Shown piece after piece: positions 1 through 64,000 of a DNA stretch of 64,000 nucleotides (position 1 is the stretch's first letter; each line of letters begins with the position of its first letter). Source of the stretch: Candidatus Dormibacteria bacterium (lineage in GTDB: Bacteria > Chloroflexota > Dormibacteria > Aeolococcales > Bog-877); contig JBEKRL010000004.1 of the NCBI GenBank assembly GCA_049518775.1, positions 4,968 through 68,967 on the forward strand. The letters run 5' to 3'. Below the pieces are notes generated by a model. It ran no database searches. It saw only the letters and a list, made by a program, of their open reading frames with translations, and was not told the DNA's origin. A program made the position numbers and the translations under genes.

Positions 1-1
1 C

Positions 2-685
2 CGCGTGGCGGTGGCCGAGGCCCCGATTCGGAAGGTCCGGGTGGTGGGTGCTCTCCACCCGCTGCGGATCACCGGTGACGCCGAGGTGCGCGAGGCGGTG
101 GTGAGTGGCCCACACGAGGCTCACAGGGAGGGCGACACCCTGGTGGTGAGGAGCTCGGCGCTGGGGGACGAGGACTCCGGCTTCTCCTTCCGCTGGCCGG
201 GCCGGGCCGGGCCCCACAACTTCGGCGGAGGCCACCCTGAGCGGGCATTCCGCCCGCTCCAGATAAGGATGAACCCCGAGCTGGCTCTTGAGGTGGAGAT
301 GGCCGCCGGTTTGCTCTCGGTCCAGGGGGTCAAGGGACCGATCAAAGCTGAGATCCAGGCCGGGAGCGCCAAGCTGGAGGGATTCGCCAGTCCATTCGAC
401 ATCAAGGTCACCTGGGGCACCGTGTCCGCCACCGGGCTGCTCACGGACGGCGAGTCCCGGGTGCAGTGTGAGGCCGGCACGGTCAAGGTGGGGCTGGAGA
501 AGGGATCCAGCGTCAAGGTCGTGGCACGCAGCGTGCTGGGCCGGATCACCCTGCCCGGGGAGGTCGCCGGGATCGCCGAGGGCTGGACCATGGGCGGCGG
601 GGATCGTGAGGCCACGGTGGGCTCGGGCCAGGGCAAGCTGGACGTGGAAACCACCACCGGCGCGGTCTGGGTGGAGGAGCTCTGA
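2..685 (+). CDS. DUF4097-like putative adhesin/beta-strand repeat protein (5' end probably outside window)
   Basis: ORF open to window start; Gly/Val/Thr-rich repeated beta-strand segments (VKV..GxVxV) typical of DUF4097/LiaG-like C-terminal domains; followed 3 nt later by DUF2089 gene (common pairing). Confidence 0.5.
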   Translation, partial: RVAVAEAPIRKVRVVGALHPLRITGDAEVREAVVSGPHEAHREGDTLVVRSSALGDEDSGFSFRWPGRAGPHNFGGGHPERAFRPLQIRMNPELALEVEMAAGLLSVQGVKGPIKAEIQAGSAKLEGFASPFDIKVTWGTVSATGLLTDGESRVQCEAGTVKVGLEKGSSVKVVARSVLGRITLPGEVAGIAEGWTMGGGDREATVGSGQGKLDVETTTGAVWVEEL

Positions 686-687
686 GC

Positions 688-1053
688 GTGGCGGGGCACC
701 ATGCCCCCGGAACCTGTCCGGTGTGTGGTGAGCACCTCCAGCTCACCAGGCTCTCCTGTCCGGACTGCGGCACGGAGCTGGCGGGGGACTTTGAGAGCTG
801 CGAGTTCTGTGCCCTCGGCGGCTCCGACCGTGAGCTGCTCAAGCTATTCCTTGGCTCCAGGGGCAACCTGAAGGCAATGGAGCGTCAGCTGGGGTTGAGC
901 TATCCCACGGTGCGCTCGCGGTTCGAGCAAGTGCTGGCCCGCCTGGGTCTGGAGCCGCGCGAGCCCCAACCCGAGTCGCCTCTGGAGGTCCTCCAAGCGC
1001 TGGCCAGAGGTGAGGTGGAGTTGGAACAGGCTCAGGCCAAGCTGCTCGGCTAG
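688..1053 (+). CDS. DUF2089 family protein (N-terminal zinc ribbon CPVCG..CPDCG + HTH-like C-terminus)
   Basis: GTG start immediately after upstream stop; two CxxC pairs (CPVCGEH..CPDCGTE) then helix-rich segment LGLSYPTVRSRFEQVL typical of DUF2089. Confidence 0.6.
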   Translation: MAGHHAPGTCPVCGEHLQLTRLSCPDCGTELAGDFESCEFCALGGSDRELLKLFLGSRGNLKAMERQLGLSYPTVRSRFEQVLARLGLEPREPQPESPLEVLQALARGEVELEQAQAKLLG

Positions 1054-1171
1054 GGTTCTCCCGGCCGAGCCGCGGCCCGCGACGGAGGCGTCGCTGGCCC
1101 TGACGTCGCTCTGGCGCGTGCCTGTGACCTGCCCCCGGCACCGAGGGCTCCCCCGGTGGGACCGGCCCACC

Positions 1172-1627
1172 TCAAGCCCCCCTGGGCCCGCATCTGGGCG
1201 GCAGAGGAGCCTGGGCCCAGGCCTTGGCCTTCACATCCATCACCGCCGGGGCGACGGCGTCGGCCAGCTCCCTCGTGGTGGCGATGCGCACCGCCGGCCA
1301 CCAGCTGAGGTCCCTGCCAAGTTCAGGTAGCTCCCCCAGCCGCTGCTTGGCCTCGCGGTCCGCCTGAGGCTCAGCGGGCCGGTCCGGTGGCGGAGGTGGT
1401 GGTCGCGGTCGGGCCGTTGCCGAGGATGGCGCCAGGCCCGCCCTGATCTCGTCAGGGCCCGAGGAGGCCGCCTTCCGCCGAACGTCGGGCCGTCTCCTCG
1501 GGCTTGCTCCGGCGACCTGGCTGCCGGGAGGGCCGAACCGGCCTGGTGCACCGCTCGGCGGCGGGCCAGGCTGTCCCCCGGGACGGCGGGAGGGGATCAC
1601 AAGACTGCTGGGAAGGACCGCTCCCAA
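1172..1627 (-). CDS. hypothetical Pro-rich protein (weak call)
   Basis: ORF 45 bp downstream of MarR on same strand; C-terminal 60 aa have protein-like composition and codon position GC pattern (pos1>pos2, GC3 ~97%); N-terminal half is low-complexity Pro/Arg-rich. Confidence 0.25.
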   Translation of the reverse strand: MGAVLPSSLVIPSRRPGGQPGPPPSGAPGRFGPPGSQVAGASPRRRPDVRRKAASSGPDEIRAGLAPSSATARPRPPPPPPDRPAEPQADREAKQRLGELPELGRDLSWWPAVRIATTRELADAVAPAVMDVKAKAWAQAPLPPRCGPRGA

Positions 1628-1672
1628 CCCTTGGCCACCGAGATGCCACTGGGCAGCCGGACTTCCGCTCGC

Positions 1673-2224
1673 TCAGGCGCCGAGTGCTCCCGAACCGGAG
1701 GAGGGCGGTTCAGCACCGCGGTCGGGGAGCGCCGAGCCACAGCCTGGCGGCATCGCGGCCGCCACCTGCTCGAGGGCCAGCCGCAGCGCCTCGACCTGCT
1801 CGTCCTGGAGCGGCTTGGCGAAGTGGGAGTGCACGGAGCTGAGGTGAGAGGGCGCCGCCTCCTCGAGCCGCCGGCGCCCCTCGTCGGTGATCACCGCGAA
1901 GAAACCCCTGGCGTCGCTGGGGCAGGCCTCTCGGCGGACCAGCCCGCCAGTCTCGAGTCGCTCGACCAGTCTGGTCAGACCGCTGCGGCTGAGCAGGACC
2001 CGGTCGGCCAACTGCGACATTCGCAGAGCTCCTCCGTCGGCTTCCTGGAGCTGGACCAGCACGTCGTACTCGGCGAGCGGCAGGCGGTGGGCCGCCAGCA
2101 GCTCCCGCTCCAGGGCCCTGGTGACCACGGTGTGGGCCCTGAGGAAGGCCCGCCAGGCCTTCAGCTGGCTGGCCGAAAGCGGTCCTTCCTCGGCTGACGC
2201 CTGGGCAGATGGTTGCACTGGCAA
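1673..2224 (-). CDS. MarR family transcriptional regulator
   Basis: winged-helix MarR signature (LAEYDVLVQL..G..LRMSQLADRVLLSRSGLTRLVERLE..GLV R); TTG start; divergent from YceI gene. Confidence 0.75.
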   Translation of the reverse strand: MPVQPSAQASAEEGPLSASQLKAWRAFLRAHTVVTRALERELLAAHRLPLAEYDVLVQLQEADGGALRMSQLADRVLLSRSGLTRLVERLETGGLVRREACPSDARGFFAVITDEGRRRLEEAAPSHLSSVHSHFAKPLQDEQVEALRLALEQVAAAMPPGCGSALPDRGAEPPSSGSGALGA

Positions 2225-2240
2225 GTACCCGTGTTATATG

Positions 2241-2271
2241 ATTGCTCACGCAATTATCGCGCATCTGCGCA
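2241..2271. promoter_or_regulatory. candidate MarR operator in MarR/YceI divergent intergenic region
   Basis: perfect palindrome ATTGC-TCAC-GCAAT (2241-2254) followed by GCGCAT-CT-GCGCAT repeat containing self-complementary TGCGCA hexamers, in the 72-bp gap between divergent starts. Confidence 0.3.
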
Positions 2272-2296
2272 TCGCCGCGAACAGGGAGGGCTCTTC

Positions 2297-2839
2297 ATGA
2301 GCTGGAAACTGGACAATGCCCACACCTCGATCGAGTTTTCCGCCCGCCACATGATGGTGAGCACCGTCCGAGGAAATTTCACCGAGTTCTCAGGCGAGAT
2401 CGAGCTCGACCCCGACGACCTCGCCAAGGGTCGCGCCACCGCCACCATGAAGGCGGCCAGCATCGAGACCCGCGAGGGGGCTCGGGACACGCACCTGCGC
2501 TCCGCCGACTTCTTCGATGTGGAGAAGTACCCGGAGATCACCTATCGCAGCACCCAGGTGGAGAGCCGCGGCGGTAACCACTATCGGGTCGTGGGGGATC
2601 TGACCATCAAGGACGTCACCCGTCCGGTGCAGCTGGACGTGGACTTCCTAGGCGTGGAGCACAGCCCCTACGGGTTCAGGGTGGCCGGCTTCGAGGCCAC
2701 CGGCAAGATCAGCCGCAAGGACTTCGGCCTCACCTGGAACGTCGCCCTCGAGACCGGTGGCTTTATGGTCGGCGATGAGATCAAGATCCGGATCGACGCC
2801 GAGGTAGACGAGGTGGCCGAGGCCGCCGCATCCGCCTGA
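2297..2839 (+). CDS. YceI family protein (polyisoprenoid-binding lipocalin-like)
   Basis: ATG at 2297 preceded by AGGGAGGG RBS; YceI-like motifs (W..D..HS.I.F...H.MVS.VRG.F..F.G). Confidence 0.8.
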   Translation: MSWKLDNAHTSIEFSARHMMVSTVRGNFTEFSGEIELDPDDLAKGRATATMKAASIETREGARDTHLRSADFFDVEKYPEITYRSTQVESRGGNHYRVVGDLTIKDVTRPVQLDVDFLGVEHSPYGFRVAGFEATGKISRKDFGLTWNVALETGGFMVGDEIKIRIDAEVDEVAEAAASA

Positions 2840-2845
2840 CCCGAA

Positions 2846-3433
2846 TCAACCCTGCCTGCCGGCGGGCTGGAGTGCATCCTGCGCACCAGCCCGCCGGCTG
2901 CTGGGCCGCCCCCGGCTGGATCGCCGCTCGCTGGCCCGATCGGCCTCGTCCGCGGCGCTGACCTCCTCGAAGGTGGCGCCGGGAGCGAGCCGCTCCGAGC
3001 AGAGGGTTCCCTGGAGGTGGTCGGATTCGTGCTGAACGATCCTCGCCAGCCACCCCTCGAAATCCCGCTGCACTCCCTTGCCCTGGACGTTGCGGTAGCG
3101 GACCGTGACCTGCTCCGCCCGGCGCACCAGCCCGCTGCGGTTGGGCATGGAGAGGCAACCCTCATTGGCGTCCACCTCGCCCCGGGCCGAGACCACCTCG
3201 GGGTTGCAGATCGCGAACCGCCGGCCCTCGTAGATGATCACCGCGACCTGGAGGTTGAGCCCCACCTGAGGCGCCGCCAAGCCCACTCCGTTCCACTCCT
3301 CGCAGCGGACGTACATCTCGTCGACAAGCCGACGGAGGGCGCTACCAAAGGTCCTCGCCGGAGCGCCCCGGTGGTGGAGGACGGCAGCTGGGTCAAGTAC
3401 CAGCCGCAAGGGGGGTTTGGAGCTCACGGTCAC
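2846..3433 (-). CDS. def: peptide deformylase
   Basis: three deformylase motifs: GVGLAAPQVG, EGCLS, QHESDHLQG; inferred GTG start at 3433 overlapping upstream stop (GTGA); long upstream ORF extension is Pro/Arg-rich and judged non-coding. Confidence 0.85.
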   Translation of the reverse strand: MTVSSKPPLRLVLDPAAVLHHRGAPARTFGSALRRLVDEMYVRCEEWNGVGLAAPQVGLNLQVAVIIYEGRRFAICNPEVVSARGEVDANEGCLSMPNRSGLVRRAEQVTVRYRNVQGKGVQRDFEGWLARIVQHESDHLQGTLCSERLAPGATFEEVSAADEADRASERRSSRGRPSSRRAGAQDALQPAGRQG

Positions 3434-4131
3434 ATCTTCGCAGGAGCCAGATCGGGACCGCCGAGGAGGCGGGCGGCTGCGTCCCGGTCGGTCCCGGACA
3501 GCCCCGGCAGCTCGGAGATCGATATCAGCCGGGCCCCGTTCACACCAGAGCCGAACACCAGGTGGCAGGCATTCAGCGCCGCCAGCTCCTCGGGGCCGGG
3601 CGGGCAGACTGCCACCACCCCCCGAACCAGCCCCCAGCCGCCGGTCAGGCGCAGGCCGAGACCGGCCAGCTTGCGGCCCTCGACGGACAGGTCGCTGAAG
3701 CCCGGGCACCAGGCACCGTCCACCTGTCCCTGGCTCAACCGCACCCTGGAAGGGCGAAGCCGCTCTTCGAGGAAAGCGCGCAGCGAGTGGGTGAGACGGT
3801 CCAGTGGCCGAGGGCAGGGTTGAGGCATTCGGGCGACTGCCAGGAACCCGAGCCAGTTCTCGCCGCCGGGGCCGACCGTGCCGGCGATCGGACTGGTCCG
3901 GACTTCTCCGATCTCGCGGATCCGCCGAATCTGGGCCACCAGCTCGGGCTTGCGAGTGAGGCTGCTGCCCAGGGTGACCCCCGGGCGGCTCACCAAAAGC
4001 AGAAGGGAGATCTCCCCGGCCGCCGCGGTGAGGCCCGCCCGGGGCTGGGCTTGGACCACCGGGTCCTCCTCGTGGGCGAGCCCCACCACCTGGACCGGCC
4101 AGATGGGCGGCTCGGCATTGACCGGGCTCAA
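3430..4131 (-). CDS. lipB: lipoyl(octanoyl) transferase-like BPL/LPL catalytic domain protein
   Basis: LipB-like motifs LLLLVSRPGVTLG (cf. WLLEHPPVYTLG) and GRKLAGLGLRL...VAVC (cf. GRKIAAIGVRV...ALNC); start uncertain (TTG 4131 chosen by N-terminal length comparison; ORF open to 4275); stop overlaps def start. Confidence 0.5.
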   Translation of the reverse strand: MSPVNAEPPIWPVQVVGLAHEEDPVVQAQPRAGLTAAAGEISLLLLVSRPGVTLGSSLTRKPELVAQIRRIREIGEVRTSPIAGTVGPGGENWLGFLAVARMPQPCPRPLDRLTHSLRAFLEERLRPSRVRLSQGQVDGAWCPGFSDLSVEGRKLAGLGLRLTGGWGLVRGVVAVCPPGPEELAALNACHLVFGSGVNGARLISISELPGLSGTDRDAAARLLGGPDLAPAKM

Positions 4132-4760
4132 CTGGGGCCGAAGGCGCCGGGTCGGAGGGAGCCTCGGGGCCGGCCAGGCCAGCGACCCACCCTCGCCAGC
4201 AGCCCGTTCAAGTCCCGAGTCCCCCGCCTGCGATCGGCGACTTGCCTGGGCTGGTCGCACCGGGCCCGCGACCACTCGCTGCCCGTCATCCGGCGTCCCG
4301 CCACCAGTCGGATGCTCGACCGGTCGGCCACGTGACGTGAGCGCTGGAGCCAGCCGGAGGTCCGGCAGGCTCCGAGGACCCCCCAGGGGACGCTGGGGAC
4401 ATCTGCGGCGAGGTCCGAGACCGGCTCATCGGAGCTAGGGCACCGAGGCACCCGTTCGCCTCAGGCACTGACCGGACGGGCTGGGACATGGCTTGAGGAT
4501 ATCCGCTGGGGTCGGAGCGGTGCCCCGAGGGACACCATCAACCGCTCGCCCGGCTCGACCAGTTCTCGAAGTGGGACCTCGTCTGCGCGACCCCTCGGGG
4601 CGCCGTCCATCGCGCCGGTGGGGAGGAGGCTGGTCACCGCATTGCGGGCTGTGGCTACGGTCCCCCTGGCCGGGGGCCTCGGTGAAGCGCGACTCCCTCC
4701 AGCCCCGGCTCCATTGAGACCCCATGCTCGGGCCGGGCGGCGGCGGGCACAGGTTCGGGA

Positions 4761-4790
4761 GCGGCTCGGTGCGGCTCGGTGCGGCTCGCA
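4761..4790. repeat. short tandem repeat (GCGGCTCGGT x ~2.8)
   Basis: direct reading of sequence 4761-4790 in non-coding region upstream of the GGDEF gene. Confidence 0.4.
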
Positions 4791-4939
4791 ACGCTGCCGC
4801 ACCGGGTTTGCTCTGAGCTCCGCCTGTCGGACGCGCCCGGTGGGGGCTCCGCAAGTACCTCTGCCTCGGTCAAATTCAATTGCACAACCGTCACTTCACC
4901 GTCGCTTGGCTCGGAGCTGCCCGATGGCAAGATCTCGCC

Positions 4940-6898
4940 ATGGCGGCGATGGTGCGGGATCAGGGCGAGGTGGCCGTGTGGCCGGACGCGCAGGAGGTCA
5001 CGCCGCGCCGGACGGCCAGAAATCGGAGGACCGATTCTCCGACCGCGGCCGAGCTCGCCATCCGAGACCTGCTTCGGCCCAATGCCATCCGCCTCATGGT
5101 TCAACCTTTCAACCGCCTTTGCGACAAGGCCATTCTGGGTTATGAGATCCGCTGGCGAATCCCCCGGTTGGACGTCCTGCCGTCGCGCGAGGAGATCTGG
5201 GCCGCGGCCGAGGCTGCCGGCCTGCTGAGCACTCTGGACGACACCCTGCTCCGGGCCGAGCTGGAGGTGGCCGCTCGGCTGAGCCCCGGGGCGGTGACGT
5301 TGGAGCTGCATCCCTGGCGCTGGCATCGGCGGGGGGTCGTCGGGCTGCTCTCGAGGGAGGTCAAAGCGAGCGGGGTCGACCCCGGTGGGATCGTCTGGCA
5401 ACTGTTGGAGCAGGAGCACCTTGAGAGCGGCGTCATCTACGACATGTCCGCCCAGCTCCACGGGCGAGGCTTCAAGGTGGCGCTGGCCGGGCTGGGAGCC
5501 GTCCGGTCCCGGCTCTCGGACGCCGGCAAGGTCGAGCCTGACGTCATCCAGATGGCCCCGATCATGATCGAAGGAGTGGACCAGGACCGGGGTCAGCGTG
5601 CCATGGTCTCGGCTCTGGTCGGGTTCGCGCGCCAGATGGGCGCCTATCTTATTGCGGACGGGATCGCCGAGAAAGCGGAGCTCTCCACCCTCATCGACCT
5701 TGGGGTCCAGTTCGGCGATGGGCCCCTCCTCGGGGCCCCCTTCGACGCTGCTGGCGAGCTCCAGCCGCCCGGGCGGCTGCCGCTGCTCTCGCTTGACTCC
5801 CCGCCTCCCGTCGACGGTGACAAGCCGTCCAGTCAGGGGGCCGTCGCCAACTCCCGCCGCCGGGTCCGGAGCGTCCCCCTCCATTTCCAGCAGCTCGGAG
5901 TCGCCGAGGTCCTGACCCAGGCCGGCAGGGCCTTTCAGGCCGAGCACGATCTCCGCGCGATCGTTGAGCTGGCGGCCGACTATCTGGACCAGCTGGTCCC
6001 CTCGGACGGGATCGCCGTATATGAGGCGGACTGGGACTCGGGTCAGTTCCGGCCGATCCTGGCCCGCTCTTCCAAGGACCCCACCTATGCGGTGGGGGTG
6101 ATGGCTCACCCCTTCAGGTTCGGCATGGGACTCACCGGTTGGGCCTTCGACCAGGGGACGCCTCAGCGAGTCAATGACGCCGAGGCCCATCCGGCCGCAG
6201 GCCACCTCCCCGGCACCGCCCCGCAGGACGAGTCGATGCTGCTGCTGCCGCTCACCTCCGGCGACCACCGGCTGGGGATGCTGGACGTGGTCCGCTTCCG
6301 CCGCGACGCCTTCGTCGCCAACGAACTCATCGTGGGCGGACTGGTTGCCTACATGGCAGCCGCCGCCTGGTACAACGCCCAGCTCTATGTCGAGCAGGTG
6401 CAGCACGCCATCACCGATCCCCTCACCGGGTTGTTCAACACCAGGTGGCTCCAGGACGCCGACGGCCGGGAGTTGGCCATGGCCGAGCGCAACGGTACCG
6501 AGATGGCCCTCCTGATGATCGACCTCGATGACTTCAAGCAGATCAACGACAGCTGCGGCCACGCCGTCGGCGACGATATCCTGCACAGCGTCGGCCGGGT
6601 CCTCCAGGGGGCGATCAGGACCGACGATGCCGCGGTCCGCTGCGGGGGAGACGAGTTCGTCCTGGTCCTCCGGGGTTCCAGCCGGGAGGGGTCTCGGCGG
6701 ATCGCCCGCGAAGTCCGCAAGGGGCTTGCCGAGATCGCGCTTCCGGCTGCGAGCACCCTGCCTGTCGTCACCGCCTCGATAGGGATTGCCTATTTCCCCA
6801 GGCACGGTCGCACCATCGGCCAGCTGCTGGGGGTGGCGGATGGCGCCATGTACAGCGCCAAGCGCAGGGGCAAGGACCGAGTCCTGGCGGCCCGCTAG
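4940..6898 (+). CDS. c-di-GMP signalling protein, degenerate EAL - GAF - GGDEF (diguanylate cyclase with I-site)
   Basis: C-terminal GGDEF domain with intact RCGGDEF and RTDD I-site 5 aa upstream; central GAF-like region; N-terminal EAL-like domain with EAL->EIR and loss of DDFGTG/EGVE/KID motifs; ATG 4940 chosen (ORF open from TTG 4880); long antisense ORF 4655-6805 rejected. Confidence 0.8.
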   Translation: MAAMVRDQGEVAVWPDAQEVTPRRTARNRRTDSPTAAELAIRDLLRPNAIRLMVQPFNRLCDKAILGYEIRWRIPRLDVLPSREEIWAAAEAAGLLSTLDDTLLRAELEVAARLSPGAVTLELHPWRWHRRGVVGLLSREVKASGVDPGGIVWQLLEQEHLESGVIYDMSAQLHGRGFKVALAGLGAVRSRLSDAGKVEPDVIQMAPIMIEGVDQDRGQRAMVSALVGFARQMGAYLIADGIAEKAELSTLIDLGVQFGDGPLLGAPFDAAGELQPPGRLPLLSLDSPPPVDGDKPSSQGAVANSRRRVRSVPLHFQQLGVAEVLTQAGRAFQAEHDLRAIVELAADYLDQLVPSDGIAVYEADWDSGQFRPILARSSKDPTYAVGVMAHPFRFGMGLTGWAFDQGTPQRVNDAEAHPAAGHLPGTAPQDESMLLLPLTSGDHRLGMLDVVRFRRDAFVANELIVGGLVAYMAAAAWYNAQLYVEQVQHAITDPLTGLFNTRWLQDADGRELAMAERNGTEMALLMIDLDDFKQINDSCGHAVGDDILHSVGRVLQGAIRTDDAAVRCGGDEFVLVLRGSSREGSRRIAREVRKGLAEIALPAASTLPVVTASIGIAYFPRHGRTIGQLLGVADGAMYSAKRRGKDRVLAAR

Positions 6899-7123
6899 TC
6901 TTCGCTGACGCAGGCTGCCTTCTGACTGGCGCCGGGTGGAACCCGCGCTGGACCGCGATCTCGGGCACCTTGAGGGGACCTCGTGCCGGAGGCAGCCCGG
7001 CCGCGGCTGCGAACTCGGCGCCCGCCACCCAGACTGCGGCGGCGGCCGCCAACCCGGCAGAGGTACCGGCGGTCGCTCAGCCGGCGAGGCGTCACCCCAT
7101 ACGGCACCCGCCCGGCTGGGACA

Positions 7124-8608
7124 TCAGCTCTCAACCCCCTCGATTTCGACGTCGGCTGGATGTCCGTAGAATTCCGACTTCCCGAATACCTTAGACAGCA
7201 CCACGACGACGGCAGCCAGCACCAGCGTGACCACGAAGGTCAAGATGGTCTGGGCCGTCAGCCCGTGCAAGGTCTCCACCCCAATCCAGATGAGGACCAG
7301 TGCCCCGCCTACCGGCAGCAGGAGCCCGGTCACGAAGGACACGACGCTGGTGAGCACCACGCGCCGAAGCATCCACGCTGCGGTCAGGCCGGTGAGTGCG
7401 TAGTACACGACGAACATCAACCCGATGCTGCTGACGAGGTTGGTAAGCACAGTGCCGATGGTTCCCGTCGAGGACCACAGCGAGAACAGGAACATGGCAA
7501 ACGAAGGAACTGACAGGATGATCATGGCTAGCCACGGAGTCTTCGTCCGGTTGTTCACGGCGGCGAATACCTTGGGCAGAACGCCATCGCGTCCCATGGA
7601 GAATGCGACCCGGCCGAAGGTGATTATCGTGGTCTGAATCCCGCCTATGAAACTTGAGCAGATCGCCAACGCCAGAATGTCGCCCCAGGGGTGGCCGGCA
7701 AGATGGGTTCCGACATCGGCGAGCCAGGTGCCGGAGTTGGCCCCCATCTGCTTCGGGGAGACCAGGGTCAGGTAGAACATCGAGAGAACGACGGAAGCGA
7801 GAAGGACGCCAACCAGGGCCCAGATCCCAGCCAGACCGGGGTTCCGGAACCGGTGAGTGGTCTCCTCGTTCACCACGACAGCCGTCTCCCAGCCGGAGTA
7901 CCAGAACACCGTGATCAGCAGCCCGGAGAGAAGACCGCCTGTCCCCCCAGCGCCCGCGATGGTGAACCATTGTGGGCTGGGAGCCTTGGCGCCGACGGCG
8001 TGGGTGGTGAGCCCGTGAACCATGGCCCAAACACCGAACAGGGTGAAGACCGCCAGCTCACAGCTGGTGAGGACCCACTGGAAGCGCGCTGAAATCCTGA
8101 TCCCGCTCACCACCAGAACAGTGATGGCAAGCAAGAACACGGTCCCCGTGATCATGACGATGAAGTGGTTGGAGGCGTACTTTGGGGAGAAGAGTGTGAG
8201 CAGCGTCGTCGAGGCCGGAATGATCGAGAAGGCGTTGGAGACGACGAAGGCGAGGATGATCAAAATCCCCACAAACGCCCCGAGATACGGGCTGATGATC
8301 CGACCGATCCAGGCGTAGGAGATCCCGACGTCCGGCCGCCACCGGTTCAGGTAGTAGAAGCCGAAGGCGATCCCGACGAGGGGAAGAAAGCCCACGAACA
8401 GGGCGAACAGCGCTCCGTACCCGGAGGCGCCGGCAAGTGACGCCAGGACCCCGGCCAGGCTGACCCCCGGCGCTGCGCTGGCGAACCCGAGGACGATGCC
8501 GGAGGTGGCGCCGATGGCATTCTCCCGAAGAGGGCGGTGGCGGGGCTGCTGGGCCTGGAACTCACCCCCGGGGCCGACCTCTGCTCCCTTGCTGTCCGAG
8601 ACGCCCAT
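7124..8608 (-). CDS. APC family amino acid/polyamine permease
   Basis: 12-TM hydrophobic profile with APC-like segments; ATG at 8608 with GGAGG RBS; upstream ORF extension judged non-coding. Confidence 0.8.
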   Translation of the reverse strand: MGVSDSKGAEVGPGGEFQAQQPRHRPLRENAIGATSGIVLGFASAAPGVSLAGVLASLAGASGYGALFALFVGFLPLVGIAFGFYYLNRWRPDVGISYAWIGRIISPYLGAFVGILIILAFVVSNAFSIIPASTTLLTLFSPKYASNHFIVMITGTVFLLAITVLVVSGIRISARFQWVLTSCELAVFTLFGVWAMVHGLTTHAVGAKAPSPQWFTIAGAGGTGGLLSGLLITVFWYSGWETAVVVNEETTHRFRNPGLAGIWALVGVLLASVVLSMFYLTLVSPKQMGANSGTWLADVGTHLAGHPWGDILALAICSSFIGGIQTTIITFGRVAFSMGRDGVLPKVFAAVNNRTKTPWLAMIILSVPSFAMFLFSLWSSTGTIGTVLTNLVSSIGLMFVVYYALTGLTAAWMLRRVVLTSVVSFVTGLLLPVGGALVLIWIGVETLHGLTAQTILTFVVTLVLAAVVVVLSKVFGKSEFYGHPADVEIEGVES

Positions 8609-9090
8609 GCTTCTTCCTCCCCGAGCGGTCGGCGAAATGGGAGCCATCATAGCCCCGGATGTCTGGGCAGTCAATAGACATCAGTTGACAGACAACAGCC
8701 TCTCTGAGTAGAGTCCCCCCCATGCCGTCGTCGTGGGTCAGGTCTGACTTCGGCTGGAACTGGAGAGCGGCGGGCGTCCGAGAGTCGGCCGGCGCGGGCC
8801 AAGGAGCCGCGCCGCCGCCCACGGGCGGTGCTGCCGCCGCACTCGACCGGTTGCGGAGACCGAGAGCCGAGGGACAGGGGCCACCACCTGCCGTGGCCTC
8901 TTGAGTCAGCGCGGCGCTGGGTGTCCCAGGCCGGTACGCCCGTCGCGGCGAGAAGAGCCGGGGTGCAGAACTGGGGCCGGACCGCGGCCCGGCCACGCCG
9001 GCCGCCCTGGGCCCGAGCCCAGGTGCCCCGACGGTACCGTCAAGACGCTCTCGTGATTTGGCAGTGCGACATAGACTGGAGGCATAGGAC

Positions 9091-10140
9091 ATGGCCGCCG
9101 AAGATCAAGACCCCATGGCAGAGAACCGCCCCGGCGATGTAGCTGGTCACGCCCCTCAACTGGTCTTCGGGCGCGGGATCCTGGCGCCGGCGATCGCGGA
9201 TCTGCCGCGGCCGTATGCCTTGCTGGCCCAGCCGGAGCCGCTGGAGTTCGTTCCTCCCGAGGTCAGGGGTGAGGCGGCCTACGTCGGGTTGGTGACGTCG
9301 CTGGAGGAGGAGGTCCTCGAGCGCTGGGACCGCCTGGTCCCGCCTGTGGCTGCGGTGCTCGGGTTGGGGGGAGGCACGGCGATGGACTCGGCCAAGTACG
9401 TGGCGTGGCGCCGAGGCCTGGCACTGTTCGAGGCCCCGTCGGCGGTGAGCGTGGACGCCTCCGTCACCAACACCGTGGCCGTCCGCAGCGGCGGGCGGGT
9501 CGAGTACCGGGGCTTCGTCACCGCCGACCGCGTATTCGTGGACTTCGGCCTCGTCCAGACTGCTCCCGTCCAGATGAACCGTGCCGGGGTGGGGGACCTG
9601 CTCTCGATCCACACAGCGCTCTGGGACTGGCGCCTGGCTGATGAGCGCGGCCGGTCGCGGCTGGTTCCGGCCTTCGCCGAGCGGGCCGAGACGATCCTTG
9701 ATCGGGTGGAGTCGCTCAGCGGAGAGATCCGGGATGTTTCCGACCGGGCCGTGGAAGCCATCGTGCGGGCCTACCTTGAGGTCAACGACATGGTGGCCGA
9801 ACTCGGCCACGCCCAGGTCGAAGAGGGTTCCGAGCACTACTTCGTCTATTGCCTCGAGCGGGTGACTGGCCGTTCCTTCGTGCATGGCGAGGTTGTGTCG
9901 TTGGGAACCGTACTGATGGGGTTCCTGCAAGGCGGTCGCACCGACCGCCCGCTCAAGATCGCTGAGCGTGCCGGGGTGCGCTGGCGGGCCACCGAGCTCG
10001 GGATCTCACGCGAGGAGTTGATCGAGACGCTGCGACGCCTGCCCTCCTTCGTGCGTGAGTCCTCACTCTCCTACTCGGTCATCAACGAGGTCTCGTTCGA
10101 CGAAGCATCGATAAATCACCTGGTGGAACTCGCATCGTGA
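9091..10140 (+). CDS. Fe-ADH_2 family NAD(P)-dependent dehydrogenase (glycerol-1-phosphate dehydrogenase/AraM-like, DHQS superfamily)
   Basis: GGGTAMDSAKYVA nucleotide-binding motif and ~350 aa length characteristic of G1PDH/Fe-ADH_2; first gene of 5-gene coupled operon. Confidence 0.6.
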   Translation: MAAEDQDPMAENRPGDVAGHAPQLVFGRGILAPAIADLPRPYALLAQPEPLEFVPPEVRGEAAYVGLVTSLEEEVLERWDRLVPPVAAVLGLGGGTAMDSAKYVAWRRGLALFEAPSAVSVDASVTNTVAVRSGGRVEYRGFVTADRVFVDFGLVQTAPVQMNRAGVGDLLSIHTALWDWRLADERGRSRLVPAFAERAETILDRVESLSGEIRDVSDRAVEAIVRAYLEVNDMVAELGHAQVEEGSEHYFVYCLERVTGRSFVHGEVVSLGTVLMGFLQGGRTDRPLKIAERAGVRWRATELGISREELIETLRRLPSFVRESSLSYSVINEVSFDEASINHLVELAS

Positions 10141-10928
10141 CTTCACCGCGGGGTGCGCTCCGGATCGTTCCCGATCCCATCGATCAGTTGCAGCCGGTGG
10201 TCAGTGACCCGCGGTCTCTGTCAGTCCAGATCGCTGAACGAATCCGTCAACTCATCTCCGACGGGGCCCTCGGCCCCGGCGAGCGGCTGCCCACTGAGGC
10301 GGGATTCGCGTCCCGGTTCAGGGTGGGAAGGACGACCGTCCGCGAGGCGCTGAAACTCCTCGAGAACGACGGGCTCATCCAGGTGAGGAGGGGGCGGGGC
10401 CGATTTGTTTCCGCAACGCCCTTGGTCCGACGTCCGCTCACCCGGCTGGAGGGAGTGACGGAGATGATGGAGGCGTGCGGGTACGACGTCACCAACCGCG
10501 TCGTGTCCGTCACCGTGGAACGGCCGACGCCGGAGGAGCGGGAGGTTCTTCAGCTTCCCGATGGCGCCGACGTGATTCGTCTGGAACGCATCCGCCTGCA
10601 TCGCGGGGAGCCCTACATTCTCTCTCTCGACGTCATCCCGCGCTCCCACTTCGCCGAGGATATTGGCGCACTCGACTGGAGCGGGTCGCTCCTGGCTCTG
10701 CTTGAGGCTCGTGGCGCGATGCCCGCCTTTGCCGTGGCGCGGGTCTCTGCCGTGCAGTTGCCGCGGGCTCTCCTGCGTCGGCACAAACTGGCCAGCGGCG
10801 TCCCGTGGCTGCTGATGATTCAGACCAACACCACCGAGGAAGGGGTGCCCGTGATCTACTCTCACGACTATCACCGAGGCGACTGTTTCACGTTCGACGT
10901 CCTGCGCCGGGTGGAGAGGCGGCCATGA
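10137..10928 (+). CDS. GntR family transcriptional regulator, HutC subfamily (UTRA effector domain)
   Basis: N-terminal GntR wHTH (LPTEAGFASRFRVGRTTVREALKLLENDGLI) + C-terminal UTRA-like domain; GTG start overlaps upstream stop (GTGA). Confidence 0.8.
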   Translation: MTSPRGALRIVPDPIDQLQPVVSDPRSLSVQIAERIRQLISDGALGPGERLPTEAGFASRFRVGRTTVREALKLLENDGLIQVRRGRGRFVSATPLVRRPLTRLEGVTEMMEACGYDVTNRVVSVTVERPTPEEREVLQLPDGADVIRLERIRLHRGEPYILSLDVIPRSHFAEDIGALDWSGSLLALLEARGAMPAFAVARVSAVQLPRALLRRHKLASGVPWLLMIQTNTTEEGVPVIYSHDYHRGDCFTFDVLRRVERRP

Positions 10929-12049
10929 TGGCGGAGAGCGGGCCCCCAGTGATCCTGGCCGAGGACGCGAGACGATGGCACGCCAAGATTGCAGGCGAGT
11001 TGCGGGCGGCATTCGAGGATGTTCTTGAGGTCGGCAAATTCACCATGGGCCGCCACCTCTCGGCCTTTGAGGGAGAGTTCGCCGCCTACAGTGGGGCGCG
11101 CGCCTGCGTCGGCACTTCGAGCGGGACCTCGGCGCTGCAGCTGGCGCTGCTGGCCCTTGGAGTTGGCCCGGGTGACGAGGTCATCACGGTGCCGAACACC
11201 TACGTTGCGACCGCGTTCGCCGTGACCTATGTGGGGGCGGTGCCGGTGTTCGTCGACGTCGACCCCATCACGTACAATCTCGACCCGCAGAGGATTGCGG
11301 AGGTCCGCACCGATCGCACCCGGGCGGTGTTGCCCGTGCACATGTACGGACAGGCCGCTGATGTCGACGCTATCCGCCACGTCGCCCCCGACCTGCCTAT
11401 CCTGGAGGACGCAGCTCACGCCCATGGGGCGACGCTGGGGGAGCGGAGGGCTGGCAGTCTCGGGGATCTGGCTGCATTCTCGTTCTATCCGACCAAGGTC
11501 CTGGGCGCGCTCGGAGATGGCGGAGCCATCACCACCTCACGTGAGGATCTTGAGCAGCGAGCGCGCCAGCTCCGCTACATGGGACAGCGGGCGATCAAGC
11601 ATGACCATGAGGCGCTCGGCTACCAGGAGCGGCTGGATGAAATGCAGGCGGCTTTCCTTCAGGTGAAGCTTCGTCAACTTGAGGACCAGATCGCCGGTCG
11701 CCGCCGGGTGGCGGCCGCCTACCGAGAGCTACTTGCGGGAACGCCGCTCACCCTGCCCGCACATGATGTGAGCGGTCGGCACGTGTACTACATGTTCACC
11801 GTGCTTGCCCCCTCCCGGGACGCCTTGGCACGACATCTGCTCGACCGCGGCATCACGACGCAGGTGATCTACCCGAGGCTGGTTCCTGAGCAGAAGGCTT
11901 ACCGTGACTTGCCCTGGCGCGCCGGCGAGCTGCCGGTGGCGAAGAACCTTCCCTCTCGAATCCTCTGCTTGCCCATGTTCGCGGAGCTTTCAACGGCCGA
12001 GATCGAGCGGGTCGCAGAGGCAATCCGGGAATTCTACGGACCTAGCTGA
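10925..12049 (+). CDS. DegT/DnrJ/EryC1/StrS family sugar aminotransferase (PLP-dependent)
   Basis: fold-type I sugar aminotransferase motifs incl. catalytic Lys region SFYPTKVLGALGDGGAI; ATG 10925 overlaps GntR stop (ATGATGA). Confidence 0.85.
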   Translation: MMAESGPPVILAEDARRWHAKIAGELRAAFEDVLEVGKFTMGRHLSAFEGEFAAYSGARACVGTSSGTSALQLALLALGVGPGDEVITVPNTYVATAFAVTYVGAVPVFVDVDPITYNLDPQRIAEVRTDRTRAVLPVHMYGQAADVDAIRHVAPDLPILEDAAHAHGATLGERRAGSLGDLAAFSFYPTKVLGALGDGGAITTSREDLEQRARQLRYMGQRAIKHDHEALGYQERLDEMQAAFLQVKLRQLEDQIAGRRRVAAAYRELLAGTPLTLPAHDVSGRHVYYMFTVLAPSRDALARHLLDRGITTQVIYPRLVPEQKAYRDLPWRAGELPVAKNLPSRILCLPMFAELSTAEIERVAEAIREFYGPS

Positions 12050-12051
12050 CG

Positions 12052-13281
12052 ATGCGATTCGCGGTCCTTGGCGGCAACGCGGCGTCGACGCTGCAGCTCG
12101 TCGATGCCATCGCCGCCTGGCCGGGCGGCCAGGATCGCAGGCCTGAGATAGAGCTGATTCTCCACGGGCGGTCCTCCGAGCGGCTGGGCCTGATGGCGGC
12201 GGCGTGCCGTGCGCGGGCTGGACAGCTTGGCTTGGACCTTCGCGTGGTCGGCGAGGCCCAGCGCCCGGCGGCTCTGGACGGCGCGGACGTCGTCCTCAAC
12301 CAGATACGCGTCGGCGGCCTGCAGGCGCGCTCCGTCGATGAATCGTTGGCCCACGACTTCGGCCTGCCTGGTGAGGAGACGTTGGGCCCGGGGGGCTTCG
12401 CCTGCGCGGTGCGCACGGTTCCTGCGCTGCGTCCGGTCTGGGGTGATGTCGCCCACTATGCGACGGGCAGCTTGGTGATCAACCTGACGAATCCCGCCGG
12501 GATCGTCCAGCAGGCTGCCAGGGCCGGGTTCGAGCTGGAGGTCGTAAGCGTCTGCGACAGCCCGGTGACCCTGCTCGACAGTGTCGCTGCGCGCCTGGGC
12601 CGGGGGAGCCAGGAGGTGCGATCACGGTACGTGGGGATGAACCACGTTGGCTGGTACCTGCCAGCGGACCTGGCCGAGCTGGACTCCCTGGGAGGCTTGG
12701 TCGAGGGGATTGACCCTGCACTTCCGCAGCTGCACGCAGGCCTGCCGAGCGCCTACCTGCGCTACTACGTGCATCCTGACCGTGTACTTAGGGCGCAGTT
12801 GGGTCGGCCCACCCGTGCCCAGGAGTTGATGCGCATCCAGGAGGAGGTGCTGGGGTCGCTGCGGGGCGGGCCGGGCTCGATCTCCACGCCCTGGAAGCGG
12901 AGGGCGGTTTGGTACTCGCTCGCGGTTGTGCCGCTGGTCGATGCCTGGTTCAACGGGTCGGAGGAGACGCTCATCGTCGGCCTGCCCAACCGAGGACGCA
13001 TCCCCTGGCTCCACGACGATGTCGTGATCGAGGCTGCGATCGCGATCCGGGTTCCTCAACGCCTGGACGTCCTCCCGCTGCCTGCCGTCCCCGAGCTGCC
13101 GCGCGCGCTCCTGTCCCAGCAGGCGGCGTTCGAGACTCTGACGACCCGGGCGCTGCTTGGGGCCGCCACCGAGGAAGGGCTGACACGAGCCTTGCTGGCG
13201 AACCCCATGGTGCGAAGCGTCGACCAAGCGCGTGGGCTGGTGGATGCCATCCGCCGAAGCGTGGAAGCTGGCCCTGGGTGA
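12052..13281 (+). CDS. glycoside hydrolase family 4 (NAD+/Mn2+-dependent 6-phospho-glycosidase-like) with atypical N-terminal dinucleotide motif
   Basis: GH4 signatures INLTNPAGIV, VCDSPV (catalytic Cys), GMNHVGWY; Rossmann motif reads VLGGNAAS instead of canonical IGAGS. Confidence 0.7.
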   Translation: MRFAVLGGNAASTLQLVDAIAAWPGGQDRRPEIELILHGRSSERLGLMAAACRARAGQLGLDLRVVGEAQRPAALDGADVVLNQIRVGGLQARSVDESLAHDFGLPGEETLGPGGFACAVRTVPALRPVWGDVAHYATGSLVINLTNPAGIVQQAARAGFELEVVSVCDSPVTLLDSVAARLGRGSQEVRSRYVGMNHVGWYLPADLAELDSLGGLVEGIDPALPQLHAGLPSAYLRYYVHPDRVLRAQLGRPTRAQELMRIQEEVLGSLRGGPGSISTPWKRRAVWYSLAVVPLVDAWFNGSEETLIVGLPNRGRIPWLHDDVVIEAAIAIRVPQRLDVLPLPAVPELPRALLSQQAAFETLTTRALLGAATEEGLTRALLANPMVRSVDQARGLVDAIRRSVEAGPG

Positions 13282-14300
13282 TGGACGGCTCGGCTGAGGT
13301 CCGCCATTCAGGGGTGCTGCTAGCTGCGGACGTCGGCGCTTCGAAGACTCTGGTTGCCTTGGTGGACCCTGGTCCCGGCGGTTGGACCTGGCTTGGCTCC
13401 CCGCTCCGCTTCGCGACACCTCAAGATCCAGCTGCCTTGGTCGAGCTGATCGCCCAGGCCGCTGAAGTGCGCGCCCGCGATGCCGGACGGTCGATCCGAG
13501 GCGCAGGGATAGCCATTCCCGGACCGCTCGATCCGGACCAGGGGATCGTTACCCATCTGCCGAATCTCGGCTGGCACAACGTCCCGTTCGCCAGGATGCT
13601 CACGGCTCGGCTTCACGTTCCCGTCGCCCTCAATGACGATGCTCGCATGGGCGCACTCGGGGAGTGGGCGGTCGGCGCCGGTCGAGGTACCAACATCCTC
13701 GTCTTCGTGGCGGTGAGCACGGGGATTGGCTCCGGCCTGGTGATCGACGGGCGCCCGTACGTCGGCGCCCATGGGTTCGCGGGCGAGTTTGGCCACATTG
13801 TCGTGGACCCCAACGGCCCTCGCTGTGGCTGCGGCCACCGAGGATGCGTCGAGGCCTATGCGGGTGGACTCGCCCTGGCGCGCGCCGCCTGCCGGGCGTG
13901 GCCGCGCCGTCGGCTCGAGGACGGGAGTCCATCTCCGCGAACCGCGAGCGATGTCTTCCGCCTGGCACGGCAGCACCATCCGGTGGCGGCCTCGCTCGTC
14001 GACCAGGCCACCGACGCCCTCGCCCTGGGGATCGGCGCCATCGCGGCCGTATTCGACCCCGGGTTGATCGTGATCGGTGGCTCGGTGGCAATGGGCGAGC
14101 GGCGCTGGCTCGCCTCGGTGGTGGCTCGCGCCCGCCAGCGCTGCATTGCGGATGCCGGCAGAGAGATACGGGTCGCCCCGCCGGGCCTGGGAGGCCTCTC
14201 CTCGCTGGCCGGGGCTGCCCAGCTTGCCATTGGCGTCGGCGGCGAGGGAGCAACTGTGCCGGTGACCTCGTCAGCAAACGGCCACGGCGATTCCGGATGA
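13281..14300 (+). CDS. ROK family sugar kinase (glucokinase/N-acetylglucosamine kinase-like)
   Basis: ROK motifs LAADVGASKT, GIGSGLVIDGRPYVGAHGFAGEFGH and Zn-binding CGCGHRGCVE; ATG overlaps GH4 stop (TGATG). Confidence 0.8.
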   Translation: MDGSAEVRHSGVLLAADVGASKTLVALVDPGPGGWTWLGSPLRFATPQDPAALVELIAQAAEVRARDAGRSIRGAGIAIPGPLDPDQGIVTHLPNLGWHNVPFARMLTARLHVPVALNDDARMGALGEWAVGAGRGTNILVFVAVSTGIGSGLVIDGRPYVGAHGFAGEFGHIVVDPNGPRCGCGHRGCVEAYAGGLALARAACRAWPRRRLEDGSPSPRTASDVFRLARQHHPVAASLVDQATDALALGIGAIAAVFDPGLIVIGGSVAMGERRWLASVVARARQRCIADAGREIRVAPPGLGGLSSLAGAAQLAIGVGGEGATVPVTSSANGHGDSG

Positions 14301-14577
14301 CCTAGGTGGTGGGAGCAAGCAGGGGGCCGGTCTTCGCCGTGGGATCGGGGAGGACGAGGGTCTCCAACACCTGGCCGGTGCGGTATCTGTCAGGTAACGC
14401 GGCCGGGCCCTTGCTAGCGGGGCTGGGCCCGACCCGGTGATGCTAGCTCCACAGAGGATGCCGAGCCTGCGGCTGCCTCCGTGGCGGAACTCCTTCCCCG
14501 GCACGGATCCCCATCAATCCGGCACCTTCTGATCGTCCGACCCCGATTCCGGCTCGAACCTCCGCCGCTTGGGAGAG

Positions 14578-15072
14578 TCAGCCCCGGCTCTGGTGCGACC
14601 CGCCCTCGAGGCATCGGTGGACGGCCGCCAGCACCTTGAGAAGGGCCTGGAGCTCCTGAGTGTCGAAGCCGCAGAGGAGCTGGAGCGCCTCCTGGTGGTG
14701 GTATCCGGAGGCCGCCTCGGCGGCGGCGATCCCCTCAGGCGAGAGCGCCGCGTGGACCACCCGGCGGTCGGCATCGTCACGGGTGCGGATCGCCAGCCCA
14801 TGCTCCTCCAGGCGGTCCAGAGCCGAGCTGGCGGAGGGCAGGCTGATCCCCAGCGCTTCCGCCAGCGCTCCCACCGTGGCGGGGCCGATCTCGTGCAGCA
14901 CCATCACCATGTGCATCTGCCCGACCGGCAGCTCTCGGTGGGCCCAGCGGCCTGCGGGCCCCTGGCGCCACTGCCGGGCTGCGGTCTCCTCCAGGGCGGC
15001 GAGCGCCTCCGCCCGAAGCTGGGTGCGGGCGGTGTCGGTTTGGAGGGCCTCGGTCGAGCCAGCGGTGGGCAT
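14578..15072 (-). CDS. MarR family transcriptional regulator
   Basis: MarR wHTH (MHMVMVLHEIGPATVGALAEALGISLPSASSALDRLEEHGL); ATG 2 nt after MFS stop, i.e. co-operonic with the pump. Confidence 0.75.
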   Translation of the reverse strand: MPTAGSTEALQTDTARTQLRAEALAALEETAARQWRQGPAGRWAHRELPVGQMHMVMVLHEIGPATVGALAEALGISLPSASSALDRLEEHGLAIRTRDDADRRVVHAALSPEGIAAAEAASGYHHQEALQLLCGFDTQELQALLKVLAAVHRCLEGGSHQSRG

Positions 15073-15074
15073 CG

Positions 15075-16745
15075 TCAGCCTCTCGGTGGGCCGGCCGCTA
15101 CCAGCTGCTCTTCCCGGGCCGGCTCGGCGGGTGCCTCGGTTGACTCGGCCGGCGGTGCCTCGTGATGGGTGGTGCGCAGTGGCAGCTCCTTGAGGAAGAG
15201 GGTCGCCACCACCGCCAACACTGAGACCACCAACCCGATCCGGAATGACGAGACGATGCCCTGGGCCAGGGCCTCGTGGATCGCTCTCACGATGGCGCCG
15301 ATGTAGGGATGGGCGACCGCGGGCAGGACGTGGGCCAGCTCGGCACCCAGGTTGCCCACCCCGGTGAGGCTGCTGTTAGAGCTGGACGAGAGGTGGCCGG
15401 CGAGCGACGCCGGCACTCCGGCTCGGGCCAGGTCCTTGGGGACCTCGGTGGTGACAGCCGCGGAGAGCGAGGTCCCGGCGATGGCGAGGCCGATGGTGCC
15501 GCCGATCTGACGAACGAAGGTCAGGGTGCTGGTGGCCACACCCAGCTGGTTGATGGGGACCGAGTTCTGCACCACCAGGATGTAGCCGGACATGGACGGC
15601 CCGATGCCGATCCCGAGCACGAACAGCCAGCTCCAGAGGGGAAGGTTGCCGGTGGTGGCGGTGAGCTGGGTCATCAGCAACAGTCCCACCGTGAGGATCG
15701 CCATCGAGCCGACCAAGAGGGCCTTGTACCTACCTGTGCGGGCGATCAGCAACCCGGCGCCGACGCTGGTCGCCATCAAGCCCAACAGCAGGGGCCAGAG
15801 CATGTAGCCGGAGGCAGTGGCGCTGATGCCCCGAACCGCCTGGTAGTAGCGGGGCATGAAGATCACCGCGATGAAGAAGGCGAAGGACATGAAGAAGATG
15901 GCCGCCTGCGAGGCCGCGTAGGTGCGGATCCGGAACAGGTGCAAGGGCAGGATCGGCTCCTTGGCCCGGCTCTCGATGTAGAGGAACACCAGTCCCAGCA
16001 GAGACCCCACCAGGATCAGCCCGCCGACCCGCCAGGAGAACCACGAGTAGGCGATCCCGGAGCTGCCCGAGAGGCCCTTTTCGGTGAGCCCGATCAGTAT
16101 CGGCACCAGCGCCATGGAGAAGACCAGGGCGCCCAGGTAGTCGATCGAGGGGCTGGCCCCCTCCCGCTTGTGGTTGGGAAGCTGGGTGGCGATGACCGCC
16201 AGGGCGACGATCCCGATCGGGAGGTTGACGTAGAAGACCCAGTGCCAGCTGATGTTGTCGGTGATCCAGCCGCCCAGGAAGGGCCCCACCAAGAACGCGA
16301 GCCCGAAGACGGCCCCAAAGAAGCCCTGGTACTTGCCCCGCTCGCGGGGGGTGAAGAGGTCACCGATGACCGCCAGGGCGATCGGGAAGAGGGCGCCGGC
16401 GCCCAGGCCCTGAAGGCCCCGGAACAGGATCAGCTCGGTCATGTTCTGGGAGAGCCCGGAGAGGGCGGAGCCGACCAGGAACAGCCCGATGCCGATGATC
16501 AGAAGCAGCTTGCGTCCGAAGAGGTCGGAGAGCTTGCCGTAGATGGGCACGGTGATGGTGCTGGTCAGCAGGTACGCGGTCACCACCCACACGTAGAGGT
16601 TGTTCCCGCCTAGGTCGGTCACGATGGTGGGCAGGGCCGTCCCTACGACGGTCTGGTCCAGGGCGCTGAGGAAGAGCCCCAGCATCACCGCCGCCACGAT
16701 GGCCAGCTTGGCGCGCTGGGAAAGGTGCATCACGGGTTGGGGCAT
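15075..16745 (-). CDS. MFS transporter, DHA2 (EmrB/QacA-like 14-TMS drug:H+ antiporter) family
   Basis: MFS motifs (GKLSDLFGRKLLLIIG, 14 hydrophobic segments, ~550 aa); ATG 16745 preferred over TTG 16751. Confidence 0.85.
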   Translation of the reverse strand: MPQPVMHLSQRAKLAIVAAVMLGLFLSALDQTVVGTALPTIVTDLGGNNLYVWVVTAYLLTSTITVPIYGKLSDLFGRKLLLIIGIGLFLVGSALSGLSQNMTELILFRGLQGLGAGALFPIALAVIGDLFTPRERGKYQGFFGAVFGLAFLVGPFLGGWITDNISWHWVFYVNLPIGIVALAVIATQLPNHKREGASPSIDYLGALVFSMALVPILIGLTEKGLSGSSGIAYSWFSWRVGGLILVGSLLGLVFLYIESRAKEPILPLHLFRIRTYAASQAAIFFMSFAFFIAVIFMPRYYQAVRGISATASGYMLWPLLLGLMATSVGAGLLIARTGRYKALLVGSMAILTVGLLLMTQLTATTGNLPLWSWLFVLGIGIGPSMSGYILVVQNSVPINQLGVATSTLTFVRQIGGTIGLAIAGTSLSAAVTTEVPKDLARAGVPASLAGHLSSSSNSSLTGVGNLGAELAHVLPAVAHPYIGAIVRAIHEALAQGIVSSFRIGLVVSVLAVVATLFLKELPLRTTHHEAPPAESTEAPAEPAREEQLVAAGPPRG

Positions 16746-16807
16746 GGACAACGGAGGACCTCGAGATGGCTGCTGATCGCTCGGCGGCCGGGCCGCGGCG
16801 ATAGCAG

Positions 16808-16848
16808 AAGGTTAGCTTGTCGAGAATAATTCTGTCAAGTCTAACCTT
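16808..16848. promoter_or_regulatory. AT-rich imperfect palindrome upstream of MFS-MarR operon (candidate MarR operator / bidirectional hairpin)
   Basis: AAGGTTAGCTTGTCGAGAATAATTCTGTCAAGTCTAACCTT: outer 8-bp arms perfectly complementary, inner arms near-complementary; only AT-rich patch in a 90-bp intergenic region; overlaps stop of J-domain gene. Confidence 0.35.
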
Positions 16849-18220
16849 TGCCGATCTCGGGCTCGGCGGGGAACCCGAGGTTGTCCACGTAGGCGGCCCT
16901 GACTGAAGCGGCCAGGGTCAGGCCGGCCGCCTTGGGGTGGGAATGCACCCGAAAACGCAGCCGAGCGCCCCTCATTGCCACCAGGTGGACCCCATCCGGC
17001 TGATCTCGGAACAGACGCTCCAGCACCCGGCCGACCAGCCTGGCCGCCGCGTCGCCCAGCCGGCGGTCCAGACCGCACTGGGACAGCGGCTCGCCCCAGG
17101 GGAGCCGGCCGGGGCCCCGGCCCGAGTCAAGCAGCCAGCTCCGGCTCGTCGGCAGGGCCTGGAGCAATCGCTCCAGGGCGGCCGGCGGCCGCCCCCCGTC
17201 CAGTGCCGAGCCCGGGAGCGGCTCGTAGCCATCCCGCCGGCCCCTCCGCGCCTCCAGGGCCCGCTGGGCTGAGCCCACCTCGGCCAAGCTGAGCTGGGCC
17301 ACCGCGGCCAGTCCGTCCCAGCCCCGCTCCAGCGCGCCCATCGCCCGTCGGTCCTCGGCCCAGGCCGTGACCAGCGCCAGGGCGGGAGACGGGAGGCGGA
17401 GGTCGAGCAGAGCCTCCGAGTTGCGCCGCCTCGCCTCCTGCCGGTCTGCGGGACGGGGCTCCAAAGCCTGGTAGATCCCGCCCGGATGGGGCAGGTTGAT
17501 CTCGTAGCCGGAGACGGAGAGCCTGCCCATGAGGCTGACGTCCGCCCGGTAGGGGAGTTCCTGGCGTCGGCCTGGGAAGGCGCTCGCCCATCGGGTCAGG
17601 GCTCGCTCCAGCTGCTGCAGCTTCCACTCCCCGTTCTCGTCCAGCTCCTCCTCGTCCGACCCCCGCGCCTCGGCGGGGCCCTCGAGCCCCACCATGGTCA
17701 CGAGCCGGTGTCGCTCGACGAAGTCGGCTGCCCGCAGCGCCTCACGCAGGGCCGGATGGGGGGGCAGGTCTCCGATCAGCAACGGCGGCCTGGCGGCGTC
17801 CGCTGCTCGCCTCAGGAACCGCGAGAGCGACAGGTCCCAGTCGCCCCCGGGGATCGCGATGTGGAGGTCGCCGGGCCCGGTCCGGAGCAGCACCCCGACG
17901 AAGGGCCCAACACTCCATGCGGGTACCAGAGATGGCCGCCGCCGGCGGGCGACGGGCTGGGGTTCCGCTCTGAGCAGGAGGTCGTACGCGGCCCGGCGCT
18001 CCGGGGTGGCCACCAGCGACCAGGCCGTCTGGAGCTGAGTGAACAGGGCGGTGGCCCGGGACTGATCGAGCCGGGAGAGAGCCGGCCGCCGGACCTGGAC
18101 GTCGGGATGGAGCTCTCGGGCCCGGGCTCGATAACTGCGGCGCAGCTCGGTCCAGCTGGCGGAGCGGGGCGCTCCCAGCACCGAGTAGACATCGAGCAGC
18201 GCGCGCTGCCTGGTCTTCAC
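16841..18220 (-). CDS. J-domain (DnaJ-like, HPD motif) protein with ~380-aa C-terminal region of unknown function
   Basis: N-terminal J domain LLDVYSVLGAPRSASWTELRRSYRARARELHPDV...AAYD; remainder unrecognised; GTG start; antisense ORF 17486-19321 rejected. Confidence 0.5.
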   Translation of the reverse strand: MKTRQRALLDVYSVLGAPRSASWTELRRSYRARARELHPDVQVRRPALSRLDQSRATALFTQLQTAWSLVATPERRAAYDLLLRAEPQPVARRRRPSLVPAWSVGPFVGVLLRTGPGDLHIAIPGGDWDLSLSRFLRRAADAARPPLLIGDLPPHPALREALRAADFVERHRLVTMVGLEGPAEARGSDEEELDENGEWKLQQLERALTRWASAFPGRRQELPYRADVSLMGRLSVSGYEINLPHPGGIYQALEPRPADRQEARRRNSEALLDLRLPSPALALVTAWAEDRRAMGALERGWDGLAAVAQLSLAEVGSAQRALEARRGRRDGYEPLPGSALDGGRPPAALERLLQALPTSRSWLLDSGRGPGRLPWGEPLSQCGLDRRLGDAAARLVGRVLERLFRDQPDGVHLVAMRGARLRFRVHSHPKAAGLTLAASVRAAYVDNLGFPAEPEIGKG

Positions 18221-18532
18221 TTTGGGCGCGTGTCTAACTGCAGGCTGGGGACCAGTCCGCTGCGCTCGGGGGTGGAAGAGGGCCCGGGAGCAGGCTGGGG
18301 GCGGGGGAGAGCCTGCTCCGTTGCGGGGACACCTCGCCGGCGACCCGGAGCCTGCTGGTCGCCGCAGCCCCAGTTCCGCCGAGATCGGAGATCGGCCGCT
18401 GCGGCCAGCCGAGGGATGTCAGCAGTCGGCCGGCCTCGCCGGCCGGCCGCGCCGCCAGGCCCAGTGGCGCTCCCAGCCAGCCAGCGTGCCGACGTGGGAG
18501 CCTGGGGCTGGGCTGGGCCCTGGGCGCTGACC

Positions 18533-20341
18533 TCAGGTCTGGGCGTGGCCAGCCATCCGGGCCAGCTCGATCTCAGCCAGCTCCGGCTCCAGCTTGCGAA
18601 AGAGCGGCGCCGGTTCCCTAAGGCGTTGTCCCGCAGCCAGCCGGCTGGGGGCCCAGCTCACCTCCGGCGTGTCGTAGTCGCCAGTCAGCGCCAGGTGGGG
18701 GTCGTCCGCGGGGCCAACCAGTTCCAGGCGCGGCATCGGGGCGATCACCCCCTCGCCCCCCAGCATCTGGTGCAGACGCTGGCAGCTGAAGGGCAGGAAG
18801 GGGAGCAGCTGCACCTTGAGGTTGTCGATGCAGTTGAGAGCCACGTAGAGCACCGTCGCGGCGCGCTCCCGGTCGCTGGAGACCAGCCGCCAGGGCTCGT
18901 TGTCAGCGAGGTACTGGTTGACCAGGGCCGCCAGACCCATCGCCTCCGCCAAGGCGGCTTTGAAGCGGGCTGCGTCCAGCAGCCTGCCCACCGAATCGAA
19001 GCCGGCATCCACCTGTCCGATCAGTGCCTGGTCGGCCTCGGTCAGCTCCGCCGCCTGGGGCACCTCCCCAAACTGGCGCTTGGCAATGGCGAGGGTCCGA
19101 TTGACCAGGTTGCCCCAGGTGGCCACCAGCTCGTCGTTGTTGCGGCGGATGAACTCGGCCCAGGTGAAGTCGGTGTCCTGGGTCTCGGGCCCGGCGGCGG
19201 TCAGGTAGTAGCGGAGCGAGTCCGGGTCGTAGCGGCTGAGGAAGTCGCGGACCTCGATGGAAATGCCCCGGCTGTTGGAGAATTTCTGGCCCTCCTGGGT
19301 CAGGAACTCGCTGCTGACTAGGTTCTCCGGCAGTACCAGCGGCAGGTTGGGTGGCCCGCCCCCCAACTCCCCGCCGCTGCCATAGCCGAGGAGCATGCTG
19401 GGCCAGATCACGCTGTGGAAGATGATGTTGTCCTTGCCCATGAAGTAGAAGTGGCTGGCCTCCGGGTTCTGCCACCAAGCCCGCCAGGCCTCGGGCTCAC
19501 CCCGGCCCAGGGCCCACTCCACACTGGCCGAGAGGTAGCCCACCACGGCGTCGAACCAGACGTAGATCAGCTTGTCATCCCGCTCGGCGAACTCCGGCAA
19601 GGGAATGCGAACCCCCCAGTCGATGTCCCTGGTGACCGCCCTGGGCTTGAGGTCGGCCACCACGTTGAGCGAGAAACTGCGCACGTTGCTGCGCCAGCCC
19701 GACTTGGACCCGATCCAGTCGGCGAGAGCCCCCGCGAAGGCGGGCAGATCCAGGAAGAAGTGCTCGGACTCCCGGAAGACCGGCGGCTCCCCGTCGATCC
19801 TCGAGCGGGGCTCGATCAGTTCGGTAGGGTCCAGCAGCCGGCCGCAGCTGTCGCACTGGTCGCCACGGGCGCCCTCGTAACCGCAGTGGGGGCAGGTACC
19901 CTCGATGTAACGGTCGGGCAGGGCCCGCCCGTTGGCGGCCGAGAAGGCGCCATGCTGGGCTTGGCGCAGGAGGTAGCCCCGGTCGTGCAGGGTCTTGAAG
20001 ACGTCTTGGACCACTCGGGCGTGGTTGGCGGTGGTGGTCCTGGTGAAGAGGTCGTAGCTGAGCCCGAGCCGGAGCAGGTCCTCGGCGATGACCTGGTTGT
20101 AGCGGTCGGCGATCTGGCGCGGGCTGATACCCTCCCGGTCGGCCGCGACCAGGATGGGGGTGCCGTGCTCGTCGGTACCGCTCACCATCAGCACCATCGC
20201 TCCCCGCAGCCGCTGATACCTGGCGAAGATGTCGGAGGGAACGCCGAACCCGGCGACGTGACCGATGTGGCGAGGCCCGCTGGCGTAGGGCCAGGCCACC
20301 GCGACCAGCACGTGAGCCGTGCCTGGGCGAGATGCACTCAA
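18533..20341 (-). CDS. metG: methionine--tRNA ligase
   Basis: HIGH motif (PRHIGHVAG), Zn knuckle CPHCG...CDSCG, KMSKS-position motif reads KFSNS; TTG start at 20341 inferred from N-terminal length (ORF open to 20410). Confidence 0.9.
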
Positions 20342-20385
20342 GATCGGATCGATGGTAGCCGGTCGACTGTGAGTGAGGTGGAACA

Positions 20386-21474
20386 ATGGCACCCATGAAC
20401 AGGGACTCACGGGTGCTCTTGGTCATTGCCGACAGCTCCCGGAGCGGCGGGCCCGAGCATGTTCTGACCCTGGCCAGAGAGCTCTCAGCTGCCGGGTGGG
20501 CAGCACTGGTGGCCTGTCCGCCGGGCGAGCTCGTCGACCGCTGCGGCGGCGCGGGGATCGCCGTTGCCACCATCTCGGTGGGAGGCAGGAGCTGGGCTAC
20601 GGCTCCGATCCAGCTCCGCCAGCTGGCCCGGCAGTGGCGCGCGTCCGTCGTCCACAGCCACGGGCTGAGGGCTGGGGCCCTCCTCCGTCGGGCCCGGGCT
20701 CAGGCCCCCATGATCCACACCCACCACCTCGACGGATGGTTCGCCTCCGGTGCGGTCAGGCTCATGGTCCACCGCCACGAACTGCGCGCCCTGGGTCGGG
20801 CATCCAAGCTGCAGATCGCGGTCTCCAATGCGGTCGCCGCGTTCCTGATCGACGAGGTGGGGACCGACTCGCGCCGGGTCCGGGTGGTACCCAACGGCAT
20901 CGACCCGCTTCCATTGGTGCCCCGCGCCGCGCCGTCCGGACACCGCGTCGGCGTGCTGGCCAGCCTCACCCTCTCCAAGGGGATCGACACCGCGATTCTG
21001 GCGCTGGCCACCCCGGCCGGCCAGACCCTCTCCCTCTTCGTGGGGGGGACCGGGCCTGAGCTCTCGAGCCTGGCGGACCTCGCCTACACCGTCGGGGTAG
21101 CGGACCGCGTCAACTTCGTGGGGGAGGTTCGGGACCGGGAGAGGTTCTTCTCTGGCTGCGATCTGGCCTGGGTCCCATCGAGGGCCGAGCCGTTCGGCCT
21201 TTCCGCCTGCGAGGCGATGAGTTCAGGGTTGCCGGTGGTGGCCAGCCGGGTGGGCGGCCTGACGGAGATCCTGGATCCACCCCATGCCGGGCTGGTTGTC
21301 GGGGCCGGCAATCCCGCCGCCCTAGCCGCAGTCAGCTTGGCCCTGCTGGGCGACCCCGATCGGTACGCGGCCCTGAGCGCCGCCGGGGCGGAGCGCGCTC
21401 GCCAGCGCTTCTCGGCCGCTCGGATGGCGGCTCTCACCAGGGGGGTATACCGCGAGGTGATGGGCGTCCAATAG
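20386..21474 (+). CDS. glycosyltransferase family 4 (GT-B, EX7E motif)
   Basis: C-terminal [20 protein letters not shown] (E-X7-E) and GT4 architecture; divergent from metG. Confidence 0.8.
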
Positions 21475-21536
21475 AACAGCTCTGGGCCGGGGCGGCTGGA
21501 GCAGGGTGAGAATCACGGGCTCGGTCCAGGGCCGTG

Positions 21537-21570
21537 CCTCCCACTGCAACTTTGTGGTTGCAGTGGGAGG
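21537..21570. terminator. perfect 14-bp inverted repeat hairpin (CCTCCCACTGCAAC-tttgtg-GTTGCAGTGGGAGG); intrinsic-terminator-like or operator
   Basis: read directly; 60 bp downstream of GT4 stop and upstream of SRPBCC start; no U-tract (common for high-GC actinobacterial terminators). Confidence 0.4.
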
Positions 21571-21617
21571 CGAAAACGTGCCCTCTTTGGGCTGCAACTC
21601 TCCCCAGTCGCAGGGGC

Positions 21618-22070
21618 GTGCCTACGAGCGACGACCGCATTGAGCAGCAGGTCATCATCAATGCCAGCGCGGATCGGGTCTGGGACCTTTTGAGCCGGCC
21701 CGGCTGGTGGGCGCCGACCGAGGCCGACGCTCCGGTCGATCGAACGCCAGGCCACCAAGTCGTGCGGGAGAGCAAGGATTGGGGGCGATTCGCGGTCGAG
21801 GTTGTCGACATCAAGCCTCTGACCTATGTCGCCTTCCGGTGGGCGAGCCAGTTCTCGGGTGAGGAGCTCGGCTCAGGCAGGGCGACCCTGGTCGAGTTCC
21901 AGGTCGAGCCCACCAGCGGCGGGATCAGGGTGGCTGTGTTGGAAAGTGGGTTCGCGCCGTTGGATGCGCCGGAATCGGTACGCCGGGCGGCCCTCGACGG
22001 CAACGCCGGCGGGTGGGCCGAGGAGTTGCGCGGGCTCCGGGAGCGGGCCGAGCGGTTCCCGAGCCCCTGA
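21618..22070 (+). CDS. SRPBCC family protein (AHSA1/activator-of-Hsp90-ATPase-homolog-like)
   Basis: IEQQVIINASADRVWDLL...GWW motif pattern of AHSA1/SRPBCC; GTG 21618 chosen downstream of the hairpin (ORF open from 21534). Confidence 0.6.
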   Translation: MPTSDDRIEQQVIINASADRVWDLLSRPGWWAPTEADAPVDRTPGHQVVRESKDWGRFAVEVVDIKPLTYVAFRWASQFSGEELGSGRATLVEFQVEPTSGGIRVAVLESGFAPLDAPESVRRAALDGNAGGWAEELRGLRERAERFPSP

Positions 22071-22327
22071 GCCCGCACGCCGAAGCCGAGGTCGCTCAGG
22101 TCTTTGTGGCTCTCGCCGATCCCACTCGGCGCCGGCTGCCGCGCGGACACTGGAGAGGTGATGCCTTAGGACATGGTCACCTCGTTTCCGGGCCGGCGAT
22201 GACGGCGTCCAGCTCGAACTGAGCAAGGGCGAACAACGTGCAGCAGGCAGAGGCCGACGGGCGACTCAGCCCGCCCGGCTCCAGCTCAGCCGGCCGGCTG
22301 CGCTGACAACCCCTTCGCGGGCTCGAG

Positions 22328-22822
22328 CTAGGTGTCGGGGTCCGGGGGTCCCAGGCCGCTGCCAACGAAGGCACTCAGAACATCCACGAGGATGTCCCTC
22401 TGGGATGCATCCAGCTCCTGCCCGAGACGCCTCAGGGAGCGTCTCCGCCAGCCGCGATACACCTCCAGGGCGCGGGCCGCCCGTGGGGTTGGCGCCAGCC
22501 AGACGGTGCGCCGGTCCTGGGGATCGTCCCGGCGCTCAACCAGCCCCTGGCGGATCATCCGGTTGGCCATGGCGGTCGCCGCCGCTCCGGTGATCCCCAT
22601 CGACGCCGCAAACCGCCGCATGGGCATGCCTTCCGGAGGCAGGCAGCCAACCGCTTCGAGCTGGCGCCAGGTGACCGATCCGAGCTGGCGGCTGACATTG
22701 TGCGGAAGGGGCCTGTCCAGGACCGACCGGAGCTGCGGCTGGAGCTTCAGCATCCGTTCCACGAAGTCGTCAACTGGTGCAGTGTCCCTATCCCCAGGCC
22801 CATCGCCCGGCTGAAGGTTCAC
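22328..22822 (-). CDS. MarR family transcriptional regulator
   Basis: MarR wHTH (MRRFAASMGITGAAATAMANRMIRQGLVER); GTG start. Confidence 0.7.
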   Translation of the reverse strand: MNLQPGDGPGDRDTAPVDDFVERMLKLQPQLRSVLDRPLPHNVSRQLGSVTWRQLEAVGCLPPEGMPMRRFAASMGITGAAATAMANRMIRQGLVERRDDPQDRRTVWLAPTPRAARALEVYRGWRRRSLRRLGQELDASQRDILVDVLSAFVGSGLGPPDPDT

Positions 22823-22851
22823 GCAGTGAATTATGTGACTGTCAGAGTCAC
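22818..22851. promoter_or_regulatory. two adjacent perfect palindromes at MarR start (TTCAC-GCA-GTGAA and GTGACT-GTCAG-AGTCAC): candidate autoregulatory operator
   Basis: read directly; first palindrome overlaps GTG start codon of MarR 22328-22822, second lies 13 bp upstream. Confidence 0.35.
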
Positions 22852-23006
22852 CGGGCAGTTCCCGGCCGGTTTCGTCGGGGATGGCGGAGATCTGCGCCCC
22901 GCGCCTTCGCTGCGGTGCGGGGGCAGCTGCGGTGGTGCCCGCCGTCCGCCGGGCGGCCCGCTGATCGCGATGAAACCGAGTCGGGAGACGGCCCGTTTAA
23001 CCGGAC

Positions 23007-23309
23007 GTGCCTCTCAGCGCCGACCGCTCCCGTTTGGCCGATGGCCTGGACCGCTGTCATGAGGCGGCGGTGCTCCTGAACACCGCGCTGACCGACCTGT
23101 CAGACGCCGAGGCCAGGGAGCTCGCCCTCGACGCCGTGGCGGCGGTGGCCCGGCTGGAGCGGCGGCTTCAGCTCCTCGCGGAGGCCTTCCGAATCGCCGA
23201 GAGCTTCCTCGCCGCCGACCAGTTCCTGGTGTCGGGCGCCGACACGGACGAGCAGGAGCCGGTGGCCTCGGTCCTGGGCCGACCCGCCCGCATCGGAAGC
23301 TCCGACTAG
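23007..23309 (+). CDS. hypothetical small protein (weak call), divergent from MarR
   Basis: 100-aa ORF with helical Ala/Leu/Glu-rich composition in MarR divergent position; no recognisable family. Confidence 0.25.
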   Translation: MPLSADRSRLADGLDRCHEAAVLLNTALTDLSDAEARELALDAVAAVARLERRLQLLAEAFRIAESFLAADQFLVSGADTDEQEPVASVLGRPARIGSSD

Positions 23310-23326
23310 CGCTCGCCCCTGGCCGC

Positions 23327-23929
23327 CTACTCCTTGGAGGACGGGTAGTAGGGGTTGGTGCCCTCGGCGTGATCGGTGGTATCGACCACCTCGACGATCT
23401 CCTCGAAGCGCTCCAGGATGGCGGTCCGCACTCCCTGGGACAAGGTGGTCTCGGCGAGGCCGCAGCCCTGGCAGCCGCCCCCCATCTGCACGTAGGCGAC
23501 GCCATCGGCGATGTCGAGCAGACCGATGTAGCCGCCGTGGCCGGCCACCGCCGGGTTGATCTCCTGATCGAGCATGCGCTGGACCGCCTGGGCCAGGGGA
23601 TCCTCATCGGGGTCGTAACCGGTCTCCAGACTGAGCGCTCCGGAGATCGGGTCGGCCTCCACGCGGGAGCCGACCACATGGCGGGTGATGACCCGAGGAG
23701 CCACGAAGAAGATGTCGGGTGCCCCCTCCACCAGCACCTCCTCCGGCTTCAGCCCGCCCGCCTCAACCAGATCGAAGTTGAAGGTCAGCCGCTCGCCCTG
23801 GAGTAACCCCGGGGTCACCGAGACCCATGCCTCGGGGTGCCCCTGGCGCGCTCGGAAGCTCCGGATCCGGGCCGCGGCCCGCTCACTCAGCTGAAGCCGG
23901 GGCACGTCCCCCCTGGTCTTGGTCTCCAC
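23327..23929 (-). CDS. NfuA-like Fe-S cluster biogenesis protein (degenerate A-type carrier domain + Nfu domain)
   Basis: C-terminal Nfu motif GGGCQGCGLAETTL; N-terminal HesB/IscA-like fold lacking Cys; GTG start 23929 inferred (ORF open to 24091). Confidence 0.75.
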   Translation of the reverse strand: METKTRGDVPRLQLSERAAARIRSFRARQGHPEAWVSVTPGLLQGERLTFNFDLVEAGGLKPEEVLVEGAPDIFFVAPRVITRHVVGSRVEADPISGALSLETGYDPDEDPLAQAVQRMLDQEINPAVAGHGGYIGLLDIADGVAYVQMGGGCQGCGLAETTLSQGVRTAILERFEEIVEVVDTTDHAEGTNPYYPSSKE

Positions 23930-24120
23930 TTGTCCCAGTCTGACGCGACGGGCTGGAGAGTGCCTGTGGCGCGCCGCTCGGTGGGCGGGGGATCCGCGAT
24001 CCAGCCCGGTCATCGATGCGGTCGAGGCAGCGGCCGTCCGCGGAGGCCTGAGGCCGCTTGTCGTCGCCTGGCAGGACTCGACCCCGCCCACCGGGCGGGG
24101 GCTGGAGGGACTAGCCGGGC

Positions 24121-24975
24121 GTGACCGTCACTTCGTCCGCCGGCCGGCCGGCCGACGCGTCCGCGCCCCGCCAGGCGAAGGCCGAGCTCCTCGACCAGCT
24201 GACGCTGGGGGTGTTGGAGCTCACGTCATCCGCGGCCTGGGCCCGGTGGCTGCAGGTGAGCCGCCGCTTCCACCGCTACAGCTTCCCGAACCAGATCCTG
24301 ATCCTGAGCCAGCGCCCAGATGCCACCTGGGTGGCCGGGTATCGGGCCTGGGTCCGGCTGGGCCGGCAGGTGCGCCAGGGGGAGAGGGCGATTCGAATCC
24401 TGGCTCCGTGCCTGGTCGTCCCGGAACCGGCGGAGGGAGAGGGGCCGCCGTCCCCCACCCTGCTCGGGTTCCGAGTTGCCCACGTGTTCGACCTGGCCCA
24501 GACCGCCGGAGAGGAGCTTCCCCAGCCGGTGCGGACCCTCACCGGGCCGGGTTCGCCGGACCAGCTCGGCAAGCTGGCCCGGCACGCCGTGGATCTGGGG
24601 TTCGACCTTCAGTTCAAGGCTCTCCGGGGCGCCAGGCACGGGGACTGCTCCCACGCCCTGCGGCGGATCCGGGTCAGCAGCGAGCTGGCCCCGGCCCACC
24701 AGCTGAAGACGCTGGCCCACGAACTGGCCCATGCGATCCTCCACGGGCCCGAGTTCCAGGGCTCCAGGGCACTGGCGGAGCTGGAGGCCGAGAGCGTCGC
24801 CTATGTGGTCTGCCAGGCGTTGGGGGTGGAGAGCCGAGACTACAGCTTCGGCTACCTGGCCACCTGGTCGGGAGGCGGTCCGGAGGCGGCACGGCTGGTG
24901 ATCGCCGCCGGAGGGCGAATACTGAAGGCCGCCTCCTCGATCCTGGATGCGAAGGACGACCAACCGGCACCCTGA
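24121..24975 (+). CDS. ArdC-like antirestriction protein: N-terminal ssDNA-binding domain (DUF1738) + C-terminal zincin metallopeptidase (HEXXH)
   Basis: N-terminal QILILSQRPDATWVAGYRAWVRLGRQVRQGERAIRILAP matches ArdC-N pattern; C-terminal HELAHAILH HEXXH motif. Confidence 0.7.
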   Translation: MTVTSSAGRPADASAPRQAKAELLDQLTLGVLELTSSAAWARWLQVSRRFHRYSFPNQILILSQRPDATWVAGYRAWVRLGRQVRQGERAIRILAPCLVVPEPAEGEGPPSPTLLGFRVAHVFDLAQTAGEELPQPVRTLTGPGSPDQLGKLARHAVDLGFDLQFKALRGARHGDCSHALRRIRVSSELAPAHQLKTLAHELAHAILHGPEFQGSRALAELEAESVAYVVCQALGVESRDYSFGYLATWSGGGPEAARLVIAAGGRILKAASSILDAKDDQPAP

Positions 24976-25030
24976 GGGGACCCAAGCCCCCGTCGCGGCC
25001 ACTCCAGCGCGGGCGCGCTCCGACCCGGCC

Positions 25031-25059
25031 TTGACAAAATGAGCCGCCACTCATAGGGT
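25031..25059 (+). promoter_or_regulatory. candidate sigma70/SigA-type promoter for XRE gene (TTGACA - 17 nt - TAGGGT)
   Basis: perfect -35 TTGACA at 25031-25036, 17-nt spacer, TAnnnT -10 at 25054-25059, 28 nt upstream of GTG 25088. Confidence 0.3.
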
Positions 25060-25087
25060 CGGAGGCGGAATCAGGGGGTGATCAGGG

Positions 25088-25414
25088 GTGTCCAGCAGCA
25101 ACTTCGACGTCTTGTTCCCGGAGGTGGAGGTTGAGGTCTCCGACCCAGGCCTTGCTGCCTTCCGCGACCAGGATGCCATGCGGGTCAAGTCACGCCTCAT
25201 CGAGCTCGTCCTGGTGCGGCGCTTGGAGCTGGGGCTGACCCAGGAGCAGCTGTCACAGCGCTCGGGCGTGGCCCAGACGGAGATCAGCCGGATAGAGCGG
25301 GGCCGAAAGACCCCCAACCTGGACACCTACGCGCGGCTGGCCGCGGCGCTCAACTTGGATCTGATCGCGAGGAGACCACAACGGGTGGCCAGCCGGCGGC
25401 GGCCGCGCGTCTGA
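25088..25414 (+). CDS. XRE family helix-turn-helix transcriptional regulator
   Basis: HTH_3/XRE motif LGLTQEQLSQRSGVAQTEISRIERGRKTPNLDTYARLAAAL. Confidence 0.7.
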   Translation: MSSSNFDVLFPEVEVEVSDPGLAAFRDQDAMRVKSRLIELVLVRRLELGLTQEQLSQRSGVAQTEISRIERGRKTPNLDTYARLAAALNLDLIARRPQRVASRRRPRV

Positions 25415-25810
25415 GGCCGGTCGCCGCTCTCACACGAGACTTGAGCATCCTCAGCTCGGTGCCAGCGCCTGCGAACAACCCGCGCCGGCGCGCATTCCCA
25501 GCGCGTTCCTCGTCGCGATGCGTCGGGCGACCGTCGCCGCCGGGATGAGGCAAACCGCAGCGGCTGGCGCGACCATCCGTCCGGGTGGTCTCCACGCCCT
25601 CACCGAGAGTGAGGAGGATCCTCATGCCGATCGGCCGTCTCCGCCGGGACGACGGAGTCGGGACCACGACGCCATTCCCAGGGGGTCTGGTTCAGGGGCC
25701 GGCAGCTGCGGTCAGGGCAGCCCGCCTCTTGGCGGCCGGCACCATCGCTTGGACAAGGCTCAGGCTACAGTTTGGCTCTGAAGCAGCGCGAAGGGCGAGA
25801 CGGCAACCCG

Positions 25811-26359
25811 ATGAAGGCGCTCCATGTTGCCGATGGCAGCGAATGGCGCGCGTGGTTGGTGAGCAACGCCAAGACCTCCGAGGGGGTCTGGCTGCTCTAC
25901 TACAAGAAGAGTTCGGGAAAGCAGCGGATTCCCTATGAGGACGCCCTCGACGAAGCTCTCTGCTTCGGCTGGATTGACAGCAAGATCAGAAAGGTCGACG
26001 AAGCCAGCTACGCGCAGCGGTTCACGCCCCGCAAACCCAGCAGTCGCTGGTCAGCCTCGAACGTTCGGCGCATGGAGAGACTGATCCGAGACGGGAGGAT
26101 GACCCAGGCCGGGATGGATGCCTTCGCGTCTCACCAGACCCGGAGGGCCCCACCCCTGCCAACCCAGCTCCCGCGAGGCCAGGAGGATAGATTTAAGGCG
26201 CAGACTGCGGCGTGGGGCAACTTCGAGCGCCTCTCTCCCTCGTACCGGCGCCTGGCCATCGCCTGGGTCGCCGGCGCCAAGAAGGAAGAGACTCAGATCA
26301 AACGCCTCAATCAGCTCGTCGAGTCCTCAGCAGCCAACAAACGCCTCGAGTTCATGTAG
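25811..26359 (+). CDS. YdeI/OmpD-associated (OmdA/DUF1905-like) family protein
   Basis: W..WL..N......WLLYYKK......IPYEDALDEALCFGWIDS..RK.D......RFTPRK..S.WS..N pattern; ATG 25811; local GC (~60%) lower than flanks. Confidence 0.6.
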   Translation: MKALHVADGSEWRAWLVSNAKTSEGVWLLYYKKSSGKQRIPYEDALDEALCFGWIDSKIRKVDEASYAQRFTPRKPSSRWSASNVRRMERLIRDGRMTQAGMDAFASHQTRRAPPLPTQLPRGQEDRFKAQTAAWGNFERLSPSYRRLAIAWVAGAKKEETQIKRLNQLVESSAANKRLEFM

Positions 26360-26444
26360 CCGATCTCACGCTGGGTCCCCTTGGAATCCGGCGGCAGGGG
26401 GCCGGGGCTCAGTCACTCCAGGGGGCCGGGCTCAGCGGTCGATC

Positions 26445-27539
26445 TCAGCTCTGGAGCAGACGGCGAACCTCGCGGGCGATCTCCAGGTCCTCTCGGCTCT
26501 CTATGACCATGGTCGAGGCCGGCGCGTCCGCCGCACCGATCTGCCGGTCCCCTATCCCGGATCGGTTGCCCTCGGGGTCGATGTGGATGCCCAGAAAGCC
26601 CAGACCGTCGCAGCACTCGCCCCGGATTCGCGGGGAATTCTCCCCCACCCCGCCGGCGAACACCAGAGCGTCGAGCCCGCCCATGGCCGAGGCCATGGCT
26701 GCCACCCCGGCGCGCAGGCGGTGCAGATAGACGCCGATCGCCAGAGCGGCGGCGGGGTCACCGGAATCGCGCCTGCTCAGAAGCACCCGGATGTCGGCGC
26801 TGCCGCCCAGGCCGAGCAGCCCGGATCGGTACTCAAGGGTTGCCGCGAGTTCGGCGGGAGCCATCCCCACGTGCTCCTCGAGCCAGAGCACCAGGCCGGG
26901 ATCGACGTTGCCACATCGCGTCGCCATCACCAGGCCTTCGAGTGGCGTGAACCCCATCGTGGTGTCGACGGAACGGCCATCTGCGACCGCACACAGGGAA
27001 GCTCCGGCCCCAAGGTGGCAGGTGACCAGGCGAAGCCCCTTCGCCGGGCGCCCGAGGATGGCGGCAGCCTGTCGGGAGAGGTAGGCGTGTGATAGCCCGT
27101 GAAAGCCGTAGCGGCGCAGATTCCAGCGCTCGCGCCACGCCCGGGGCAGGGCATAAGAGGCCGCCGCGTCGGGCATGGTGACGTGAAAGGCAGTGTCGAA
27201 GCAGGCCACCGCCGGCACTCCGGGGAGGGCCGCCTTGGCGGCATCGACACCGGCAATCGACTTCGGCTGATGGAGGGGAGCGAGTTCCGTCAGGGCCCTC
27301 AGCCGCCGCTCGACCTCCGGCCCGAGCCGCACTGCAGCGGTGAACTCGGTGCCGCCGTGCACGATCCGGTGTCCGACCGCGTCGATGGGACCCAGACCGC
27401 GGATCTCCTCCTCCACCGCCGAGAGGGCGGCCGCTTCATCGAACGCCGCCAGGTCCTTGGCCGCGGAGACGGTGTCGTCCGTCTCCACTACTCGAAGCTT
27501 GAGGCTGCTCGATCCGGCGTTGACAACTAGGACACGCAC
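26445..27539 (-). CDS. ackA: acetate kinase
   Basis: N-terminal VLVVNAGSSSLK, acetate/propionate kinase motifs; GTG 27539 with GGAGAG RBS (ORF open to 27710). Confidence 0.85.
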   Translation of the reverse strand: MRVLVVNAGSSSLKLRVVETDDTVSAAKDLAAFDEAAALSAVEEEIRGLGPIDAVGHRIVHGGTEFTAAVRLGPEVERRLRALTELAPLHQPKSIAGVDAAKAALPGVPAVACFDTAFHVTMPDAAASYALPRAWRERWNLRRYGFHGLSHAYLSRQAAAILGRPAKGLRLVTCHLGAGASLCAVADGRSVDTTMGFTPLEGLVMATRCGNVDPGLVLWLEEHVGMAPAELAATLEYRSGLLGLGGSADIRVLLSRRDSGDPAAALAIGVYLHRLRAGVAAMASAMGGLDALVFAGGVGENSPRIRGECCDGLGFLGIHIDPEGNRSGIGDRQIGAADAPASTMVIESREDLEIAREVRRLLQS

Positions 27540-28215
27540 TGTCTCTCCGCGGCCGGCCCCTTCCCGGCGCGAAAGTCGAGAGGGCCTACACCCTGCTCGC
27601 GAAAGTGGAGGCGGCAGTCGAGCCCCCCGTCGATAGTCGTCTGACGGAGATGACCCTGCCCGGCGAGCGACCTCGGCCTGCCACCGGCGGCGTCGATGAT
27701 GAGGTCGCAACGGTCGAGGTCGTTCGCTAGCACTGGGTCAAACCGAGCGTGGTGGTGCATTCTTCCCGGCAACCGCTGACCTGGGGGTTGAGCCGTCGCC
27801 GCCTCGAATTGGGCCGACGAGGAGGGAATGGTAGTGCATGCCGGCGCATGACGGGTCTCCGGGGGGCACCGCTTCCGGTTACCTGGGCGCCCTGCCTGCG
27901 GTGAGGGAATGATTCTCACCGCGGAGGTAGGAGTCGATCGGGAGTCGGTGCCCGCTTGCCCGGGGCACGCCGCCGAGGCCTGGGCGTGCACCTCGTGGGG
28001 CCATGGGAGCGTCACCACCGCACGTCTGAAGGCCAGGCCGCAGCCGCCCGTTGTCCCCGCTGATCTGGGTAATCTTGCCCCGCGTGTCCGCCAGGTCCGT
28101 CCGAGGATTCCAGCCGCTGGCGGGAGTCGACGAGGAACCAGGGCCTCACCACCGCCTCCGGGACAATCCCCAAGCCGCGCATCACAAGGTGTTCAACGCT
28201 GGAGGTCAGGTGAGC

Positions 28216-28252
28216 TGGGCAGCGCCATTAGGCCCGGCCCAACGGCGCTGCC
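28216..28252 (-). terminator. GC-rich hairpin immediately downstream of NCS1 permease gene (terminator-like, no U-tract)
   Basis: GGGCAGCGCC - 17 nt loop - GGCGCTGCCC perfect 10-bp stem, flanked by second complementary pair AGGTGA/TCACCT; 45 bp from stop codon at 28300. Confidence 0.35.
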
Positions 28253-28299
28253 CGCAACGATCAGGATTCTCGCGTCACCTCAGCTTGTTGGTATTGCCG

Positions 28300-29757
28300 C
28301 TATGTCTCCGAGGCGCGGGTGGCGGCTGCTTCCTTCCGCACGCTGCCCACGGAGAGGACGAAGTAGACAAGGCCGCCGACGAGAATGCCGACCACCCAGC
28401 TGAAGTCAGCACCTCCGGTAGCCTTGGAAAGCGGGCCCGTAAAGGAGGGCACGTAGAAGGCGGCATCGATCCACAGCATCGCGGCCACCATTCCCAGCGC
28501 CTGAGCGACAAGCGCCTTCCAGTTCACACCGCCGTTCCGCCAGTACAGTCCGCCAATCCTCGACACCAGCGAGCCGGTGTCGTAGCGGCCACGGCGGAGC
28601 AGGTAGTCGACCATCAAGATCCCGAACCAGGGTCCGAGCCAGACCACGATGTAGTCCAGGAAGCCCGACAGGTCGGTGTAGAACTTGCCCTTGAAGATCA
28701 CCAGGGCGGTGACGGCCCCGGCCACGATGGTGTCGATGACGACCGCTCCCCAGCGCTTGATCGGCAGCCCCAAGGCCTGAAGCGTCACCGACGACGAGTA
28801 CATGTCGATCGAGTTGATGGCGAACAGCTGGGGGAGGACCAGGATGAGGAAGGGCCAGAAGAACCAACTCGCGAACGAGGATGGCACGCCGGTCACAGCG
28901 GTCACGCTCGGGCTCACAATGAAAGCCAGCGCTCCCAGAATCTCCAGCAGGATCGCGGGGATGGCGCCGCCCAGGGTGGCGGCCCAGAACGTCCTGGCCT
29001 TGGGTGTCGAGCGGGGCAGGTAGCGCGAGTAGTCGGCGGCATTCTCGGTCCAGCCCAGGCCACCAGCCGAGACGATCAGCACTACGGCAGTGGTCCACAG
29101 CGCCCACGAGCCTGACTGATGGAAGTGGGAAAGGTTGACATGGGGGATGACCAGCACCGCCATGATCACGAAGAGCACGATGAAGACGTAGGACAGGTAG
29201 CGCAGGAGCCTGGTGATCATCGCGTGGCCGAGGAACGGCACTATGAACTGAATCAGGACGGCCGCGACTATCAGGATGGCCTTGAGCCCGGTCCCGACCC
29301 CGATGCCGCCCTTGACGAACATCGCCACGGCCACCAGCACGACAAGCACGATGCCCTCGATCTCAAAGCCCACCTGGGTGAGCCAGTTGAAGAACGAGAC
29401 CACTCGGTTGCCGTTGATCCCGAAGGGGGCTCTGGAGACCATGAAGGCCGTGGTGCCGGTCTCTGGCCCGGGCAGGCTGGCCCAGCCCAGGAATGAGTAG
29501 AAGAGGTTGCCAACCAGGATGGCGAGCACCGCCTGGCCGAATGAGAGTCCGAATGAAATCGCCAGAGCTCCGTAGACCAGGAACTCAACGTTCCAAATCG
29601 CCCCGGCCCAGAGCCAGAACAGCCCTGAGGGCTTCATCTTCCTGTCCGCGTCGGGGATCAGATCGATGCCGCGCTGCTCGACCTTGAGCGCCGAGTACTC
29701 CTCCGTCGCCGGGACGGGCGCGCCCTGCCCTACATTGGTCGGATAGTTCCTTGCCAA
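28300..29757 (-). CDS. NCS1 family nucleobase:cation symporter (cytosine/purine/uracil/allantoin permease-like)
   Basis: 12-TM NCS1 profile (ALKVEQRGIDLIPDADRK...LFWLWAGA..); TTG 29757 preceded by AGGGGGGA RBS; upstream part of ORF (to 30168) is Pro/Arg-rich and non-coding. Confidence 0.8.
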   Translation of the reverse strand: MARNYPTNVGQGAPVPATEEYSALKVEQRGIDLIPDADRKMKPSGLFWLWAGAIWNVEFLVYGALAISFGLSFGQAVLAILVGNLFYSFLGWASLPGPETGTTAFMVSRAPFGINGNRVVSFFNWLTQVGFEIEGIVLVVLVAVAMFVKGGIGVGTGLKAILIVAAVLIQFIVPFLGHAMITRLLRYLSYVFIVLFVIMAVLVIPHVNLSHFHQSGSWALWTTAVVLIVSAGGLGWTENAADYSRYLPRSTPKARTFWAATLGGAIPAILLEILGALAFIVSPSVTAVTGVPSSFASWFFWPFLILVLPQLFAINSIDMYSSSVTLQALGLPIKRWGAVVIDTIVAGAVTALVIFKGKFYTDLSGFLDYIVVWLGPWFGILMVDYLLRRGRYDTGSLVSRIGGLYWRNGGVNWKALVAQALGMVAAMLWIDAAFYVPSFTGPLSKATGGADFSWVVGILVGGLVYFVLSVGSVRKEAAATRASET

Positions 29758-30779
29758 GGCATCCCCCCTGTGATCTGGGCCGTTGGACTCGCCGGAAGTT
29801 CCCGCCACTATAAGGCTAGCCGGCGGTTCCCGGCTGGGGTCGGTTGGACCCCAGCCGGGGCGGGGTTGGGAGCTGCCCCCGGTCAGCGGCGGGGTAGCCG
29901 CGAACAGGCGTCTGCGGCGGTAGCAGCAGCGGGTGAAGCTGGCCGCCTGGACCCGGGTCAATGGCGTCCGCCCTAAGACCGCCGTTCGTGGGGGGAAGGC
30001 ACGCTCCCGGCGCCGGCACGCACGGTCGGTCCGCGGCCCATCCTGGTGGAGACCGGGCCGCCCGGAGTCCCCGGGGCCGTCGCGATCTGCGCCCGCGCCT
30101 CCTCCCCCGACCGACCGGCAGATATCGAGTGCCAGGTGGGTCGGCTGGCGGAATCGGCGGCCTCGCACTCGTTACCGGTGAGCCGGACCTTCGCCGAGGT
30201 GGGCTCGGGGTTGAACGGATCTCGCCCCAGGCTGCGGCGGCTGCTGCCGGATCGGACGGTCAGGACGATCGTAACCGAGCATCTCACCAGCCTTCGCGCC
30301 CGGCTCTACGGGAGGTGCTCAGCCTGCACCAGAGCGGCTCGAGCCCTGGGGGCCGACGCGCCGGCCGGCCGGTGGAGGTCGCCTGAATGGCGAGAGCCCG
30401 CCGCGCGTGCGATATACGCCGACGGGGCGGATGACGGACCGGGAGCTCTCCCGGCAGCTCGCGGTGAAGCACGAACCGGGGTCACCCCAAGGCTCGCGCC
30501 CGGGGCCGGGGTCCTCGATCACGGCAGAGCTCCTGTCCCGATGGGCCCGGTGATCAGGAATGGTGGCCGCTCCCCCACCGTCGCCGGGCCGCGTCGGCGT
30601 CCCCGGGCCAGAGCGATCGAGGGCCGATCGCGTCTCCAGGATCAAGAGCCCGAGCTGCGCCTGGTGAGAGCCGACCCGGTTCCCGAGGAGCCTGAAGCAC
30701 CTGGCCTCCACCCCAAGTGGCATCGTCGGTCTTCCGCGTTCCGGCCTCACGCATCACTGCGTCGATGGTGGCCGGCCCT

Positions 30780-32186
30780 TCAACTCGGGTACTGGCAGAA
30801 GCCCCGCACGATGAACCGCCCGTCGCCGCGCCGGCCGACGTATTGGCCCCGGTCCAGCACCACCGAACCCCGCAGAAGCACCGTTTCCACCCGCCCCGAG
30901 ATCTCCATGCCCTCGTAGCAGGAGTAGTCCACTGCCATGTGATGGGTGCTGGCGGAGATCGTGCTCCGCGCAGAGGGGTCGTAGATCACCACGTCGGCGT
31001 CGGCCCCTGGCCGCAGGCTGCCCTTACGGGGATACATGCCGAACATCTTGGCCGGCGAGGTCGAGGTCACGTCGACCCAGCGGGTGAGGCTGAGCATGCC
31101 TCGCACCACCCCTTGGTGGATCAGGTTCATGCGGTGCTCCACCCCGGGCAGCCCGTTGGGAATCTTGGAGAAGTCACCGCGGCCCAGGTCCTTCTGCCCC
31201 TGGAAGCGGAAGGGACAGTGGTCGGTGGCGACCACCGACAGGTCGCCGCCGTGGAGGCCGCGCCAGAGGGCCAGCTGATCGTGGCTCGACCTCAGCGGCG
31301 GGGAGCAGACGAATTTGGCACCTTCGAATCCGTCCCTGGCCAGATCGTCCTCGGAGAGGAAGAGGTATTGGGGGCAGGTCTCCGCGAAGACCGGCTGGCC
31401 CCGGTCGCGGGCCCCCACCACCTCCGCCAGCGCCGCCGCCGCCGAGACGTGCACGATGTACAGGGAGGCTCCGGCCACCCTGGCCAGCTGGATCGCCCGA
31501 TGGGTGGCCTCCCCCTCCAGGACCGCCGGCCTGGTCGAGGAGTGGAAACGGGGAGCCACCTCACCGCGGGCCAGGGCCTGGGCCACCAGCAGCTCGGTCG
31601 CGATCCCGTTCTCGGCGTGAATCTGGATCAGGGCCCGGTTGTGGGCGCCGTGCTGGAGCGCAGCCAGGATCTGGCCATCCGTGGAATAGGAGACACCGGG
31701 ATAGGCCATGTAGAGCTTGAAGCTGGTCACTCCCTCATCGACCAGCTGGTCCATCTCGCGCAGGGAGGACTCGTTGACATCGGCGAAGCCCATGTGAAAG
31801 CCGTAGTCGGCAGCGCAGTTGCCCTCCGCCTTGAGCCGCCAGCTCTCCAGCGCGTCATGCAGCGACCCACCCCGGATCTGGCTGGCGAAGTCCACGATGG
31901 TCGTGGTACCCCCCCAGATGGCCGCCCTGGTGCCGGTCTCAAAGGAGTCGGAGGCGACCGTGCCCGCGACCGGCAGCTCCATGTGGGTGTGGGCGTCCAC
32001 CCCGCCCGGCAGCACGTACCTGCCCGCCGCCTCCAGGACTCGGTCCGCCGACTCTGCGAAGGCCTGGCTCAGCTCCGACCGGGCGGCGGCCAGGCCGACG
32101 ACCCGCTGGTCTTCGATCAGCACGTCCGCCGGCTCGGCCGAGTCCGCAGTCAGGACGGTGCCACCCCGGATGATCAGGCGCGCCAC
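30780..32186 (-). CDS. dihydropyrimidinase / D-hydantoinase (cyclic amidohydrolase; HyuA/YgeZ-like position)
   Basis: GGVDAHTHMELP, FKLYMAY (carboxylated Lys), HAENG, DHCPF, KIPNGLPGVEHRM; GTG start with GGGAGATGAG RBS. Confidence 0.85.
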   Translation of the reverse strand: MARLIIRGGTVLTADSAEPADVLIEDQRVVGLAAARSELSQAFAESADRVLEAAGRYVLPGGVDAHTHMELPVAGTVASDSFETGTRAAIWGGTTTIVDFASQIRGGSLHDALESWRLKAEGNCAADYGFHMGFADVNESSLREMDQLVDEGVTSFKLYMAYPGVSYSTDGQILAALQHGAHNRALIQIHAENGIATELLVAQALARGEVAPRFHSSTRPAVLEGEATHRAIQLARVAGASLYIVHVSAAAALAEVVGARDRGQPVFAETCPQYLFLSEDDLARDGFEGAKFVCSPPLRSSHDQLALWRGLHGGDLSVVATDHCPFRFQGQKDLGRGDFSKIPNGLPGVEHRMNLIHQGVVRGMLSLTRWVDVTSTSPAKMFGMYPRKGSLRPGADADVVIYDPSARSTISASTHHMAVDYSCYEGMEISGRVETVLLRGSVVLDRGQYVGRRGDGRFIVRGFCQYPS

Positions 32187-32373
32187 CTCAGCTCATCTCC
32201 CGGCTCGCTCGGCCAGCGCCGGGGCAGCCCCTGAGACCTGGCTGCGGTTCGACCGGCTCGGCATCAGGGCCGCCGGTGGCGCTTGTCGAATCGGCGCCCT
32301 CCCGGCCCGCGGCCGGTGAGGCTCCGGAAAATGCCACCCGTCGCGCTGGCGCCGCCCCGAGGTGCCGCGGCCA

Positions 32374-33333
32374 TCAGTCCCTGGTGATTCGCGTGCCGGT
32401 CTCGCCCCGCAGCGCTCGCTCGATGTTGGCAGGGTTGGTCACGATCGCCTCCTTGCCACCGGCGTCGAGATAGTTGAGCACGGCCTGGATCTTCGGAGCC
32501 ATGCTGCCGGCGGCGAAGTGGGTCCCCTGTTGCAGGTACTCGCGGGCCTGCGCCGCCGTCAGATGATCGACGTCGTGCTGCTCCGGGGTACCGAAGTACA
32601 GCGCCACCTTCTCCACCGCGGTGGAGATCAGCAGCAGGTCCGCCCCCAGTTTTGCCGCCAGCAGGGCGGAGGCGAGGTCCTTGTCAATGACCGCCGCGAC
32701 CCCTCGCAGCTGCCCTTCGTCGTCGGCGACCACGGGGATCCCCCCGCCGCCCACGGTGATGACGATCGTGCCACTCTCGACCAGCCGCCGGATCGCGGGC
32801 AGCTCCACGATGCGCTTCGGGAGTGGGGACGCGACCACACGGCGCCAGCCCCGGTTGGCATCCTCGATCAGGGCCCAACCGTCCGCCCGCCGGCGCTCGG
32901 CCATCGCCTCGTCCATGAAGGAGCCTATGGGCTTGCTGGGGTGGGAGAAGGCCGGGTCGTCAGCCGCCACCACGGTCTGGCAGATGACAGTGACCGCCTC
33001 GCGGTCGATCCCCAGATCCAGAAACTCGTTGTGGAGGTTCTGCTGAAGTTCGTAGCCGATGGCGCCTTGGGAGTCGGCCCCGCACACGTCGAGCGGCACC
33101 TCATGGAGCTCGTGCGCAGCGAGCTCGGAGCGCCGGAGGATGAAGCCCACCTGGGGGCCGTTGCCATGACTCACGACCACCGTCCAGCCCGCCTTCACCA
33201 TCGCCGCGATGTGGTGGCTGGTCTCCTTGGCGGCGAGGTTCTGGTCCTCAACCGATTGGTGTGCCTTGTCGATGATCAGCGAGTTGCCCCCGATCGCCAC
33301 CACCGCGGTTCGCTCGGCCCTGGCCGCGCTCAT
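32374..33333 (-). CDS. arcC: carbamate kinase
   Basis: VVAIGGNSL, GNGPQVG, GGGGIPV, AAGSMAPKI motifs; ATG overlaps upstream stop (ATGA). Confidence 0.85.
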   Translation of the reverse strand: MSAARAERTAVVAIGGNSLIIDKAHQSVEDQNLAAKETSHHIAAMVKAGWTVVVSHGNGPQVGFILRRSELAAHELHEVPLDVCGADSQGAIGYELQQNLHNEFLDLGIDREAVTVICQTVVAADDPAFSHPSKPIGSFMDEAMAERRRADGWALIEDANRGWRRVVASPLPKRIVELPAIRRLVESGTIVITVGGGGIPVVADDEGQLRGVAAVIDKDLASALLAAKLGADLLLISTAVEKVALYFGTPEQHDVDHLTAAQAREYLQQGTHFAAGSMAPKIQAVLNYLDAGGKEAIVTNPANIERALRGETGTRITRD

Positions 33334-34307
33334 CGCATCGTCAGGGCCATCACGGCCTTCTGCCCGTGGAGGCGGTTCTCGGCCTGGTCATAGACCGCGG
33401 AGTGGGGCCCGTCGATGACCCCGTCGGTCACCTCGACGTTGCGTGCCGCCGGCAGGGGGTGCATGAAGATGGCATCCTCGCTCGCGGTGGCCATGTGGGC
33501 TTCGTCGGTCATCCAGGACCGGTACTTGTTGATGAGGCGGGTCTCCTCGGCCTCGTCCGAGGTGGTGACCATCGCTCCCCAGCTCTTGGCATACACCACG
33601 TCGGTACCCCGGAAGCCGGCCTCGAAGTCGTCCATCAGCTCGAAGCCGACATGGGCCCGCCGCGCGTTCTCCTTCATCTGCTCGACTATCTCGGGCATCA
33701 GAGCGAACTCCGGCGGGTGGACCAGGCGCACGTTCATGCCGAAACGCGGCAGCAGCAGCGCCAGGCTCTGCGGCGCACTCACCGGCTTCAGGTAGGTCGG
33801 ATCGTGCGCCCAGCTCACCGTGGCGGTCCGGCCCCGGAGGTCCTTGAAGCGCTCGAGGATCGTCATCAGGTCCGCCAGGGCCTGGTGGGGGTGGTAGACC
33901 TCGCACTGCATATTGAGCACCGGGACGCGGCTCGCCTCGGCGACGTCCCGGATGTAGCGGTTGCCCACGCCCCAGTCCACGTTGCGGATCGCGATCCCGT
34001 CGTTGTAGCGGCCGAGGATCTCCCCGATCTCCTTCGCCGTGTCGCCATGCGCGATCTGAGTGGTCCGGGATTCGATGAACTGCGCATGTCCTCCGAGCTG
34101 CGCCATTCCGGCCTCGAAGGACGCCCGGGTCCGGGTCGAGGAGAAGAAGAAGAGCATGGCCAGCACCTTGTCGCGCAGGAGCGGATGGGGGATCCCCAGC
34201 GCGCGCTCCCGCTTCAGAATGAAAGCCACGTCGAGCAGGGTCTCGATCTCGCCCAGGGTCCACTCCTGCAGGTCGATCATGTCGCGCCCGCGCAGGTCTG
34301 TCTGCAT
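33330..34307 (-). CDS. carbamoyltransferase, OTC/ATC superfamily (YgeW-like paralog 1)
   Basis: STRTR carbamoyl-phosphate motif, HPHQ and HPLPA motifs, N-terminal DLRGRDMIDLQEWTLGEI. Confidence 0.75.
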   Translation of the reverse strand: MQTDLRGRDMIDLQEWTLGEIETLLDVAFILKRERALGIPHPLLRDKVLAMLFFFSSTRTRASFEAGMAQLGGHAQFIESRTTQIAHGDTAKEIGEILGRYNDGIAIRNVDWGVGNRYIRDVAEASRVPVLNMQCEVYHPHQALADLMTILERFKDLRGRTATVSWAHDPTYLKPVSAPQSLALLLPRFGMNVRLVHPPEFALMPEIVEQMKENARRAHVGFELMDDFEAGFRGTDVVYAKSWGAMVTTSDEAEETRLINKYRSWMTDEAHMATASEDAIFMHPLPAARNVEVTDGVIDGPHSAVYDQAENRLHGQKAVMALTMR

Positions 34308-34312
34308 GGCCG

Positions 34313-35266
34313 TCAGTCCACCGCGCCGAGGACGAGTGCGAGCAGAGCCATGCGCATCACCACCCCGTTGAAGGCCTCGACCCAGTAGCGGGCGTGGCGA
34401 GTGGCGTCGACCTCGACCGGCAGCTCGTCCATCCGGGGCAGCGAGTGCACCACGATCGCCCCACCCTTGCCCTTGGTCCGCAGCAGCTCCCGGGTGACCC
34501 GGTAGGCGGCGGGAGTGCGACCCTTGTCCTCGGTCGCCTCGACGCGCGACTGGGTGTAGTCGGGCTGCACCACGGGCTCCATGTAGATGACATCGGCGCC
34601 CTCGATGCAGGCCTCGACGCTCTCCATCTCCTGGTAGCGGACGCTGCGCTCATCGAGCTCGGCCTTGAACTCCGGGAGCAGCGACATGTCCGGCGGGGAG
34701 ACCACGAACGCCTCCATGTCGAACTGGGACATCGCGTAGAGGATGGAGTGCATCGTGCGCATCCGCATGTCGCCGACCAGCAGAACCTTCAAGCCATCGA
34801 GGGTGCCCTTGTCCTGCCAGATGGTGTACAGGTCGGTGAGCACCTGGGTGGGGTGCTCGCCCCATCCGTCCCCGCAGTTGATGACCGGTACCGAGGCCCA
34901 TTTTGCCGCCTCGTGCGGCGCACCCTGCTGGAAGTGGCGCATGGCGATGACATCGCCGTAGTACTCGAGCATGTGCACCGTGTCCTTGATCGACTCCTGA
35001 TAGAAGTCGCCCGCCCTGGTCATCTTGGCATCGGAGAAGCCGAGGACGTGGCCGCCGAGACGGTGCATTGCTGCCTCGGTGGCCAGCCGGGTGCGGGTGC
35101 TCGGTTGGTAGAAGGCGGTGAGCAGAGTCTTGTGCTGGAGCAGGTCACCGTTGCGCCGCTCGGCTGCATACGGCTTGAGTTCGTCGGCCACCCGGAAGGT
35201 CTGGAAGTACTCCTCTCGCTCCATGTCCTTCAGGGACAGAATGTCGCGGCCGAGAAAGCTCCTCAT
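34313..35266 (-). CDS. carbamoyltransferase, OTC/ATC superfamily (paralog 2)
   Basis: STRTR, HPTQ, HSLPR motifs; ATG 35266 with GGAAGGGAGAA RBS (ORF open to 35416). Confidence 0.75.
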   Translation of the reverse strand: MRSFLGRDILSLKDMEREEYFQTFRVADELKPYAAERRNGDLLQHKTLLTAFYQPSTRTRLATEAAMHRLGGHVLGFSDAKMTRAGDFYQESIKDTVHMLEYYGDVIAMRHFQQGAPHEAAKWASVPVINCGDGWGEHPTQVLTDLYTIWQDKGTLDGLKVLLVGDMRMRTMHSILYAMSQFDMEAFVVSPPDMSLLPEFKAELDERSVRYQEMESVEACIEGADVIYMEPVVQPDYTQSRVEATEDKGRTPAAYRVTRELLRTKGKGGAIVVHSLPRMDELPVEVDATRHARYWVEAFNGVVMRMALLALVLGAVD

Positions 35267-35434
35267 GCCTGTTCTCCCTTCCAACTCCTGCTCATATACA
35301 TCTCCTTCTGCTGCCACTTCGCCGGCAGCTGGCGGGCACCTCGGTGCACGGGCCTTGAGCTGGCCCTGGCGCACGGAAAGCCCGGCGCCGCAGCCATCAT
35401 AGCTCGGGCGCCGCAAAGGGGGTGGACCTGTGGG

Positions 35435-36931
35435 TCAGGCGGTCGCCGGGGCGCCGACCTGGGCGTTGAACTCGGCGATGAGCTCATCCCAGGCTCCTAC
35501 CTGTTCCATGAGCCCATCCCAGAATGCCTGGCGCCGACGCACCTCGAAGGCCTCGAGCGACACTCCCTGCTGTTCCACCCAGGTGAAGTAGCCAAGGTTG
35601 AAGATCCGGGTCCGGTCCTGGTGCCGAAGCTCCAGCAGCTCGGAGTGCTCGGCATCCTGCAGATCTCGCGCCAGGGCGGCCAGGGCAGCTGGTTCGTCCA
35701 GGCCCTCAGGGAAGTCACGCCGGACCCGGGCCTGACGCTGGTCGGCGTACATCGCCGCCCCGTCGGTGGCCAGGGTCAGGACCAGGTCCTCTGGACCCAG
35801 CTCAAAGTGGCGGGCCACCGCCACGGCAGCCACCACGTTGGCCAGCGCCGACAGGCCGAAGTGGGCCATCCCCGCCAGCAGCGATTGCTCCAGACCGGGG
35901 GCCTGCTGCAGAGCCGCCAGCCCTTCCTTGGTGTGGAAGATGGCATCCAGCCGGTCGGTGTTGCGGTCCGACACCGCCACCACCACGTCGGTGTTCATGA
36001 CGTTGTGGATGAGGGGAATGTGCTTGTCACCGATGCCCTGGATGTTGTGGTCCCCGAAACCGTTGCGCAACATGGTGGCGCACTCCACCGGTTCCGCGGC
36101 CACGGTTCGCGTCCCCAATCGCTGCTTCAGGTGGTCGCCAGCGCCGAGGGAGCCCGATGAGCCGGTGGTGGCGACGAAGGCGAAGGGCTGCAGCTGGGGT
36201 CGCTGGACCCGCAGGTGCTCCACCAGCCGCTCCAGGGCCCGCCCGGTGCAGAGGCGGTGGACCACATAGTTGGGGTACTCGGCGAACTGGTTGAGGATCA
36301 CGTTGCGCTCGTCCTCGGCCAGTTCCTGGCAACGCTCGTAAATCTCCCGCACGTTGCTCTCACCACCGGGCGTGGTGATGACGTCGCTGGGTTCCGCGAC
36401 CCAGCGACGCAGCCACTCGAAGCGCTCGGTGCTCATGTCCTCGGGGAGTACCGCGACGCCCCGGCATCCCAGCATCCGGGAGATCGCCACCCCGCCGCGG
36501 CAGAAGTTCCCGGTCGACGGCCAGACCGCGCGCTGCGAGGTGGGGTCGAAGCCACCGCTGACCAGACGCGGTGCCAGGCAGGCGTACGCAGCCAGCACCT
36601 TGTGGGCCCCGATCATGGGGAAGCGGTCCGCCAGGGCGACCACGATGGTCGCGGGGACGCCGGTCAGTTCCGGCGGGAGCACAAGGTGGCTGGGCACGGG
36701 GACCAGGCTCCGCCGGTCGGCTCCGTTGTACCAGTGAACCCGGTAGAGGTTGCGGGGGTCGGGGGCGTCGGGGTCGATGCCGATCAGCTGGGAGAGGAGC
36801 TGAACGTCAAGGCTGCTGGGGTCAGCGAGCTCTGCGAAGGTCGGTAGGACGATGGCGAGTTCACGGCAGCGCGCGACCGCCTGCCGGTATGCGGTCGGAT
36901 CGGTGATGCCCCCTGCTGTCTCCACCATCAC
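35435..36931 (-). CDS. PLP-dependent enzyme, tryptophan-synthase-beta (fold type II) superfamily, unusually long (498 aa)
   Basis: fold-II-like Gly-rich loop (ATTGSSGSLGAG) and length/architecture; exact subfamily not recognisable by eye; AGAGGTGA RBS. Confidence 0.55.
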   Translation of the reverse strand: MMVETAGGITDPTAYRQAVARCRELAIVLPTFAELADPSSLDVQLLSQLIGIDPDAPDPRNLYRVHWYNGADRRSLVPVPSHLVLPPELTGVPATIVVALADRFPMIGAHKVLAAYACLAPRLVSGGFDPTSQRAVWPSTGNFCRGGVAISRMLGCRGVAVLPEDMSTERFEWLRRWVAEPSDVITTPGGESNVREIYERCQELAEDERNVILNQFAEYPNYVVHRLCTGRALERLVEHLRVQRPQLQPFAFVATTGSSGSLGAGDHLKQRLGTRTVAAEPVECATMLRNGFGDHNIQGIGDKHIPLIHNVMNTDVVVAVSDRNTDRLDAIFHTKEGLAALQQAPGLEQSLLAGMAHFGLSALANVVAAVAVARHFELGPEDLVLTLATDGAAMYADQRQARVRRDFPEGLDEPAALAALARDLQDAEHSELLELRHQDRTRIFNLGYFTWVEQQGVSLEAFEVRRRQAFWDGLMEQVGAWDELIAEFNAQVGAPATA

Positions 36932-37259
36932 TCACCTCTCTCATCGACCGGTGATCCAAAGTCGTGGCCTCGGGGCCCAGTGCGCGGGCAGGATACCATC
37001 CCGCCACGACGCTTCCGGCGAGTGCCAGCCCAGCTTGATTCGATCTCAGCCAGCATGGGCGCGGTCCGTCCCAGGGGCGGATGTGAAACTCCGCTTCCAT
37101 GAGTGGCTTACCGTCGTTGTCGCCTTGGCAAGCGTTTTGTGACGCCCTGCTCGCCCGGGAGCGGGGCCGCTCAGGAACCGGGACCGTGCCTGCCGTCAGT
37201 GCTCCTGCGGTGGCGGTGGCGCTGCCGCGGCCGTCCGGAGACACGCACAGGCGAGGGGC

Positions 37260-38294
37260 TCAAACCAATTCCAGGATTGGCTCTCCCGGTTGGCTGTCCC
37301 GCACCTCTCCGATCAGCACCGCGGAGGGCAGCAACTCGACGAGGTGGGCAGCGCGGTCGGCCCCGAGCGTGATCACCAGTCCTCCGCTGGTCTGAGCGTC
37401 GCAGGCCAGGATGAGCAGGGCATCGGGGACGTCAGCCGCGATTCGAGTAACGGTTCGGGCCAGCTCCAGATTGCGCCTGGTTCCTCCCGGGATGCGTCCC
37501 TGCGCGACCAGGTCGAGGGCACCCGGCAGCAGGGGAAGGTCTGCGGCTCTAACTGTGACTTGAACTGACGAAGCCCGGGCGAGGTTGTGGAGGTGGCCCA
37601 GGAGCCCGAAGCCGGTCACATCGGTGGCGGCGTTGGCGCCGGCCTCGACCATGGCCTGGGCCGCCGCCCGGTTGAGCTGGCGCATGGTGGCGACCGCACC
37701 TGCCAGGACCGTCGCTGCCACCTGCTGAGCCTTGTGAGCGTTGAGGATCACCCCCGTTCCCAACGGTTTGGTGAGGAAGACCAGGTCTCCGGCGCGAGCG
37801 GTGGCGTTGGTGATCATCCGGCGGGGATCGACCGAGCCCAGCACCGCGCATCCGAAGATCGGCTCGGGACTGCGGATGGAGTGGCCACCGGCGATCGCGC
37901 AGCCGGCTTCGGCCGCCACCTCCGCGCCCCCCTCGAGGATCTGCCGGAGGATCTGCCCGTCGAGGTTGGCCAGGTCGAAGCCCACCAGGTTCAGGAGCAG
38001 GAGGGGAGTGCCACCCATCGCGTAGATGTCGGAGAGGGCGTTGGCGGTGGCGATGCGACCGTAGTCGCGGGGATCGTCGACTGGGGGCGGGAAGAAGTCG
38101 GTGGTGGCGACCACGGCCAGGCTGTCGCCAACCCGGTATACGGCTGCATCGTCCATGGTCTCGGCCGAGACCAGCAGGTCGCCGCTCGCCGGGGAGGCGA
38201 TCCCGGCCAGGATGGAGGCCAGGTCGGCCTGGGCGATCTTGGCGGAACACCCGCCCTGCCCGGTGAGCTCTGTCAGTCGCACGGATCCCGCCAC
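37260..38294 (-). CDS. selD: selenide, water dikinase (selenophosphate synthetase), Cys-type
   Basis: N-terminal RLTELTGQGGCSAKI (Cys at the Sec/Cys position), PurM-like fold motifs; GTG 38294 with GAAGGAG RBS (ORF open to 38477 would overlap upstream gene by 130 bp). Confidence 0.85.
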   Translation of the reverse strand: MAGSVRLTELTGQGGCSAKIAQADLASILAGIASPASGDLLVSAETMDDAAVYRVGDSLAVVATTDFFPPPVDDPRDYGRIATANALSDIYAMGGTPLLLLNLVGFDLANLDGQILRQILEGGAEVAAEAGCAIAGGHSIRSPEPIFGCAVLGSVDPRRMITNATARAGDLVFLTKPLGTGVILNAHKAQQVAATVLAGAVATMRQLNRAAAQAMVEAGANAATDVTGFGLLGHLHNLARASSVQVTVRAADLPLLPGALDLVAQGRIPGGTRRNLELARTVTRIAADVPDALLILACDAQTSGGLVITLGADRAAHLVELLPSAVLIGEVRDSQPGEPILELV

Positions 38295-38347
38295 GCCATC
38301 TCCTTCACCCTCGCACAGGACGGCACCCGCAGCCGTGGCCCAACCGG

Positions 38348-39730
38348 CTACAGCACCGGCCAGCGTGGGCCGGGGTCGATTCCGGTGGACCGGTAGAGCC
38401 GCCCAGCTCGCTCCCGGGCCTGAGCCACCGCTCTCTCCTCGTCGATGGTGAGCAACCGCCCATCCCGGACCAGCCACCTGCCATCGACCATCACCGAGTC
38501 CACGTCAGCCCCGGTGGAGGCGTAGACCAGCGAGGAGACCGGGTTGAGGCCGGGCGCCATGTGGGCGCGCTCACGGTCGACGACCACCAGGTCAGCCTTC
38601 TTGCCCACCTCGAGCGAACCGATCTCGTGCTCCCAGCGCAGCGCCTTGGCTCCATTGATCGTGGCCATCTCCAGCACCGTCTCCGCGGGCACGACGGTGG
38701 GGTCCCGTGAGACCGCCTTGTGAACCAGGGCCGCCAGCTTCATCTCCGCGAGGAGGTCGTAGGTGTTGTTGCTGGGACCTCCGTCGCAGCCGAGGGCCAC
38801 GTTCACCCCGGCTGCCAGCAGCTTGGGGACCGGGCAGACCCCCGAGCCCAGCTTGGAGTTGGAGGAGGGGTTGTGGGACACGCTGGTGCCGGTCTCGGCC
38901 AGGATGCGAATGTCCTGGTCATCGATCCACACCATGTGCACCAGGACCACGTCAGGACCCACCAGGCCCACGCTGCGGGCGAACTCCACGGGAGACATCT
39001 GGTACGTCTGGCGCAGGAACTGGCGGTCCGCCTCGATCTCGGCCAGGTGCATGGTGATCTCCATGCCCCGGCTCCGGGCCTCGGACACCATCTCCCGGTA
39101 GAGCTCGGGAGACACCCCCCCCGGGGTCCGGGGGCCGAAACCGACGTGGATCCGGCCGTCGGCCGCCCCGTCCCAGCGGTCGAACATGTCGAGCGTGGTC
39201 AGCAGGCTCTCCTCGCGGGTCTCGCGCAGCCCCATCGGCATGGCGTTGTCCTGGGTTGCGTAGGTGGCGATGTCCATCACCTTCTTGGTCAGGCAGGCGC
39301 GGATGCCGGTGTCGACGACCACTTGGGCCACTCCGTCGAAGCCGTACCGATGCGCCAGGCCCGACTCCAGAAACGTGGTGGTGCCGGACCTCAACATCTC
39401 GGCGATGCAGAGGCGGGCGCTGACCACGCCATCCTCGTGGTCATAACTGCCCTGCAGCACCCACACCCGCTCGCAGAGCCATTGGACCAGCGCCATGTCG
39501 TCAGCGCAATCGCGGATCATCGCCTGCGCTTCGTGGACGTGGGTGTCGACCAGCCCGGGGATGATCAGCTTGCCGGCGAGGTCGATCTGCTCCTCGTCAG
39601 GATAGGCGCGCAGAACCTCGTCGGCCGGGCCCACCGCCGCGATGCGGTCCGCCCGCGCCACCAGCGCGCCGCGGCGAAAGATCCTGCGCCCGGGATCCAC
39701 CGTGATGATCGTCGCCCCGTTCAAGAGCAT
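38348..39730 (-). CDS. amidohydrolase, SsnA/chlorohydrolase/nucleobase deaminase-like
   Basis: metal-dependent hydrolase motifs (GLVDTHVHEAQ, ..MHLAE.., ..HNPSSN.., GCDGGPSNN); ATG 39730. Confidence 0.75.
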   Translation of the reverse strand: MLLNGATIITVDPGRRIFRRGALVARADRIAAVGPADEVLRAYPDEEQIDLAGKLIIPGLVDTHVHEAQAMIRDCADDMALVQWLCERVWVLQGSYDHEDGVVSARLCIAEMLRSGTTTFLESGLAHRYGFDGVAQVVVDTGIRACLTKKVMDIATYATQDNAMPMGLRETREESLLTTLDMFDRWDGAADGRIHVGFGPRTPGGVSPELYREMVSEARSRGMEITMHLAEIEADRQFLRQTYQMSPVEFARSVGLVGPDVVLVHMVWIDDQDIRILAETGTSVSHNPSSNSKLGSGVCPVPKLLAAGVNVALGCDGGPSNNTYDLLAEMKLAALVHKAVSRDPTVVPAETVLEMATINGAKALRWEHEIGSLEVGKKADLVVVDRERAHMAPGLNPVSSLVYASTGADVDSVMVDGRWLVRDGRLLTIDEERAVAQARERAGRLYRSTGIDPGPRWPVL

Positions 39731-39794
39731 GCCCGACCTCCTGGCCGATTCGACCCGGGCGCGCGGATGGGCCCGGGGACGCCCCTGCCGCTGG

Positions 39795-41165
39795 TCAATC
39801 CATGACCGCCCGGTGCCACAGGGCACCGGCGCGCTCCCGGCTGCGGGCGGCGATCTCCTCCTCGTCGAGGCCGACCAGCTCCCGCCGTCGCATCAGCCAC
39901 CGCCCCGCCACCATCGTGTCGGAGACCTGGCAGCCATCCGCTCCGGCGACGATATGTCCGCCCACGTTGCTGGCGGTGAGCGGCGTGGGCGCCCGGTAAT
40001 CCAGGAGCACCAGGTCCGCTGGTCCTCCCACCCGCAGCTGCCCCAGCGGCCCCAGTTGGGGGACGAAGGGAGCGAAGAGCGAGTCGCAGATCCGCCCGCC
40101 GCCGGAGAAGGCGAGCGCCACCACCTCATCCGGCGGCAGCAGCCGGGGATCCCGGCCGGTCAGCCGGGCCTGTGACTGAGCGGCGCGCATCTCCTCGAAC
40201 ATGTTCATGCTGACGCCGTCGGTGCCCAGCCCGATCGTCACCCCGGCCTGGCGGAGCGCGGTGATGGGGGCGCTGCCCACCGCGTTGCCCATGTTGGAGC
40301 GGGGGTTGTGCGCGACCGCCACCCCGGCCTGGGCCAGCTCGGCGATCTCGCGGCCGTCGACGTGGACGCAGTGGGCGGCGAGCGACCCGGGGCCCAGCAC
40401 GCCGTGGGCTACCAGGTGCGGTACGACGCGACTGGCGAAGCGACGCTGACAGTCCTCCTGATCGACCGGGCCCTCGGCGACATGCACGTGGCAGCCCACC
40501 CCCTGCGCCGCGCCCAGGTCAGCGCAGGCGGACAGGGTCGCGGGGCTCAGGGTGAATGAGGCATGCAGCCCCACGGCCGCGGCCAGGCGGCCCCCCGGAG
40601 CGGCGGTTGGGGAGCGCAGGGAACTAATGAAACGCGCGTTCTCACGGATCCCCGCCTCGGTGTCGGCCGTGCCGTTGCGCTCCGACACCTCGTAGGCGAG
40701 GCACGCGCGCAGCCCCGAGGCCTCCACCGCGGTGGCGATCACGTCCAGGCTGCCGTCCACGCAGGATGGGCTGGCATGGTGGTCGACCAGGGTGGTGACG
40801 CCGTGCCGAATCGCGTCGACCAGACTCACCTCGGCGCTGGAGGCGATGTCCGCCGGGGTGAGGAGGCGGTCCAAGCGCCACCACAGCCCTTCCAGGATCT
40901 CCTGGAAATCCCGCGGCGGGTCCCCGGGAAGGGCCATGCCGCGGGCGAACGCGGAGTACAGATGGGTGTGCGTGCAGAGCATCCCCGGCAGGCACAGGCC
41001 GCCCTCCGCATCCACCAGCTCGGCCTCCGGATGTTCGGCCGTCAGTGAGCTCGAACCGATGGCCCCGATCCGGCCATCCGCCACCAGGATCGCCCCGGTC
41101 TCCACCAGGGGGGCGCGCTCGTCCATGGTCACCACGGTGGCATTGGCGATGCAGATCGGCTTCAC
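39795..41165 (-). CDS. amidohydrolase, SsnA/TRZ-ATZ-like (second paralog)
   Basis: GMLCTHTHLYS, VHVAE, HNPRSN, GTDGVSMN motifs; GTG 41165 inferred (ORF open to 41447 is Pro/Gly-rich). Confidence 0.75.
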   Translation of the reverse strand: MKPICIANATVVTMDERAPLVETGAILVADGRIGAIGSSSLTAEHPEAELVDAEGGLCLPGMLCTHTHLYSAFARGMALPGDPPRDFQEILEGLWWRLDRLLTPADIASSAEVSLVDAIRHGVTTLVDHHASPSCVDGSLDVIATAVEASGLRACLAYEVSERNGTADTEAGIRENARFISSLRSPTAAPGGRLAAAVGLHASFTLSPATLSACADLGAAQGVGCHVHVAEGPVDQEDCQRRFASRVVPHLVAHGVLGPGSLAAHCVHVDGREIAELAQAGVAVAHNPRSNMGNAVGSAPITALRQAGVTIGLGTDGVSMNMFEEMRAAQSQARLTGRDPRLLPPDEVVALAFSGGGRICDSLFAPFVPQLGPLGQLRVGGPADLVLLDYRAPTPLTASNVGGHIVAGADGCQVSDTMVAGRWLMRRRELVGLDEEEIAARSRERAGALWHRAVMD

Positions 41166-41391
41166 CGCGGCCCCCTGGGGATCGTGACCGGAGATCGCAG
41201 GGGTGGCGGAGGAGCGGGCCAGCGGGTGTCGACCTGGTCGCAGGAAGATGCGGCAGACCGCGCCGGCCGCCCCTCCCCCTCCCGGCTGGAAGCGGTTGGC
41301 GCTGCCCTTGTCCAGGCTGCAGCGGGCGGCGCCCCGCGATGGAGCCGGACGGGCTCCACCGCCTCCTGGCGGCGTATGTCGCGGTCCGAAC

Positions 41392-42444
41392 TCATGGCGC
41401 CGGGTTCGCCTGACCGCCGGCCCCGGAACCGGGGGTGACACCCTCAAGGCCGCCGGCGAAGAGGTCGATCATGGCCCGAACGTCCGGACCCAGCGGGTAC
41501 AGCACCGGGCAGGTGCAGCCGCTGGCGACGTACTCGGCAACCTTGGCCCGGCACTCGTCGGGCGTCCCGGAGGCGCTGAGCATCTGCACCACGTCATCGG
41601 GCACCAGGTGGGCGGCCTCCACCACCTCCGCATGGGTGGCCGGCCAGTGCAGCACCGCGGCGATGCGGTCGAGCAGGTCCTGGGGTACGCCCGACGCCTT
41701 CATGAGATGGGGCTGCTGGCCCAGGTACTGGGTGATCAGCAGGCGCGCCGCATCCAGCGCCACCCGGCGGTCCCGGTCCAAGGAGCAGATGACCAGCTGG
41801 GGACGGTCGACGTCCACGACCCCGCGGCCGGCCCGCGCCGCCCCTTGTTGCAACTGCTCCAGCGCCTGGCGGGTGTAGCCGGGTGACACCAGATAGTTGA
41901 GCAGGACCCCATCAGCTATCTCCCCCGCCAGCTCCATCATCCGCGGCCCGGTGGCGCCGATGTAGATCGGTACCGCCTTGGGTCGCCGCTCCTGATGCAC
42001 GTAGTCCAGCTCCACCGCGTCGAGGTGGACGAACTCTCCCTGGAAGGTCACCGACCCGCCCGCCAGCAGAGCTCGGACCGTGGTCACCGTCTCTCTCATG
42101 GCGACCACCGGCCGGGAGCGCTGGATGCCGACGCGGCTGGCCAGGGGGTCCCACCAGTCACCGATCCCGAGCATGACCCGACCCGGCGCCAGGTCGTCCA
42201 GGGTGGAGAAGGTGGAAGCCAGCAGCGCGGTGTTGCGCGTCCACCGGTTGACCACGCCGCTGCCCACCAGGATCCGCTCGGTCGCGGTGAGGAACGCGGC
42301 CATGGGTACCGTCGCCTCCCGGGCCAGCCGGCTCTCGGCCTGCCATACCGCGGAGAAGCCATTGGCTTCGGCGTACTGGGCCAGGGTGATCCCCTGGCGC
42401 ACGGAGTGGGCGTCCTGAAGGTAGAGGGCGACGGGGACGGTCAC
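41392..42444 (-). CDS. LLM class (luciferase-like) flavin/F420-dependent oxidoreductase
   Basis: typical LLM N-terminus [20 protein letters not shown] and TIM-barrel length. Confidence 0.7.
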
Positions 42445-42633
42445 GACCGCTTCCCCCTACGCGGGCGCTGGCCCGGCCGGCGGCGGCCGCCGAGTGGCTC
42501 TGGGGATCCGTGGTGGTGCCCGCCGGCACCACCGAGAGATTGGGTGTCTGATCTCATGAAATGCACCTTCTTGGGACGCGCCGACGGTTCCGGTCGCCAA
42601 TTGTGCGGATGGGTCGCACCGTCCTTGCTTCTC

Positions 42634-43779
42634 CTAGTTCCCCGGGCTGTCTCCGACCACCGCCCGGTAGCCGGCCGGATCGGTGGCCCCCTCGGTGTTC
42701 ACGATCAGCACCCGCGCCTTCCGGCCCAGGCCCAGCGCCAGGCGGGCCTGCCGCTGCTCTGCCAGAGCCAGCAGTCCCGCCACGCCCGCGGCGCCTGACT
42801 CCCCGGATTCGACGCCGGCGGCCGCCAGATCGCGCATCGCCTTCCGGGCCCACTCATCATCGATGGCGCAGAAGACGGTGGCGAGCGCCTGGACGTAGGG
42901 CCAGGCCACCAGGGACGGTGTTCCGCAGTTCAAACCGGCCATGATCGAGTCCTGGGTGGCATCGACACTGGTGCGCCGGCCCGCGCGTGCCGAGGCCAGG
43001 CAGCAGGCGGCGGTCAGGGGCTCGACGACGGCCATTCGAGGCGGCCGGGGGACGCTCAGGTAGTACCTGGCGGCCGCCCCGGCCAGGGCCCCGACGCCCG
43101 CCTGGATCAGCACCACGTCCACCGGTCCGGGAAGCTGGTCGGCGCACTCCGCAAAGATGGTCTGGTAGCCATCCATGACCCAGCCGGGGACGGTCACGTC
43201 CGTCCCGATGGCCACGTCGACCACCAGCAGCCATCCCTGGCTCGCGGCGGCGGCGGTGGCGGCCTCCACCGCCTGGTCGAAGGTGCCCGGTTCCACCCGC
43301 ACCAGCGCGCCCTCGCCCTCGAGGGCCTCGATCCGGGCGGGTACGGTCTCGTCGGGGACATACACGACCGCGTTCAGGCCGAGCTCGCGAGCCATGTGAG
43401 CCACGCCTCGGCCGTGGTTGCCGTCGGTGGCGGTGACCAGGGTGAGGTCGCCCATGCCGGCGGCCGCCGCCTGCAGCTGGGCCCAGCCCGATCCGGCGAA
43501 GGGCAGGCCCGCTCGTCCCAGGATCAACCGGTTGACGGCCCAGGAGCCACCCAGGATCTTGAAGGAGGGGAGGCCGAGGCGCTCGCTCTCGTCCTTGATC
43601 CAGAGCTCGCCAACTCCGAGCTCCTCCGCAAGCTTGGGGAGGAGGTGCACGGGCGTGGGCGCGTAGCCCGGGATGGTGCGGTGGAAGGGCCTCGGATCCT
43701 GGACACCCTCGACGGGCTCGCTCGGACGCGGTCCCGCGTCCAGCACCAGCACCTCCGGGGGGGTGGCCGCAGGACTCAT
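42634..43779 (-). CDS. 2,3-diaminopropionate ammonia-lyase (YgeX/DpaL-like, PLP fold II)
   Basis: FKILGGSWA, TATDGNHGRGVA and IVNTEGATDP motifs, closely resembling E. coli YgeX. Confidence 0.75.
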   Translation of the reverse strand: MSPAATPPEVLVLDAGPRPSEPVEGVQDPRPFHRTIPGYAPTPVHLLPKLAEELGVGELWIKDESERLGLPSFKILGGSWAVNRLILGRAGLPFAGSGWAQLQAAAAGMGDLTLVTATDGNHGRGVAHMARELGLNAVVYVPDETVPARIEALEGEGALVRVEPGTFDQAVEAATAAAASQGWLLVVDVAIGTDVTVPGWVMDGYQTIFAECADQLPGPVDVVLIQAGVGALAGAAARYYLSVPRPPRMAVVEPLTAACCLASARAGRRTSVDATQDSIMAGLNCGTPSLVAWPYVQALATVFCAIDDEWARKAMRDLAAAGVESGESGAAGVAGLLALAEQRQARLALGLGRKARVLIVNTEGATDPAGYRAVVGDSPGN

Positions 43780-43996
43780 GCGCGCGCGCTCCCCGGCTCC
43801 ACCTGAAGCGGAGCCTCCTCAGCCTGCCCAGCCTCCGGGCTCACCGGCCGGCCGCCCCCGCCACCCTTCGTCCCTCCCCCGGAGCGCTGGGCCGCTCGCG
43901 TAGGTCCGGTGGGCGCGCCGAGAAGCCATGCCCTGTCCAGGCCACCGGATCAAGATGGCCGTCCGCACCCACTGCCGCGGCTGTCAACCGCACCCG

Positions 43997-46966
43997 CTAC
44001 CCGTCCTCGCCGGCGGGCGCCGCGGCCGCGCTCTGGAGCGCAGCCCACACCCGCGGTGGGGTGAGCGGGATCTGGCGGATGCGGACGCCAGTGGCATCAG
44101 CCACCGCATTCGCCACCGCCGGGGCCACCCCGTCCAACGGGATCTCGGCGACCGCCTTGGCCCCGTAGGGACCGAAGGGGTCATGGGTCTCGACCAGATA
44201 GGTATCCATCGAGGGCATGTCCTGGGCGCCGAAGATCCGGTACTCGGCCAGATCGGTGGTCAGCAGTCGGCCGGCGCCGTCGTAGAGCATCTCCTCGCTG
44301 ACGGCGTAGCCGAGCGCCTGGGTGACGCCGCCGTCCACTTGGCCCTCGGCGGTGGCCGGGTTGATGGCGCGCCCGCAGTCGACCGCGGACACCACCCGCA
44401 GGACCGTCACCGCCCCGGTCTCGGTGTCGACCTCGACCTCAACGAACTGGGCCGCGAACGGCGGCGGCGAGTTGTTGCTCATGTAGGAGGCGGTGGCCAT
44501 GATCTGATGCTGGTCCTCGACGTGCAGGGAGTGCAGCGCGACCTCTGAGACACTGACCCCCGGCCCTTCCGGGCTGCTCACGATCCGGTTGGCGCACTGC
44601 AGCCGGTCCGGGGCAGTGCCGAGCATGGCGCCGGCCACCGCGAGGATCTGCGTCCGCGCCCGTTCCGCCGCCAGCTTCACCGCTCCGCCGGAGATGTAGG
44701 TGGTGCTGGAGGCGTAGGCCCCGGTGTCGAAGGGGGTGAAGTCGGTGTCGGAGGAATGGATGATGATGTCCTCGAGCGGGACCCCGAGAACCTCGGCGGC
44801 GATCTGGGCCAGCACCGTGTCGGATCCGGTGCCGAGATCGGTCGCCCCCACCAGCAGGTTGAAGGACCCGTCGTCGTTGAGCTTGATGCTGGCGGCACCC
44901 ATGTCCAGGCCGGCGATGGCGGTCCCGTGCATGGCGATCGCCATGCCGATCCCGCGTCGGAGGGGCCCGCGATCGGCTCCCTTCCGCCTGCGCTCCCAGC
45001 CGATCGCCGCCGCCCCCTTCTCCATGCAGTCCACCAGCCCACAGCTCTCGATGATCTGAGGCAGGCCCTCCTTGCCCTCGCCGAGCGCCTCCGCCAGGAT
45101 GTTCTGGTCCCCCACGCGCACGCAGTTCTGGAGGCGCAGGACCAGCGGATCCATTCCCAGGCGGCGCGCCACCTCATCGATCTGGCTCTCCAGGGCGAAG
45201 AAACCCTGGGGCGCGCCGTAGCCCCGAAAAGCACCGGCGGGGGGAAGGTTGGTGTACACGACGTCGGCCACGAAGCGCACGTTGGGGACTCGGTAGATGG
45301 GAAGCGACTTGGAGCCGGTGTTGCCCTGCACGGTGAGGGCGTGAGTCCCGTAGGCGCCGGTGTTGCCGAGGACGTACATGTCGTTGGCCACGATGGTGCC
45401 GTCGCGGTTGGCCCCGGTGCGCAGGCGGATGCGCTGCGGGTGGCGCGAGCGGCTGCTGCGGAACTCCTCAGCCCTGGTGTACTCGAGCCGCACCGGCCGG
45501 TTGGTCGCCATGGTCAGGTGGGCGCAGATGTCCTCGATCAGCACCTCCTGCTTGACCCCGAAGCCACCGCCGATCCGTGGCTTGATGACCCTGATCCGCC
45601 GCGGTGGCAGGCCGATCACGGGCGCGATGATGCGGCGGACGTGGTAGGGCACCTGGGTGCTGGTGCGCACCACCATGCGCTCATCCTCATCCCAGTAGGT
45701 GATGACGATGTGATTCTCCAGGGGAGTCTGCTGTACCTGGGGCACCAGGTACTCCGCCTCGACCACCAGGTCGGCCTCCGCCAGCGCCTTCTCCACATCC
45801 CCCACCTCGGCCTCGATGCGGGCGGCGAGGTTCCGGTCTCGGTCCTCGATGTGATAGGCCTCCGGCTCGGGATGGATGCAGGGCGCCCCGGGCCGCATCG
45901 CCTCTTGCGGATCCAGGACTGCGGGCAGGATCTCGTAGTCCACCTCTATCAGCTGGAGCGCCCGCTCGGCGATCTCCTCGGTGTCGGCGGCGACCGCGGC
46001 GACGCGATCTCCGACGAACCGGACCACCGAGTCCAGGCTGAACTGGTCATGAGGGCCCGGTTCGGGCCAGGACTGGCCCGCAGAGGTGTACACGACGCGG
46101 GGCAGGTCCGCGTAGGTGAGCACGGCGTGGACGCCGGGCAGGCCCCGGGCGGCGCTGACGTCGATTCGGCGCAGGCGCGCGTGGGCATGGGGGCTGGTCA
46201 ACAGCTTGGCGTGGAGCAGGCCCCGGAGCTCGACGTCGTCCACGAAGCTGGGACTGCCCGCGGTCAGCTTGGGGGCGTCGACCTTGCGCTCGCGCTTTCC
46301 CACCACCTGCAGCTGCTCGGCCGGACGGGCCGGGGGCGCGCCCGACTCCGGCTGCCGGTTGCGGCCCTGTCGGTCGCCCGGCCCGGTGGAGCCGTCATCC
46401 CCGTCATCCCCGCCGTCCGGCTGCCGCGGATCGGCGATACGGGGAGCCCACGGGTGCCCCGCATCCAGTGGCCTGAGGGCACCTGGCGGCCCCGCGCCGG
46501 GAGCATCTCCCCGCATCACCGCCGCCGCCTGGAGAATCGCCTCAACCGGCTTGAGGTAGCCGGTGCACCGGCAGAGGTTGCCTGACAGGGCGTCCCGGAC
46601 CTCGGCCTCGGAGGGGTTGGGCTCGCGGTCCAGCAGGGCCTTGGCCCCGAGGACCATCCCGGGGATGCAGAAGCCGCACTGCACCGAGCCGTTGTCCACC
46701 AGAGCTTGCTGGATCGGGGTCAGCCCCGTGGACCGTCCCAGGCCCTCGACCGTGGTCAACCGGCGCCCCTGGGCCTGGGCCGCCAGCATGACGCAGGTCA
46801 CGCGCGGCACCCCGTCGACGAGGACGGTGCACACACCGCACTCCCCGGTCTCGCATCCGTGCTTGACACTGAAGACGCCGGCGGAGCGCAGAGCCTTTAG
46901 CAGGGAGGTGTTGGGGGCGACCTCGAGCTCCAGGGAGCTGCCATTGAGCTCGCAGCGGAGCTTCAT
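43997..46966 (-). CDS. molybdenum hydroxylase, fused [2Fe-2S] + molybdopterin-binding subunit (XdhD-like)
   Basis: N-terminal ferredoxin CGFCIPGMVL...GNLCRCTGY followed by aldehyde-oxidase/xanthine-dehydrogenase a/b hammerhead and MoCo-binding domains (989 aa); ATG overlaps FAD subunit stop. Confidence 0.85.
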   Translation of the reverse strand: MKLRCELNGSSLELEVAPNTSLLKALRSAGVFSVKHGCETGECGVCTVLVDGVPRVTCVMLAAQAQGRRLTTVEGLGRSTGLTPIQQALVDNGSVQCGFCIPGMVLGAKALLDREPNPSEAEVRDALSGNLCRCTGYLKPVEAILQAAAVMRGDAPGAGPPGALRPLDAGHPWAPRIADPRQPDGGDDGDDGSTGPGDRQGRNRQPESGAPPARPAEQLQVVGKRERKVDAPKLTAGSPSFVDDVELRGLLHAKLLTSPHAHARLRRIDVSAARGLPGVHAVLTYADLPRVVYTSAGQSWPEPGPHDQFSLDSVVRFVGDRVAAVAADTEEIAERALQLIEVDYEILPAVLDPQEAMRPGAPCIHPEPEAYHIEDRDRNLAARIEAEVGDVEKALAEADLVVEAEYLVPQVQQTPLENHIVITYWDEDERMVVRTSTQVPYHVRRIIAPVIGLPPRRIRVIKPRIGGGFGVKQEVLIEDICAHLTMATNRPVRLEYTRAEEFRSSRSRHPQRIRLRTGANRDGTIVANDMYVLGNTGAYGTHALTVQGNTGSKSLPIYRVPNVRFVADVVYTNLPPAGAFRGYGAPQGFFALESQIDEVARRLGMDPLVLRLQNCVRVGDQNILAEALGEGKEGLPQIIESCGLVDCMEKGAAAIGWERRRKGADRGPLRRGIGMAIAMHGTAIAGLDMGAASIKLNDDGSFNLLVGATDLGTGSDTVLAQIAAEVLGVPLEDIIIHSSDTDFTPFDTGAYASSTTYISGGAVKLAAERARTQILAVAGAMLGTAPDRLQCANRIVSSPEGPGVSVSEVALHSLHVEDQHQIMATASYMSNNSPPPFAAQFVEVEVDTETGAVTVLRVVSAVDCGRAINPATAEGQVDGGVTQALGYAVSEEMLYDGAGRLLTTDLAEYRIFGAQDMPSMDTYLVETHDPFGPYGAKAVAEIPLDGVAPAVANAVADATGVRIRQIPLTPPRVWAALQSAAAAPAGEDG

Positions 46967-47901
46967 CCGGCGGCCCCGCGGGAGGGGTCCGCGCGGTCGG
47001 TGGCGGCGCGTTGGGCGGCTTGGCGGATGGCCCGCCGCAGGAGCACGCGGCTCACCGCCCCCCGGTAGCGCCTCGAGGCCCGGAAGTCGTCGCCAGGCAG
47101 CACCGCCTCAAGGCCCCGGTCCAGCGCCCGGTCCACCGCGGCGGCGGCGAGGTCGGTCCCGCGCAGCTCCGCCTCTACCCCCGCAAGCCGGACCGGTGCC
47201 CATCCGGCCCCGCCCAGCGCCAGCCGCACGACACAGCCACCGCCGGCGCAGGGCTCCACCACGGCCACCGCGTGGAGCAGCGCCGGGTCGCTGGCTGTGC
47301 GCGCCACCCGCAGGAAGGAGGCCCCGCGCCCGGGTCCGACGGCGGACCCCGACGGGGCTCGGCCGGTGACCAGGCCGGTTTGATCCGGATGGGGGACCTG
47401 GACCTGGAGGAGGATGCCCGGCGTCGGGAGCCCGTCCCTGCAGTCCGCCATTGCCAGCTCGTGCTCCCGGCCTTCCAGGCCCATAACTCTCACCCTGGCC
47501 TCAAGCGCCAGCAGCACCACCGCCAGGTCGGCTCGGGAGGCGCTCCCCAGCGCCAAGGTCCCCCCGAGGGTGGCGGCGTTGCGCAGCATTCGGGTGGCGG
47601 AGCTCTGCGCGGCGGCCGCGATCACCCCCCACCACAGGGCCCGGCTGGTGCGGTCCTCGGCCAGAGCCTGCAGGGTCGTCGTGGCCCCGATCACCAGGCC
47701 GTCGGGGTCGAAGCGGATGAAGTCGAGGCCGAGGCCGCCGAGGTCCACGACGGCCTCCACTCCGGCGGCCGGGCCGCCGCTGAGAGCCGTGGCACCGCCG
47801 AGTGGCACCGTGCGAGGCCGCACCCGAGACAGGAGCCTCAGGGCCTGCGCCATCTGGATGGGGCGGTCGTACTCGAGCAGGTCGGCGAGCATCCGCTCCA
47901 C
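46963..47901 (-). CDS. molybdenum hydroxylase FAD-binding subunit (CoxM/YgfM-like)
   Basis: FAD-binding-5 domain pattern (PLGGATAL...NAATLGGTLA); overlaps both neighbours by 1-4 nt. Confidence 0.75.
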   Translation of the reverse strand: MERMLADLLEYDRPIQMAQALRLLSRVRPRTVPLGGATALSGGPAAGVEAVVDLGGLGLDFIRFDPDGLVIGATTTLQALAEDRTSRALWWGVIAAAAQSSATRMLRNAATLGGTLALGSASRADLAVVLLALEARVRVMGLEGREHELAMADCRDGLPTPGILLQVQVPHPDQTGLVTGRAPSGSAVGPGRGASFLRVARTASDPALLHAVAVVEPCAGGGCVVRLALGGAGWAPVRLAGVEAELRGTDLAAAAVDRALDRGLEAVLPGDDFRASRRYRGAVSRVLLRRAIRQAAQRAATDRADPSRGAAG

Positions 47902-49619
47902 TATGCCTGAATCGGGATCAGGCGGCCGGCCTCAACGTCGACCAGCCCCTGGTCGGTCAACTTCAACGCCGGGATCACCGACAGGCAGAGGAAGCTGAGG
48001 GTCGAGCAAGGGTGCGCCAGCCGGCAGCCCAGCGCCGCGGCGGCCTGATCCAGCGCCCCCAGCTGGGCCACGAGCACCGCCGCCGGGGCGTTCGACACCA
48101 GGCCCGCGACGGGCAGGGGGACGGTGGCCAGCACCCGGCCGCCGGCCGCCACCGCGAAGCCGCCCTTGGCCTGGATCACCGCCTCCATGGCCAGCAGCAT
48201 GTCGGCGTCGTCGACCCCCACCGCCAGCAGGTTGTGGGCGTCGTGGGCCACCGTGGAGGCGATCGCCCCCTGGCGCAGGCCCATCCCCCGTACCAGGCCC
48301 AGGCCCGCACGCCCGCTCCCGTGGTGGCGATCCACCACGATCATCTTGCAGAGGTCGCGCGCCGGGTCGGCCACCACCTGGCCGTCGCACCAGGGGGCCT
48401 CCTCGGTGAGGTGCCGGGTGGTGACCGTCCCGTCCTCCACCCCGATGACGGCGGCCGGCCCGGGCCGGCCCCGGATCATCAGCATCTCGGCCGTGAGCGG
48501 CGCCACCCGCAGCCCCTGCCAGGTCGGAGGCGGATCGCTGGCGGGGACAGCGAAGAGCGGCCGGCCCTGGTCCGCCACCAGGACCCCATCCTTGTAGACG
48601 GACTGGACCTGGAAGCGCTCCAGGTCCTCCACCACCACCAGGTCCGCCACGTACCCGGGTGCCACCACCCCGCGATCCCGGAGCCCGAAATACTGGGCGG
48701 TGTTCAGGGTCGCCATCCGCACCGCCTCGATGGGATCGAGCCCGGCCGCGATCGCCTCCCGCACCACTGAGTCGATGTGGCCCCGGGTCATGAGGTCAAC
48801 GGGGTCGCGATCGTCGGTGGCGAACAGGGCCCGGGGCGGATGCAGCTCCTGGATGACCGGCAACAGGGCGTGGAGGTTGCGGGTGGCGGATCCCTCGCGC
48901 ACCATCAGCCACATCCCCAGACGCAAGCGCTCCCGGGCCTCCTCCGGGGTAGTGCACTCGTGGTCGGACATGGGGCCGGCGGTCGCATAGGCGCAGAGGT
49001 CACGGCCGCTGAGTCCCGGCGCATGCCCATCGACCACTCCCCCCTGCGCGCGCACCGCCTCAATCTTGGCGAGCACGTCGGAATCGCCCGCCAGCACCCC
49101 GGAAATGTCCATCATCTCGGCCAAGCCGAGTACCTTGGGGTGCTCCAGGAGCGGCACCAGGTCCGCCGCACTGAGTGGTCTTAGCGGGGTCTCGAAGGGC
49201 GAGGCCGGCACGCAGGACGAGAGCATCACGTAGGTGGAGAGGGGCACGTCGCGGCCCGAATCGAGCACGTAGCGGATCCCGTCGATGCCCAGGACGTTGG
49301 CGAATTCGTGAGGATCCAGGACGACCGTGGTGGTCCCGTGGGGCACCACCATCTGGGCGAACTCGGCCAGCACCATCATCGTGCTCTCCAGATGCATGTG
49401 CGCGTCGATCAGCCCGGGTACCAGGAAGCGTCCCTCCAGCTCGACCTCGCGGATCGCCCGGTAGCCCGGTCCCAGTGCCACCACCCGGCCCTCGGCCACC
49501 ACCACATCGGTGGGCTCGACTCTCCCAGTACACACGTTGACCAGGTTGGCGCCTCGCAACAAGAGATCGGCGGGTTCGTGTCCGCGGGCGACCGCAATGC
49601 GATGACCGAGACCCATCAT
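47901..49619 (-). CDS. ade: adenine deaminase
   Basis: GLIDAHMHLESTM metal site, ~570 aa two-domain architecture. Confidence 0.85.
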   Translation of the reverse strand: MMGLGHRIAVARGHEPADLLLRGANLVNVCTGRVEPTDVVVAEGRVVALGPGYRAIREVELEGRFLVPGLIDAHMHLESTMMVLAEFAQMVVPHGTTTVVLDPHEFANVLGIDGIRYVLDSGRDVPLSTYVMLSSCVPASPFETPLRPLSAADLVPLLEHPKVLGLAEMMDISGVLAGDSDVLAKIEAVRAQGGVVDGHAPGLSGRDLCAYATAGPMSDHECTTPEEARERLRLGMWLMVREGSATRNLHALLPVIQELHPPRALFATDDRDPVDLMTRGHIDSVVREAIAAGLDPIEAVRMATLNTAQYFGLRDRGVVAPGYVADLVVVEDLERFQVQSVYKDGVLVADQGRPLFAVPASDPPPTWQGLRVAPLTAEMLMIRGRPGPAAVIGVEDGTVTTRHLTEEAPWCDGQVVADPARDLCKMIVVDRHHGSGRAGLGLVRGMGLRQGAIASTVAHDAHNLLAVGVDDADMLLAMEAVIQAKGGFAVAAGGRVLATVPLPVAGLVSNAPAAVLVAQLGALDQAAAALGCRLAHPCSTLSFLCLSVIPALKLTDQGLVDVEAGRLIPIQA

Positions 49620-49699
49620 CGGCGCCTCCTTGCAGTCGGACGGTCACTTCTGGCCAGAATCGACCAGTGCCACTCCGGCGGCACAGGCGTTCGTCGTGG

Positions 49700-49731
49700 G
49701 TGACCCCTCGGTTGAAGCCGATCAGTATAAT
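49700..49731 (+). promoter_or_regulatory. candidate promoter for plus-strand xdh operon (perfect TATAAT at 49726)
   Basis: TATAAT hexamer in 72% GC DNA, -35-like GTGACC ~19-20 nt upstream; 150 nt upstream of TTG 49883. Confidence 0.3.
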
Positions 49732-49882
49732 TCTGGGATGTCTGCCAGAGGATCGCGGGCTGCCTCCGGGAATTGGTGGGGCGCCCTCGGGTCGGCCAGC
49801 ATCACGCGGGGCTGGTGGCCCTGGCGGGTGGCGTCGGCAGGGCCGCCTTGGCGTCGGTCGCGACTCACAAGGTGGCCATGAC

Positions 49883-50806
49883 TTGACGGCTGCGGTCGGC
49901 GAGATCTATCTCGACCGAGGCCGGGCGGCAGCACCAGTTTCCCCAACCACCGTGCTGGTGGGGGTGCGCGGTGCGGGGGAGATGGCCACCGGGGTCATCC
50001 ACCGCCTGCGCCGGTCGGGGTTCCCCGTGGTGGCTGCGGAGATGGAGCAGCCGACGGTCGTTCGCCGCTCGGTGGCCTTCGCCAGCGCGGTCTGGGAGGG
50101 CCGCGTGGAGGTGGAGGGAGTCACCGCGGTGAGGGTCGACGACGGTGAGGGTGCGGCGGCGGCGTTGGGCTTGGGGCAGGTGGCCATCCTCGTGGACCCC
50201 AGCGCGGAGCTGCTGCTGGGGCTTCGCCCCCAGGTGCTGGTGGACGCCATCCTCGCCAAGCGCAATTGCGGCACCCGGCGGGCCGACGCTCCGCTGGTGA
50301 TCGGGCTCGGCCCGGGGTTCACCGCCGGGGACGATGTCGACGCCGTGGTCGAGACCAATCGGGGCCATCACCTCGGCCGTGTCCTGCTTCGGGGCAGCGC
50401 CCAGCCCAACACCGGGGTCCCCGCGCCTGTCGGCGGGCACAGCGCTGACCGGGTCCTGCGGGCGCCGCGCCCGGGCCGCCTGCTGGGGTGCCAGCGCATC
50501 GGCGATGAGGTGGCGGCCGGCACCGTGGTGGCAAGCGTGGATGGAGAGCCGGTGGTTTCGAGCATCGCGGGGACGCTGCGGGGCCTCCTGCATGACGGGG
50601 TGGAGGTCAGCAGCAACATGAAGGTCGGCGACGTCGACCCCCGCGCCGTCCCCGAATACTGCTTCACGATCTCCGACAAGGCCCGCGCCCTGGGGGGGGC
50701 GGTGCTGGAGGCAATCCTGATGCTCTATCCTCTCGCCGCCCAGCGCCCGGCCGGCGAGGTCGATGCCCTGACGGTGGCCGGCGGCGGGTGGCCAGGAACA
50801 TGTTGA
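49883..50806 (+). CDS. YqeB/EF2563-like (XdhC-Rossmann-like) selenium-dependent Mo-hydroxylase maturation protein candidate
   Basis: LVGVRGAGEMATGV Rossmann start and VIGLGPGFTAGDDVDAVVETNRGHHLGRV motif; TTG 49883 with AAGGTGG RBS (ORF open from 49667); family assignment from memory, not verified. Confidence 0.5.
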   Translation: MTAAVGEIYLDRGRAAAPVSPTTVLVGVRGAGEMATGVIHRLRRSGFPVVAAEMEQPTVVRRSVAFASAVWEGRVEVEGVTAVRVDDGEGAAAALGLGQVAILVDPSAELLLGLRPQVLVDAILAKRNCGTRRADAPLVIGLGPGFTAGDDVDAVVETNRGHHLGRVLLRGSAQPNTGVPAPVGGHSADRVLRAPRPGRLLGCQRIGDEVAAGTVVASVDGEPVVSSIAGTLRGLLHDGVEVSSNMKVGDVDPRAVPEYCFTISDKARALGGAVLEAILMLYPLAAQRPAGEVDALTVAGGGWPGTC

Positions 50807-51672
50807 GAATCGACGCCTACCACCGGCCTGCCACGCTCGACCTGGCGCTGGCACTGATGACGGAGGGCCGGACCGTCGTGGCGGGCGGGACCGACCTCCT
50901 GGTCAATCCTCGCTACCTGGTTGGGGTCACCGAGGTGGTGGACCTCGGTGACCTGCCGCTGGACTTCGTGGAGGTGGAACCGGACCTGATCCGCATCGGC
51001 GCCAATGCCACCATGGCCAGGGTGGCCGCCTCGCCGGAGGTTCGTGCCCTGGCTGACGGCATCGTCAGCCGGGGAGCGGCGGTCTGTGGGTCGCCCAACA
51101 TCCGCAACATGGCGACCCTGGTCGGCAACGTGGCCTCCGCGCTTCCGTCCTCCGACACTCCGCCACCCCTCCTGGTCCTGGGGGCCCGGGTGGTGCTGCG
51201 GAGCCGCAGCGCCACCCGCCGGTTGGCGCTGGAGGAGTTCTTCCTCGGACCGGCGGTCAGCGCGCGTCGCCCGGATGAGCTGGTCGAGAGTGTGGAGATT
51301 CCCCGTCCGCGGCCCGGCACCAGGGGTGGCTTCTACAAGGTGAAGCGCACCGCCGACGACATCGCCATCGTCAACAGCGCGGCCTGCCTGTGTGTCGAAG
51401 AGGGGCGGATAGCCTTCGCCCGAGTGGTGGTGGGAGCGGTGGCGCCCGTCCCGCTGCGGATTGCGGCTGCGGAGCAGCACCTGCTCGGTCGGCAGCCAAG
51501 CGAAGAGGTGCTCGCGGAGGCCGGCCGCCTCGCGGCCGCCGCCGCCCGGCCCATCACCGACCAGCGGGCGACGGCGGAGCATCGACGCCATCTGGCCGGG
51601 GTCTGCGCGACTCGTGCCCTGCGCCAGGCGGCGGGGCTGGATCCCCACGGCGCGGAGCTGGAGCATGCCTGA
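50800..51672 (+). CDS. xanthine dehydrogenase family FAD-binding subunit
   Basis: FAD-binding domain of molybdopterin dehydrogenases (VAGGTDLL...NMATLVGNVASA); ATG overlaps upstream stop (ATGTTGA). Confidence 0.75.
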   Translation: MLRIDAYHRPATLDLALALMTEGRTVVAGGTDLLVNPRYLVGVTEVVDLGDLPLDFVEVEPDLIRIGANATMARVAASPEVRALADGIVSRGAAVCGSPNIRNMATLVGNVASALPSSDTPPPLLVLGARVVLRSRSATRRLALEEFFLGPAVSARRPDELVESVEIPRPRPGTRGGFYKVKRTADDIAIVNSAACLCVEEGRIAFARVVVGAVAPVPLRIAAAEQHLLGRQPSEEVLAEAGRLAAAAARPITDQRATAEHRRHLAGVCATRALRQAAGLDPHGAELEHA

Positions 51673-52213
51673 GCCGACCCCGGTCACCATCGAGTGCACG
51701 GTCAACGGCCGGCTGCACCGCTGGCAGTCGCCGCCCGGGGCCACCCTGCTGGAGGCCCTCCGGGAGGCCCACGTGCGGGGGCCCAAGCTGGTGTGTGGCA
51801 CCGGCGACTGCTGCGCCTGTGGAGTCATGCTCAACGGGCGTTCGGTGAACTCCTGCTGCACCCTGGCGGCCCAGGCCGCGGGGGCGACCGTGCTCACCGT
51901 GGAGGGTTTGGCCGAGGATGGCCAGCTTCATCCCCTCCAGGCTGCCTTCCTGGAGACCGGCGCGGCCCAATGCGGCTTCTGCACCCCCGGCCTCCTCATC
52001 CGCGCCTACGCGCTCCTGCAGGCCCAGCCCGATCCCGACGAGGCGGCGGTGCGGGTCGCCCTCGGTGGCAACATCTGCCGCTGCACCGGCTACGTCAAGC
52101 CGGTGGAGGCCGTGTTGGAGGCAGCCAGGCGGATGCGGGCGGCGGCGGCGGATGCCACCCGCCAGGGGTCGGTCGAGCCCGGACTGCCCGCCTCGGACTC
52201 CGCCCTCCGATGA
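51665..52213 (+). CDS. xanthine dehydrogenase family [2Fe-2S] small subunit
   Basis: CGTGDCCACGV and CGFCTPG, NICRCTGY motifs; ATG overlaps upstream stop. Confidence 0.85.
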   Translation: MPEPTPVTIECTVNGRLHRWQSPPGATLLEALREAHVRGPKLVCGTGDCCACGVMLNGRSVNSCCTLAAQAAGATVLTVEGLAEDGQLHPLQAAFLETGAAQCGFCTPGLLIRAYALLQAQPDPDEAAVRVALGGNICRCTGYVKPVEAVLEAARRMRAAAADATRQGSVEPGLPASDSALR

Positions 52214-54687
52214 GCACCCGCACGCCACCACGCAGCGCCCCGCCGGGCGCGCCGGGCGTCGCCCCGCCCCTGCGCGTGGTCGGCAGGGGGCTGCCCCGGG
52301 TCGACGGGCGGGCCCTGGTCACGGGCAGCCCCGTGTACACGGCGGACATGGACGTGCCGGACATGCTCCACGGCAAGATCCTGCACTCGCCGCTGGCCCA
52401 TGCCCGGATCGTGGCCATCGACACCGGCGCCGCTCGGGCCCTGCCGGGGGTTCGCGCGGTGCTGACCCACTTAGACGTGCCCGCGATCCTTCACGCCACC
52501 GCCGGCCAACCCTTCCCGGAGCTATCGCCCTACGACACCCGACTGCTCGATCCCCACCTGCGTTATGTCGGGGACTGGGTCGCCCTGGTGGCGGCCGAGA
52601 GCGAGGCCATCGCGGAGGCGGCGCTGGCGCTGATCAAGGTGACCTACCAGGAGCTGCCGGCAGTGTTCGACCCCGTCGAGGCGATGCGCGACGGCGCCCC
52701 TAAGCTCCACGAGCCCGACGTCGCCCACCCGCTCTTCGAGCGGTCGCCCGGGCCCACCTATGACGCGCGGCACAACATCGCCGGCCACGAGGAGATCTGG
52801 CGCGGGGCCGACTTCGCGACCACCATGGCCGCGGCCGACCACATCGTCACCGGGACCTACCACACTCCGCGGATCGCCCACTGCGCGCTGGAGCCCCACG
52901 TGGCGATCGCCCACGCCGACGGATACGACCGGCTCAACGTTTGGAGCAGCACCCAGGTCCCATACCACACCCGCCGTCAGCTGGCCCGGGTCCTCCAGTG
53001 GCCGGTCTCGCGCATCCGCGTGATCAAGCTGCGCGTGGGCGGCGGCTTCGGCGGTAAGCAGGAGATGGTGCTCGAGCCCGCGGTCGCGGTCCTGGCGATG
53101 GCCACCGGACGACCGGTGCGGATCCTCTACAGTCGCCAGGAGGAGTTCGCCGCCAGCCGGGTCCGGCACCCGATGACCATTCACATGCGCTCTGGGGTGG
53201 CCAGCGACGGGACCCTTCTCGCCCTGGAGATGCGCGTCATCTCTGACACCGGGGCCTACGGGGGGCACGGTCTGACGGTGGCCCAAGGGGCTGGTCACAA
53301 GACGCTCTGTCTCTACCGGGCCCGCGCCTATCACTTCGTGGCCGACGCGGTCTACACCAACTCGCCGGTGTCGGGAGCGATGCGCGGCTACGGGGCACCC
53401 CAGGGGTACTTCGCACTGGAGTCGCACATGGACGAGATCGCGGCCAGGCTGGGGCTGGACCCCCTCGACTTCCGCCGCCGCAACCATGTCCGCCGGGGCG
53501 ACTACGACCCCATCAATCTGGACTCCTCCTCAGGAGTGCCGCGGTCACAGCGGCACTTTCGCTCCTGTGCCCTGCCGGAGTGCCTCACCCGGGGCGCCGA
53601 GGCGATCGGCTGGGACCTGCCGTTCGATCGTGGTCAGGGGGTCGTGCGGCGCGGCCGTGGCCTGGCCACCGCCATGCAGGGCAGCGGCGTCGCCGGTTCA
53701 GAGCTGGGCGGGGCCAGCATCAAGATGAACGAGGACGGCTCCTTCAACGTGATGACCGGGGCCACCGACATCGGCCAGGGCAGTGACACCGTCCTGGCTC
53801 AGATCGCGGCCGAGACCCTCGGCGTCGGGCTGGACAAGATCATCATGCACTCGTCCGACACTGACATCGACGTGTTCGACTACGGCTCCTACGCCTCCTC
53901 CACCACCTTCGTCACCGGCACCGGGGTGCGGCTGGCCGCCGAGGCGGTCCGGGACCAGATCCTGGCGGTGGCGGCCCGGATGACGGGGTGCCCCGCCGCC
54001 GACCTGCACCTGGAGGATGGGCGTGTCCACGCCGCCGGTGGGCCCCTCGGGCTCACCCTGGCCGAGGTGGCGCTAGAGACCCTCTACGGTTCCCGGCGAC
54101 AGCAGATCATGGCCAGCGGGCACGCCTCCTGCCATGACTCGCCTCCACCCTTCCACGCCCAGTTCGTGGAGATTGCCGTCGACTGCGAGACGGGCCAGAT
54201 CCGGGTTGAACGCTCCGTCAATGCCATCGACATGGGTCGGGCCATCAACCCCCGCCTTGCCAGCGGCCAGGTGGAGGGGGCGATCGCGATGGGGCTGGGA
54301 TTCGCGCTCAGCGAGGAGCTGCTGATGGACGAGCGCGGGCAGGTCCGCAATCCCGCCTTCGTCGATTACAAGGTGCTCTCCTGCCTCGACATGCCCGCCA
54401 TGACCACCATCCTGGTGGACGACCCCGAGCCCACCGGTCCCTTCGGGGCGAAGTCCTGCGGCGAGGTCCCGATCAACACCCCGGCTCCGGCCGTGGCCAA
54501 CGCCCTCTTTGATGCGCTGGGCATCCGGGTGCGCAGTCTGCCGATCACCGCCGAGAAGGTGCTGGCCGCCCTCCGGGCCAGGGACTCTGCGCCGACCGGG
54601 CCGGTCGCTCACCCCGGTGGCCCCTTCGCTCCGCAGGACGGCGCGGGGCACCAGTCGGTGCCCCGGTGCTCCGGCCCGGGATCGTGA
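52210..54687 (+). CDS. xanthine dehydrogenase family molybdopterin-binding large subunit
   Basis: a/b hammerhead + MoCo-binding domains, 825 aa; ATGA overlap with FeS subunit. Confidence 0.85.
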   Translation: MSTRTPPRSAPPGAPGVAPPLRVVGRGLPRVDGRALVTGSPVYTADMDVPDMLHGKILHSPLAHARIVAIDTGAARALPGVRAVLTHLDVPAILHATAGQPFPELSPYDTRLLDPHLRYVGDWVALVAAESEAIAEAALALIKVTYQELPAVFDPVEAMRDGAPKLHEPDVAHPLFERSPGPTYDARHNIAGHEEIWRGADFATTMAAADHIVTGTYHTPRIAHCALEPHVAIAHADGYDRLNVWSSTQVPYHTRRQLARVLQWPVSRIRVIKLRVGGGFGGKQEMVLEPAVAVLAMATGRPVRILYSRQEEFAASRVRHPMTIHMRSGVASDGTLLALEMRVISDTGAYGGHGLTVAQGAGHKTLCLYRARAYHFVADAVYTNSPVSGAMRGYGAPQGYFALESHMDEIAARLGLDPLDFRRRNHVRRGDYDPINLDSSSGVPRSQRHFRSCALPECLTRGAEAIGWDLPFDRGQGVVRRGRGLATAMQGSGVAGSELGGASIKMNEDGSFNVMTGATDIGQGSDTVLAQIAAETLGVGLDKIIMHSSDTDIDVFDYGSYASSTTFVTGTGVRLAAEAVRDQILAVAARMTGCPAADLHLEDGRVHAAGGPLGLTLAEVALETLYGSRRQQIMASGHASCHDSPPPFHAQFVEIAVDCETGQIRVERSVNAIDMGRAINPRLASGQVEGAIAMGLGFALSEELLMDERGQVRNPAFVDYKVLSCLDMPAMTTILVDDPEPTGPFGAKSCGEVPINTPAPAVANALFDALGIRVRSLPITAEKVLAALRARDSAPTGPVAHPGGPFAPQDGAGHQSVPRCSGPGS

Positions 54688-55877
54688 CCAGCCCGCACCC
54701 GGATGGTGCTGCCGTCTTCGCCGTCCTCGGTGAGTTGCTGGCCCGGGGGGAGGCGGTGGCCCTGGCCACTATCGTCGGGCAGCGCGGCTCGACGCCGCGC
54801 GAGATCGGAACCAAGATGTTGGTCCGCTCGAACGGGGCCATCGTCGGCACCGTGGGCGGTGGAGCGGCCGAGGCGGAGGTCTGCCGGCAGGCGGCGGTGG
54901 TGCTGGAGAGCGGTCGGTCCCAGCTCCTCACCCTCGACTTCAACGGCACCCTGGAGCAGCCGGGGCTGGGCATCTGCGGGGGCAGCGTCGACGTGTTCAT
55001 CGAGTCCTGGAGCAGCTGTCCCCCCCAGGCCGCGCCCGGCCCAGAGGCGGTCGGTGGGGCCGCGGAGGTTGTCCGCGCCGCAGTGGGCGCCCTGGAGGAG
55101 GGCCGTCCCGTCACCCTGGTCACGGTGATTGACGCCGAGGGCCGCTGGGCGGCCGCTGCCGGCGCGCGGATCCTTTTCGGCGACCGCGGGCCAGTCAGTG
55201 CGGTCACCGCCCCGGAGGAGCTGATGGCCCAGGCGGCGCTGGCCACAGTCGGCCCGCGGCCCGGGCCGACGGCAGGGACCTGGGTCCGGACGCTTACCGC
55301 GGGGGACGGCGTCGCGCAGGCCCGGGTCCTGGTCGAGCCGCTGCGCCCGCCGGAGGCGCTCCTCATCATGGGTGGCGGGCACATCGCCCAGCCCTTGGCC
55401 GCGATCGCCACCATCTGCGGCCTCGCCGTGACCGTTGTCGACGACCGCCCGGGCCTTGCCACCCCGGCCCGCTTCCCAACGGCTCGAGCCGTGACGGCCG
55501 ATGCGGCCAGCTTCCTGGCCCAGCGCCTCCCCGGGGCCGAGACCCATGTGGTGTTCGTGAGCCGGGGGCCAGCGCAGGACATGGCCGGGCTGCGGGCTCT
55601 CCTGAACTCCGCCGCCGGCGGTTACGTGGGGCTGATCGGCAGTGAACGCCGGGTCTGGTCCGTGCTCACGGCGCTCCGCGCCGAGGGCGTGCCAGCGGAA
55701 CAGTTGGCCCGGGTCCACGGGCCGGTGGGGCTCGCCCTCGGCGGCACGTCACCGGCGGAGATCGCCCTGGAGATCATGGCCGAGATGCTGGGGTGGCGGC
55801 ACCAGAGCACCGGTCAGGAGCGGTCGGCCCGCCTGCGCCGGCGCCTCCTCACTCCGGTGGCGCCGGCCTCAGGCTGA
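54684..55877 (+). CDS. XdhC/CoxI family molybdenum-cofactor insertion accessory protein
   Basis: XdhC N-domain (AVLGELLARGEAVALATIVG..GSTPR) + Rossmann C-domain (LLIMGGGHIAQPLA); GTGA overlap with large subunit. Confidence 0.75.
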   Translation: MTSPHPDGAAVFAVLGELLARGEAVALATIVGQRGSTPREIGTKMLVRSNGAIVGTVGGGAAEAEVCRQAAVVLESGRSQLLTLDFNGTLEQPGLGICGGSVDVFIESWSSCPPQAAPGPEAVGGAAEVVRAAVGALEEGRPVTLVTVIDAEGRWAAAAGARILFGDRGPVSAVTAPEELMAQAALATVGPRPGPTAGTWVRTLTAGDGVAQARVLVEPLRPPEALLIMGGGHIAQPLAAIATICGLAVTVVDDRPGLATPARFPTARAVTADAASFLAQRLPGAETHVVFVSRGPAQDMAGLRALLNSAAGGYVGLIGSERRVWSVLTALRAEGVPAEQLARVHGPVGLALGGTSPAEIALEIMAEMLGWRHQSTGQERSARLRRRLLTPVAPASG

Positions 55878-56358
55878 TCACCTGCGATTCGGGACGGACG
55901 ACCACCGCCGGGCAGTGGGCGTGGGTCGCGCAATGCTGGGAGACCGACCCCAGCAGGAGGCCGACAACCCCTCCGTGCCCCCGCGAGCCGACCACCCGCC
56001 GCGAGGCCCGTTCGCTGGCATCGGTCAGGAGCTGGGCGACTGAGCCCTCGACCGTCCTGCCCTCGATCTGAACCGCGGGGTGCTCCTGGGAAGCCGCGGC
56101 GATTTCCGTCGCCAGGACCTTCTGGTGGTAGTCGGTCAGCTCTTCCACGTCGGCGGGGTCGAAGAGGAAGCCGGGAGCTGCCGTGCCCAGGGTAGGGATG
56201 AGGTAGGAGCTGATCGCCAGGACCCGCTGGCCGCGGACCTCCGCCTCTCGGCCCGCCCACTCCAGGGCCTTGCGCGAGGCCTCTGAGCCGTCGACTCCGA
56301 CCACGATCGGAAGGGGCTGGCTCTCCGTTTCCGAGATGGTGTTCGGAGTTCTGGTCAT
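55849..56358 (-). CDS. universal stress protein (UspA family)
   Basis: IVVGVDGSEASRKALEWA ... GSRGHGGVVGLLLGSVSQHC motifs. Confidence 0.75.
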   Translation of the reverse strand: MTRTPNTISETESQPLPIVVGVDGSEASRKALEWAGREAEVRGQRVLAISSYLIPTLGTAAPGFLFDPADVEELTDYHQKVLATEIAAASQEHPAVQIEGRTVEGSVAQLLTDASERASRRVVGSRGHGGVVGLLLGSVSQHCATHAHCPAVVVRPESQVISLRPAPPE

Positions 56359-56543
56359 CGGACCCGGTGGCTTTATGCGGCGGTCGGGACGATGGCTGAG
56401 ACGTCTTGTGCAACCGCCTCCACCATCAGCCTCAGCTGGCGGCGCGGCAAAGATGTGACCCTGGCGCGCACCTCAGTTGGGGGGCGCTCCCTAGCGGCAG
56501 CGCCGATCCCGGCCGGTCTGGAAGGGGAGAGGGCGGCGCTACC

Positions 56544-58274
56544 ATGGGCGGCCAGGACATGAGCGCAGGTACGGGAAGGGCGGACGCGAATCCGCAATCA
56601 CCGCCCGCCGAGGACTTGGAGGCCGCCCTGATCGAGGCCGGGGTGCTGCTGGCCTCGGAGCTCACCCTCCCCGCAGTCCTGCGCCGGCTGGTTGAGATAG
56701 CGGTCCGGATCACCCACGCTCGCTACGGGGCCATGGGGGTGACCGGTCCCCACGGTGAACTCGTGGAGCTCATCACCGTCGGGCTCACCGACCAGGAGCG
56801 AGCCGCCATCGGTCCCGCCCCCCGGGGGCTGGGGATCCTGGGAGCTCTGCTCCACGATCCCCACCCGCTGCGGCTGAGCCGGCTTCAGGACGACCCCCGC
56901 TCGGTGGGCTTTCCTCCCCATCACCCCCCCATGACCTCCTTTCTGGGGGCCCCAGTCCGCGCCCGGGGCCAACTGGTGGGCAACCTGTACCTGACCGATA
57001 AGGAGGGCGGTCGGCCCTTCGACGGCGCCGACGAGGGCGCGGTGGCCACCCTGGCGACCCAGGCCGCAGTCGCCATCGCCAACGCCCAGACCTACCGGGA
57101 GCTGCGTCAGCGAGAGCGCTGGTTGGGGGCCCTCCACGAGATCACCGCGGCGCTGCTGGCCGGTGAGCCGCAGCAGACTCTGATGAACTCGATCGTGCGC
57201 AGCGCTCGGGAGGTGAGCGGAGCCGACCTGGCCGCGATCGCGCTGGCGGTGGGCGGGGGGTCGAGCGAGCTGCGCGTCGCCGCCGCCGACGGTGCCGGGG
57301 CGGACCGCATCCTGGGCACCCCCGCGATGGCGTCGCGTACCACCTTCCACAGCGTGCTGGGCACGGGGCGTCCGTTGATCGTCCGGCCCTCGCCGGGCGA
57401 CCGCTTCACCCAGTCTCTGCAGGGCGCCGGCATCCCGGTCGGGGTCCTGATGGTCGTCCCCCTGCTCATCCGCGAGCGCGCCAGCGGGGCGATCGTCCTG
57501 ATCCGCTCCGCCCCGGATGCCAACTTCAACTCCGAGGACCTCAGCCTGCTCGAGAGCTTCGCCAGCCAGGCGACCCTGGCGCTCGACTACGCCGCCGTCC
57601 AGGTCCAGTCCCGGCGCCTGGCGGTGATCGAGGAGCGCCATCGAATCGCCCGTGACCTCCACGACGAGCCGGTCCAAGCTCTGATCTACCTGGCCCGGCG
57701 GCTGGAGGCGATGGCACTGGAGGCGGCCGCCACCGGGACCGCCGCCACCCAGTTGGAGGACACCATGCAGCTGGCCGTGGCGGTGGCTGACGGCCTGCGG
57801 CAGCTCACCGAGGGGCTGCGGTCCGAGATTCTCGAGTACGAGGGTCTGCCGGCCGCCCTGGGTGACTTGGCCGAGCGCTTCAGCGCCCGGGTGGGGATCC
57901 CGGCCGAGGTGTCGATTCGAGATGAGCTCCAGCGCTCGACGCCGGAGGTGGAGCGCGGCCTGCTCCGGGTGGCTCAGGAGGCGCTCAGCAACGTCGAGCG
58001 GCACGCCCAGGCCCGGCGGGTCCGGCTGGACCTGGCCGTGCGAGCCGGCCAGCTCAGTCTCCGGGTGGCTGACGACGGGGTCGGGTTCCTCGTCTCCGGA
58101 GAAGGCGCGGTCAGGCCGGGACTGGGGACGATCGGCATGCGCGAGCGGATGGAGCTGATGGGCGGCCGGCTCCTGATCTGGTCCCGACCACGCCGCGGAA
58201 CCCTGGTGGTGGCCAGGCTCCCCAACGACGTGTACCAGCGGGCCGGTGGCAACCACGCCGGTGGCAATAGGTGA
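56544..58274 (+). CDS. sensor histidine kinase, tandem GAF - HisKA_3 - HATPase_c (DosS/DevS-like)
   Basis: two GAF-like domains, H-box ERHRIARDLHDEPVQAL, HATPase motifs (RVADDGVGF, GLGTIGMRERMELMGGRL); ATG 56544. Confidence 0.8.
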   Translation: MGGQDMSAGTGRADANPQSPPAEDLEAALIEAGVLLASELTLPAVLRRLVEIAVRITHARYGAMGVTGPHGELVELITVGLTDQERAAIGPAPRGLGILGALLHDPHPLRLSRLQDDPRSVGFPPHHPPMTSFLGAPVRARGQLVGNLYLTDKEGGRPFDGADEGAVATLATQAAVAIANAQTYRELRQRERWLGALHEITAALLAGEPQQTLMNSIVRSAREVSGADLAAIALAVGGGSSELRVAAADGAGADRILGTPAMASRTTFHSVLGTGRPLIVRPSPGDRFTQSLQGAGIPVGVLMVVPLLIRERASGAIVLIRSAPDANFNSEDLSLLESFASQATLALDYAAVQVQSRRLAVIEERHRIARDLHDEPVQALIYLARRLEAMALEAAATGTAATQLEDTMQLAVAVADGLRQLTEGLRSEILEYEGLPAALGDLAERFSARVGIPAEVSIRDELQRSTPEVERGLLRVAQEALSNVERHAQARRVRLDLAVRAGQLSLRVADDGVGFLVSGEGAVRPGLGTIGMRERMELMGGRLLIWSRPRRGTLVVARLPNDVYQRAGGNHAGGNR

Positions 58275-58981
58275 TTTCTCGGAGCCCCGGGCCGGACGAA
58301 GCGGGTAGCCTCGACCCCGTGACGGGTGCGGGCGTGACCACCATCGTGCTGGCGGAGGACCACGCCCTGGTGCGTGAGGGCACCAGGCAGATCCTCTCGG
58401 CACAGAGCGACCTCAGGGTCGTGGGGGAGGCCGCCAGGGGCGACGAGGCGGTGCGGGTGGTCCTGGAACTGCGTCCGGACGTGGTCCTGATGGACATGCG
58501 CATGCCGGGGATGAACGGGATCGAGGCGACGCGCCAGATTCTGGCCCGGGCACCGGCCACCAAGGTCGTCATCGTCAGCGCCCATGAGGACGCCGACTAC
58601 GTTCGCGAGGCGCTGGCCGTGGGAGCGGCCGGCTACATCCTCAAGACGGCGCCGGCCCGGGAGCTGGTGGAGGGCATCCGTGCGGTGGCCGTGGGTTCGC
58701 TGGTGCTCTCGCCCAGCCTCTCCCGGCGTCTGGCCCAGTCCCGCGACGAGCCCGCCAGGGCCAGCGACCGGCTGAGCGCCCGGGAGCTGGCGGTGCTTCG
58801 TGAGATCGCCCTGGGTCACGGGAACAAGGAGATCGCCCGCGACCTGGGCATCAGCCTGCGCACGGTCGAGGGCCATCTCCACAACATCTTCGAGAAGTTG
58901 CGGGTCACCTCCAGGACCGAGGCGGTGGTGTACGCGGCCAACCGCGGGATCGTCTCCATCGAGTCGACCGAGGCCAGATGA
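58271..58981 (+). CDS. response regulator, NarL/FixJ (LuxR-type HTH) family (DosR/DevR-like)
   Basis: REC domain (IVLAEDHALVREG...DVVLMDMRMPGMNG) + LuxR HTH (LSARELAVLREIALGHGNKEIARDLGISLRTVEGH); GTGA overlap with kinase. Confidence 0.8.
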   Translation: MISRSPGPDEAGSLDPVTGAGVTTIVLAEDHALVREGTRQILSAQSDLRVVGEAARGDEAVRVVLELRPDVVLMDMRMPGMNGIEATRQILARAPATKVVIVSAHEDADYVREALAVGAAGYILKTAPARELVEGIRAVAVGSLVLSPSLSRRLAQSRDEPARASDRLSARELAVLREIALGHGNKEIARDLGISLRTVEGHLHNIFEKLRVTSRTEAVVYAANRGIVSIESTEAR

Positions 58982-59054
58982 GCCTCCCGTCGGCTCGTTC
59001 CGGCAGGTACCGGACGGAGTTGGTGCGACTCGTGGCCTAGGGGACGGCGGCCGA

Positions 59055-59625
59055 GTGGCTGCGATCTTTCGGGCGATCGAAGCCGAGCGGAGTCAGCTGG
59101 CCGAGCTGCTCAACGACGAGCCGGTCCAGACCCTGGCCCACATCTCCCGGGTCCTGCAAAGCCTGGATGACATCCCGGACGCAGCGGCCCCGGCGGCTGC
59201 GGCCTTCGATCCTCGACGACCTGCGGTTGGGGGCCGCACTCCGCCAGCTGGCCGGGGATTTCGCCGTGGCCTCGACACTCACCGTCCGGGCCGACCCGGG
59301 GGCTGTGACGGGGACCGGGCTCGCCGAGGCGGATCTCGCGCTGTTCCGGGTGGCTCAGGAGTCCCTGCGGAACACCGAGGTCCATGCTGCGGCGACCGAG
59401 GTCGACTTGCGGCTGCGCCGGCGGGGCGCCCGGGTGAGCCTCACTGTGGGTGACAACGGCATCGGTCTGGCGGCGTGTTCCCAGATGGCTGGCTCCGGCA
59501 CTGGCTTCCCGGACATGTGGGAGCGGATGCGGTCGGTCGGGGGCAACCTGACGGTGCGCTCGAGGCCGAGCGTGGGGACGGTGGTGCTGGCCACGGTGCC
59601 AAGCTCGGCTCCGCCCCGCCCTTAG
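59055..59625 (+). pseudogene. sensorless HisKA_3/HATPase_c histidine kinase remnant with frameshift (~59190-59220) and H-box His->Asn
   Basis: frame A encodes ERSQLAELLNDEPVQTLAHI (H-box with N instead of H); frame B (ORF 59167-59625) encodes LRPSILDDLRLGAALRQL...GDNGIGL...GSGTGFPDMWERMRSVGGNL (intact HATPase_c); the two segments are in different frames and closer together than in intact homologues. Confidence 0.35.
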
Positions 59626-59815
59626 GGATCGGGTCGGGTCGGCTCAGCGCCGGCGGCCGAAGCCTTCGAGGGCTGGCCCCGGCCTGGCTAGGCTCTGGCG
59701 CCGATGGGTGCGAACGCTCGGCGGTCCCGAGGAGTTCAGGGCCCCTCCCTGCGCTCACCGCCCCCGGGCGTGGTCTCGGTGGCGGAAGGCCGCCGGCGGG
59801 ACTGCCGTCGAGCGC

Positions 59816-62524
59816 CTAGCGGACCCGCTTGGCGCCCACCAGGGCAGGCAGCTGCGCCTGGGTCACCCGGACGCGAACGTCGACCGCGCGAGACCCACTG
59901 GCGCCGGCGATGACCGGGTTGGCTTCGATCTCCGCGATGGCGCTGTGGGCCTCGGCCATGGCCGCCAGCCTGACGATGACGTCGCAGAGTGCCTTGAGGT
60001 CCACCTTGGCGGCACCCCGGAACCCGTCGAGCAGGGGGAATGTGCTCAGCTTCCGGAGCATCTCCTCGGCTTCGCCAGGCCCGATCGGCGCCAGCCGGAC
60101 GGTCATGTCGCGGACCAGCTCAACTGCCGTCCCCCCGGCCGCGACCACGACCACGGTCCCGTAGGCGGGGTCGTTGGTCGCCCCGACCAGGACCTCGACT
60201 CCGGTCGGCGCTTGCTCCTGGAGCAGGAATCGCGTCACCGGAGTCGCGGTGCCCGCGAGCCGCGCCTGCATCTGCCGGGCGGCCAGCTCCACCTCAGGCC
60301 CTGCCTCCAGCCCGACCACCACAGCCCCCAGCTCACTCTTGTGCAGGATGCCCGGGCCGACTCCCTTCAGCACCACCTTGGCGCCCAGGTCCAGCGAGGC
60401 TTGAGCCGCCTGCTCGGGGGTCTCAACCTCGGCCGAGCGCAGAACCGGAATTCCGTAGGCCCGCATGATCGAGTCGGTCTCGGCACTGTCGAGCCACGCG
60501 CGCTTCTCCAGTAGACAGTGAGCCACCGTGGTCGCCACCGCCACCGGATCGACCCCGGCCGGGACCGCGGGCTCGCTCCGGGGACGCTTGCGCCACTCCG
60601 CCAGCCGGCAGGTGCCGGCCAGGGCCCGGACGGCGTTCTCGGGGAGTAGGAAAGTGGGGATGCTCACATGGTCCGACTTCACATGCCCCGTGATCCCCGA
60701 GTTGGCCATGAACACCCCGATGATCGGGATCGGCTGCTTGAACCTGGCCACTGCGTCCGCCAGAGCCTGGGCCACGTCCTCGGCCCGGGTCAACATGGGA
60801 GGGATGAAGATGACCACGATGGCGTCCACGTTCTCGTCGGCGGCCACCATGTCGATCACCGCGCCGTAGTCCTCGGCGGAGGCCGAGGCGATCATGTCAA
60901 TCGGGTTGCGGACGGAGGCGTGGGGGGAGGAGAGTCGCGCGGCCAGCTGGGTCTGGGTGGCAGCGGCCAGCTCGGCGACCTGGAGGCCATTCGACTCGCA
61001 GGCATCGGCGCAGAGGATCCCGGGACCGCCCGCGTTGGTGATGATGGCGACACGGTTCCCCTGGGGAAGCGGCTGGGTCGACAGCAGCGCCATGAGGTCG
61101 AACATTTCGCCCAGGCTGTGGGCTCGGAGCGCTCCGGTCTTCTCGAAGAGGGCGTCGACGGCGGCATCGGAGGCCGACACCAGGGCGGCGGTGTGGGAGG
61201 CCGCGGCTCGTTGCGCAGCGACGCCGATCGCGCTCTTGACCACCACGATCGGCTTGGTCCGGGAGACCCGCTCGGCGATCTGGGCGAACTTGCGGGCGTT
61301 GCCGAACGATTCCAGGTAGAGCGCGATCACCTCGGTGCGCGGGTCCCCATCCCAGAAGCTCAGCAGGTCGTTTCCACTGATGTCGGCCTTGTTGCCCACC
61401 GAGATGAAGGCGCTGAGCCCGAGGCCGAGCCGGCGAGTGGCGTCTATCACTGCCAGCCCCAGGGCACCGCTCTGGGAGAGGAACCCGATCTGGCCCCGAT
61501 CTGGTGGCACCGGCGCGAAGGTCGCGTTGAGGCCGACCTCTGGGCTGGTGTTGATGATGCCCATGCAATTCGGCCCCACGATGCGCATCCCTGAAGAGGA
61601 GCAGATCTCGAGGAGCTCATCCTGGAGGCCCCGCCCCCGCTCACTCTCCTCGGCAAACCCGGCGGAGATCACCACCAGGGATCGGACCTCCTTGGCGGCG
61701 CATTCTCGTGCCACGGCGATCACCGCCGACACCGGGACCGTCACCACGGCCAGATCCACAGGGCCCTCGATGTCGGTGACGTGCCGGTAGGAGCGGACCG
61801 ATTGAATGAACTCGGCCTCGGGGTGGACGGGATAGACCGGGCCCTGGAATTCGCCCTCCAGAAGGTTGTGGAAGATCGTGCCGCCGATCGTGCGGCGCTG
61901 ACGCCCGGCGCCGATCACCGCCACCGATTTGGGGTTGAGGAGCATCCGGACAGCCGAGGCCGAGGCCTGCTCCTCGCGCTCCTCGAAGCGGTGCATGGCC
62001 TCGGGGGTCAGCTCGGTGGGGAACTCCAGTCTCACCAAGCCCGGCTGTGAGTAGGTGTGAATCGCGAATCCACTGTGCGCGAACACGTCCAGCATGGCCG
62101 CGTTCTCCGGCTGGACGGCGGCTTCGAATACCTCGACCCCCATCGAGCAGGCGACCTGGGCCAACTGGCCCAGCAGTAGGGATCCGATTCCCTTGCCCTG
62201 AAGGGAGTCGGCCACCGTGAAGGCGGCCTCCGCGCGGACGCCAGCGGTGCGGATGAAGATGCCGTGCCCGACCACCCGGGGGGGCTGTCCCTGGATCGCG
62301 ACCAGGCCCACCGAGTTGCGTCCGTCAACCCTGCCCAGCATCTGGGCCGCCTCAGGCAGGGCCACTCCGGCGGCGAGGAAACGGAACGCGAGCGACCTCG
62401 GCGACAGCGTGTGCAGGAACTCCAGGACCAGCTCGACGTCGTCGGGTTGCTGCTCGCGGAGCCTGAGCACGGACCCGTCCTTGAGGACCACGTCGCTGTC
62501 CGGGATCAGGGAATTCTCCACCAT
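59816..62524 (-). CDS. GNAT acetyltransferase fused to ADP-forming acyl-CoA synthetase (CoA-binding + ATP-grasp) domains: actinobacterial Pat-like protein lysine acetyltransferase
   Basis: N-terminal GNAT (QGKGIGSLLLGQLAQ), then succinyl-CoA-synthetase-like CoA-binding (VAVIGAGRQ...GPNCMGI) and ATP-grasp domains; ATG 62524. Confidence 0.8.
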   Translation of the reverse strand: MVENSLIPDSDVVLKDGSVLRLREQQPDDVELVLEFLHTLSPRSLAFRFLAAGVALPEAAQMLGRVDGRNSVGLVAIQGQPPRVVGHGIFIRTAGVRAEAAFTVADSLQGKGIGSLLLGQLAQVACSMGVEVFEAAVQPENAAMLDVFAHSGFAIHTYSQPGLVRLEFPTELTPEAMHRFEEREEQASASAVRMLLNPKSVAVIGAGRQRRTIGGTIFHNLLEGEFQGPVYPVHPEAEFIQSVRSYRHVTDIEGPVDLAVVTVPVSAVIAVARECAAKEVRSLVVISAGFAEESERGRGLQDELLEICSSSGMRIVGPNCMGIINTSPEVGLNATFAPVPPDRGQIGFLSQSGALGLAVIDATRRLGLGLSAFISVGNKADISGNDLLSFWDGDPRTEVIALYLESFGNARKFAQIAERVSRTKPIVVVKSAIGVAAQRAAASHTAALVSASDAAVDALFEKTGALRAHSLGEMFDLMALLSTQPLPQGNRVAIITNAGGPGILCADACESNGLQVAELAAATQTQLAARLSSPHASVRNPIDMIASASAEDYGAVIDMVAADENVDAIVVIFIPPMLTRAEDVAQALADAVARFKQPIPIIGVFMANSGITGHVKSDHVSIPTFLLPENAVRALAGTCRLAEWRKRPRSEPAVPAGVDPVAVATTVAHCLLEKRAWLDSAETDSIMRAYGIPVLRSAEVETPEQAAQASLDLGAKVVLKGVGPGILHKSELGAVVVGLEAGPEVELAARQMQARLAGTATPVTRFLLQEQAPTGVEVLVGATNDPAYGTVVVVAAGGTAVELVRDMTVRLAPIGPGEAEEMLRKLSTFPLLDGFRGAAKVDLKALCDVIVRLAAMAEAHSAIAEIEANPVIAGASGSRAVDVRVRVTQAQLPALVGAKRVR

Positions 62525-63080
62525 GCTCAACTGTGACCCGGTGCCGGACTCACCGACACGGGTGCTTTCCTCCGGCCGGGGCGCGTGACTACCGCCAGCG
62601 CTGCGAACGCTACCACACCTCCCGCCGGCGTCCGGCCATCAGCATCGAGCGGCCACGGCCATCGGAGCCTCCCTCCCGGACGTGGAGGTCACGACCCCGC
62701 CGGCCGGCCTTCTCCCGTGCGTCCCGAGGCCCGTGAGTGAAAGCTCGGCCCCCCGGTAGGTGCAAGCGACGTGGCGGGCGAGTGCTCGCAGCACCAACCT
62801 TGGACCATGGCGACGGGTCTCAGGCATCAACACGGGATGCGGCCTCCGGCTGCGGAAGCTGGTATCAGCGCCGGGGCGCAGGACGGCTCGCCCCGGCGAG
62901 GTAAGCGTGGTGGCCAGGCGCCGCAGGGACCGGAGGCCTGTCTCTGGCCGGGGAGGTGGGCCGTCCGATGACTGGCTGGAGAAACCAGGGTCACCCGGGA
63001 GGGTGCATACCGCTGGTGGAGCTGGGCCGGCCCGCCCCGGGAGGTTCCCGTGATTGCGGGGAATCTCGGGAGGCATCGCT

Positions 63081-63557
63081 GTGAGCGAGGGCAACCGAGG
63101 CAAGATCGTGGTCGGGGTGGACGGGTCGGAAGGGGGCCGCCTGGCCCTGCGGTGGGCGATCGGTGAGGCGGGCCTACGCCACGCCGAGGTGGTGGTGGTG
63201 CATGCGATCCAGCCTTGTCTCACGGCGACCGGGCTTCCCACCTATCCGGCGGCGGAGGTGCGATTCCCCTTCGATGTCGAGGACGCCGCCCGACAGCTCA
63301 TCAACCGGGAGCTGGGAGTGGTGCGGCCGGAGGCTGACGGGGTCGCGGTCAGTCGGACGGTGGTCGATAGTGCCCCGGCGCGGGGACTTCTGGAGCAGAG
63401 CCAGGGCGCCCTGATGCTGGTGGTCGGCTTGCGCGGGATGGGAGGTTTCCCCGGCCTGGCGATGGGCTCGGTGGCCCATCAGTGCGTCCAGCATGCGGGC
63501 TGTCCTGTGGTGGTGGTGGGACCGGAGAGCGCTCCCGCGCGGGCCGCCGCGGGCTGA
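63081..63557 (+). CDS. universal stress protein (UspA family)
   Basis: KIVVGVDGSEGGRLALRWA ... GLRGMGGFPGLAMGSVAHQC; GTG 63081 with GGGAGG RBS 7 nt upstream. Confidence 0.7.
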   Translation: MSEGNRGKIVVGVDGSEGGRLALRWAIGEAGLRHAEVVVVHAIQPCLTATGLPTYPAAEVRFPFDVEDAARQLINRELGVVRPEADGVAVSRTVVDSAPARGLLEQSQGALMLVVGLRGMGGFPGLAMGSVAHQCVQHAGCPVVVVGPESAPARAAAG

Positions 63558-63747
63558 GTCCACCGCGGGTTCCCGTGGGGGCGTTGAGCGCGTAGCCGGG
63601 GACTGGCGGTGGCTGAGCCCGGCGAGGTCGATGCGGCGCCCCCACTCCGGTCGGCCGGTCGATGCGTTGGTCCCATGGCGGCCGAGAACGCTCGGGTCCG
63701 TCACCCCGGGGAGACGCGGCCGGGGGCCGTGCTTTCCGCTTCGGTCC

Positions 63748-64000
63748 TCAGCCCTCCTGCAGTACGGCGGCGAAGACATTGGCCTGCTCGCCGGGATAGG
63801 CCCGGATCCGGGGCAGCTCCCAGGGCTGGGTGGCGCTCTCATGCCAGGGGGCCCCGGGCAGCCAGTCGTCCTCGAGCCCGCCTACGTATCCAAGCGGTCC
63901 GAGCTCGGAGAAGAGCTCGGTCTCGCCCGGGCCCACCTGGGTCCCCGACTTATACGGCCACAGGCCGCTGTAAGCGATGAACTGGATCGGCGCGTTGGTG
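63748..64000 (-). CDS. hypothetical protein, C-terminal fragment (gene continues beyond right window edge)
   Basis: frame ending at TGA 63748 stays open to position 64000 (…TNAPIQFIAYSGLWPYKSGTQVGPGETELFSELGPLGYVGGLEDDWLPG…); no family recognised. Confidence 0.3.
   Translation of the reverse strand, partial: TNAPIQFIAYSGLWPYKSGTQVGPGETELFSELGPLGYVGGLEDDWLPGAPWHESATQPWELPRIRAYPGEQANVFAAVLQEG

What the first reader, a model, noticed from the sequence alone, without database searches (positions are those of the whole stretch)
30780..35266. Carbamate-generating module with duplicated YgeW-like carbamoyltransferases
Dihydropyrimidinase/hydantoinase, carbamate kinase and two tandem OTC/ATC-superfamily carbamoyltransferases (STRTR motif retained in both) sit in one block with DAP ammonia-lyase upstream. 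The substrate of YgeW-type 'knotted' carbamoyltransferases is still unresolved in E. coli, and a tandem pair of them is unusual. The arrangement implies substrate-level ATP formation from a carbamoylated intermediate derived from a hydantoin/ureido compound.
Basis: partly seen in the sequence, partly recalled or inferred. Interest (0 to 1): 0.6.

Follow-up and report, generated by a model that had tools for sequence, protein, structure and literature searches.

The report
Two-carbamoyltransferase urate breakdown module
This gene block is the energy-yielding end of the recently solved oxygen-free uric acid breakdown pathway, in a soil-bacterium version where the usual hydrolase (YgeY) is replaced by a second, aspartate-carbamoyltransferase-like enzyme that probably lets the cell make two ATP instead of one per uric acid.

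Summary
The four genes are real and lie at the stated coordinates on the minus strand: D-hydantoinase HyuA, carbamate kinase, and two tandem carbamoyltransferases.

The two transferases are not a duplicated YgeW. They are 28.6% identical to each other.
- CTB (33330-34307) is a compact 325-aa member of the knotted AOTCase/YgeW branch. It keeps YgeW's proposed second-substrate residues but scores below every NCBIfam cut-off.
- CTA (34313-35266) is a "pseudo-ATCase". It keeps the carbamoyl-phosphate site but has lost the aspartate ligands R229/Q231 and K84.

YgeW's substrate was resolved in 2025: it is 2,3-diureidopropionate in the reductive (2,8-dioxopurine) urate pathway. The window holds that pathway in its F420 variant, with XdhD/YgfM, an F420 reductase, SsnA, HyuA, YgeX, SelD and YqeB. 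It has no YgeY.

Across 70 non-redundant related loci, the gene next to CTB is either CTA (46) or a true YgeY (17). Both occur in only 2. One collinear pair of clusters shows a clean swap.

Best reading: CTA replaces YgeY, so both ureido groups are cleaved by phosphorolysis, giving two carbamoyl phosphates and two ATP. This is a new variant of a known pathway. It is not rare: relatives of CTB were found in at least 597 species genomes. The biochemistry is untested.

The parts
30780..32186 (-). HyuA, a D-hydantoinase/dihydropyrimidinase. Inferred to open the ureidomethyl-hydantoin ring to give 2,3-diureidopropionate.
   Evidence: TIGR02033 scores 554 bits against a cut-off of 393. [quoted passage not shown]
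32374..33333 (-). Carbamate kinase, the YqeA/ArcC type: carbamoyl phosphate + ADP gives ATP.
   Evidence: NF009007 scores 385 against 266. Its start overlaps the CTB stop in ATGA. It lies directly downstream of CTB in most related loci.
33330..34307 (-). CTB, a compact (325 aa) carbamoyltransferase of the knotted AOTCase/YgeW group. Proposed functional counterpart of YgeW, i.e. 2,3-diureidopropionate phosphorolysis.
   Evidence: It falls below all NCBIfam cut-offs: OTC 255 against 306, AOTC 234 against 288, YgeW 171 against 453. The CTB+AOTC+YgeW clade has 192/200 bootstrap support. It shares YgeW motifs: NxQC(D/E)xxHPxQ, SWAxxxxYxKPxSxPQ and KSW. The YTCase substrate residues Q98, Q160, S200, K203 and K270 correspond to Q84, Q134, T171, K174 and K241. 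The OTC DxxxSMG motif is lost.
34313..35266 (-). CTA, a pseudo-ATCase. Proposed phosphorolytic replacement for the YgeY ureido-hydrolase.
   Evidence: The closest solved structure is P. abyssi ATCase 1ml4. It groups with ATCases in 200/200 bootstraps but outside the true ATCases. The carbamoyl-phosphate site and R167 are kept. S80 becomes R84, K84 becomes Y89, R229 becomes P231, Q231 becomes T238 and HPLP becomes HSLP; these are fixed in 50-52 of 52 family members. CTA alternates with YgeY next to CTB.
35435..36931 (-). PLP498, an uncharacterised CysK/CBS-fold PLP enzyme that travels with the module. Possible beta-elimination on DAP or albizziin.
   Evidence: Pfam PALP; only weak CysK hits. 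AF2 pLDDT is 86.9, and the best Foldseek hits are cysteine synthases/CBS. It is present in 35/52 CTA-type and 14/18 YgeY-type loci.
37260..38477 (-). SelD, selenide water dikinase (the true start is probably internal to this ORF).
   Evidence: TIGR00476 scores 358 against 125.
38348..39826 (-). A TRZ/ATZ-family aminohydrolase, like guanine or 8-oxoguanine deaminases. Probably funnels purines into the pathway.
   Evidence: Best NCBIfam hits are 415 and 375 bits, all below their cut-offs. Related loci carry true 8-oxoguanine deaminases at this kind of position.
39795..41447 (-). SsnA, which opens the ring of dihydro-2,8-dioxopurine. It is the marker gene of the reductive urate pathway.
   Evidence: NF005540 scores 459 against 444. 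The role comes from PMC12507026.
41392..42444 (-). An LLM-class F420-dependent oxidoreductase. Candidate 2,8-dioxopurine reductase, replacing YgfK/UacX.
   Evidence: Pfam Bac_luciferase scores 213 bits and the F420 LLM families match. Li et al. report exactly this substitution in Chloroflexota clusters. There is no YgfK in the window.
42634..43779 (-). YgeX, 2,3-diaminopropionate ammonia-lyase.
   Evidence: NF006058 scores 356 against 276.
43997..46966 (-). An XdhD-like fused 2Fe-2S and molybdopterin hydroxylase. Candidate urate to 2,8-dioxopurine reductase.
   Evidence: Pfam Fer2, Fer2_2, Ald_Xan_dh_C and MoCoBD_1/2. XdhA model 731 bits and Se_sel_red_Mo 725 bits, both below their cut-offs.
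46963..47901 (-). A YgfM-like FAD-binding subunit.
   Evidence: Pfam FAD_binding_5 and CO_deh_flav_C.
47901..49619 (-). Adenine deaminase.
   Evidence: TIGR01178 scores 557 against 472.5.
49667..50806 (+). YqeB, the selenium-dependent molybdenum cofactor maturation protein.
   Evidence: TIGR03309 scores 349 against 220.
50788..55877 (+). A second xanthine-dehydrogenase set: FAD subunit, Mo subunit and an XdhC-family chaperone.
   Evidence: Pfam and NCBIfam hits.
28300..30168 (-). An NCS1-family nucleobase permease (the true start is probably internal to this ORF).
   Evidence: Pfam Transp_cyt_pur scores 157 bits. Homologues sit in several related loci.

Best explanation
The block is the ureido-cleaving, ATP-yielding end of a reductive (2,8-dioxopurine) uric-acid catabolic cluster. 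It comes from a Candidatus Dormibacteria genome and is the F420/selenium variant of the pathway.

Proposed steps:
1. HyuA opens the ureidomethyl-hydantoin made by SsnA, giving 2,3-diureidopropionate.
2. CTB, a short knotted YgeW-type transcarbamylase, cleaves one ureido group with phosphate.
3. CTA, an ATCase-derived 'pseudo-ATCase', cleaves the remaining ureido group with phosphate. In E. coli this step is done hydrolytically by YgeY.
4. The co-translated carbamate kinase converts both carbamoyl phosphates to ATP. That is two ATP per urate rather than one.
5. The resulting 2,3-diaminopropionate goes to pyruvate through YgeX, possibly with help from PLP498.

What is shown here: gene identities, motif states, conservation of the CTA-CTB-kinase cassette, and the CTA/YgeY alternation.

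What is inferred: substrates, the order of the two steps, the regiochemistry and the ATP yield. By family precedent CTB would take the side-chain 3-ureido group, as OTC/AOTC enzymes do. CTA would take the alpha 2-ureido group, as ATCase does. This assignment is weak.
For: Pathway membership:
- SsnA, HyuA, YgeX, carbamate kinase and YqeB pass their curated cut-offs, and SelD does too. An XdhD-like gene, a YgfM-like gene and an F420 LLM gene are present.
- The E. coli pathway and YgeW's substrate have been demonstrated. ATP formation by YgeW plus YqeA has been shown.
- The F420 LLM substitution has been reported for Chloroflexota.

CTB as the YgeW counterpart:
- It lies in the knotted clade in 192/200 bootstraps.
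- It keeps the YTCase substrate residues listed in PMC4581275.
- In 18 of the non-duplicate loci it sits with a YgeY homologue; most of these also carry the kinase (15) and SsnA (12). No canonical YgeW is present in any of them.

CTA as the YgeY replacement:
- No YgeY homologue is found in the 64-kb window, even at E<1.
- Among 70 non-duplicate loci: CTA only 46, YgeY only 17, both 2, neither 5 (Fisher p = 5e-10).
- L067 and L085 are collinear, with flanking genes 76-86% identical. They differ in having CTA or a YgeY at the same position; the L085 YgeY scores 498 on TIGR03526 against a cut-off of 321.5.
- L093 has CTA and the kinase without CTB, next to a UacY-like hydrolase. This fits a two-slot scheme: slot one is YgeW, CTB or UacY; slot two is YgeY or CTA.
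- CTA keeps every carbamoyl-phosphate ligand and the alpha-carboxylate ligand R167. It has lost the aspartate beta-carboxylate ligands.
- A related pseudo-ATCase has been shown experimentally to phosphorolyse allantoate.
Against: - No enzyme from this family pair has been assayed.
- The absence of YgeY is established only within ±10 kb in relatives and within the 64-kb window here. It is not established genome-wide.
- The Fisher test is not corrected for phylogeny.
- Two loci (L023, L034) carry both CTA and YgeY. Four loci carry a UacY-like hydrolase plus CTA plus CTB, i.e. three candidate enzymes for two ureido groups.
- CTA-type clusters often also differ from YgeY-type clusters in their PLP enzymes: many carry PALP450. 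The downstream chemistry may therefore differ from E. coli.
- The H(S/T)LP motif is proposed to contact a remaining ureido group in UGTCase. That would fit CTA acting first on the di-ureido compound, not second.
- The window's CTB departs from its family at two nearly invariant sites, T171 and A288.
Confidence: 0.6

Rival explanations
1. CTA belongs to a different ureido substrate or pathway and only shares the carbamate kinase. It could be a ureidoglycine/allantoate-type transcarbamylase (UGTCase), or a phosphorolytic carbamoylase for N-carbamoyl amino acids or N-carbamoyl-beta-alanine produced by the dihydropyrimidinase-type HyuA.
For: - HyuA matches the general D-hydantoinase/dihydropyrimidinase equivalog.
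- The only characterised pseudo-ATCase acts on allantoate.
- The HSLP motif matches the H(T/S)LP motif assigned to UGTCase.
- An NCS1 permease of broad nucleobase/hydantoin type lies adjacent.
Against: - No uricase, allantoinase or allantoate-pathway genes are in the window.
- CTA is tied to clusters containing SsnA, Xdh and the F420 LLM.
- It swaps position with YgeY in collinear clusters.
Confidence: 0.17
2. CTA and CTB form one hetero-oligomeric transcarbamylase, or CTA is a non-catalytic partner. Together they act on a single step, and the second ureido group is removed by an unidentified hydrolase.
For: - The genes are translationally coupled, with a 5-nt gap.
- The pair is adjacent in 53 of 87 sources.
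- Both are unusually conserved across phyla, 64-94% identity.
- Transcarbamylase active sites are shared between neighbouring subunits.
Against: - CTB occurs without CTA in at least 18 loci, and CTA occurs without CTB in L093.
- CTA retains a complete carbamoyl-phosphate site.
- All known family members are homotrimers.
Confidence: 0.1
3. The two genes are ordinary housekeeping PyrB and ArgF, or a catabolic ArcB, that happen to sit in a purine cluster.
For: - Public pipelines name them aspartate and ornithine/N-acetylornithine carbamoyltransferase.
- CTA just passes TIGR00670, 247.9 against 236.95.
Against: - CTA lacks R229, Q231, S80 and K84. CTB lacks DxxxSMG and HCLP. All of these changes are fixed across the families.
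- CTA fails NF002032, 219 against 263.
- There are no pyrI/pyrC or arg genes nearby.
- The linkage to the kinase, SsnA and Xdh is conserved.
Confidence: 0.03

Closest known systems
The E. coli / C. sporogenes reductive urate (2,8-dioxopurine) pathway cluster: xdhD-ygfM, ygfK, ssnA, hyuA, ygeW, yqeA, ygeY, ygeX (Li et al. 2025, PMC12507026; Liu et al. 2025, bioRxiv 10.1101/2025.04.24.650524)
   Same: The window holds XdhD/YgfM-like genes, SsnA, HyuA, carbamate kinase, YgeX, SelD and YqeB. A carbamoyltransferase is coupled to the kinase for substrate-level ATP formation.
   Different: - YgfK is replaced by an F420-dependent LLM reductase. This was already noted for Chloroflexota.
- YgeW is replaced by a 325-aa relative that is 34% identical to it.
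- YgeY is absent, and a pseudo-ATCase sits in its place.
- An extra CysK-fold PLP enzyme is present.
YgeW / YTCase (PDB 3Q98, 2YFK; NCBIfam NF005538, TIGR03316)
   Same: This applies to CTB only. It has the proline-rich loop signature of the knotted group, the QIAHG(E/D)T 80s loop, NxQC(D/E)xxHP, SYxKPxSxPQ and KSW. The proposed substrate residues are conserved, and it lies next to a carbamate kinase.
   Different: - 325 aa rather than 396 aa. It has no extra N- or C-terminal helices and no two-helix insertion in the 240s loop.
- HPLP instead of HCLP in the window copy.
- The C-terminus (AENRLHxQKA) resembles OTC/AOTC.
- The HMM score is far below the cut-off.
- The NJ tree places it nearer AOTCase (156/200) than YgeW (44/200).
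The pseudo-ATCases of Barba et al. 2013 (PMC4016543), including the ureidoglycine transcarbamylase Rxyl_2847
   Same: This applies to CTA. It branches beside the archaeal-type ATCases, has H(S/T)LP instead of HPLP, has lost the RxQ aspartate motif, and sits in a purine-catabolic setting with a carbamate kinase. The Nocardioides context they described (pseudo-ATCase, ygeW homologue, xdh, hyuA) is reproduced in L014.
   Different: - Only subgroup 1 (allantoate phosphorolysis) was assayed.
- The subgroup with this context had no assigned function.
- The motif they print for that subgroup in place of RxQ (GX[SC]) is not what my alignment shows (P-V-V…T). This may depend on the alignment.
- The link to YgeY replacement and to 2,3-diureidopropionate is new here.
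The arginine deiminase pathway (catabolic OTCase ArcB plus carbamate kinase ArcC)
   Same: The logic is the same: phosphorolysis of a ureido group, pulled forward by carbamate kinase to make ATP.
   Different: The substrate and the enzymes' specificity loops differ. Here two transcarbamylases feed one kinase.
C. difficile UacY (a D-aminoacylase homologue that replaces YgeW/YqeA)
   Same: It is another example of non-orthologous replacement at a ureido-cleavage step of this pathway. UacY-like genes flank CTA in some Acidimicrobiia loci.
   Different: UacY swaps phosphorolysis for hydrolysis and so loses ATP. The CTA-for-YgeY swap goes the other way and gains ATP.

Membership tests
YgeW / YTCase | Reaches the curated NCBIfam score (NF005538 cut-off 453; TIGR03316 cut-off 500) | tested here: not met
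   CTB scores 171 and 160 bits. CTA scores 34 and 28 bits.
YgeW / YTCase | [quoted passage not shown] | tested here: not met
   CTB is 325 aa. The alignment shows that all YgeW-specific insertions and the C-terminal tail are missing.
YgeW / YTCase | Proline-rich loop and extended 120s loop, the signature of knotted transcarbamylases | tested here: met
   CTB has SWAHDPTYLKPVSAPQ, against YgeW TWAYSPSYGKPLSVPQ, and a 120s-loop insertion relative to OTC. The CTB+AOTC+YgeW clade has 192/200 support. The knot itself was not verified in a 3D model. CTA lacks this loop.
YgeW / YTCase | Proposed second-substrate residues Q98*, Q160, S200, K203 and K270 (Shi et al. 2015) | tested here: met
   CTB has Q84, Q134, T171 (S in 81/83 family members), K174 and K241. 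Four of these are invariant in the family.
YgeW / YTCase | Phosphorolysis of 2,3-diureidopropionate | not testable with these tools
   This needs an enzyme assay.
Aspartate carbamoyltransferase (PyrB) | Curated HMM cut-offs | tested here: inconclusive
   CTA passes TIGR00670 (247.9 against 236.95) but fails NF002032 (219 against 263).
Aspartate carbamoyltransferase (PyrB) | Aspartate ligands R167, R229 and Q231, plus S80 and K84 from the neighbouring chain | tested here: not met
   R167 is kept. R229 becomes P231, Q231 becomes T238, S80 becomes R84 and K84 becomes Y89, in 50-52 of 52 family members.
Ornithine carbamoyltransferase | The DxxxSMG ornithine loop and HCLP | tested here: not met
   CTB has KSWGAMV and HPLP. 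NF001986 scores 255 against 306 and TIGR00658 scores 237 against 281.
N-acetylornithine carbamoyltransferase | Curated cut-off; E144 and an extended 80s loop with Trp77 | tested here: not met
   NF003384 scores 234 against 288. The E144 position is Q134 in CTB, and the 80s loop is short and OTC/YgeW-like, with no extension.
Pseudo-ATCase (Barba 2013) / UGTCase group | ATCase-like, branching beside archaeal-type ATCases; H(S/T)LP in place of HPLP; RxQ lost | tested here: met
   The best PDB hit is P. abyssi ATCase. The tree gives 200/200. HSLP is present and RxQ is lost.
Pseudo-ATCase (Barba 2013) / UGTCase group | Subgroup-2 gene context: next to a ygeW homologue, xdh genes and hyuA | tested here: met
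   The window fits this context. The Nocardioides MAG locus L014 shows CTA-CTB-Xdh-HyuA.
Pseudo-ATCase (Barba 2013) / UGTCase group | Allantoate phosphorolysis (the UGTCase activity) | not testable with these tools
   Only Rxyl_2847 was assayed. The context here argues for a different substrate.
Reductive urate (2,8-dioxopurine) pathway cluster | SsnA, HyuA, YgeX and carbamate kinase, with an Xdh-family reductase and a dearomatising reductase (YgfK, UacX or F420 LLM) | tested here: met
   SsnA 459 against 444; HyuA 554 against 393; YgeX 356 against 276; carbamate kinase 385 against 266. The XdhD-like, YgfM-like and F420 LLM genes are present.
Reductive urate (2,8-dioxopurine) pathway cluster | The YgeY hydrolase for the second ureido group | tested here: not met
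   tblastn with E. coli YgeY finds nothing in the window at E<1. No Peptidase_M20 domain is among the scanned ORFs.

The most novel reading that the evidence does not exclude
An ATCase-derived enzyme family (CTA, which is widespread in soil Actinomycetota, Chloroflexota and Dormibacterota and is annotated everywhere as PyrB) is a new transcarbamylase specificity. It would phosphorolyse the mono-ureido derivative of 2,3-diaminopropionate, most likely the 2-ureido (N-carbamoyl) form.

It would have displaced the hydrolase YgeY, so the reductive urate pathway would conserve both ureido groups as carbamoyl phosphate and double its substrate-level ATP yield.

ATCase-type enzymes act on alpha-amino groups, and OTC/AOTC/YgeW-type enzymes act on side-chain amino groups. 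The swap would therefore also favour the 3-ureido-first order of cleavage, which the two 2025 studies still dispute.
Probability: 0.5. Interest if true: 0.65.

Novelty: new variant of a known kind. Interest (0 to 1): 0.55.

Why it matters
- **Pathway biology.** The anaerobic urate pathway was solved only in 2025 and is being developed for gout probiotics. A natural variant that replaces a hydrolytic step with a second ATP-conserving phosphorolysis would show how the pathway is tuned for energy yield.
- **Orphan annotation.** It would give a function to an orphan "pseudo-ATCase" group flagged in 2013. It would also correct annotations: the close relatives listed here are named PyrB, ArgF or AOTCase.
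- **The regiochemistry dispute.** It offers a comparative-genomic argument on which ureido group YgeW-type enzymes remove first.
- **Detection in surveys.** Identity-threshold screens for the pathway, such as YgeW ≥63% and YgeY ≥53%, would miss this abundant environmental form. The pathway is therefore probably much less gut-restricted than it currently appears.

Tried and rejected
- **Rfam.** A gathering-threshold scan of the whole window found nothing, including no riboswitch upstream of the operon.
- **Promoters and terminators.** The consensus scan was no better than shuffled sequence.
- **Housekeeping PyrB/ArgF.** Rejected on motif loss and gene context.
- **Gene duplication.** Rejected: the two transferases are 28.6% identical and lie on different superfamily branches.
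- **Obligate CTA-CTB heteromer.** Down-weighted, because each gene occurs without the other.
- **Assigning CTA to a Barba subgroup by the printed motif at the RxQ position.** My alignment gives neither GX[SC] nor a clean VXP. I relied on gene context and on HSLP instead.
- **PLP498 as a YgeX orthologue.** Rejected: it has a CysK/CBS fold and only weak HMM hits. Its role remains open.
- **The published Nature Microbiology version of Liu et al.** It could not be fetched, so the bioRxiv version was used.
- **Prior description of the variant.** A literature search for a two-carbamoyltransferase variant found nothing in the held library.
- **The knot in CTB.** I could not verify it in 3D, because model coordinates are not exposed.

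Full report
**Observation.**
The window has about 70% GC. A frame-specific GC3 filter picks out one long minus-strand gene run. Inside the finding's coordinates lie four genes:
- HyuA, 30780-32186: TIGR02033 scores 554 bits against a cut-off of 393.
- Carbamate kinase, 32374-33333: NF009007 scores 385 against 266.
- Two proteins carrying both Pfam transcarbamylase domains, which I call CTB (33330-34307, 325 aa) and CTA (34313-35266, 317 aa).

The ATG at 35266 has a good ribosome-binding site and matches public 317-aa gene calls. CTA and CTB are 5 nt apart, and the CTB stop overlaps the kinase start. STRTR is present in both transferases.

**Surroundings.**
The block is part of a purine-catabolic island of about 30 kb. 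Upstream on the same strand are:
- a CysK-fold PLP enzyme (PLP498);
- SelD;
- a TRZ/ATZ aminohydrolase;
- SsnA (459 against 444);
- an F420-type LLM oxidoreductase;
- a true 2,3-diaminopropionate ammonia-lyase, YgeX (356 against 276);
- a fused XdhD-like molybdenum hydroxylase with a YgfM-like FAD subunit;
- adenine deaminase.

Across a divergent junction lie YqeB (349 against 220), a second Xdh set and an XdhC-family chaperone. Downstream are an NCS1 permease and an acetate kinase. Proteins identical to CTB and PLP498 are named by NCBI as coming from a Candidatus Dormibacteria MAG.

**What is known.**
Two 2025 studies reconstituted a reductive urate pathway:
1. XdhD reduces urate to 2,8-dioxopurine.
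2. YgfK (or UacX) and SsnA convert that to ureidomethyl-hydantoin.
3. HyuA opens it to 2,3-diureidopropionate.
4. YgeW phosphorolyses one ureido group, and YqeA makes ATP from the carbamoyl phosphate.
5. YgeY hydrolyses the other ureido group.
6. YgeX converts 2,3-diaminopropionate to pyruvate.

The two groups disagree on which ureido group YgeW removes. Li et al. also note that Chloroflexota clusters carry an F420 luciferase-family enzyme in place of YgfK. The window shows exactly that substitution, and it has no YgfK or YgeY homologue even at E<1.

**The two transferases are different enzymes.**
They share 28.6% identity.

CTA:
- It is closest to ATCases: P. abyssi 1ml4 at 232 bits, and 38% identity to E. 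coli PyrB.
- It groups with ATCases in 200/200 bootstraps, outside the true ATCases.
- It barely passes one ATCase model and fails another.
- Across 52 family members it keeps the carbamoyl-phosphate ligands and R167.
- It has fixed changes at the aspartate and neighbour-chain ligands: S80→R, K84→Y, R229→P and Q231→T. It also has a 5-residue insertion and HSLP in place of HPLP.
- This matches the "pseudo-ATCase" class of Barba et al. 2013. One member of that class phosphorolyses allantoate. Another, in Nocardioides, was seen next to a "ygeW homologue", xdh genes and hyuA, with no function assigned. Locus L014 reproduces that context.

CTB:
- It falls below every curated cut-off: OTC 255 against 306, AOTC 234 against 288, YgeW 171 against 453.
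- It lacks the OTC DxxxSMG and HCLP motifs.
- It joins AOTCase and YgeW, the knotted group, in 192/200 bootstraps.
- It shares YgeW's proline-rich loop, NxQC(D/E) and KSW motifs.
- It conserves the residues proposed to bind YgeW's second substrate (Q98, Q160, S200, K203, K270), as listed in PMC4581275.
- It lacks YgeW's insertions and terminal helices. It is best described as a compact YgeW-type enzyme, not as a YgeW orthologue by the family's own criteria.

**Comparative genomics.**
CTB relatives at 67-87% identity occur in at least 597 species-level genomes. These span Actinomycetota, Chloroflexota and Dormibacterota, with a few in Verrucomicrobiota, Thermotogae and Fidelibacterota. In the 86 loci I fetched plus the window, several patterns hold:
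- The kinase follows CTB in most loci.
- CTA lies directly upstream of CTB in 53.
- Where CTA is absent, the same position is usually occupied by a YgeY homologue.
- Among 70 non-duplicate loci with enough flank: CTA only 46, YgeY only 17, both 2, neither 5. Fisher p is 5e-10, without phylogenetic correction.

Both cluster types are tied to SsnA.

The clearest case is a pair of collinear clusters. L067 (Anaerolineae) and L085 (Aggregatilineaceae) have flanking HyuA, CTB, kinase, PLP enzyme and SsnA that are 76-86% identical. L067 has CTA at the position where L085 has a YgeY. The L085 YgeY passes TIGR03526, 498 against 321.5.

In L093, CTA and the kinase occur without CTB. They sit beside a D-aminoacylase-type hydrolase of the kind that replaces YgeW in C. 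difficile (PMC12507026). Together these patterns suggest two interchangeable "slots". The first is filled by YgeW, CTB or UacY. The second is filled by YgeY or CTA.

**Mechanism proposed.**
HyuA makes 2,3-diureidopropionate. CTB and CTA each remove one ureido group by phosphorolysis. The kinase turns both carbamoyl phosphates into ATP. YgeX, perhaps with PLP498, finishes the route to pyruvate, and the adjacent acetate kinase may extend energy conservation further.

Family precedent favours CTB on the 3-ureido group and CTA on the 2-ureido group. OTC, AOTC and YgeW-type enzymes act on side-chain amino groups, while ATCase acts on the alpha-amino group with R167 holding the alpha-carboxylate. 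That would agree with Liu et al.'s order of cleavage. This is inference only, and the H(S/T)LP argument of Shi et al. could be read the other way.

Shown here: gene identities, motif states and the replacement pattern. Inferred: substrates, order of steps and ATP stoichiometry.

**Caveats.**
- The absence of YgeY is established only locally, not genome-wide.
- Two loci carry both CTA and YgeY.
- Four loci carry a UacY-like hydrolase, CTA and CTB together.
- Many CTA-type clusters carry two uncharacterised PLP enzymes instead of YgeX, so the end of the pathway may differ from E. coli.
- The window's CTB deviates from its family at T171 and A288.
- No paper in the searchable library describes the two-transferase variant. 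Liu et al.'s MAG screen used identity thresholds that would miss it.

**Verdict.**
The feature is real and not an artefact. It is an already-known kind of system, the reductive urate pathway with a carbamoyl-phosphate/ATP module, in a new variant. The ATP-generation idea is right. The valuable point is the apparent displacement of YgeY by a pseudo-ATCase. Interest is 0.55. Confidence in the replacement model is about 0.6.

Noticed in passing
window 35435-36931 (-): PLP498 is a 497/498-aa CysK/CBS-fold PLP enzyme with extra N- and C-terminal helical parts and an invariant IGAHKVLAAY motif. It matches only weakly to any curated family. It travels with the CTB-kinase module in most loci, whereas a true YgeX is rare there. 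It may act on 2,3-diaminopropionate or albizziin.
   Followed up: partly
L092 3980-5332; L001-L004, L009-L014, L020-L040 and others, directly upstream of CTA: A second uncharacterised PLP enzyme (about 450 aa, weakly threonine-synthase-like) forms the order PLP498-PALP450-CTA-CTB-kinase in about 25 CTA-type loci. It is absent from the window. L067 has a ThrC-family gene that passes its curated cut-off, sitting after the kinase.
   Followed up: partly
L093 8194-11962; also L005, L007, L008, L092: A D-aminoacylase-type amidohydrolase (NF006560, below cut-off), resembling C. difficile UacY, lies divergently next to CTA in Acidimicrobiia loci. In L093, CTA is followed directly by the kinase with no CTB.
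   Followed up: partly
window 37260-38477 (-) and 49667-50806 (+): SelD and YqeB are present together with two Xdh-family hydroxylases. This is the selenium-dependent molybdenum hydroxylase trait. I did not look for YqeC.
   Followed up: no
window 33330-34307 (-), residues T171 and A288: The window's CTB differs from 81 of 83 relatives at two nearly invariant positions: S→T171, and D→A288 (the equivalent of YgeW D334, so HPLPAA instead of HPLPAD). The same protein is seen on 12 contigs, so this is not a sequencing error.
   Followed up: no
window 26445-27710 (-) and 59816-62530 (-): An acetate kinase with a long N-terminal extension in the ORF sits just downstream of the cluster. A GNAT plus ADP-forming acyl-CoA-synthetase-like fusion (Pat-type) lies at the far end. 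Both may be linked to the fate of pyruvate/acetyl-CoA.
   Followed up: no
window 24121-24975 (+): An ArdC-N plus IrrE/M78 peptidase-like gene lies at the low-coordinate edge of the island, close to a local GC dip at 28-30 kb (0.65). This may be a remnant of a mobile element.
   Followed up: no
CTA and CTB families: Both proteins are unusually conserved across phyla (64-94% identity). Public annotation names them aspartate, ornithine or N-acetylornithine carbamoyltransferase. This is systematic misannotation, and it may also reflect horizontal spread of the CTA-CTB-kinase cassette.
   Followed up: partly

What the first reader, a model, noticed from the sequence alone, without database searches (positions are those of the whole stretch)
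37260..38294. Cys-type SelD inside a molybdenum-hydroxylase operon
selD (QGGCSAKI, Cys not Sec) lies between amidohydrolase and PLP genes of the purine cluster. No selA/selB/selenoprotein with in-frame TGA is evident in the window. This is the arrangement expected when selenophosphate is made for a selenium-containing Mo cofactor (or 2-selenouridine) and not for Sec insertion.
Basis: partly seen in the sequence, partly recalled or inferred. Interest (0 to 1): 0.55.

Follow-up and report, generated by a model that had tools for sequence, protein, structure and literature searches.

The report
SelD inside a selenium-dependent purine-degradation cluster
A working selenophosphate synthetase gene sits inside a purine-degradation gene cluster of an uncultured peat-soil bacterium, next to the known marker for selenium-containing molybdenum enzymes; this is a known arrangement, seen here in a new lineage where the gene has moved out of the selenocysteine operon.

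Summary
Window 37260-38294 (-) encodes a 344-aa Cys-type SelD (TIGR00476, 358 bits against a cutoff of 125; its Cys and Lys align to E. coli Cys17 and Lys20). It lies between a 460-aa amidohydrolase and a 497-aa PLP enzyme, inside an anaerobic purine-degradation cluster of the 2,8-dioxopurine type. It lies 11.7 kb away and heads a second XDH operon. This matches the "third selenium trait" (Haft & Self 2008; Zhang 2008), shown experimentally in C. difficile (2024) and C. sporogenes (2025). It is therefore a new member of a known kind, in an uncultured Candidatus Dormibacteria MAG.

What is new is the history. SelD relatives at 74-81% identity all sit in selA-selB-selD operons, one beside a Sec-containing FDH. 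A sister MAG has the same purine cluster with no selD at this site. An 89% relative has selD flanked by IS elements. So selD moved into the cluster and remains under purifying selection (dN/dS 0.18).

"Not for Sec insertion" is unproven. About 80 kb around selD holds no selA, selB, selU, yqeC or tRNA-Sec, but the rest of the genome could not be searched.

The parts
37260..38294 (-). selD, a Cys-type selenophosphate synthetase of 344 aa
   Evidence: TIGR00476 at 358 bits against a cutoff of 125. Cys and Lys align to E. coli Cys17 and Lys20. The exact product is called in public assemblies. dN/dS is 0.18, and all population variants are synonymous.
36962..38349 (.). 1,388-nt segment carrying selD. 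It replaces a 198-nt intergenic spacer found in sister MAG L096, so it is an insertion or relocation.
   Evidence: Homology to L096 stops at window 38350 and resumes at 36961. The spacers are unique to this population and show no similarity to sel-operon flanks and no IS relics.
38348..39730 (-). 460-aa TRZ/ATZ-type amidohydrolase (deaminase-like), immediately upstream of selD
   Evidence: Amidohydro_1 at 253 bits. The best NCBIfam hit, NF005557, scores 415 bits, below its cutoff. The gene is called at 460 aa.
39795..41165 (-). SsnA aminohydrolase (456 aa), the ring-opening step of the 2,8-dioxopurine pathway
   Evidence: NF005540 at 459 bits against a cutoff of 444. Gene call. Role taken from the Liu et al. 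2025 preprint.
41392..42444 (-). F420-type luciferase-like oxidoreductase, occupying the cluster position where gut bacteria have YgfK/DOPOR
   Evidence: Bac_luciferase at 213 bits, with F420 LLM families as the top NCBIfam hits. Conserved at 91% in L096.
42634..43779 (-). YgeX-type diaminopropionate ammonia-lyase
   Evidence: NF006058 at 356 bits against a cutoff of 276.
43997..46966 (-). Fused [2Fe-2S] + molybdopterin subunit (989 aa) with XdhD/DOPDH-like architecture. A candidate selenium-dependent hydroxylase.
   Evidence: Fer2, Fer2_2, Ald_Xan_dh_C and MoCoBD_1/2 domains. TIGR03313 at 725 bits and NF043082 at 731 bits, both below their cutoffs. The nearest solved structure is 4-hydroxybenzoyl-CoA reductase alpha.
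46963..47892 (-). FAD-binding subunit (YgfM/XdhB-like)
   Evidence: FAD_binding_5 and CO_deh_flav_C domains. Gene called at 309 aa.
47901..49619 (-). Adenine deaminase, first gene of the minus-strand run
   Evidence: TIGR01178 at 557 bits against a cutoff of 472.
49952..50806 (+). YqeB, the accessory protein that marks selenium-dependent Mo hydroxylases (short form, about 280 aa)
   Evidence: TIGR03309 at 349 bits against a cutoff of 220, matching profile positions 3-256 of 256. The likely start is 49952-49964, and the stop overlaps the xdhB start.
50788..51672 (+). XdhB-like FAD subunit of the second hydroxylase
   Evidence: NF043083 at 161 bits, below its cutoff, with full-length alignment.
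51670..52213 (+). [2Fe-2S] small subunit of the second hydroxylase (start approximate)
   Evidence: Fer2_2 at 101 bits, plus Fer2.
52210..54687 (+). XdhA-like molybdopterin subunit (825 aa), a candidate xanthine dehydrogenase
   Evidence: NF043082 at 732 bits and NF007426 at 703 bits, both below their cutoffs. Gene called at 825 aa.
54684..55877 (+). XdhC-family Moco maturation factor (397 aa)
   Evidence: XdhC_CoxI and XdhC_C domains. NF045664 at 243 bits.
35435..36928 (-). 497-aa fold-type-II PLP enzyme of unknown function, immediately downstream of selD
   Evidence: PALP at 51 bits, with only weak CysK similarity. It belongs to a large conserved family. It directly follows the amidohydrolase in L096.
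34313..35266 (-). ATCase-like carbamoyltransferase (317 aa)
   Evidence: OTCace_N and OTCace domains; TIGR00670 at 247 bits.
33330..34307 (-). OTCase-like carbamoyltransferase, a functional analogue of YgeW but not a YgeW family member
   Evidence: NF001986 at 255 bits. The YgeW models score 160-171 bits against cutoffs of 453-500.
32374..33333 (-). Carbamate kinase (YqeA/ArcC)
   Evidence: NF009007 at 385 bits against a cutoff of 266.
30780..32186 (-). D-hydantoinase/dihydropyrimidinase (HyuA-like)
   Evidence: TIGR02033 at 554 bits against a cutoff of 393.
28300..29757 (-). NCS1 nucleobase:cation symporter
   Evidence: TIGR00800 at 118 bits. Transp_cyt_pur domain; gene called at 485 aa.

Best explanation
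selD encodes an active Cys-type selenophosphate synthetase. Its product is used to put a labile selenium ligand on the molybdenum cofactor of the two xanthine-dehydrogenase-family enzymes encoded nearby. These are a fused FeS+Mo XdhD/DOPDH-like enzyme (43997-46966) and a three-subunit XdhA-like enzyme (50788-54687).

Proposed steps: SelD converts selenide and ATP to selenophosphate. YqeB, an XdhC-related accessory protein co-transcribed with the second hydroxylase, together with the XdhC-family factor, delivers selenium to Moco before or during insertion. The mature enzymes then feed adenine, hypoxanthine, xanthine and urate into a 2,8-dioxopurine-type anaerobic pathway (SsnA, hydantoinase, carbamoyltransferases plus carbamate kinase giving ATP, and YgeX giving pyruvate).

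In this Dormibacteria population selD was moved out of the ancestral selA-selB-selD operon into the spacer after ssnA-amidohydrolase. Selenophosphate synthesis is therefore likely co-expressed with purine catabolism.

Shown here: gene identities, intact catalytic residues, the insertion, purifying selection, and descent from sel-operon SelDs. Inferred: selenium dependence of these particular enzymes, the role of YqeB, and co-transcription.
For: SelD identity and intact active site. YqeB above its equivalog cutoff, with its stop overlapping xdhB. Cluster content: SsnA, YgeX, carbamate kinase and hydantoinase all above their cutoffs, plus an XdhD-like architecture. Gaps of only 64 and 53 nt link ssnA, the amidohydrolase and selD, and selD has a GGAG ribosome-binding site.

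Literature: TIGR03309 was found only in selD-positive genomes, and orphan selD genes lie next to Mo hydroxylases (PMC2276186). selD lay near yqeB/yqeC in 5 organisms, all with orphan SelD (PMC2432076). C. difficile selD and yqeB mutants lose growth on xanthine and urate, while yqeC is dispensable (PMC11448449). DOPDH purified from a C. sporogenes selD mutant is inactive (bioRxiv 10.1101/2025.04.24.650524).

selD is under purifying selection at its new site: dN/dS 0.18, and 17 of 17 population differences are synonymous. The arrangement is fixed on at least 12 independent contigs.
Against: No YqeC and no MocA/YgfJ in about 80 kb, whereas the published trait signature is SelD+YqeB+YqeC. Both Mo subunits score below every equivalog cutoff, including the selenium-linked TIGR03311 and TIGR03313 models. 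No sequence feature is known that separates Mo=Se enzymes from Mo=S enzymes. An XdhC-type (sulfuration-type) maturation factor is present. The sister MAG runs the same cluster without selD at this site, so physical linkage is not required. The closest SelDs serve Sec decoding. No SirA/YedF-like protein or NifS-like selenocysteine lyase is nearby, unlike in E. faecalis.
Confidence: 0.75

Rival explanations
1. Dual use. The organism still has selA, selB, tRNA-Sec and Sec-containing FDH elsewhere in its genome. The single selD serves both Sec synthesis and the Mo-cofactor pathway, so it is not an orphan SelD. This rivals the reader's 'not for Sec' clause. It is compatible with the best explanation.
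For: Of the 9 loci sampled from this SelD lineage, 7 are selA-selB-selD or selB-selD operons (L005, L086, L087, L178-L181), and L182 is a further one. L005 carries an FDH with an in-frame TGA in the motif CNRT-U-HAPSV. The window's SelD is nested within these on a tree. About two thirds of organisms with the Se-cofactor trait also have the Sec or SeU trait.
Against: Moving the only selD under a purine-catabolic operon would tie Sec synthesis to purine availability. No selA, selB, tRNA-Sec or relics occur in about 80 kb. In Zhang 2008, all 5 cases of selD co-localised with yqeB/yqeC had an orphan SelD. No lineage SelB cluster is seen on more than 6 contigs, whereas this population's proteins are seen on 15-24, though that column proved unreliable.
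Confidence: 0.4
2. Incidental location. selD landed in the purine cluster through IS-mediated shuffling and serves only Sec or other selenium uses. The two hydroxylases are ordinary sulfur-dependent enzymes matured by the XdhC-like factor.
For: In the 89% relative L085, selD is flanked by IS630- and IS110-type transposases. The sister MAG L096 has the cluster without selD at this site. An XdhC-family factor is present. The Mo subunits score below the cutoffs of the selenium-linked models.
Against: YqeB, reported only in selD-positive genomes and required for growth on xanthine and urate in C. difficile, heads the adjacent xdh operon. SsnA, YgeX and XdhD-type clusters are selenium-dependent wherever they have been tested. 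The arrangement is fixed and under purifying selection. selD has short gaps to ssnA-amidohydrolase on the same strand.
Confidence: 0.12
3. Selenophosphate is made for another product, such as 2-selenouridine in tRNA (SelU) or selenoneine/selenosugars (SenA/SenB).
For: A GT4 glycosyltransferase at 20386-21474 gives a faint SenB hit of 25.8 bits.
Against: No SelU/YbbB hit in any scanned ORF. The SenB hit is far below its cutoff of 300, and the better hits for that protein are to generic GT4 families. No EgtB/SenA-like gene is present. The glycosyltransferase lies 16 kb away among unrelated genes.
Confidence: 0.03

Closest known systems
Orphan-selD / selenium-dependent molybdenum hydroxylase loci of Enterococcus faecalis V583 (EF2563-EF2581), Haloarcula marismortui pNG7 and Clostridium phytofermentans (Haft & Self 2008; Zhang et al. 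2008)
   Same: selD is embedded among XDH-family Mo hydroxylase genes, YqeB (TIGR03309), an XdhC-type factor, and purine-catabolic genes: a carbamoyltransferase, YgeX, a hydantoinase and carbamate kinase.
   Different: No YqeC, MocA/YgfJ, SirA-like (TIGR03527) or NifS-like selenocysteine lyase occurs near selD. The carbamoyltransferases are not YgeW-type. Orphan status is unproven, because the close relatives use Sec. The host is an uncultured peat-soil Dormibacteria, not a Firmicute or a haloarchaeon.
2,8-dioxopurine pathway cluster of Clostridium sporogenes / E. coli (xdhAC or xdhD = DOPDH, ygfK = DOPOR, ssnA, hyuA, ygeW, ygeY, ygeX, yqeA; Liu et al. 2025 preprint)
   Same: It has a fused FeS+Mo hydroxylase, SsnA, a hydantoinase, YgeX, a carbamoyltransferase with carbamate kinase, and a separate XDH. 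In C. sporogenes both Mo enzymes need SelD.
   Different: YgfK/DOPOR is absent and an F420-type LLM oxidoreductase sits in the cluster instead. YgeY is absent from the window, though present in sister MAG L096. There are two OTC/ATC-like carbamoyltransferases, an extra amidohydrolase and an extra PLP enzyme. selD itself lies inside the cluster. The habitat is free-living rather than gut.
Clostridioides difficile selD/yqeB-dependent xanthine and urate utilisation (Johnstone & Self 2024)
   Same: It shows YqeB without a need for YqeC: the yqeB mutant phenocopies the selD mutant, and yqeC is dispensable. This matches a YqeB-only locus.
   Different: In C. difficile, selD, yqeB and yqeC are dispersed around the genome and the organism also uses Sec. 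Here selD and yqeB lie within 12 kb of each other and no yqeC has been found so far.
selA-selB-selD operons of sister Dormibacteria MAGs (L086, L087, L181; GCA_050734255.1, GCA_054609775.1)
   Same: These carry the same SelD lineage at 74-81% identity, also Cys-type and of the same length.
   Different: There selD overlaps the end of selB and is followed by zf-CGNR and FDH-associated genes. Here it has been detached and placed in the purine cluster.

Membership tests
SelD (selenide, water dikinase; TIGR00476) | Whole-protein HMM score above the curated cutoff, with AIRS N- and C-terminal domains | tested here: met
   TIGR00476 at 358 bits against 125 and NF002098 at 335 bits against 299. AIRS at 93 bits and AIRS_C at 49 bits.
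SelD (selenide, water dikinase; TIGR00476) | Glycine-rich N-terminal loop with Cys or Sec at E. coli position 17 and Lys at position 20 | tested here: met
   GQGGCSAKI aligns to E. coli GAGCGCKIS in 3u0o: Cys on Cys17 and Lys on Lys20. The codon is TGT, not TGA.
SelD (selenide, water dikinase; TIGR00476) | ATP-dependent formation of selenophosphate from selenide | not testable with these tools
   Functionality is supported only indirectly, by conserved Asp and Asn motifs and purifying selection.
Se-cofactor (SDMH) utilisation trait | YqeB (TIGR03309) present together with SelD | tested here: met
   Window 49952-50806 scores 349 bits against a cutoff of 220 over the full profile, 11.7 kb from selD.
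Se-cofactor (SDMH) utilisation trait | YqeC (TIGR03172) co-occurring with YqeB. The published signature is SelD+YqeB+YqeC. | tested here: inconclusive
   No hit in any scanned ORF of the window. Pfam content shows nothing YqeC-like in 10 kb to the right or 5.8 kb to the left. YqeC is dispensable in C. difficile, and YqeB-only, SelD-positive genomes are known.
Se-cofactor (SDMH) utilisation trait | XDH-family Mo hydroxylase genes and an XdhC-type factor clustered with the markers | tested here: met
   Two hydroxylases (43997-47892 and 50788-54687) and an XdhC-like factor (54684-55877).
Se-cofactor (SDMH) utilisation trait | Labile, non-Sec selenium in the mature enzyme that is required for activity | not testable with these tools
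   This needs 75Se labelling or enzyme assays. No sequence signature for Mo=Se is known.
Orphan SelD (SelD without the Sec or SeU traits) | Genome-wide absence of selA, selB, selC and selU/ybbB | not testable with these tools
   These genes are absent from the window and its flanks, about 80 kb in all. The close relatives have sel operons.
2,8-dioxopurine pathway gene cluster | DOPDH: a fused FeS+Mo XdhAC/XdhD-type subunit | tested here: inconclusive
   The architecture matches, but TIGR03313 scores 725 bits against a cutoff of 1102 and the XdhA model scores equally well at 731 bits.
2,8-dioxopurine pathway gene cluster | DOPOR (YgfK), the NADPH:2,8-dioxopurine oxidoreductase | tested here: not met
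   No YgfK-like protein in the window or its flanks. An F420-type LLM oxidoreductase lies in the cluster instead.
2,8-dioxopurine pathway gene cluster | SsnA, a hydantoinase, YgeX and carbamate kinase | tested here: met
   NF005540 at 459 bits against 444; TIGR02033 at 554 against 393; NF006058 at 356 against 276; NF009007 at 385 against 266.
2,8-dioxopurine pathway gene cluster | YgeW knotted carbamoyltransferase and YgeY M20 hydrolase | tested here: not met
   The YgeW models score 160-171 bits against cutoffs of 453-500. There is no M20 peptidase in the window. YgeY is present in sister MAG L096 at 451 bits against 321.
Selenocysteine-decoding trait | selA, selB, tRNA-Sec and a gene with an in-frame UGA in the locus | tested here: not met
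   None in the window or its flanks. Genome-wide status is unknown.

The most novel reading that the evidence does not exclude
This would be a snapshot of a switch between selenium traits. In a lineage that ancestrally uses selenocysteine (selA-selB-selD plus Sec-FDH), IS activity cut selD out of the sel operon and a purine-catabolic operon captured it. Sec decoding was then lost, and selD survives only to feed a YqeB-only (YqeC-less) selenium-molybdenum cofactor pathway. That pathway would serve an F420-dependent, YgfK-less and YgeY-less variant of the 2,8-dioxopurine pathway in a free-living peat bacterium.
Probability: 0.3. Interest if true: 0.5.

Novelty: new member of a known kind. Interest (0 to 1): 0.3.

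Why it matters
The finding extends the selenium-dependent molybdenum-hydroxylase trait, and a 2,8-dioxopurine-type purine pathway, from gut Firmicutes and enterobacteria to uncultured Dormibacteria that are abundant in peat and permafrost soils. That implies a selenium requirement for anaerobic purine turnover in those soils. The relocation of selD, with sister genomes showing the empty site, the ancestral operon and an IS-flanked intermediate, gives a concrete route by which orphan SelD genomes can arise. The locus is also a natural YqeB-without-YqeC case, consistent with the recent C. difficile genetics. None of this changes the established picture; it adds a well-documented example.

Tried and rejected
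1. Metagenome scan with an alignment of three lineage SelB proteins.

2. Inferring 'selB without selD' from mismatched longest-contig values. This was wrong: the candidate L181 turned out to be a full selA-selB-selD locus.

3. Abundance argument. This population's proteins are seen on 15-24 contigs, against 6 or fewer for every lineage SelB cluster. I kept this only as a weak hint, because the contig column is inconsistent (8 listed against 13 read for P0121).

4. Look-up of the NCBI-only MarR protein to fetch the left flank failed. DUF2089 was used instead.

5. A YqeC P-loop motif recalled from memory was not found in any of the six frames. This is weak evidence because the motif is unverified.

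6. The 11-nt direct repeat ATCCCGCCACG at 36998 and 38285 was considered as a target-site duplication or microhomology. I rejected it as chance level: about 2 exact 11-mers are expected in a region of this size and GC content, and 3 were found.

7. The PLP enzyme next to selD was considered as a selenium-specific partner, such as a selenide supplier. I rejected this: it directly follows the amidohydrolase where selD is absent (L096), occurs outside purine clusters (L097), and belongs to a very large cross-phylum family.

8. Assembly chimera was rejected on the evidence of at least 12 independent contigs.

9. Recent horizontal acquisition of selD was rejected. Its GC (0.69) equals that of its neighbours, and its dS against L085 (0.40) matches that of the syntenic response regulator (0.36).

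10. The promoter and terminator scan around selD found nothing informative.
Full report
**Observation**

The minus-strand ORF at 37260-38294 is a real gene. It starts with a GTG 8 nt downstream of a GGAG motif. GC3 is 0.83 within the gene but 0.57 in the 61 upstream codons of the longer ORF. Public assemblies call exactly this 344-aa product. It matches TIGR00476 selD at 358 bits (cutoff 125) and NF002098 at 335 bits (cutoff 299). In the alignment to E. coli SelD (PDB 3u0o), the Cys of GQGGCSAKI falls on Cys17 and the Lys on Lys20, and the acidic motifs are conserved. It is therefore a Cys-type SelD.

The upstream neighbour is a 460-aa TRZ/ATZ-type amidohydrolase with a 53-nt gap. The downstream neighbour is a 497-aa fold-type-II PLP enzyme with a gap of about 330 nt.

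The window has no tRNA and no Rfam hit. No SelA, SelB or SelU appears among the scanned ORFs. The only coding-like in-frame TGA is the antisense shadow of selD. tblastn finds no relics of the lineage's SelA, SelB, FDH or zf-CGNR proteins.

**Surroundings**

Gene order on the minus strand:

| Coordinates | Product |
|---|---|
| 47901-49619 | adenine deaminase |
| 46963-47892 | FAD subunit |
| 43997-46966 | fused [2Fe-2S]+Mo subunit, 989 aa, XdhD-like |
| 42634-43779 | YgeX diaminopropionate ammonia-lyase |
| 41392-42444 | F420-type LLM oxidoreductase |
| 39795-41165 | SsnA |
| 38348-39730 | amidohydrolase |
| 37260-38294 | selD |
| 35435-36928 | PLP enzyme |
| 33330-35266 | two carbamoyltransferases |
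| 32374-33333 | carbamate kinase |
| 30780-32186 | hydantoinase |
| 28300-29757 | NCS1 nucleobase transporter |
| 26445-27710 | acetate kinase |

Diverging from adenine deaminase on the plus strand is YqeB (TIGR03309, 349 bits against a cutoff of 220, full profile). Its stop overlaps the start of an XdhB-FeS-XdhA operon, which ends in an XdhC-family maturation factor.

It is the most specific evidence for the interpretation. Haft & Self found TIGR03309 only in selD-positive genomes and proposed it as the accessory-protein marker of selenium-dependent molybdenum hydroxylases (PMC2276186).

**Comparison with what is known**

The arrangement is the published 'third selenium utilisation trait'. 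Orphan selD genes lie next to Mo hydroxylases, YqeB/YqeC and purine-catabolic genes in E. faecalis, H. marismortui and C. phytofermentans.

It has since been tested experimentally. C. difficile selD and yqeB mutants lose growth on xanthine and urate, while yqeC is dispensable (PMC11448449). In C. sporogenes the fused FeS+Mo enzyme is 2,8-dioxopurine dehydrogenase (DOPDH). It and XDH require SelD, and DOPDH purified from a selD mutant is inactive. [quoted passage not shown]

The window carries SsnA, a hydantoinase, YgeX and carbamate kinase, all above their curated cutoffs, and an XdhD-like architecture. It lacks YgfK, YgeY, a true YgeW, YqeC and MocA. I therefore describe it as working like an SDMH / 2,8-dioxopurine cluster and as a member of the Se-cofactor trait by the SelD+YqeB criterion. 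The YqeC criterion stays open, and several pathway-membership features are not met.

**Source organism and history**

Proteins from the window are identical to NCBI entries MGA2872226-MGA2872275 of a 'Candidatus Dormibacteria bacterium' MAG, on an 81,874-nt contig. The same population recurs in many peat and soil metagenome assemblies.

The SelD belongs to a Dormibacteria lineage of about 47 clusters at 62-100% identity. Sampled contexts are as follows:

| SelD identity to window | Locus | Context |
|---|---|---|
| 81% | L178, L179, L180, L181, L182 | selA-selB-selD or selB-selD, followed by zf-CGNR and FDH-associated genes |
| 79% | L005 | selB-selD next to an FDH-alpha with in-frame TGA in CNRT-U-HAPSV |
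| 77% | L086 | selA-selB-selD |
| 74% | L087 | selA-selB-selD |
| 89% | L085 | selD between the C-terminus of an IS630-type transposase and an IS110-type transposase, upstream of HK/RR/Pat genes |

The HK/RR/Pat genes of L085 correspond to window 56.5-62.3 kb. A neighbour-joining tree puts the window, P0001 and P0002 (L085) in a clade nested among the sel-operon SelDs.

A sister MAG (L096, GCA_054609555.1, about 84% nucleotide identity) has the purine cluster with no selD at this site. Its order is XdhD-like, amidohydrolase, YgeX, a true YgeY, LLM, cytosine-deaminase-like, SsnA, then the 460-aa amidohydrolase followed directly by the PLP gene. Homology with the window stops at 38350 and resumes at 36961. 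A 198-nt spacer there corresponds to a 1,388-nt selD-bearing segment here.

None of the 80 genome loci with SelD relatives carried any cluster protein within 10 kb. The flanks of the inserted segment are unique to this population and carry no IS relic.

selD's GC equals that of its neighbours. Its dS against L085 (0.40) matches the syntenic response regulator (0.36). dN/dS is 0.18, the same as between two sel-operon copies, and all 17 nucleotide differences among 10 population contigs are synonymous. The best reading is that selD moved within the genome lineage, from the sel operon into the purine cluster, and has been kept functional there.

**Is it an orphan SelD?**

About 10 kb to the right and 5.8 kb to the left of the window contain no selenium-related genes. 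The metagenome scan with SelB failed on generic patterns. Abundance comparisons give only a weak hint that this population lacks a lineage-type SelB.

For orphan status: all five cases of selD co-localised with yqeB/yqeC in Zhang 2008 were orphans, and placing the only selD under purine-operon control would be awkward for a Sec user. Against it: all the sel-operon relatives described above, and the fact that two thirds of organisms with the trait also have Sec or SeU. I put the chance that the organism still decodes Sec at about 0.4.

**Mechanism**

Shown here:
- an intact Cys-type SelD
- YqeB coupled to an XDH operon
- an XdhC-type factor
- two XDH-family enzymes
- the catabolic enzymes

Inferred by homology to the C. 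sporogenes, C. difficile and E. faecalis systems: SelD makes selenophosphate, and YqeB (with XdhC) uses it to install the labile selenium ligand on Moco of both hydroxylases. These then channel adenine, hypoxanthine, xanthine and urate into ring opening (SsnA, hydantoinase), carbamoyl-phosphate-linked ATP formation and pyruvate (YgeX).

Short same-strand gaps of 64 and 53 nt suggest an ssnA-amidohydrolase-selD transcription unit. This too is an inference, since the promoter and terminator scan was uninformative.

**Rivals**

- Dual use with Sec, about 0.4. This is compatible with the main mechanism.
- Incidental IS-driven placement with sulfur-type enzymes, about 0.12.
- Other selenium products such as SeU or selenoneine, about 0.03.
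- An assembly artefact is excluded.

**Verdict**

The finding is real and correctly read in its main thrust, but the idea has been known since 2008 and tested experimentally in 2024-2025. The new elements are the host (a free-living Dormibacteria), the documented relocation of selD out of a Sec operon, the YqeB-only locus, and a variant pathway gene set (F420 LLM in place of YgfK; two carbamoyltransferases and no YgeY). Novelty: new member of a known kind. Interest: 0.3.

Noticed in passing
window 41392-42444 (-); L096:4378-5430: An F420-type luciferase-like oxidoreductase is conserved inside the purine cluster, at 91% aa identity between the window and the sister MAG. It sits where gut bacteria have the NADPH-dependent YgfK/DOPOR, and no YgfK occurs in about 80 kb. 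It may be an F420-dependent replacement for the 2,8-dioxopurine reduction step.
   Followed up: partly
window 33330-35266 (-) and 32374-33333 (-); L096:3075-4307: The window has two carbamoyltransferases (OTC-like and ATC-like) plus carbamate kinase, but no YgeY M20 hydrolase. The sister MAG has a true YgeY (451 bits against a cutoff of 321). Both ureido groups of 2,3-diureidopropanoate might be removed by phosphorolysis here, which would double the ATP yield. This is inference only.
   Followed up: partly
window 35435-36928 (-): A 497-aa fold-type-II PLP enzyme with only weak CysK similarity and no NCBIfam equivalog. It belongs to a very large family at about 60% identity across Actinomycetota, Chloroflexota, Armatimonadota, Nocardioides and Anaeromyxobacter. 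Its function is unknown. In L097 it lies outside any purine cluster.
   Followed up: partly
L085:1-2650: In an 89% relative, selD is bracketed by the C-terminus of an IS630-type transposase and an IS110-type (Transposase_20) gene. This looks like a mobilised selD and may be an intermediate in the relocation.
   Followed up: partly
L005:16493-16495 (first base at 16495), minus strand: An FDH-alpha gene with an in-frame TGA in the motif SCNRT-U-HAPSV, next to selB-selD. The record is labelled 'Candidatus Nanopelagicaceae', but its SelD and SelB group within Dormibacteria, so the taxonomic label is probably wrong.
   Followed up: partly
window 43997-46966 (-): The nearest solved structure to the XdhD-like subunit is 4-hydroxybenzoyl-CoA reductase alpha (1rm6, 406 bits), a reductive dehydroxylase. 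The Mo=Se enzyme nicotinate dehydrogenase (3hrd) is a more distant match. This fits a reductive, DOPDH-like role, but it is not a test of that role.
   Followed up: no
window 59167-59625 (+): A stand-alone 152-aa HATPase_c fragment follows the GAF histidine kinase and response regulator pair. It matches only the C-terminal third of MctS-type kinases. It is conserved in L085 and in all the population contigs.
   Followed up: no
window 24121-24975 (+) and 25088-25414 (+): An ArdC-N / IrrE-like metallopeptidase protein followed by a small HTH_3 protein. This pairing is typical of mobile-element or stress-regulator modules.
   Followed up: no
L187:2159-3513; L188:1941-3295 (about 3 kb left of the window start): Three consecutive Transposase_mut (IS256-type) fragments, apparently a decayed IS, lie just outside the left end of the window.
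   Followed up: no
window 55849-56358 (-) and 63081-63557 (+): Two universal stress protein (Usp) genes flank the HK/RR/Pat-like acyl-CoA synthetase block, immediately downstream of the xdh operon.
   Followed up: no

Follow-up and report, generated by a model that had tools for sequence, protein, structure and literature searches.

The reductive 2,8-dioxopurine pathway of purine degradation was described in 2025 in E. coli and Clostridium, and in this pathway an XdhD-type enzyme is the urate reductive 6-dehydroxylase (PMC12507026; bioRxiv 10.1101/2025.04.24.650524). In E. coli, XdhD-YgfM converts urate into 2,8-dioxopurine with NADH, and XdhABC and XdhD-YgfM "act sequentially"; in Chloroflexota clusters, an F420 luciferase-like (LLM) oxidoreductase replaces YgfK (Li et al. 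2025, PMC12507026). The interconversion of urate and 2,8-dioxopurine has been demonstrated for two enzymes only, E. coli XdhD-YgfM and the XdhAC (DOPDH) of C. sporogenes. Both the XDH and the DOPDH of C. sporogenes need SelD, and YqeB and YqeC co-occur with the pathway (bioRxiv 10.1101/2025.04.24.650524). The co-occurrence of two XDH-family enzymes is not new: E. coli K-12 carries xdhABC and ygfM-xdhD in one cluster, and two such enzymes also lie next to each other in many clusters of Firmicutes and spirochaetes.

The stretch of DNA that we analysed (the window, 64,000 nucleotides from a Candidatus Dormibacteria bacterium) holds such a pair inside a cluster of about 27 kb (28300-55877). A preliminary description had reported two distinct XDH-family enzymes of different architecture side by side, and the open reading frames, the domains, the motifs and the eight Cys ligands bear this out: both molybdenum enzymes are intact, and they differ from each other. 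Each combines Moco domains that have intact motifs and a catalytic Glu (Glu1261 in the bovine enzyme, whose reference fragment was checked against 1FO4) with eight Cys ligands and a FAD flavoprotein, as in the xanthine oxidase/Mo-hydroxylase family. The minus-strand operon starts with an adenine deaminase gene, followed by the genes for a FAD subunit and for a fused [2Fe-2S]-Moco protein, and the plus-strand operon contains yqeB, the FAD, FeS and Moco subunit genes and a gene of the XdhC family, the stop codon of one gene overlapping the start of the next. The divergent intergenic region between them (49620-49882) is where relatives have a gene for an IclR regulator, which is absent in the window. 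The cluster is most likely a Dormibacteria/Chloroflexota version of the reductive (2,8-dioxopurine, "yanthine") type of purine or urate degradation, and the pair, which is coherent but largely ordinary, most likely is the already described combination of an XDH and a urate-to-2,8-dioxopurine reductase, here in a soil Dormibacteria-type genome.

The fused protein (43997-46966, minus strand, 989 amino acids) carries the Pfam domains Fer2, Fer2_2, Ald_Xan_dh_C, MoCoBD_1 (280 bits) and MoCoBD_2 (269 bits), with a disordered linker rich in Gly, Pro and Asp at about residues 150 to 215. All eight Cys ligands of the two [2Fe-2S] clusters are kept, as are the Moco motifs GGGFGxKQ, RGYGAPQ, G(Q/T)G and ASS and the catalytic Glu, E941. 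A frameshift artefact is ruled out as the origin of the fusion, since over 100 database clusters, with lengths of 975 to 1009 amino acids, share this fused architecture. The FAD subunit of this enzyme (46963-47901, minus strand) has 312 amino acids when read from a GTG, with an alternative ATG 9 nt downstream, and matches FAD_binding_5 at 70 bits, which is weaker than the other FAD subunit, and CO_deh_flav_C at 46 bits. Its gene lies directly upstream of the fused gene, where E. coli has ygfM, and overlaps it by 4 nt; in ygfM-xdhD of E. coli K-12, the FAD gene likewise comes first and overlaps the fused gene by 4 nt, so the enzyme has the XdhD/YgfN architecture and was rightly called XdhD-like. 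Over its full length, the fused protein is 36.8% identical to E. coli XdhD and scores 725 bits against TIGR03313 (the E. coli XdhD/YgfN family), below the cutoff of 1101.9, and the FAD subunit is 25.6% identical to YgfM and 27.9% identical to XdhB, with a score against TIGR03312 (YgfM type) of 61 bits, below the cutoff of 241.5. The XdhD-type residues of the fused protein are N549, LGEGK with E630, I684, T713 and A940-E941-I942, which are invariant in 120 of 120 orthologue clusters. E630 corresponds to E606 of XdhD, the Glu606 insertion that was proposed to orient urate, and there is no Gly before the catalytic Glu (A940 here, S916 in XdhD). At the Arg912 position the fused protein has an Arg and XdhD a Gln. 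The adenine deaminase gene (47901-49619, minus strand; TIGR01178, 557 bits against a cutoff of 472.5) forms with the FAD and fused genes a module that is conserved in relatives. Its co-transcription with the fused enzyme could suggest that the fused enzyme oxidises hypoxanthine, which runs against the roles that we prefer below.

The other enzyme is encoded by three genes on the plus strand. The FAD subunit extends from 50800 (ATG; or from a GTG at 50788) to 51672 and matches FAD_binding_5 at 121 bits and CO_deh_flav_C at 84 bits. The [2Fe-2S] subunit (51665-52213, 182 amino acids) matches Fer2_2 at 101 bits and has eight Cys ligands, and the Moco subunit (Moco2; 52210-54687, 825 amino acids) is identified by its Pfam domains, including two MoCoBD domains at 280 and 246 bits. 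A 997-amino-acid reading frame from 51694 is an upstream extension of the latter, whose real start is the ATG at 52210. These genes overlap one another, in line with the coupling that had been claimed: the yqeB stop overlaps the FAD start in ATGTTGA, the FAD and FeS genes overlap in ATGCCTGA, and the FeS and Moco genes overlap in ATGA. Moco2 keeps GGGFGxKQ, RGYGAPQ, G(Q/T)G, ASS and the catalytic Glu, E752. It scores 732 bits against NF043082 (XdhA), below the cutoff of 780, and 703 bits against NF007426 (XdhA-type), below the cutoff of 916. Like XdhA and bovine XDH, it has a GQG motif (Q523) and a Gly-Glu pair (G751-E752), both of which are invariant in 120 of 120 orthologue clusters. We propose that it belongs to a xanthine/hypoxanthine dehydrogenase.

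The Moco part of the fused protein and Moco2 are 49.7% identical. The preliminary description had considered that one of the two might be a pseudo-enzyme or that they might be near-identical recent duplicates; with about half of the residues shared and all cofactor motifs and the catalytic Glu intact in both large subunits, they are neither. Each of them is about 37 to 38% identical to XdhA and to XdhD alike, and the window proteins do not reach the curated equivalog cutoffs for XdhA, XdhD and YgfM. In a bootstrapped NJ tree, both fall in one superclade with XdhD (100%) with XdhA outside, and the fused protein groups with Moco2 and haloarchaeal clades (60%). Neither Moco2 with XdhA nor the fused protein with XdhD forms an exclusive group in this tree (0% bootstrap each). 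As the tree does not pair Moco2 with XdhA, we assign the XDH role to the three-gene enzyme by exclusion and by convergence of signatures. Among 81 clade-diagnostic columns, the fused state equals that of XdhD in 26, against 17, and the Moco2 state equals that of XdhA in 27, against 17. Not every signature separates the clades well: 84 of 120 Moco2-clade sequences have Asp at the Glu630 position, and the T/A signature is carried by both tandem haloarchaeal paralogues. The pocket residues Glu802 and Arg880 of canonical XDH (bovine XOR, R. capsulatus), whose inspection had been recommended, turned out to be uninformative. They are missing in both window enzymes and likewise in E. coli XdhA and XdhD, and all four have a Gln in place of Glu802; the fused protein has Gln473 at the Glu802 position and Asn549 at the Arg880 position, Moco2 has Gln284 and Gly360, and neither has an Arg near the latter site.

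The other genes of the cluster argue for the reductive pathway. All of the following lie on the minus strand, beginning at the cluster edge with a permease of the purine/cytosine/allantoin family (28300-30168; PF02133, 157 bits). Next come a HyuA-like D-hydantoinase/dihydropyrimidinase (30780-32186; TIGR02033, 554 bits against a cutoff of 393; 43% identical to E. coli HyuA), a YqeA-like carbamate kinase (32374-33333; NF009007, 385 bits against 266; 46% identical to YqeA), and two carbamoyltransferases, one similar to ornithine carbamoyltransferase and YgeW (33330-34307; 32% identical to E. coli YgeW) and one to aspartate carbamoyltransferase (34313-35416; Pfam OTCace_N/OTCace; TIGR00670, 247 bits against 237). 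A PLP-dependent protein of 498 amino acids (35435-36931; PALP, 51 bits; weak CysK similarity) has homologues in the related clusters L039, L058, L082 and L084. Between the gene for SelD (see below) and the fused gene lie those for a TRZ/ATZ-family amidohydrolase similar to guanine and 8-oxoguanine deaminases (38348-39826), for SsnA, the ring-opening amidohydrolase that marks reductive uricolytic clusters (39795-41447, with the true start probably near 41160; NF005540, 459 bits against 444; 33% identical to E. coli SsnA), for an LLM oxidoreductase of the F420-dependent class (41392-42444; PF00296, 213 bits) and for a YgeX-like 2,3-diaminopropionate ammonia-lyase (42634-43779; NF006058, 356 bits against 276; 38% identical to E. 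coli YgeX). SsnA, HyuA, YgeX, carbamate kinase, SelD, YqeB and adenine deaminase are thus above curated NCBIfam cutoffs, and the set that characterizes a reductive cluster, SsnA with HyuA, YgeX, carbamate kinase and a carbamoyltransferase beside an XDH-family enzyme, is present. Neither the 2,8-dioxopurine reductase YgfK/UacX nor the peptidase YgeY was found in the 64-kb window; where these are missing, the F420-type LLM protein and a second carbamoyltransferase are present. The best NCBIfam matches of the LLM protein are F420 LLM families, every one below its cutoff, and we propose that it substitutes for YgfK/UacX. Neither a uricase gene nor genes of the allantoin pathway turned up in the scanned window ORFs.

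We consider it fairly probable that the two XDH-family enzymes are the redox entry enzymes of this reductive cluster, one working oxidatively and the other reductively on the purine ring. Which enzyme catalyses which reaction, in which direction and with which electron carriers, we infer from gene order, signature residues and synteny and not from orthology. In the best reading, adenine deaminase, probably together with the TRZ/ATZ deaminase, would supply hypoxanthine and xanthine, and the three-gene FAD/FeS/Moco enzyme (50800-54687) would oxidise hypoxanthine via xanthine to urate. The fused FeS-Moco protein and the FAD subunit that goes with it (43997-47901) would then reductively remove the C6 oxygen of urate, resulting in 2,8-dioxopurine, which the F420-type LLM oxidoreductase, in place of YgfK/UacX, would reduce further. 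SsnA and the hydantoinase would open the rings, the carbamoyltransferases and carbamate kinase would remove the ureido groups with a yield of ATP, and diaminopropionate ammonia-lyase would produce pyruvate. With hypoxanthine as the starting point, the XDH would release four electrons, as many as the two reductive steps would use, which offers a rationale for keeping both enzymes together.

Two maturation genes flank the three-gene enzyme in all relatives examined. One encodes YqeB, a marker of selenium-dependent Moco maturation (49883-50806, plus strand; TIGR03309, 349 bits against a cutoff of 220), which shares 49% identity with its E. coli namesake over the C-terminal half of the latter. Its start is uncertain, as the reading frame opens at 49667, with a TTG at 49883 and a GTG near 49952 as candidates, and the TIGR03309 match spans residues 100 to 353 of the long reading frame. 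The other encodes an XdhC-family Moco insertion/maturation chaperone (54666-55877, plus strand; XdhC_CoxI and XdhC_C) whose match in E. coli is the N-terminal half of YqeB, at 30 to 37% identity. The cluster also encodes a selenophosphate synthetase, SelD, of the Cys type (37260-38477, minus strand, with the true start probably near 38285; TIGR00476, 358 bits against 125; motif GQGGCSAKI). A second selenium-cofactor marker, YqeC, was searched for with the E. coli protein, and tblastn gave no match in the 64-kb window. YqeB, the XdhC-family protein and SelD together suggest a labile selenium form of the Mo cofactor in one or both enzymes; to our knowledge, no sequence signature exists for a selenium requirement or for Mo-bound selenium.

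The arrangement of the two modules in relatives bears on the assignment of roles. The divergent arrangement is kept in Dormibacteria and Ktedonobacteria (L082/83, L086 and L088-L090), and relatives with as little as about 62 to 69% identity still show the pairing with the purine operon. When the modules are apart, the fused enzyme remains with SsnA (L084/85 and L039) and the three-gene enzyme with IclR and YqeB (L087 and L091), and in some Ktedonobacteria the three-gene module stands alone. It is conceivable, but unlikely, that the pathway is the same with the roles swapped, so that the fused enzyme would be the hypoxanthine/xanthine dehydrogenase and the three-gene enzyme a selenium-dependent urate 6-dehydroxylase. 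The conserved ade-FAD-fused order would fit such a swap, and so would the constant presence of YqeB and XdhC beside the three-gene enzyme, as the DOPDH of C. sporogenes depends on selenium. However, the XDH of C. sporogenes is also selenium dependent, and therefore adjacency to YqeB does not discriminate between the roles. The equal distance of both window proteins from XdhA and XdhD and the frequent Asp at the E606-equivalent position in the Moco2 clade would also agree with swapped roles, but the XdhD-type residues, the XdhD-like fusion and the ygfM-like upstream FAD gene are all found on the fused enzyme, and it is this enzyme that has SsnA as a neighbour when the modules are separated.

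The preliminary description had suggested two successive hydroxylations of the purine ring. Successive steps on a purine are probably correct, but the second would not be a hydroxylation, given the context of a reductive 2,8-dioxopurine pathway. An oxidative role for both, as hydroxylases that differ in regiospecificity or substrate, for example, a purine/hypoxanthine hydroxylase and an XDH as in purinolytic clostridia, seems improbable to us: although both have the complete oxidative-type cofactor chain (FAD, two [2Fe-2S] clusters and Moco) and the catalytic Glu, and the family is reversible in vitro, SsnA, HyuA, YgeX and the LLM protein belong to a pathway that starts from 2,8-dioxopurine, the cluster has no other candidate for the 6-dehydroxylation of urate, and the scanned ORFs pointed to no uricase or allantoin route.

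We regard it as very improbable that one of the enzymes is a mere neighbour of the purine cluster acting on something other than a purine, be it an aldehyde, an aromatic CoA ester or an N-heterocycle of the nicotinate type. Among solved structures, 4-hydroxybenzoyl-CoA reductase scores best with both Moco proteins (406 and 363 bits), both enzymes lack the canonical Glu802 and Arg880, and the three-gene module can be solitary; yet E. coli XdhA and XdhD also lack these two residues and are active on purines, and the pairing with the purine operon persists among distant relatives. The nicotinate-like ring that had been mentioned as a substrate is not favoured, as E. barkeri nicotinate dehydrogenase, with its split Moco subunit, scores far below 4-hydroxybenzoyl-CoA reductase. 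Redundant isoenzymes, or one decaying copy, are hardly credible even for paralogues with 50% identity in one superclade, because the cofactor motifs are all intact, each clade is conserved across 120 clusters with its own invariant active-site states, and both are kept together in distant relatives.

Compared with known systems, neither window enzyme belongs to the clostridial DOPDH (XdhAC) group. The DOPDH of C. sporogenes (Liu et al. 2025 preprint) has the reaction that we propose here, urate to 2,8-dioxopurine, adjoins an SsnA-type cluster and is associated with SelD and YqeB, but it falls in a separate, 100%-supported clade, encoded beside YgfK/SsnA, with the canonical Glu/Arg signature (ERR-QGE) at about 30% identity, and it lacks a FAD subunit and does not use NAD(P)H, whereas both window enzymes have FAD subunits. 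The selenium-dependent Mo hydroxylases (E. barkeri nicotinate dehydrogenase and the clostridial purine hydroxylase and XDH) share the YqeB and SelD markers encoded in the cluster and differ in that YqeC was not found in the window. 4-Hydroxybenzoyl-CoA reductase (PDB 1RM6/1SB3) is a reductive dehydroxylase of the family and, like the fused enzyme and XdhD, has no Gly before the catalytic Glu, but it acts on an aromatic CoA thioester, carries GQG and lacks a purine-cluster context. E. coli XdhD-YgfM resembles the fused enzyme: an N-terminal FeS-type domain is fused to the Moco part, a FAD gene lies upstream, the cluster contains ssnA, hyuA, ygeX, a ygeW-like gene, yqeA and yqeB, and XdhD has the same N, GEGK insertion Glu, GTG and I after the catalytic Glu. 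It differs in its identity of 37%, with the window protein outside the XdhD clade, in its N-terminal domain, which has none of the [2Fe-2S] Cys ligands of which the window protein keeps eight out of eight, and in its partner reductase, YgfK instead of the F420-type LLM protein. The three-gene enzyme resembles E. coli XdhABC and the gut-bacterial XDH (gbXDH). Its gene order is FAD-FeS-Moco compared to Moco-FAD-FeS in E. coli, and Moco2, 38% identical to E. coli XdhA, is a paralogue inside the XdhD superclade and has an insertion that XdhA lacks. Both nevertheless have separate FAD, FeS and Moco subunits, a Gln at the Glu802 position, no Arg880, GQG and G-E, and XdhABC/gbXDH likewise shares a purine cluster with an XdhD-type enzyme and acts upstream of it.

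The window, whose G+C content is about 70%, encodes two enzymes of the xanthine dehydrogenase (XDH) family with different architectures, and their open reading frames and domains are as the preliminary description had reported them. On the minus strand, a 989-aa fused protein (43997-46966) contains Fer2, Fer2_2, and a/b-hammerhead domains and both Moco-binding domains (280 and 269 bits), and its gene overlaps by 4 nt that of its FAD subunit (46963-47901, minus strand; FAD_binding_5/CO_deh_flav_C). The other enzyme is encoded on the plus strand by three genes, for an FAD subunit (50800-51672), an FeS subunit (51665-52213), and an 825-aa Moco subunit (52210-54687), whose junctions, read in the sequence, are the stop/start overlaps ATGCCTGA and ATGA. 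Upstream, yqeB likewise overlaps the start of the FAD gene, and an XdhC-family gene (54666-55877, plus strand) lies 3' of the Moco gene. Between the two enzymes are an adenine deaminase gene (47901-49619, minus strand; TIGR01178, 557 bits) and a divergent intergenic region of about 260 bp. The FeS-Moco fusion is genuine, as more than 100 database clusters of 975 to 1009 aa share the architecture. The FeS and Moco parts are joined by a low-complexity, Gly/Pro/Asp-rich linker of about 65 residues (46320-46520; …PDGGDDGDDGSTGPGDRQGRNRQPESGAPPARP…), a composition consistent with a gene fusion.

Both enzymes look intact. We aligned the two Moco proteins with E. coli XdhA and XdhD (from NC_000913) and with a bovine XDH fragment (residues 795-1285, checked to be identical to PDB 1FO4). 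GGGFGxKQ, RGYGAPQ, the G(Q/T)G loop, the ASS motif, and the catalytic Glu (E941 in the fused protein, E752 in the three-gene enzyme) are kept in both, and the FeS parts of both enzymes have 8 of 8 Cys ligands. Identity is 49.7% between the Moco parts and about 32% between the FAD subunits. With motifs and cysteines intact and identity at this level, neither a pseudo-enzyme nor a near-identical recent duplication, the two objections that the preliminary description had foreseen, applies to the pair. The substrate-pocket Glu and Arg of XDH, which it had proposed to inspect, turned out to be uninformative, because the Glu802 position holds Gln and the Arg880 position lacks Arg in both window proteins and in both E. 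coli enzymes.

The genes of the window correspond to those of a reductive pathway for urate and purines that was described in 2025. In the E. coli version, urate is first reduced to 2,8-dioxopurine by XdhD-YgfM; the ring is next reduced and opened by YgfK with SsnA, and HyuA, YgeW/YqeA, YgeY, and YgeX carry the product through to pyruvate (PMC12507026). According to Li et al., XdhABC and XdhD-YgfM "act sequentially," and Chloroflexota clusters have an F420-type luciferase-family enzyme in place of YgfK/UacX (PMC12507026). In the window, the minus-strand operon runs on downstream of the fused gene, and its gene set is informative: diaminopropionate ammonia-lyase (YgeX; 356 bits against a cutoff of 276), a luciferase-like oxidoreductase of the F420 class, SsnA (459 against 444), a TRZ/ATZ amidohydrolase, a Cys-type SelD (37260-38477; 358 against 125), a 498-aa PLP protein with weak similarity to cysteine synthase (35435-36931), two carbamoyltransferases with a carbamate kinase (32374-35416; kinase 385 against 266), a D-hydantoinase (554 against 393), and a purine-family permease. 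YqeB (49883-50806; TIGR03309, 349 against 220) is the first gene of the plus-strand operon. YgfK, YgeY, YqeC, MocA, and YgfS/T were not found in the 64-kb window, and an Rfam scan of all of it, covering purine, Moco, and other riboswitches, gave no match. The pair is of a known type, an XDH and a 2,8-dioxopurine dehydrogenase within a reductive purine cluster; the F420 variant of Chloroflexota was already flagged, and most of the explanation is supplied by the 2025 papers. The preliminary description, which had suggested two successive purine-ring hydroxylations or distinct substrates, was therefore right in part: the literature largely accounts for the pair as an XDH and a urate 6-dehydroxylase, the latter a reductive step rather than a second hydroxylation.

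Several other genes accompany this set. The 498-aa PLP protein recurs in variant purine clusters of a Proteobacteria MAG (L039), Lacipirellulaceae (L058), Dormibacteria (L082), and Ktedonobacteraceae (L084), which are unrelated lineages. The cluster is flanked by acetate kinase (26445-27737) and a GNAT-fused protein resembling ADP-forming acetyl-CoA synthetase (59816-62530); these would fit an ATP-yielding conversion of pyruvate to acetate at the end of the pathway, but their position may be coincidental. Just 3' of the XdhC gene are a histidine kinase with two GAF domains, together with a response regulator of the LuxR type, and two universal stress proteins (55849-58981, 63054-63557), and 5' of the cluster is an open reading frame with ArdC-N and IrrE/M78 peptidase domains (24115-24975), which are typical of mobile elements.

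That the locus combines one XDH with one urate 6-dehydroxylase is much firmer than the division of roles between them. As an inferred redox rationale for the pair, oxidation of hypoxanthine to urate yields four electrons, the number that dehydroxylation and ring reduction together consume. Overall sequence similarity leaves the roles undecided, each Moco protein having about 37-38% identity to XdhA as well as to XdhD, and no candidate reached the curated equivalog cutoffs. A bootstrapped neighbor-joining tree of Moco domains did not assign them either: both window proteins and E. coli XdhD fall in one superclade with 100% support, within which support is weak (60% or less), the clade of XdhA and gut XDHs lies outside, and the clostridial 2,8-dioxopurine dehydrogenase clade is more distant. 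As the grouping of the three-gene Moco subunit with XdhA received 0% support, the three-gene enzyme is a paralogue from the XdhD superclade rather than an orthologue of XdhA. We consider the fused enzyme a probable urate reductase and the three-gene enzyme a probable XDH, based on architecture, clade-invariant states, and the synteny of separated modules. The fused architecture with an overlapping FAD gene upstream matches ygfM-xdhD. The fused clade shares N549, LGEGK, I684, T713, and I942 with XdhD, invariant in 120 of 120 clusters, and E630 within LGEGK corresponds to XdhD E606, proposed to orient urate; the residue before the catalytic Glu is A940 in this clade and S916 in XdhD, and Gly in neither. 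In the clade of the three-gene Moco subunit, the corresponding motifs are GQG and Gly-Glu (120 of 120 clusters), which XdhA and bovine XDH also show. Over 81 diagnostic columns, the fused protein sides with XdhD 26:17 and the three-gene protein with XdhA 27:17.

The opposite assignment, with the fused enzyme as XDH and the three-gene enzyme as urate reductase, seems unlikely to us, although several observations speak for caution. Adenine deaminase is cotranscribed with the fused enzyme, and YqeB always flanks the three-gene enzyme. Moreover, 84 of the 120 proteins in the clade of the three-gene Moco subunit have Asp at the position aligned with E630, so that this Glu alone is a weak discriminator, and the T/A signature fails to discriminate in haloarchaea, where both tandem paralogues carry it. 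In favor of the preferred assignment, when modules are separated in relatives, the fused enzyme remains with SsnA (L084/85, also L039) and the three-gene enzyme with IclR and YqeB (L087, L091). Readings as nicotinate dehydrogenase or CO dehydrogenase were rejected on score and context, as these score lower than 4-hydroxybenzoyl-CoA reductase, which is itself a reductive dehydroxylase and, for both proteins, the best match of known structure.

The nearest homologues of both Moco proteins are in Candidatus Dormibacteria MAGs (84-87% identity), followed by Ktedonobacteria and other Chloroflexota (62-70%). One Dormibacteria MAG and four Ktedonobacteria contigs have the divergent arrangement, in the order [XdhC <- Moco <- FeS <- FAD <- YqeB (<- IclR)] <> [ade -> FAD -> fused -> SsnA cluster]; the IclR regulator found between the operons in relatives is missing from the window. 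In this lineage, a putative XDH and urate reductase are conserved together as a syntenic unit. XDH-family enzymes also commonly occur as neighbors in haloarchaea and where Firmicutes and spirochaetes carry the cluster; in E. coli, XdhABC and XdhD belong to one cluster at a distance of about 18 kb. Both Ktedonobacteria modules are broken by small inserted genes (SnoaL-like, methyltransferase, GNAT, esterase, NUDIX, DinB) at L086 1557-2751, L088 8109-9858, L089 9614-9973 and 13001-14208, and L090 2606-2965 and 8944-9989, which the compact Dormibacteria version lacks. Haloarchaea (Haloarcula, Natrinema, and Salinibaculum; L007 9863-20942, L008 3348-21031, L009 [Salinibaculum] 1158-2222, L010 6853-17915) have two FeS+Moco pairs in tandem, both from the XdhD superclade, and after them a long YqeB, SelD, and YqeC. 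L008 and L009 also encode a luciferase-like oxidoreductase 56-58% identical to that of the window, which suggests that the F420 variant reaches archaea.

YqeB and a Cys-type SelD are encoded inside the cluster, which supports, but does not prove, that the maturation of one enzyme or of both depends on selenium; the window lacks YqeC, and selenium dependence has no known sequence signature. In C. sporogenes, a 2,8-dioxopurine dehydrogenase and an XDH distinct from it both need SelD, and YqeB/YqeC go with the pathway (bioRxiv 10.1101/2025.04.24.650524). E. coli YqeB (541 aa) joins an XdhC-like N-terminal half to a YqeB C-terminal half, whereas in the window these are separate genes flanking the three-gene enzyme (49883-50806, YqeB only; 54666-55877, XdhC-like).

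Dormibacteria are a soil lineage usually taken as aerobic. One carbamoyltransferase is OTC/YgeW-like and the other ATC-like (above the TIGR00670 cutoff), both adjoin the carbamate kinase, and a YgeY-type M20 peptidase is absent throughout the window; the Dormibacteria relative L082, in contrast, has an Amidohydro_3 (UacY-like) protein and an M20 peptidase. Phosphorolysis might remove both ureido groups from 2,3-diureidopropionate, with a yield of two carbamoyl phosphates and two ATP. A joint reading, possible but rather doubtful as a whole, is that duplication inside the XdhD-type superclade gave rise to a fused urate 6-dehydroxylase with an intact FeS domain and to an XDH that converged on XdhA-like active-site states, so that the redox entry to purine degradation would stem entirely from a single lineage of enzymes in Dormibacteria and Chloroflexota. 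Both would be matured by the split YqeB/XdhC system with SelD and coupled to an F420-dependent 2,8-dioxopurine reductase, and the two carbamoyltransferases, by phosphorolytic removal of both ureido groups, would double the ATP yield. If true, this soil lineage would have a module for purine fermentation that conserves energy and is balanced in its redox steps.

None of these findings overturns current understanding. They extend the reductive purine/urate pathway, characterized so far in E. coli and Clostridium, to soil Dormibacteria and Ktedonobacteria, apparently with an F420-type reductase in the place of YgfK. Features specific to the lineage are the fused enzyme with its intact FeS domain, the two carbamoyltransferases without YgeY in the window, and a probable XDH partner drawn from the XdhD superclade. 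An XDH partner can come from different branches of the family, which calls for caution with best-hit annotation; database entries for relatives carry the labels "selenate reductase," "aldehyde oxidase," or "xanthine dehydrogenase." E. coli XdhD has an N-terminal "Fe-S" domain (25317-25800 of the K-12 locus) that is devoid of cysteine, with 0 of 8 ligand positions filled, whereas all 8 ligand Cys are present in the fused protein (46520-46966), the separate FeS subunit, and E. coli XdhC. The fused enzyme therefore looks like the complete version and may be a better biochemical model than XdhD.
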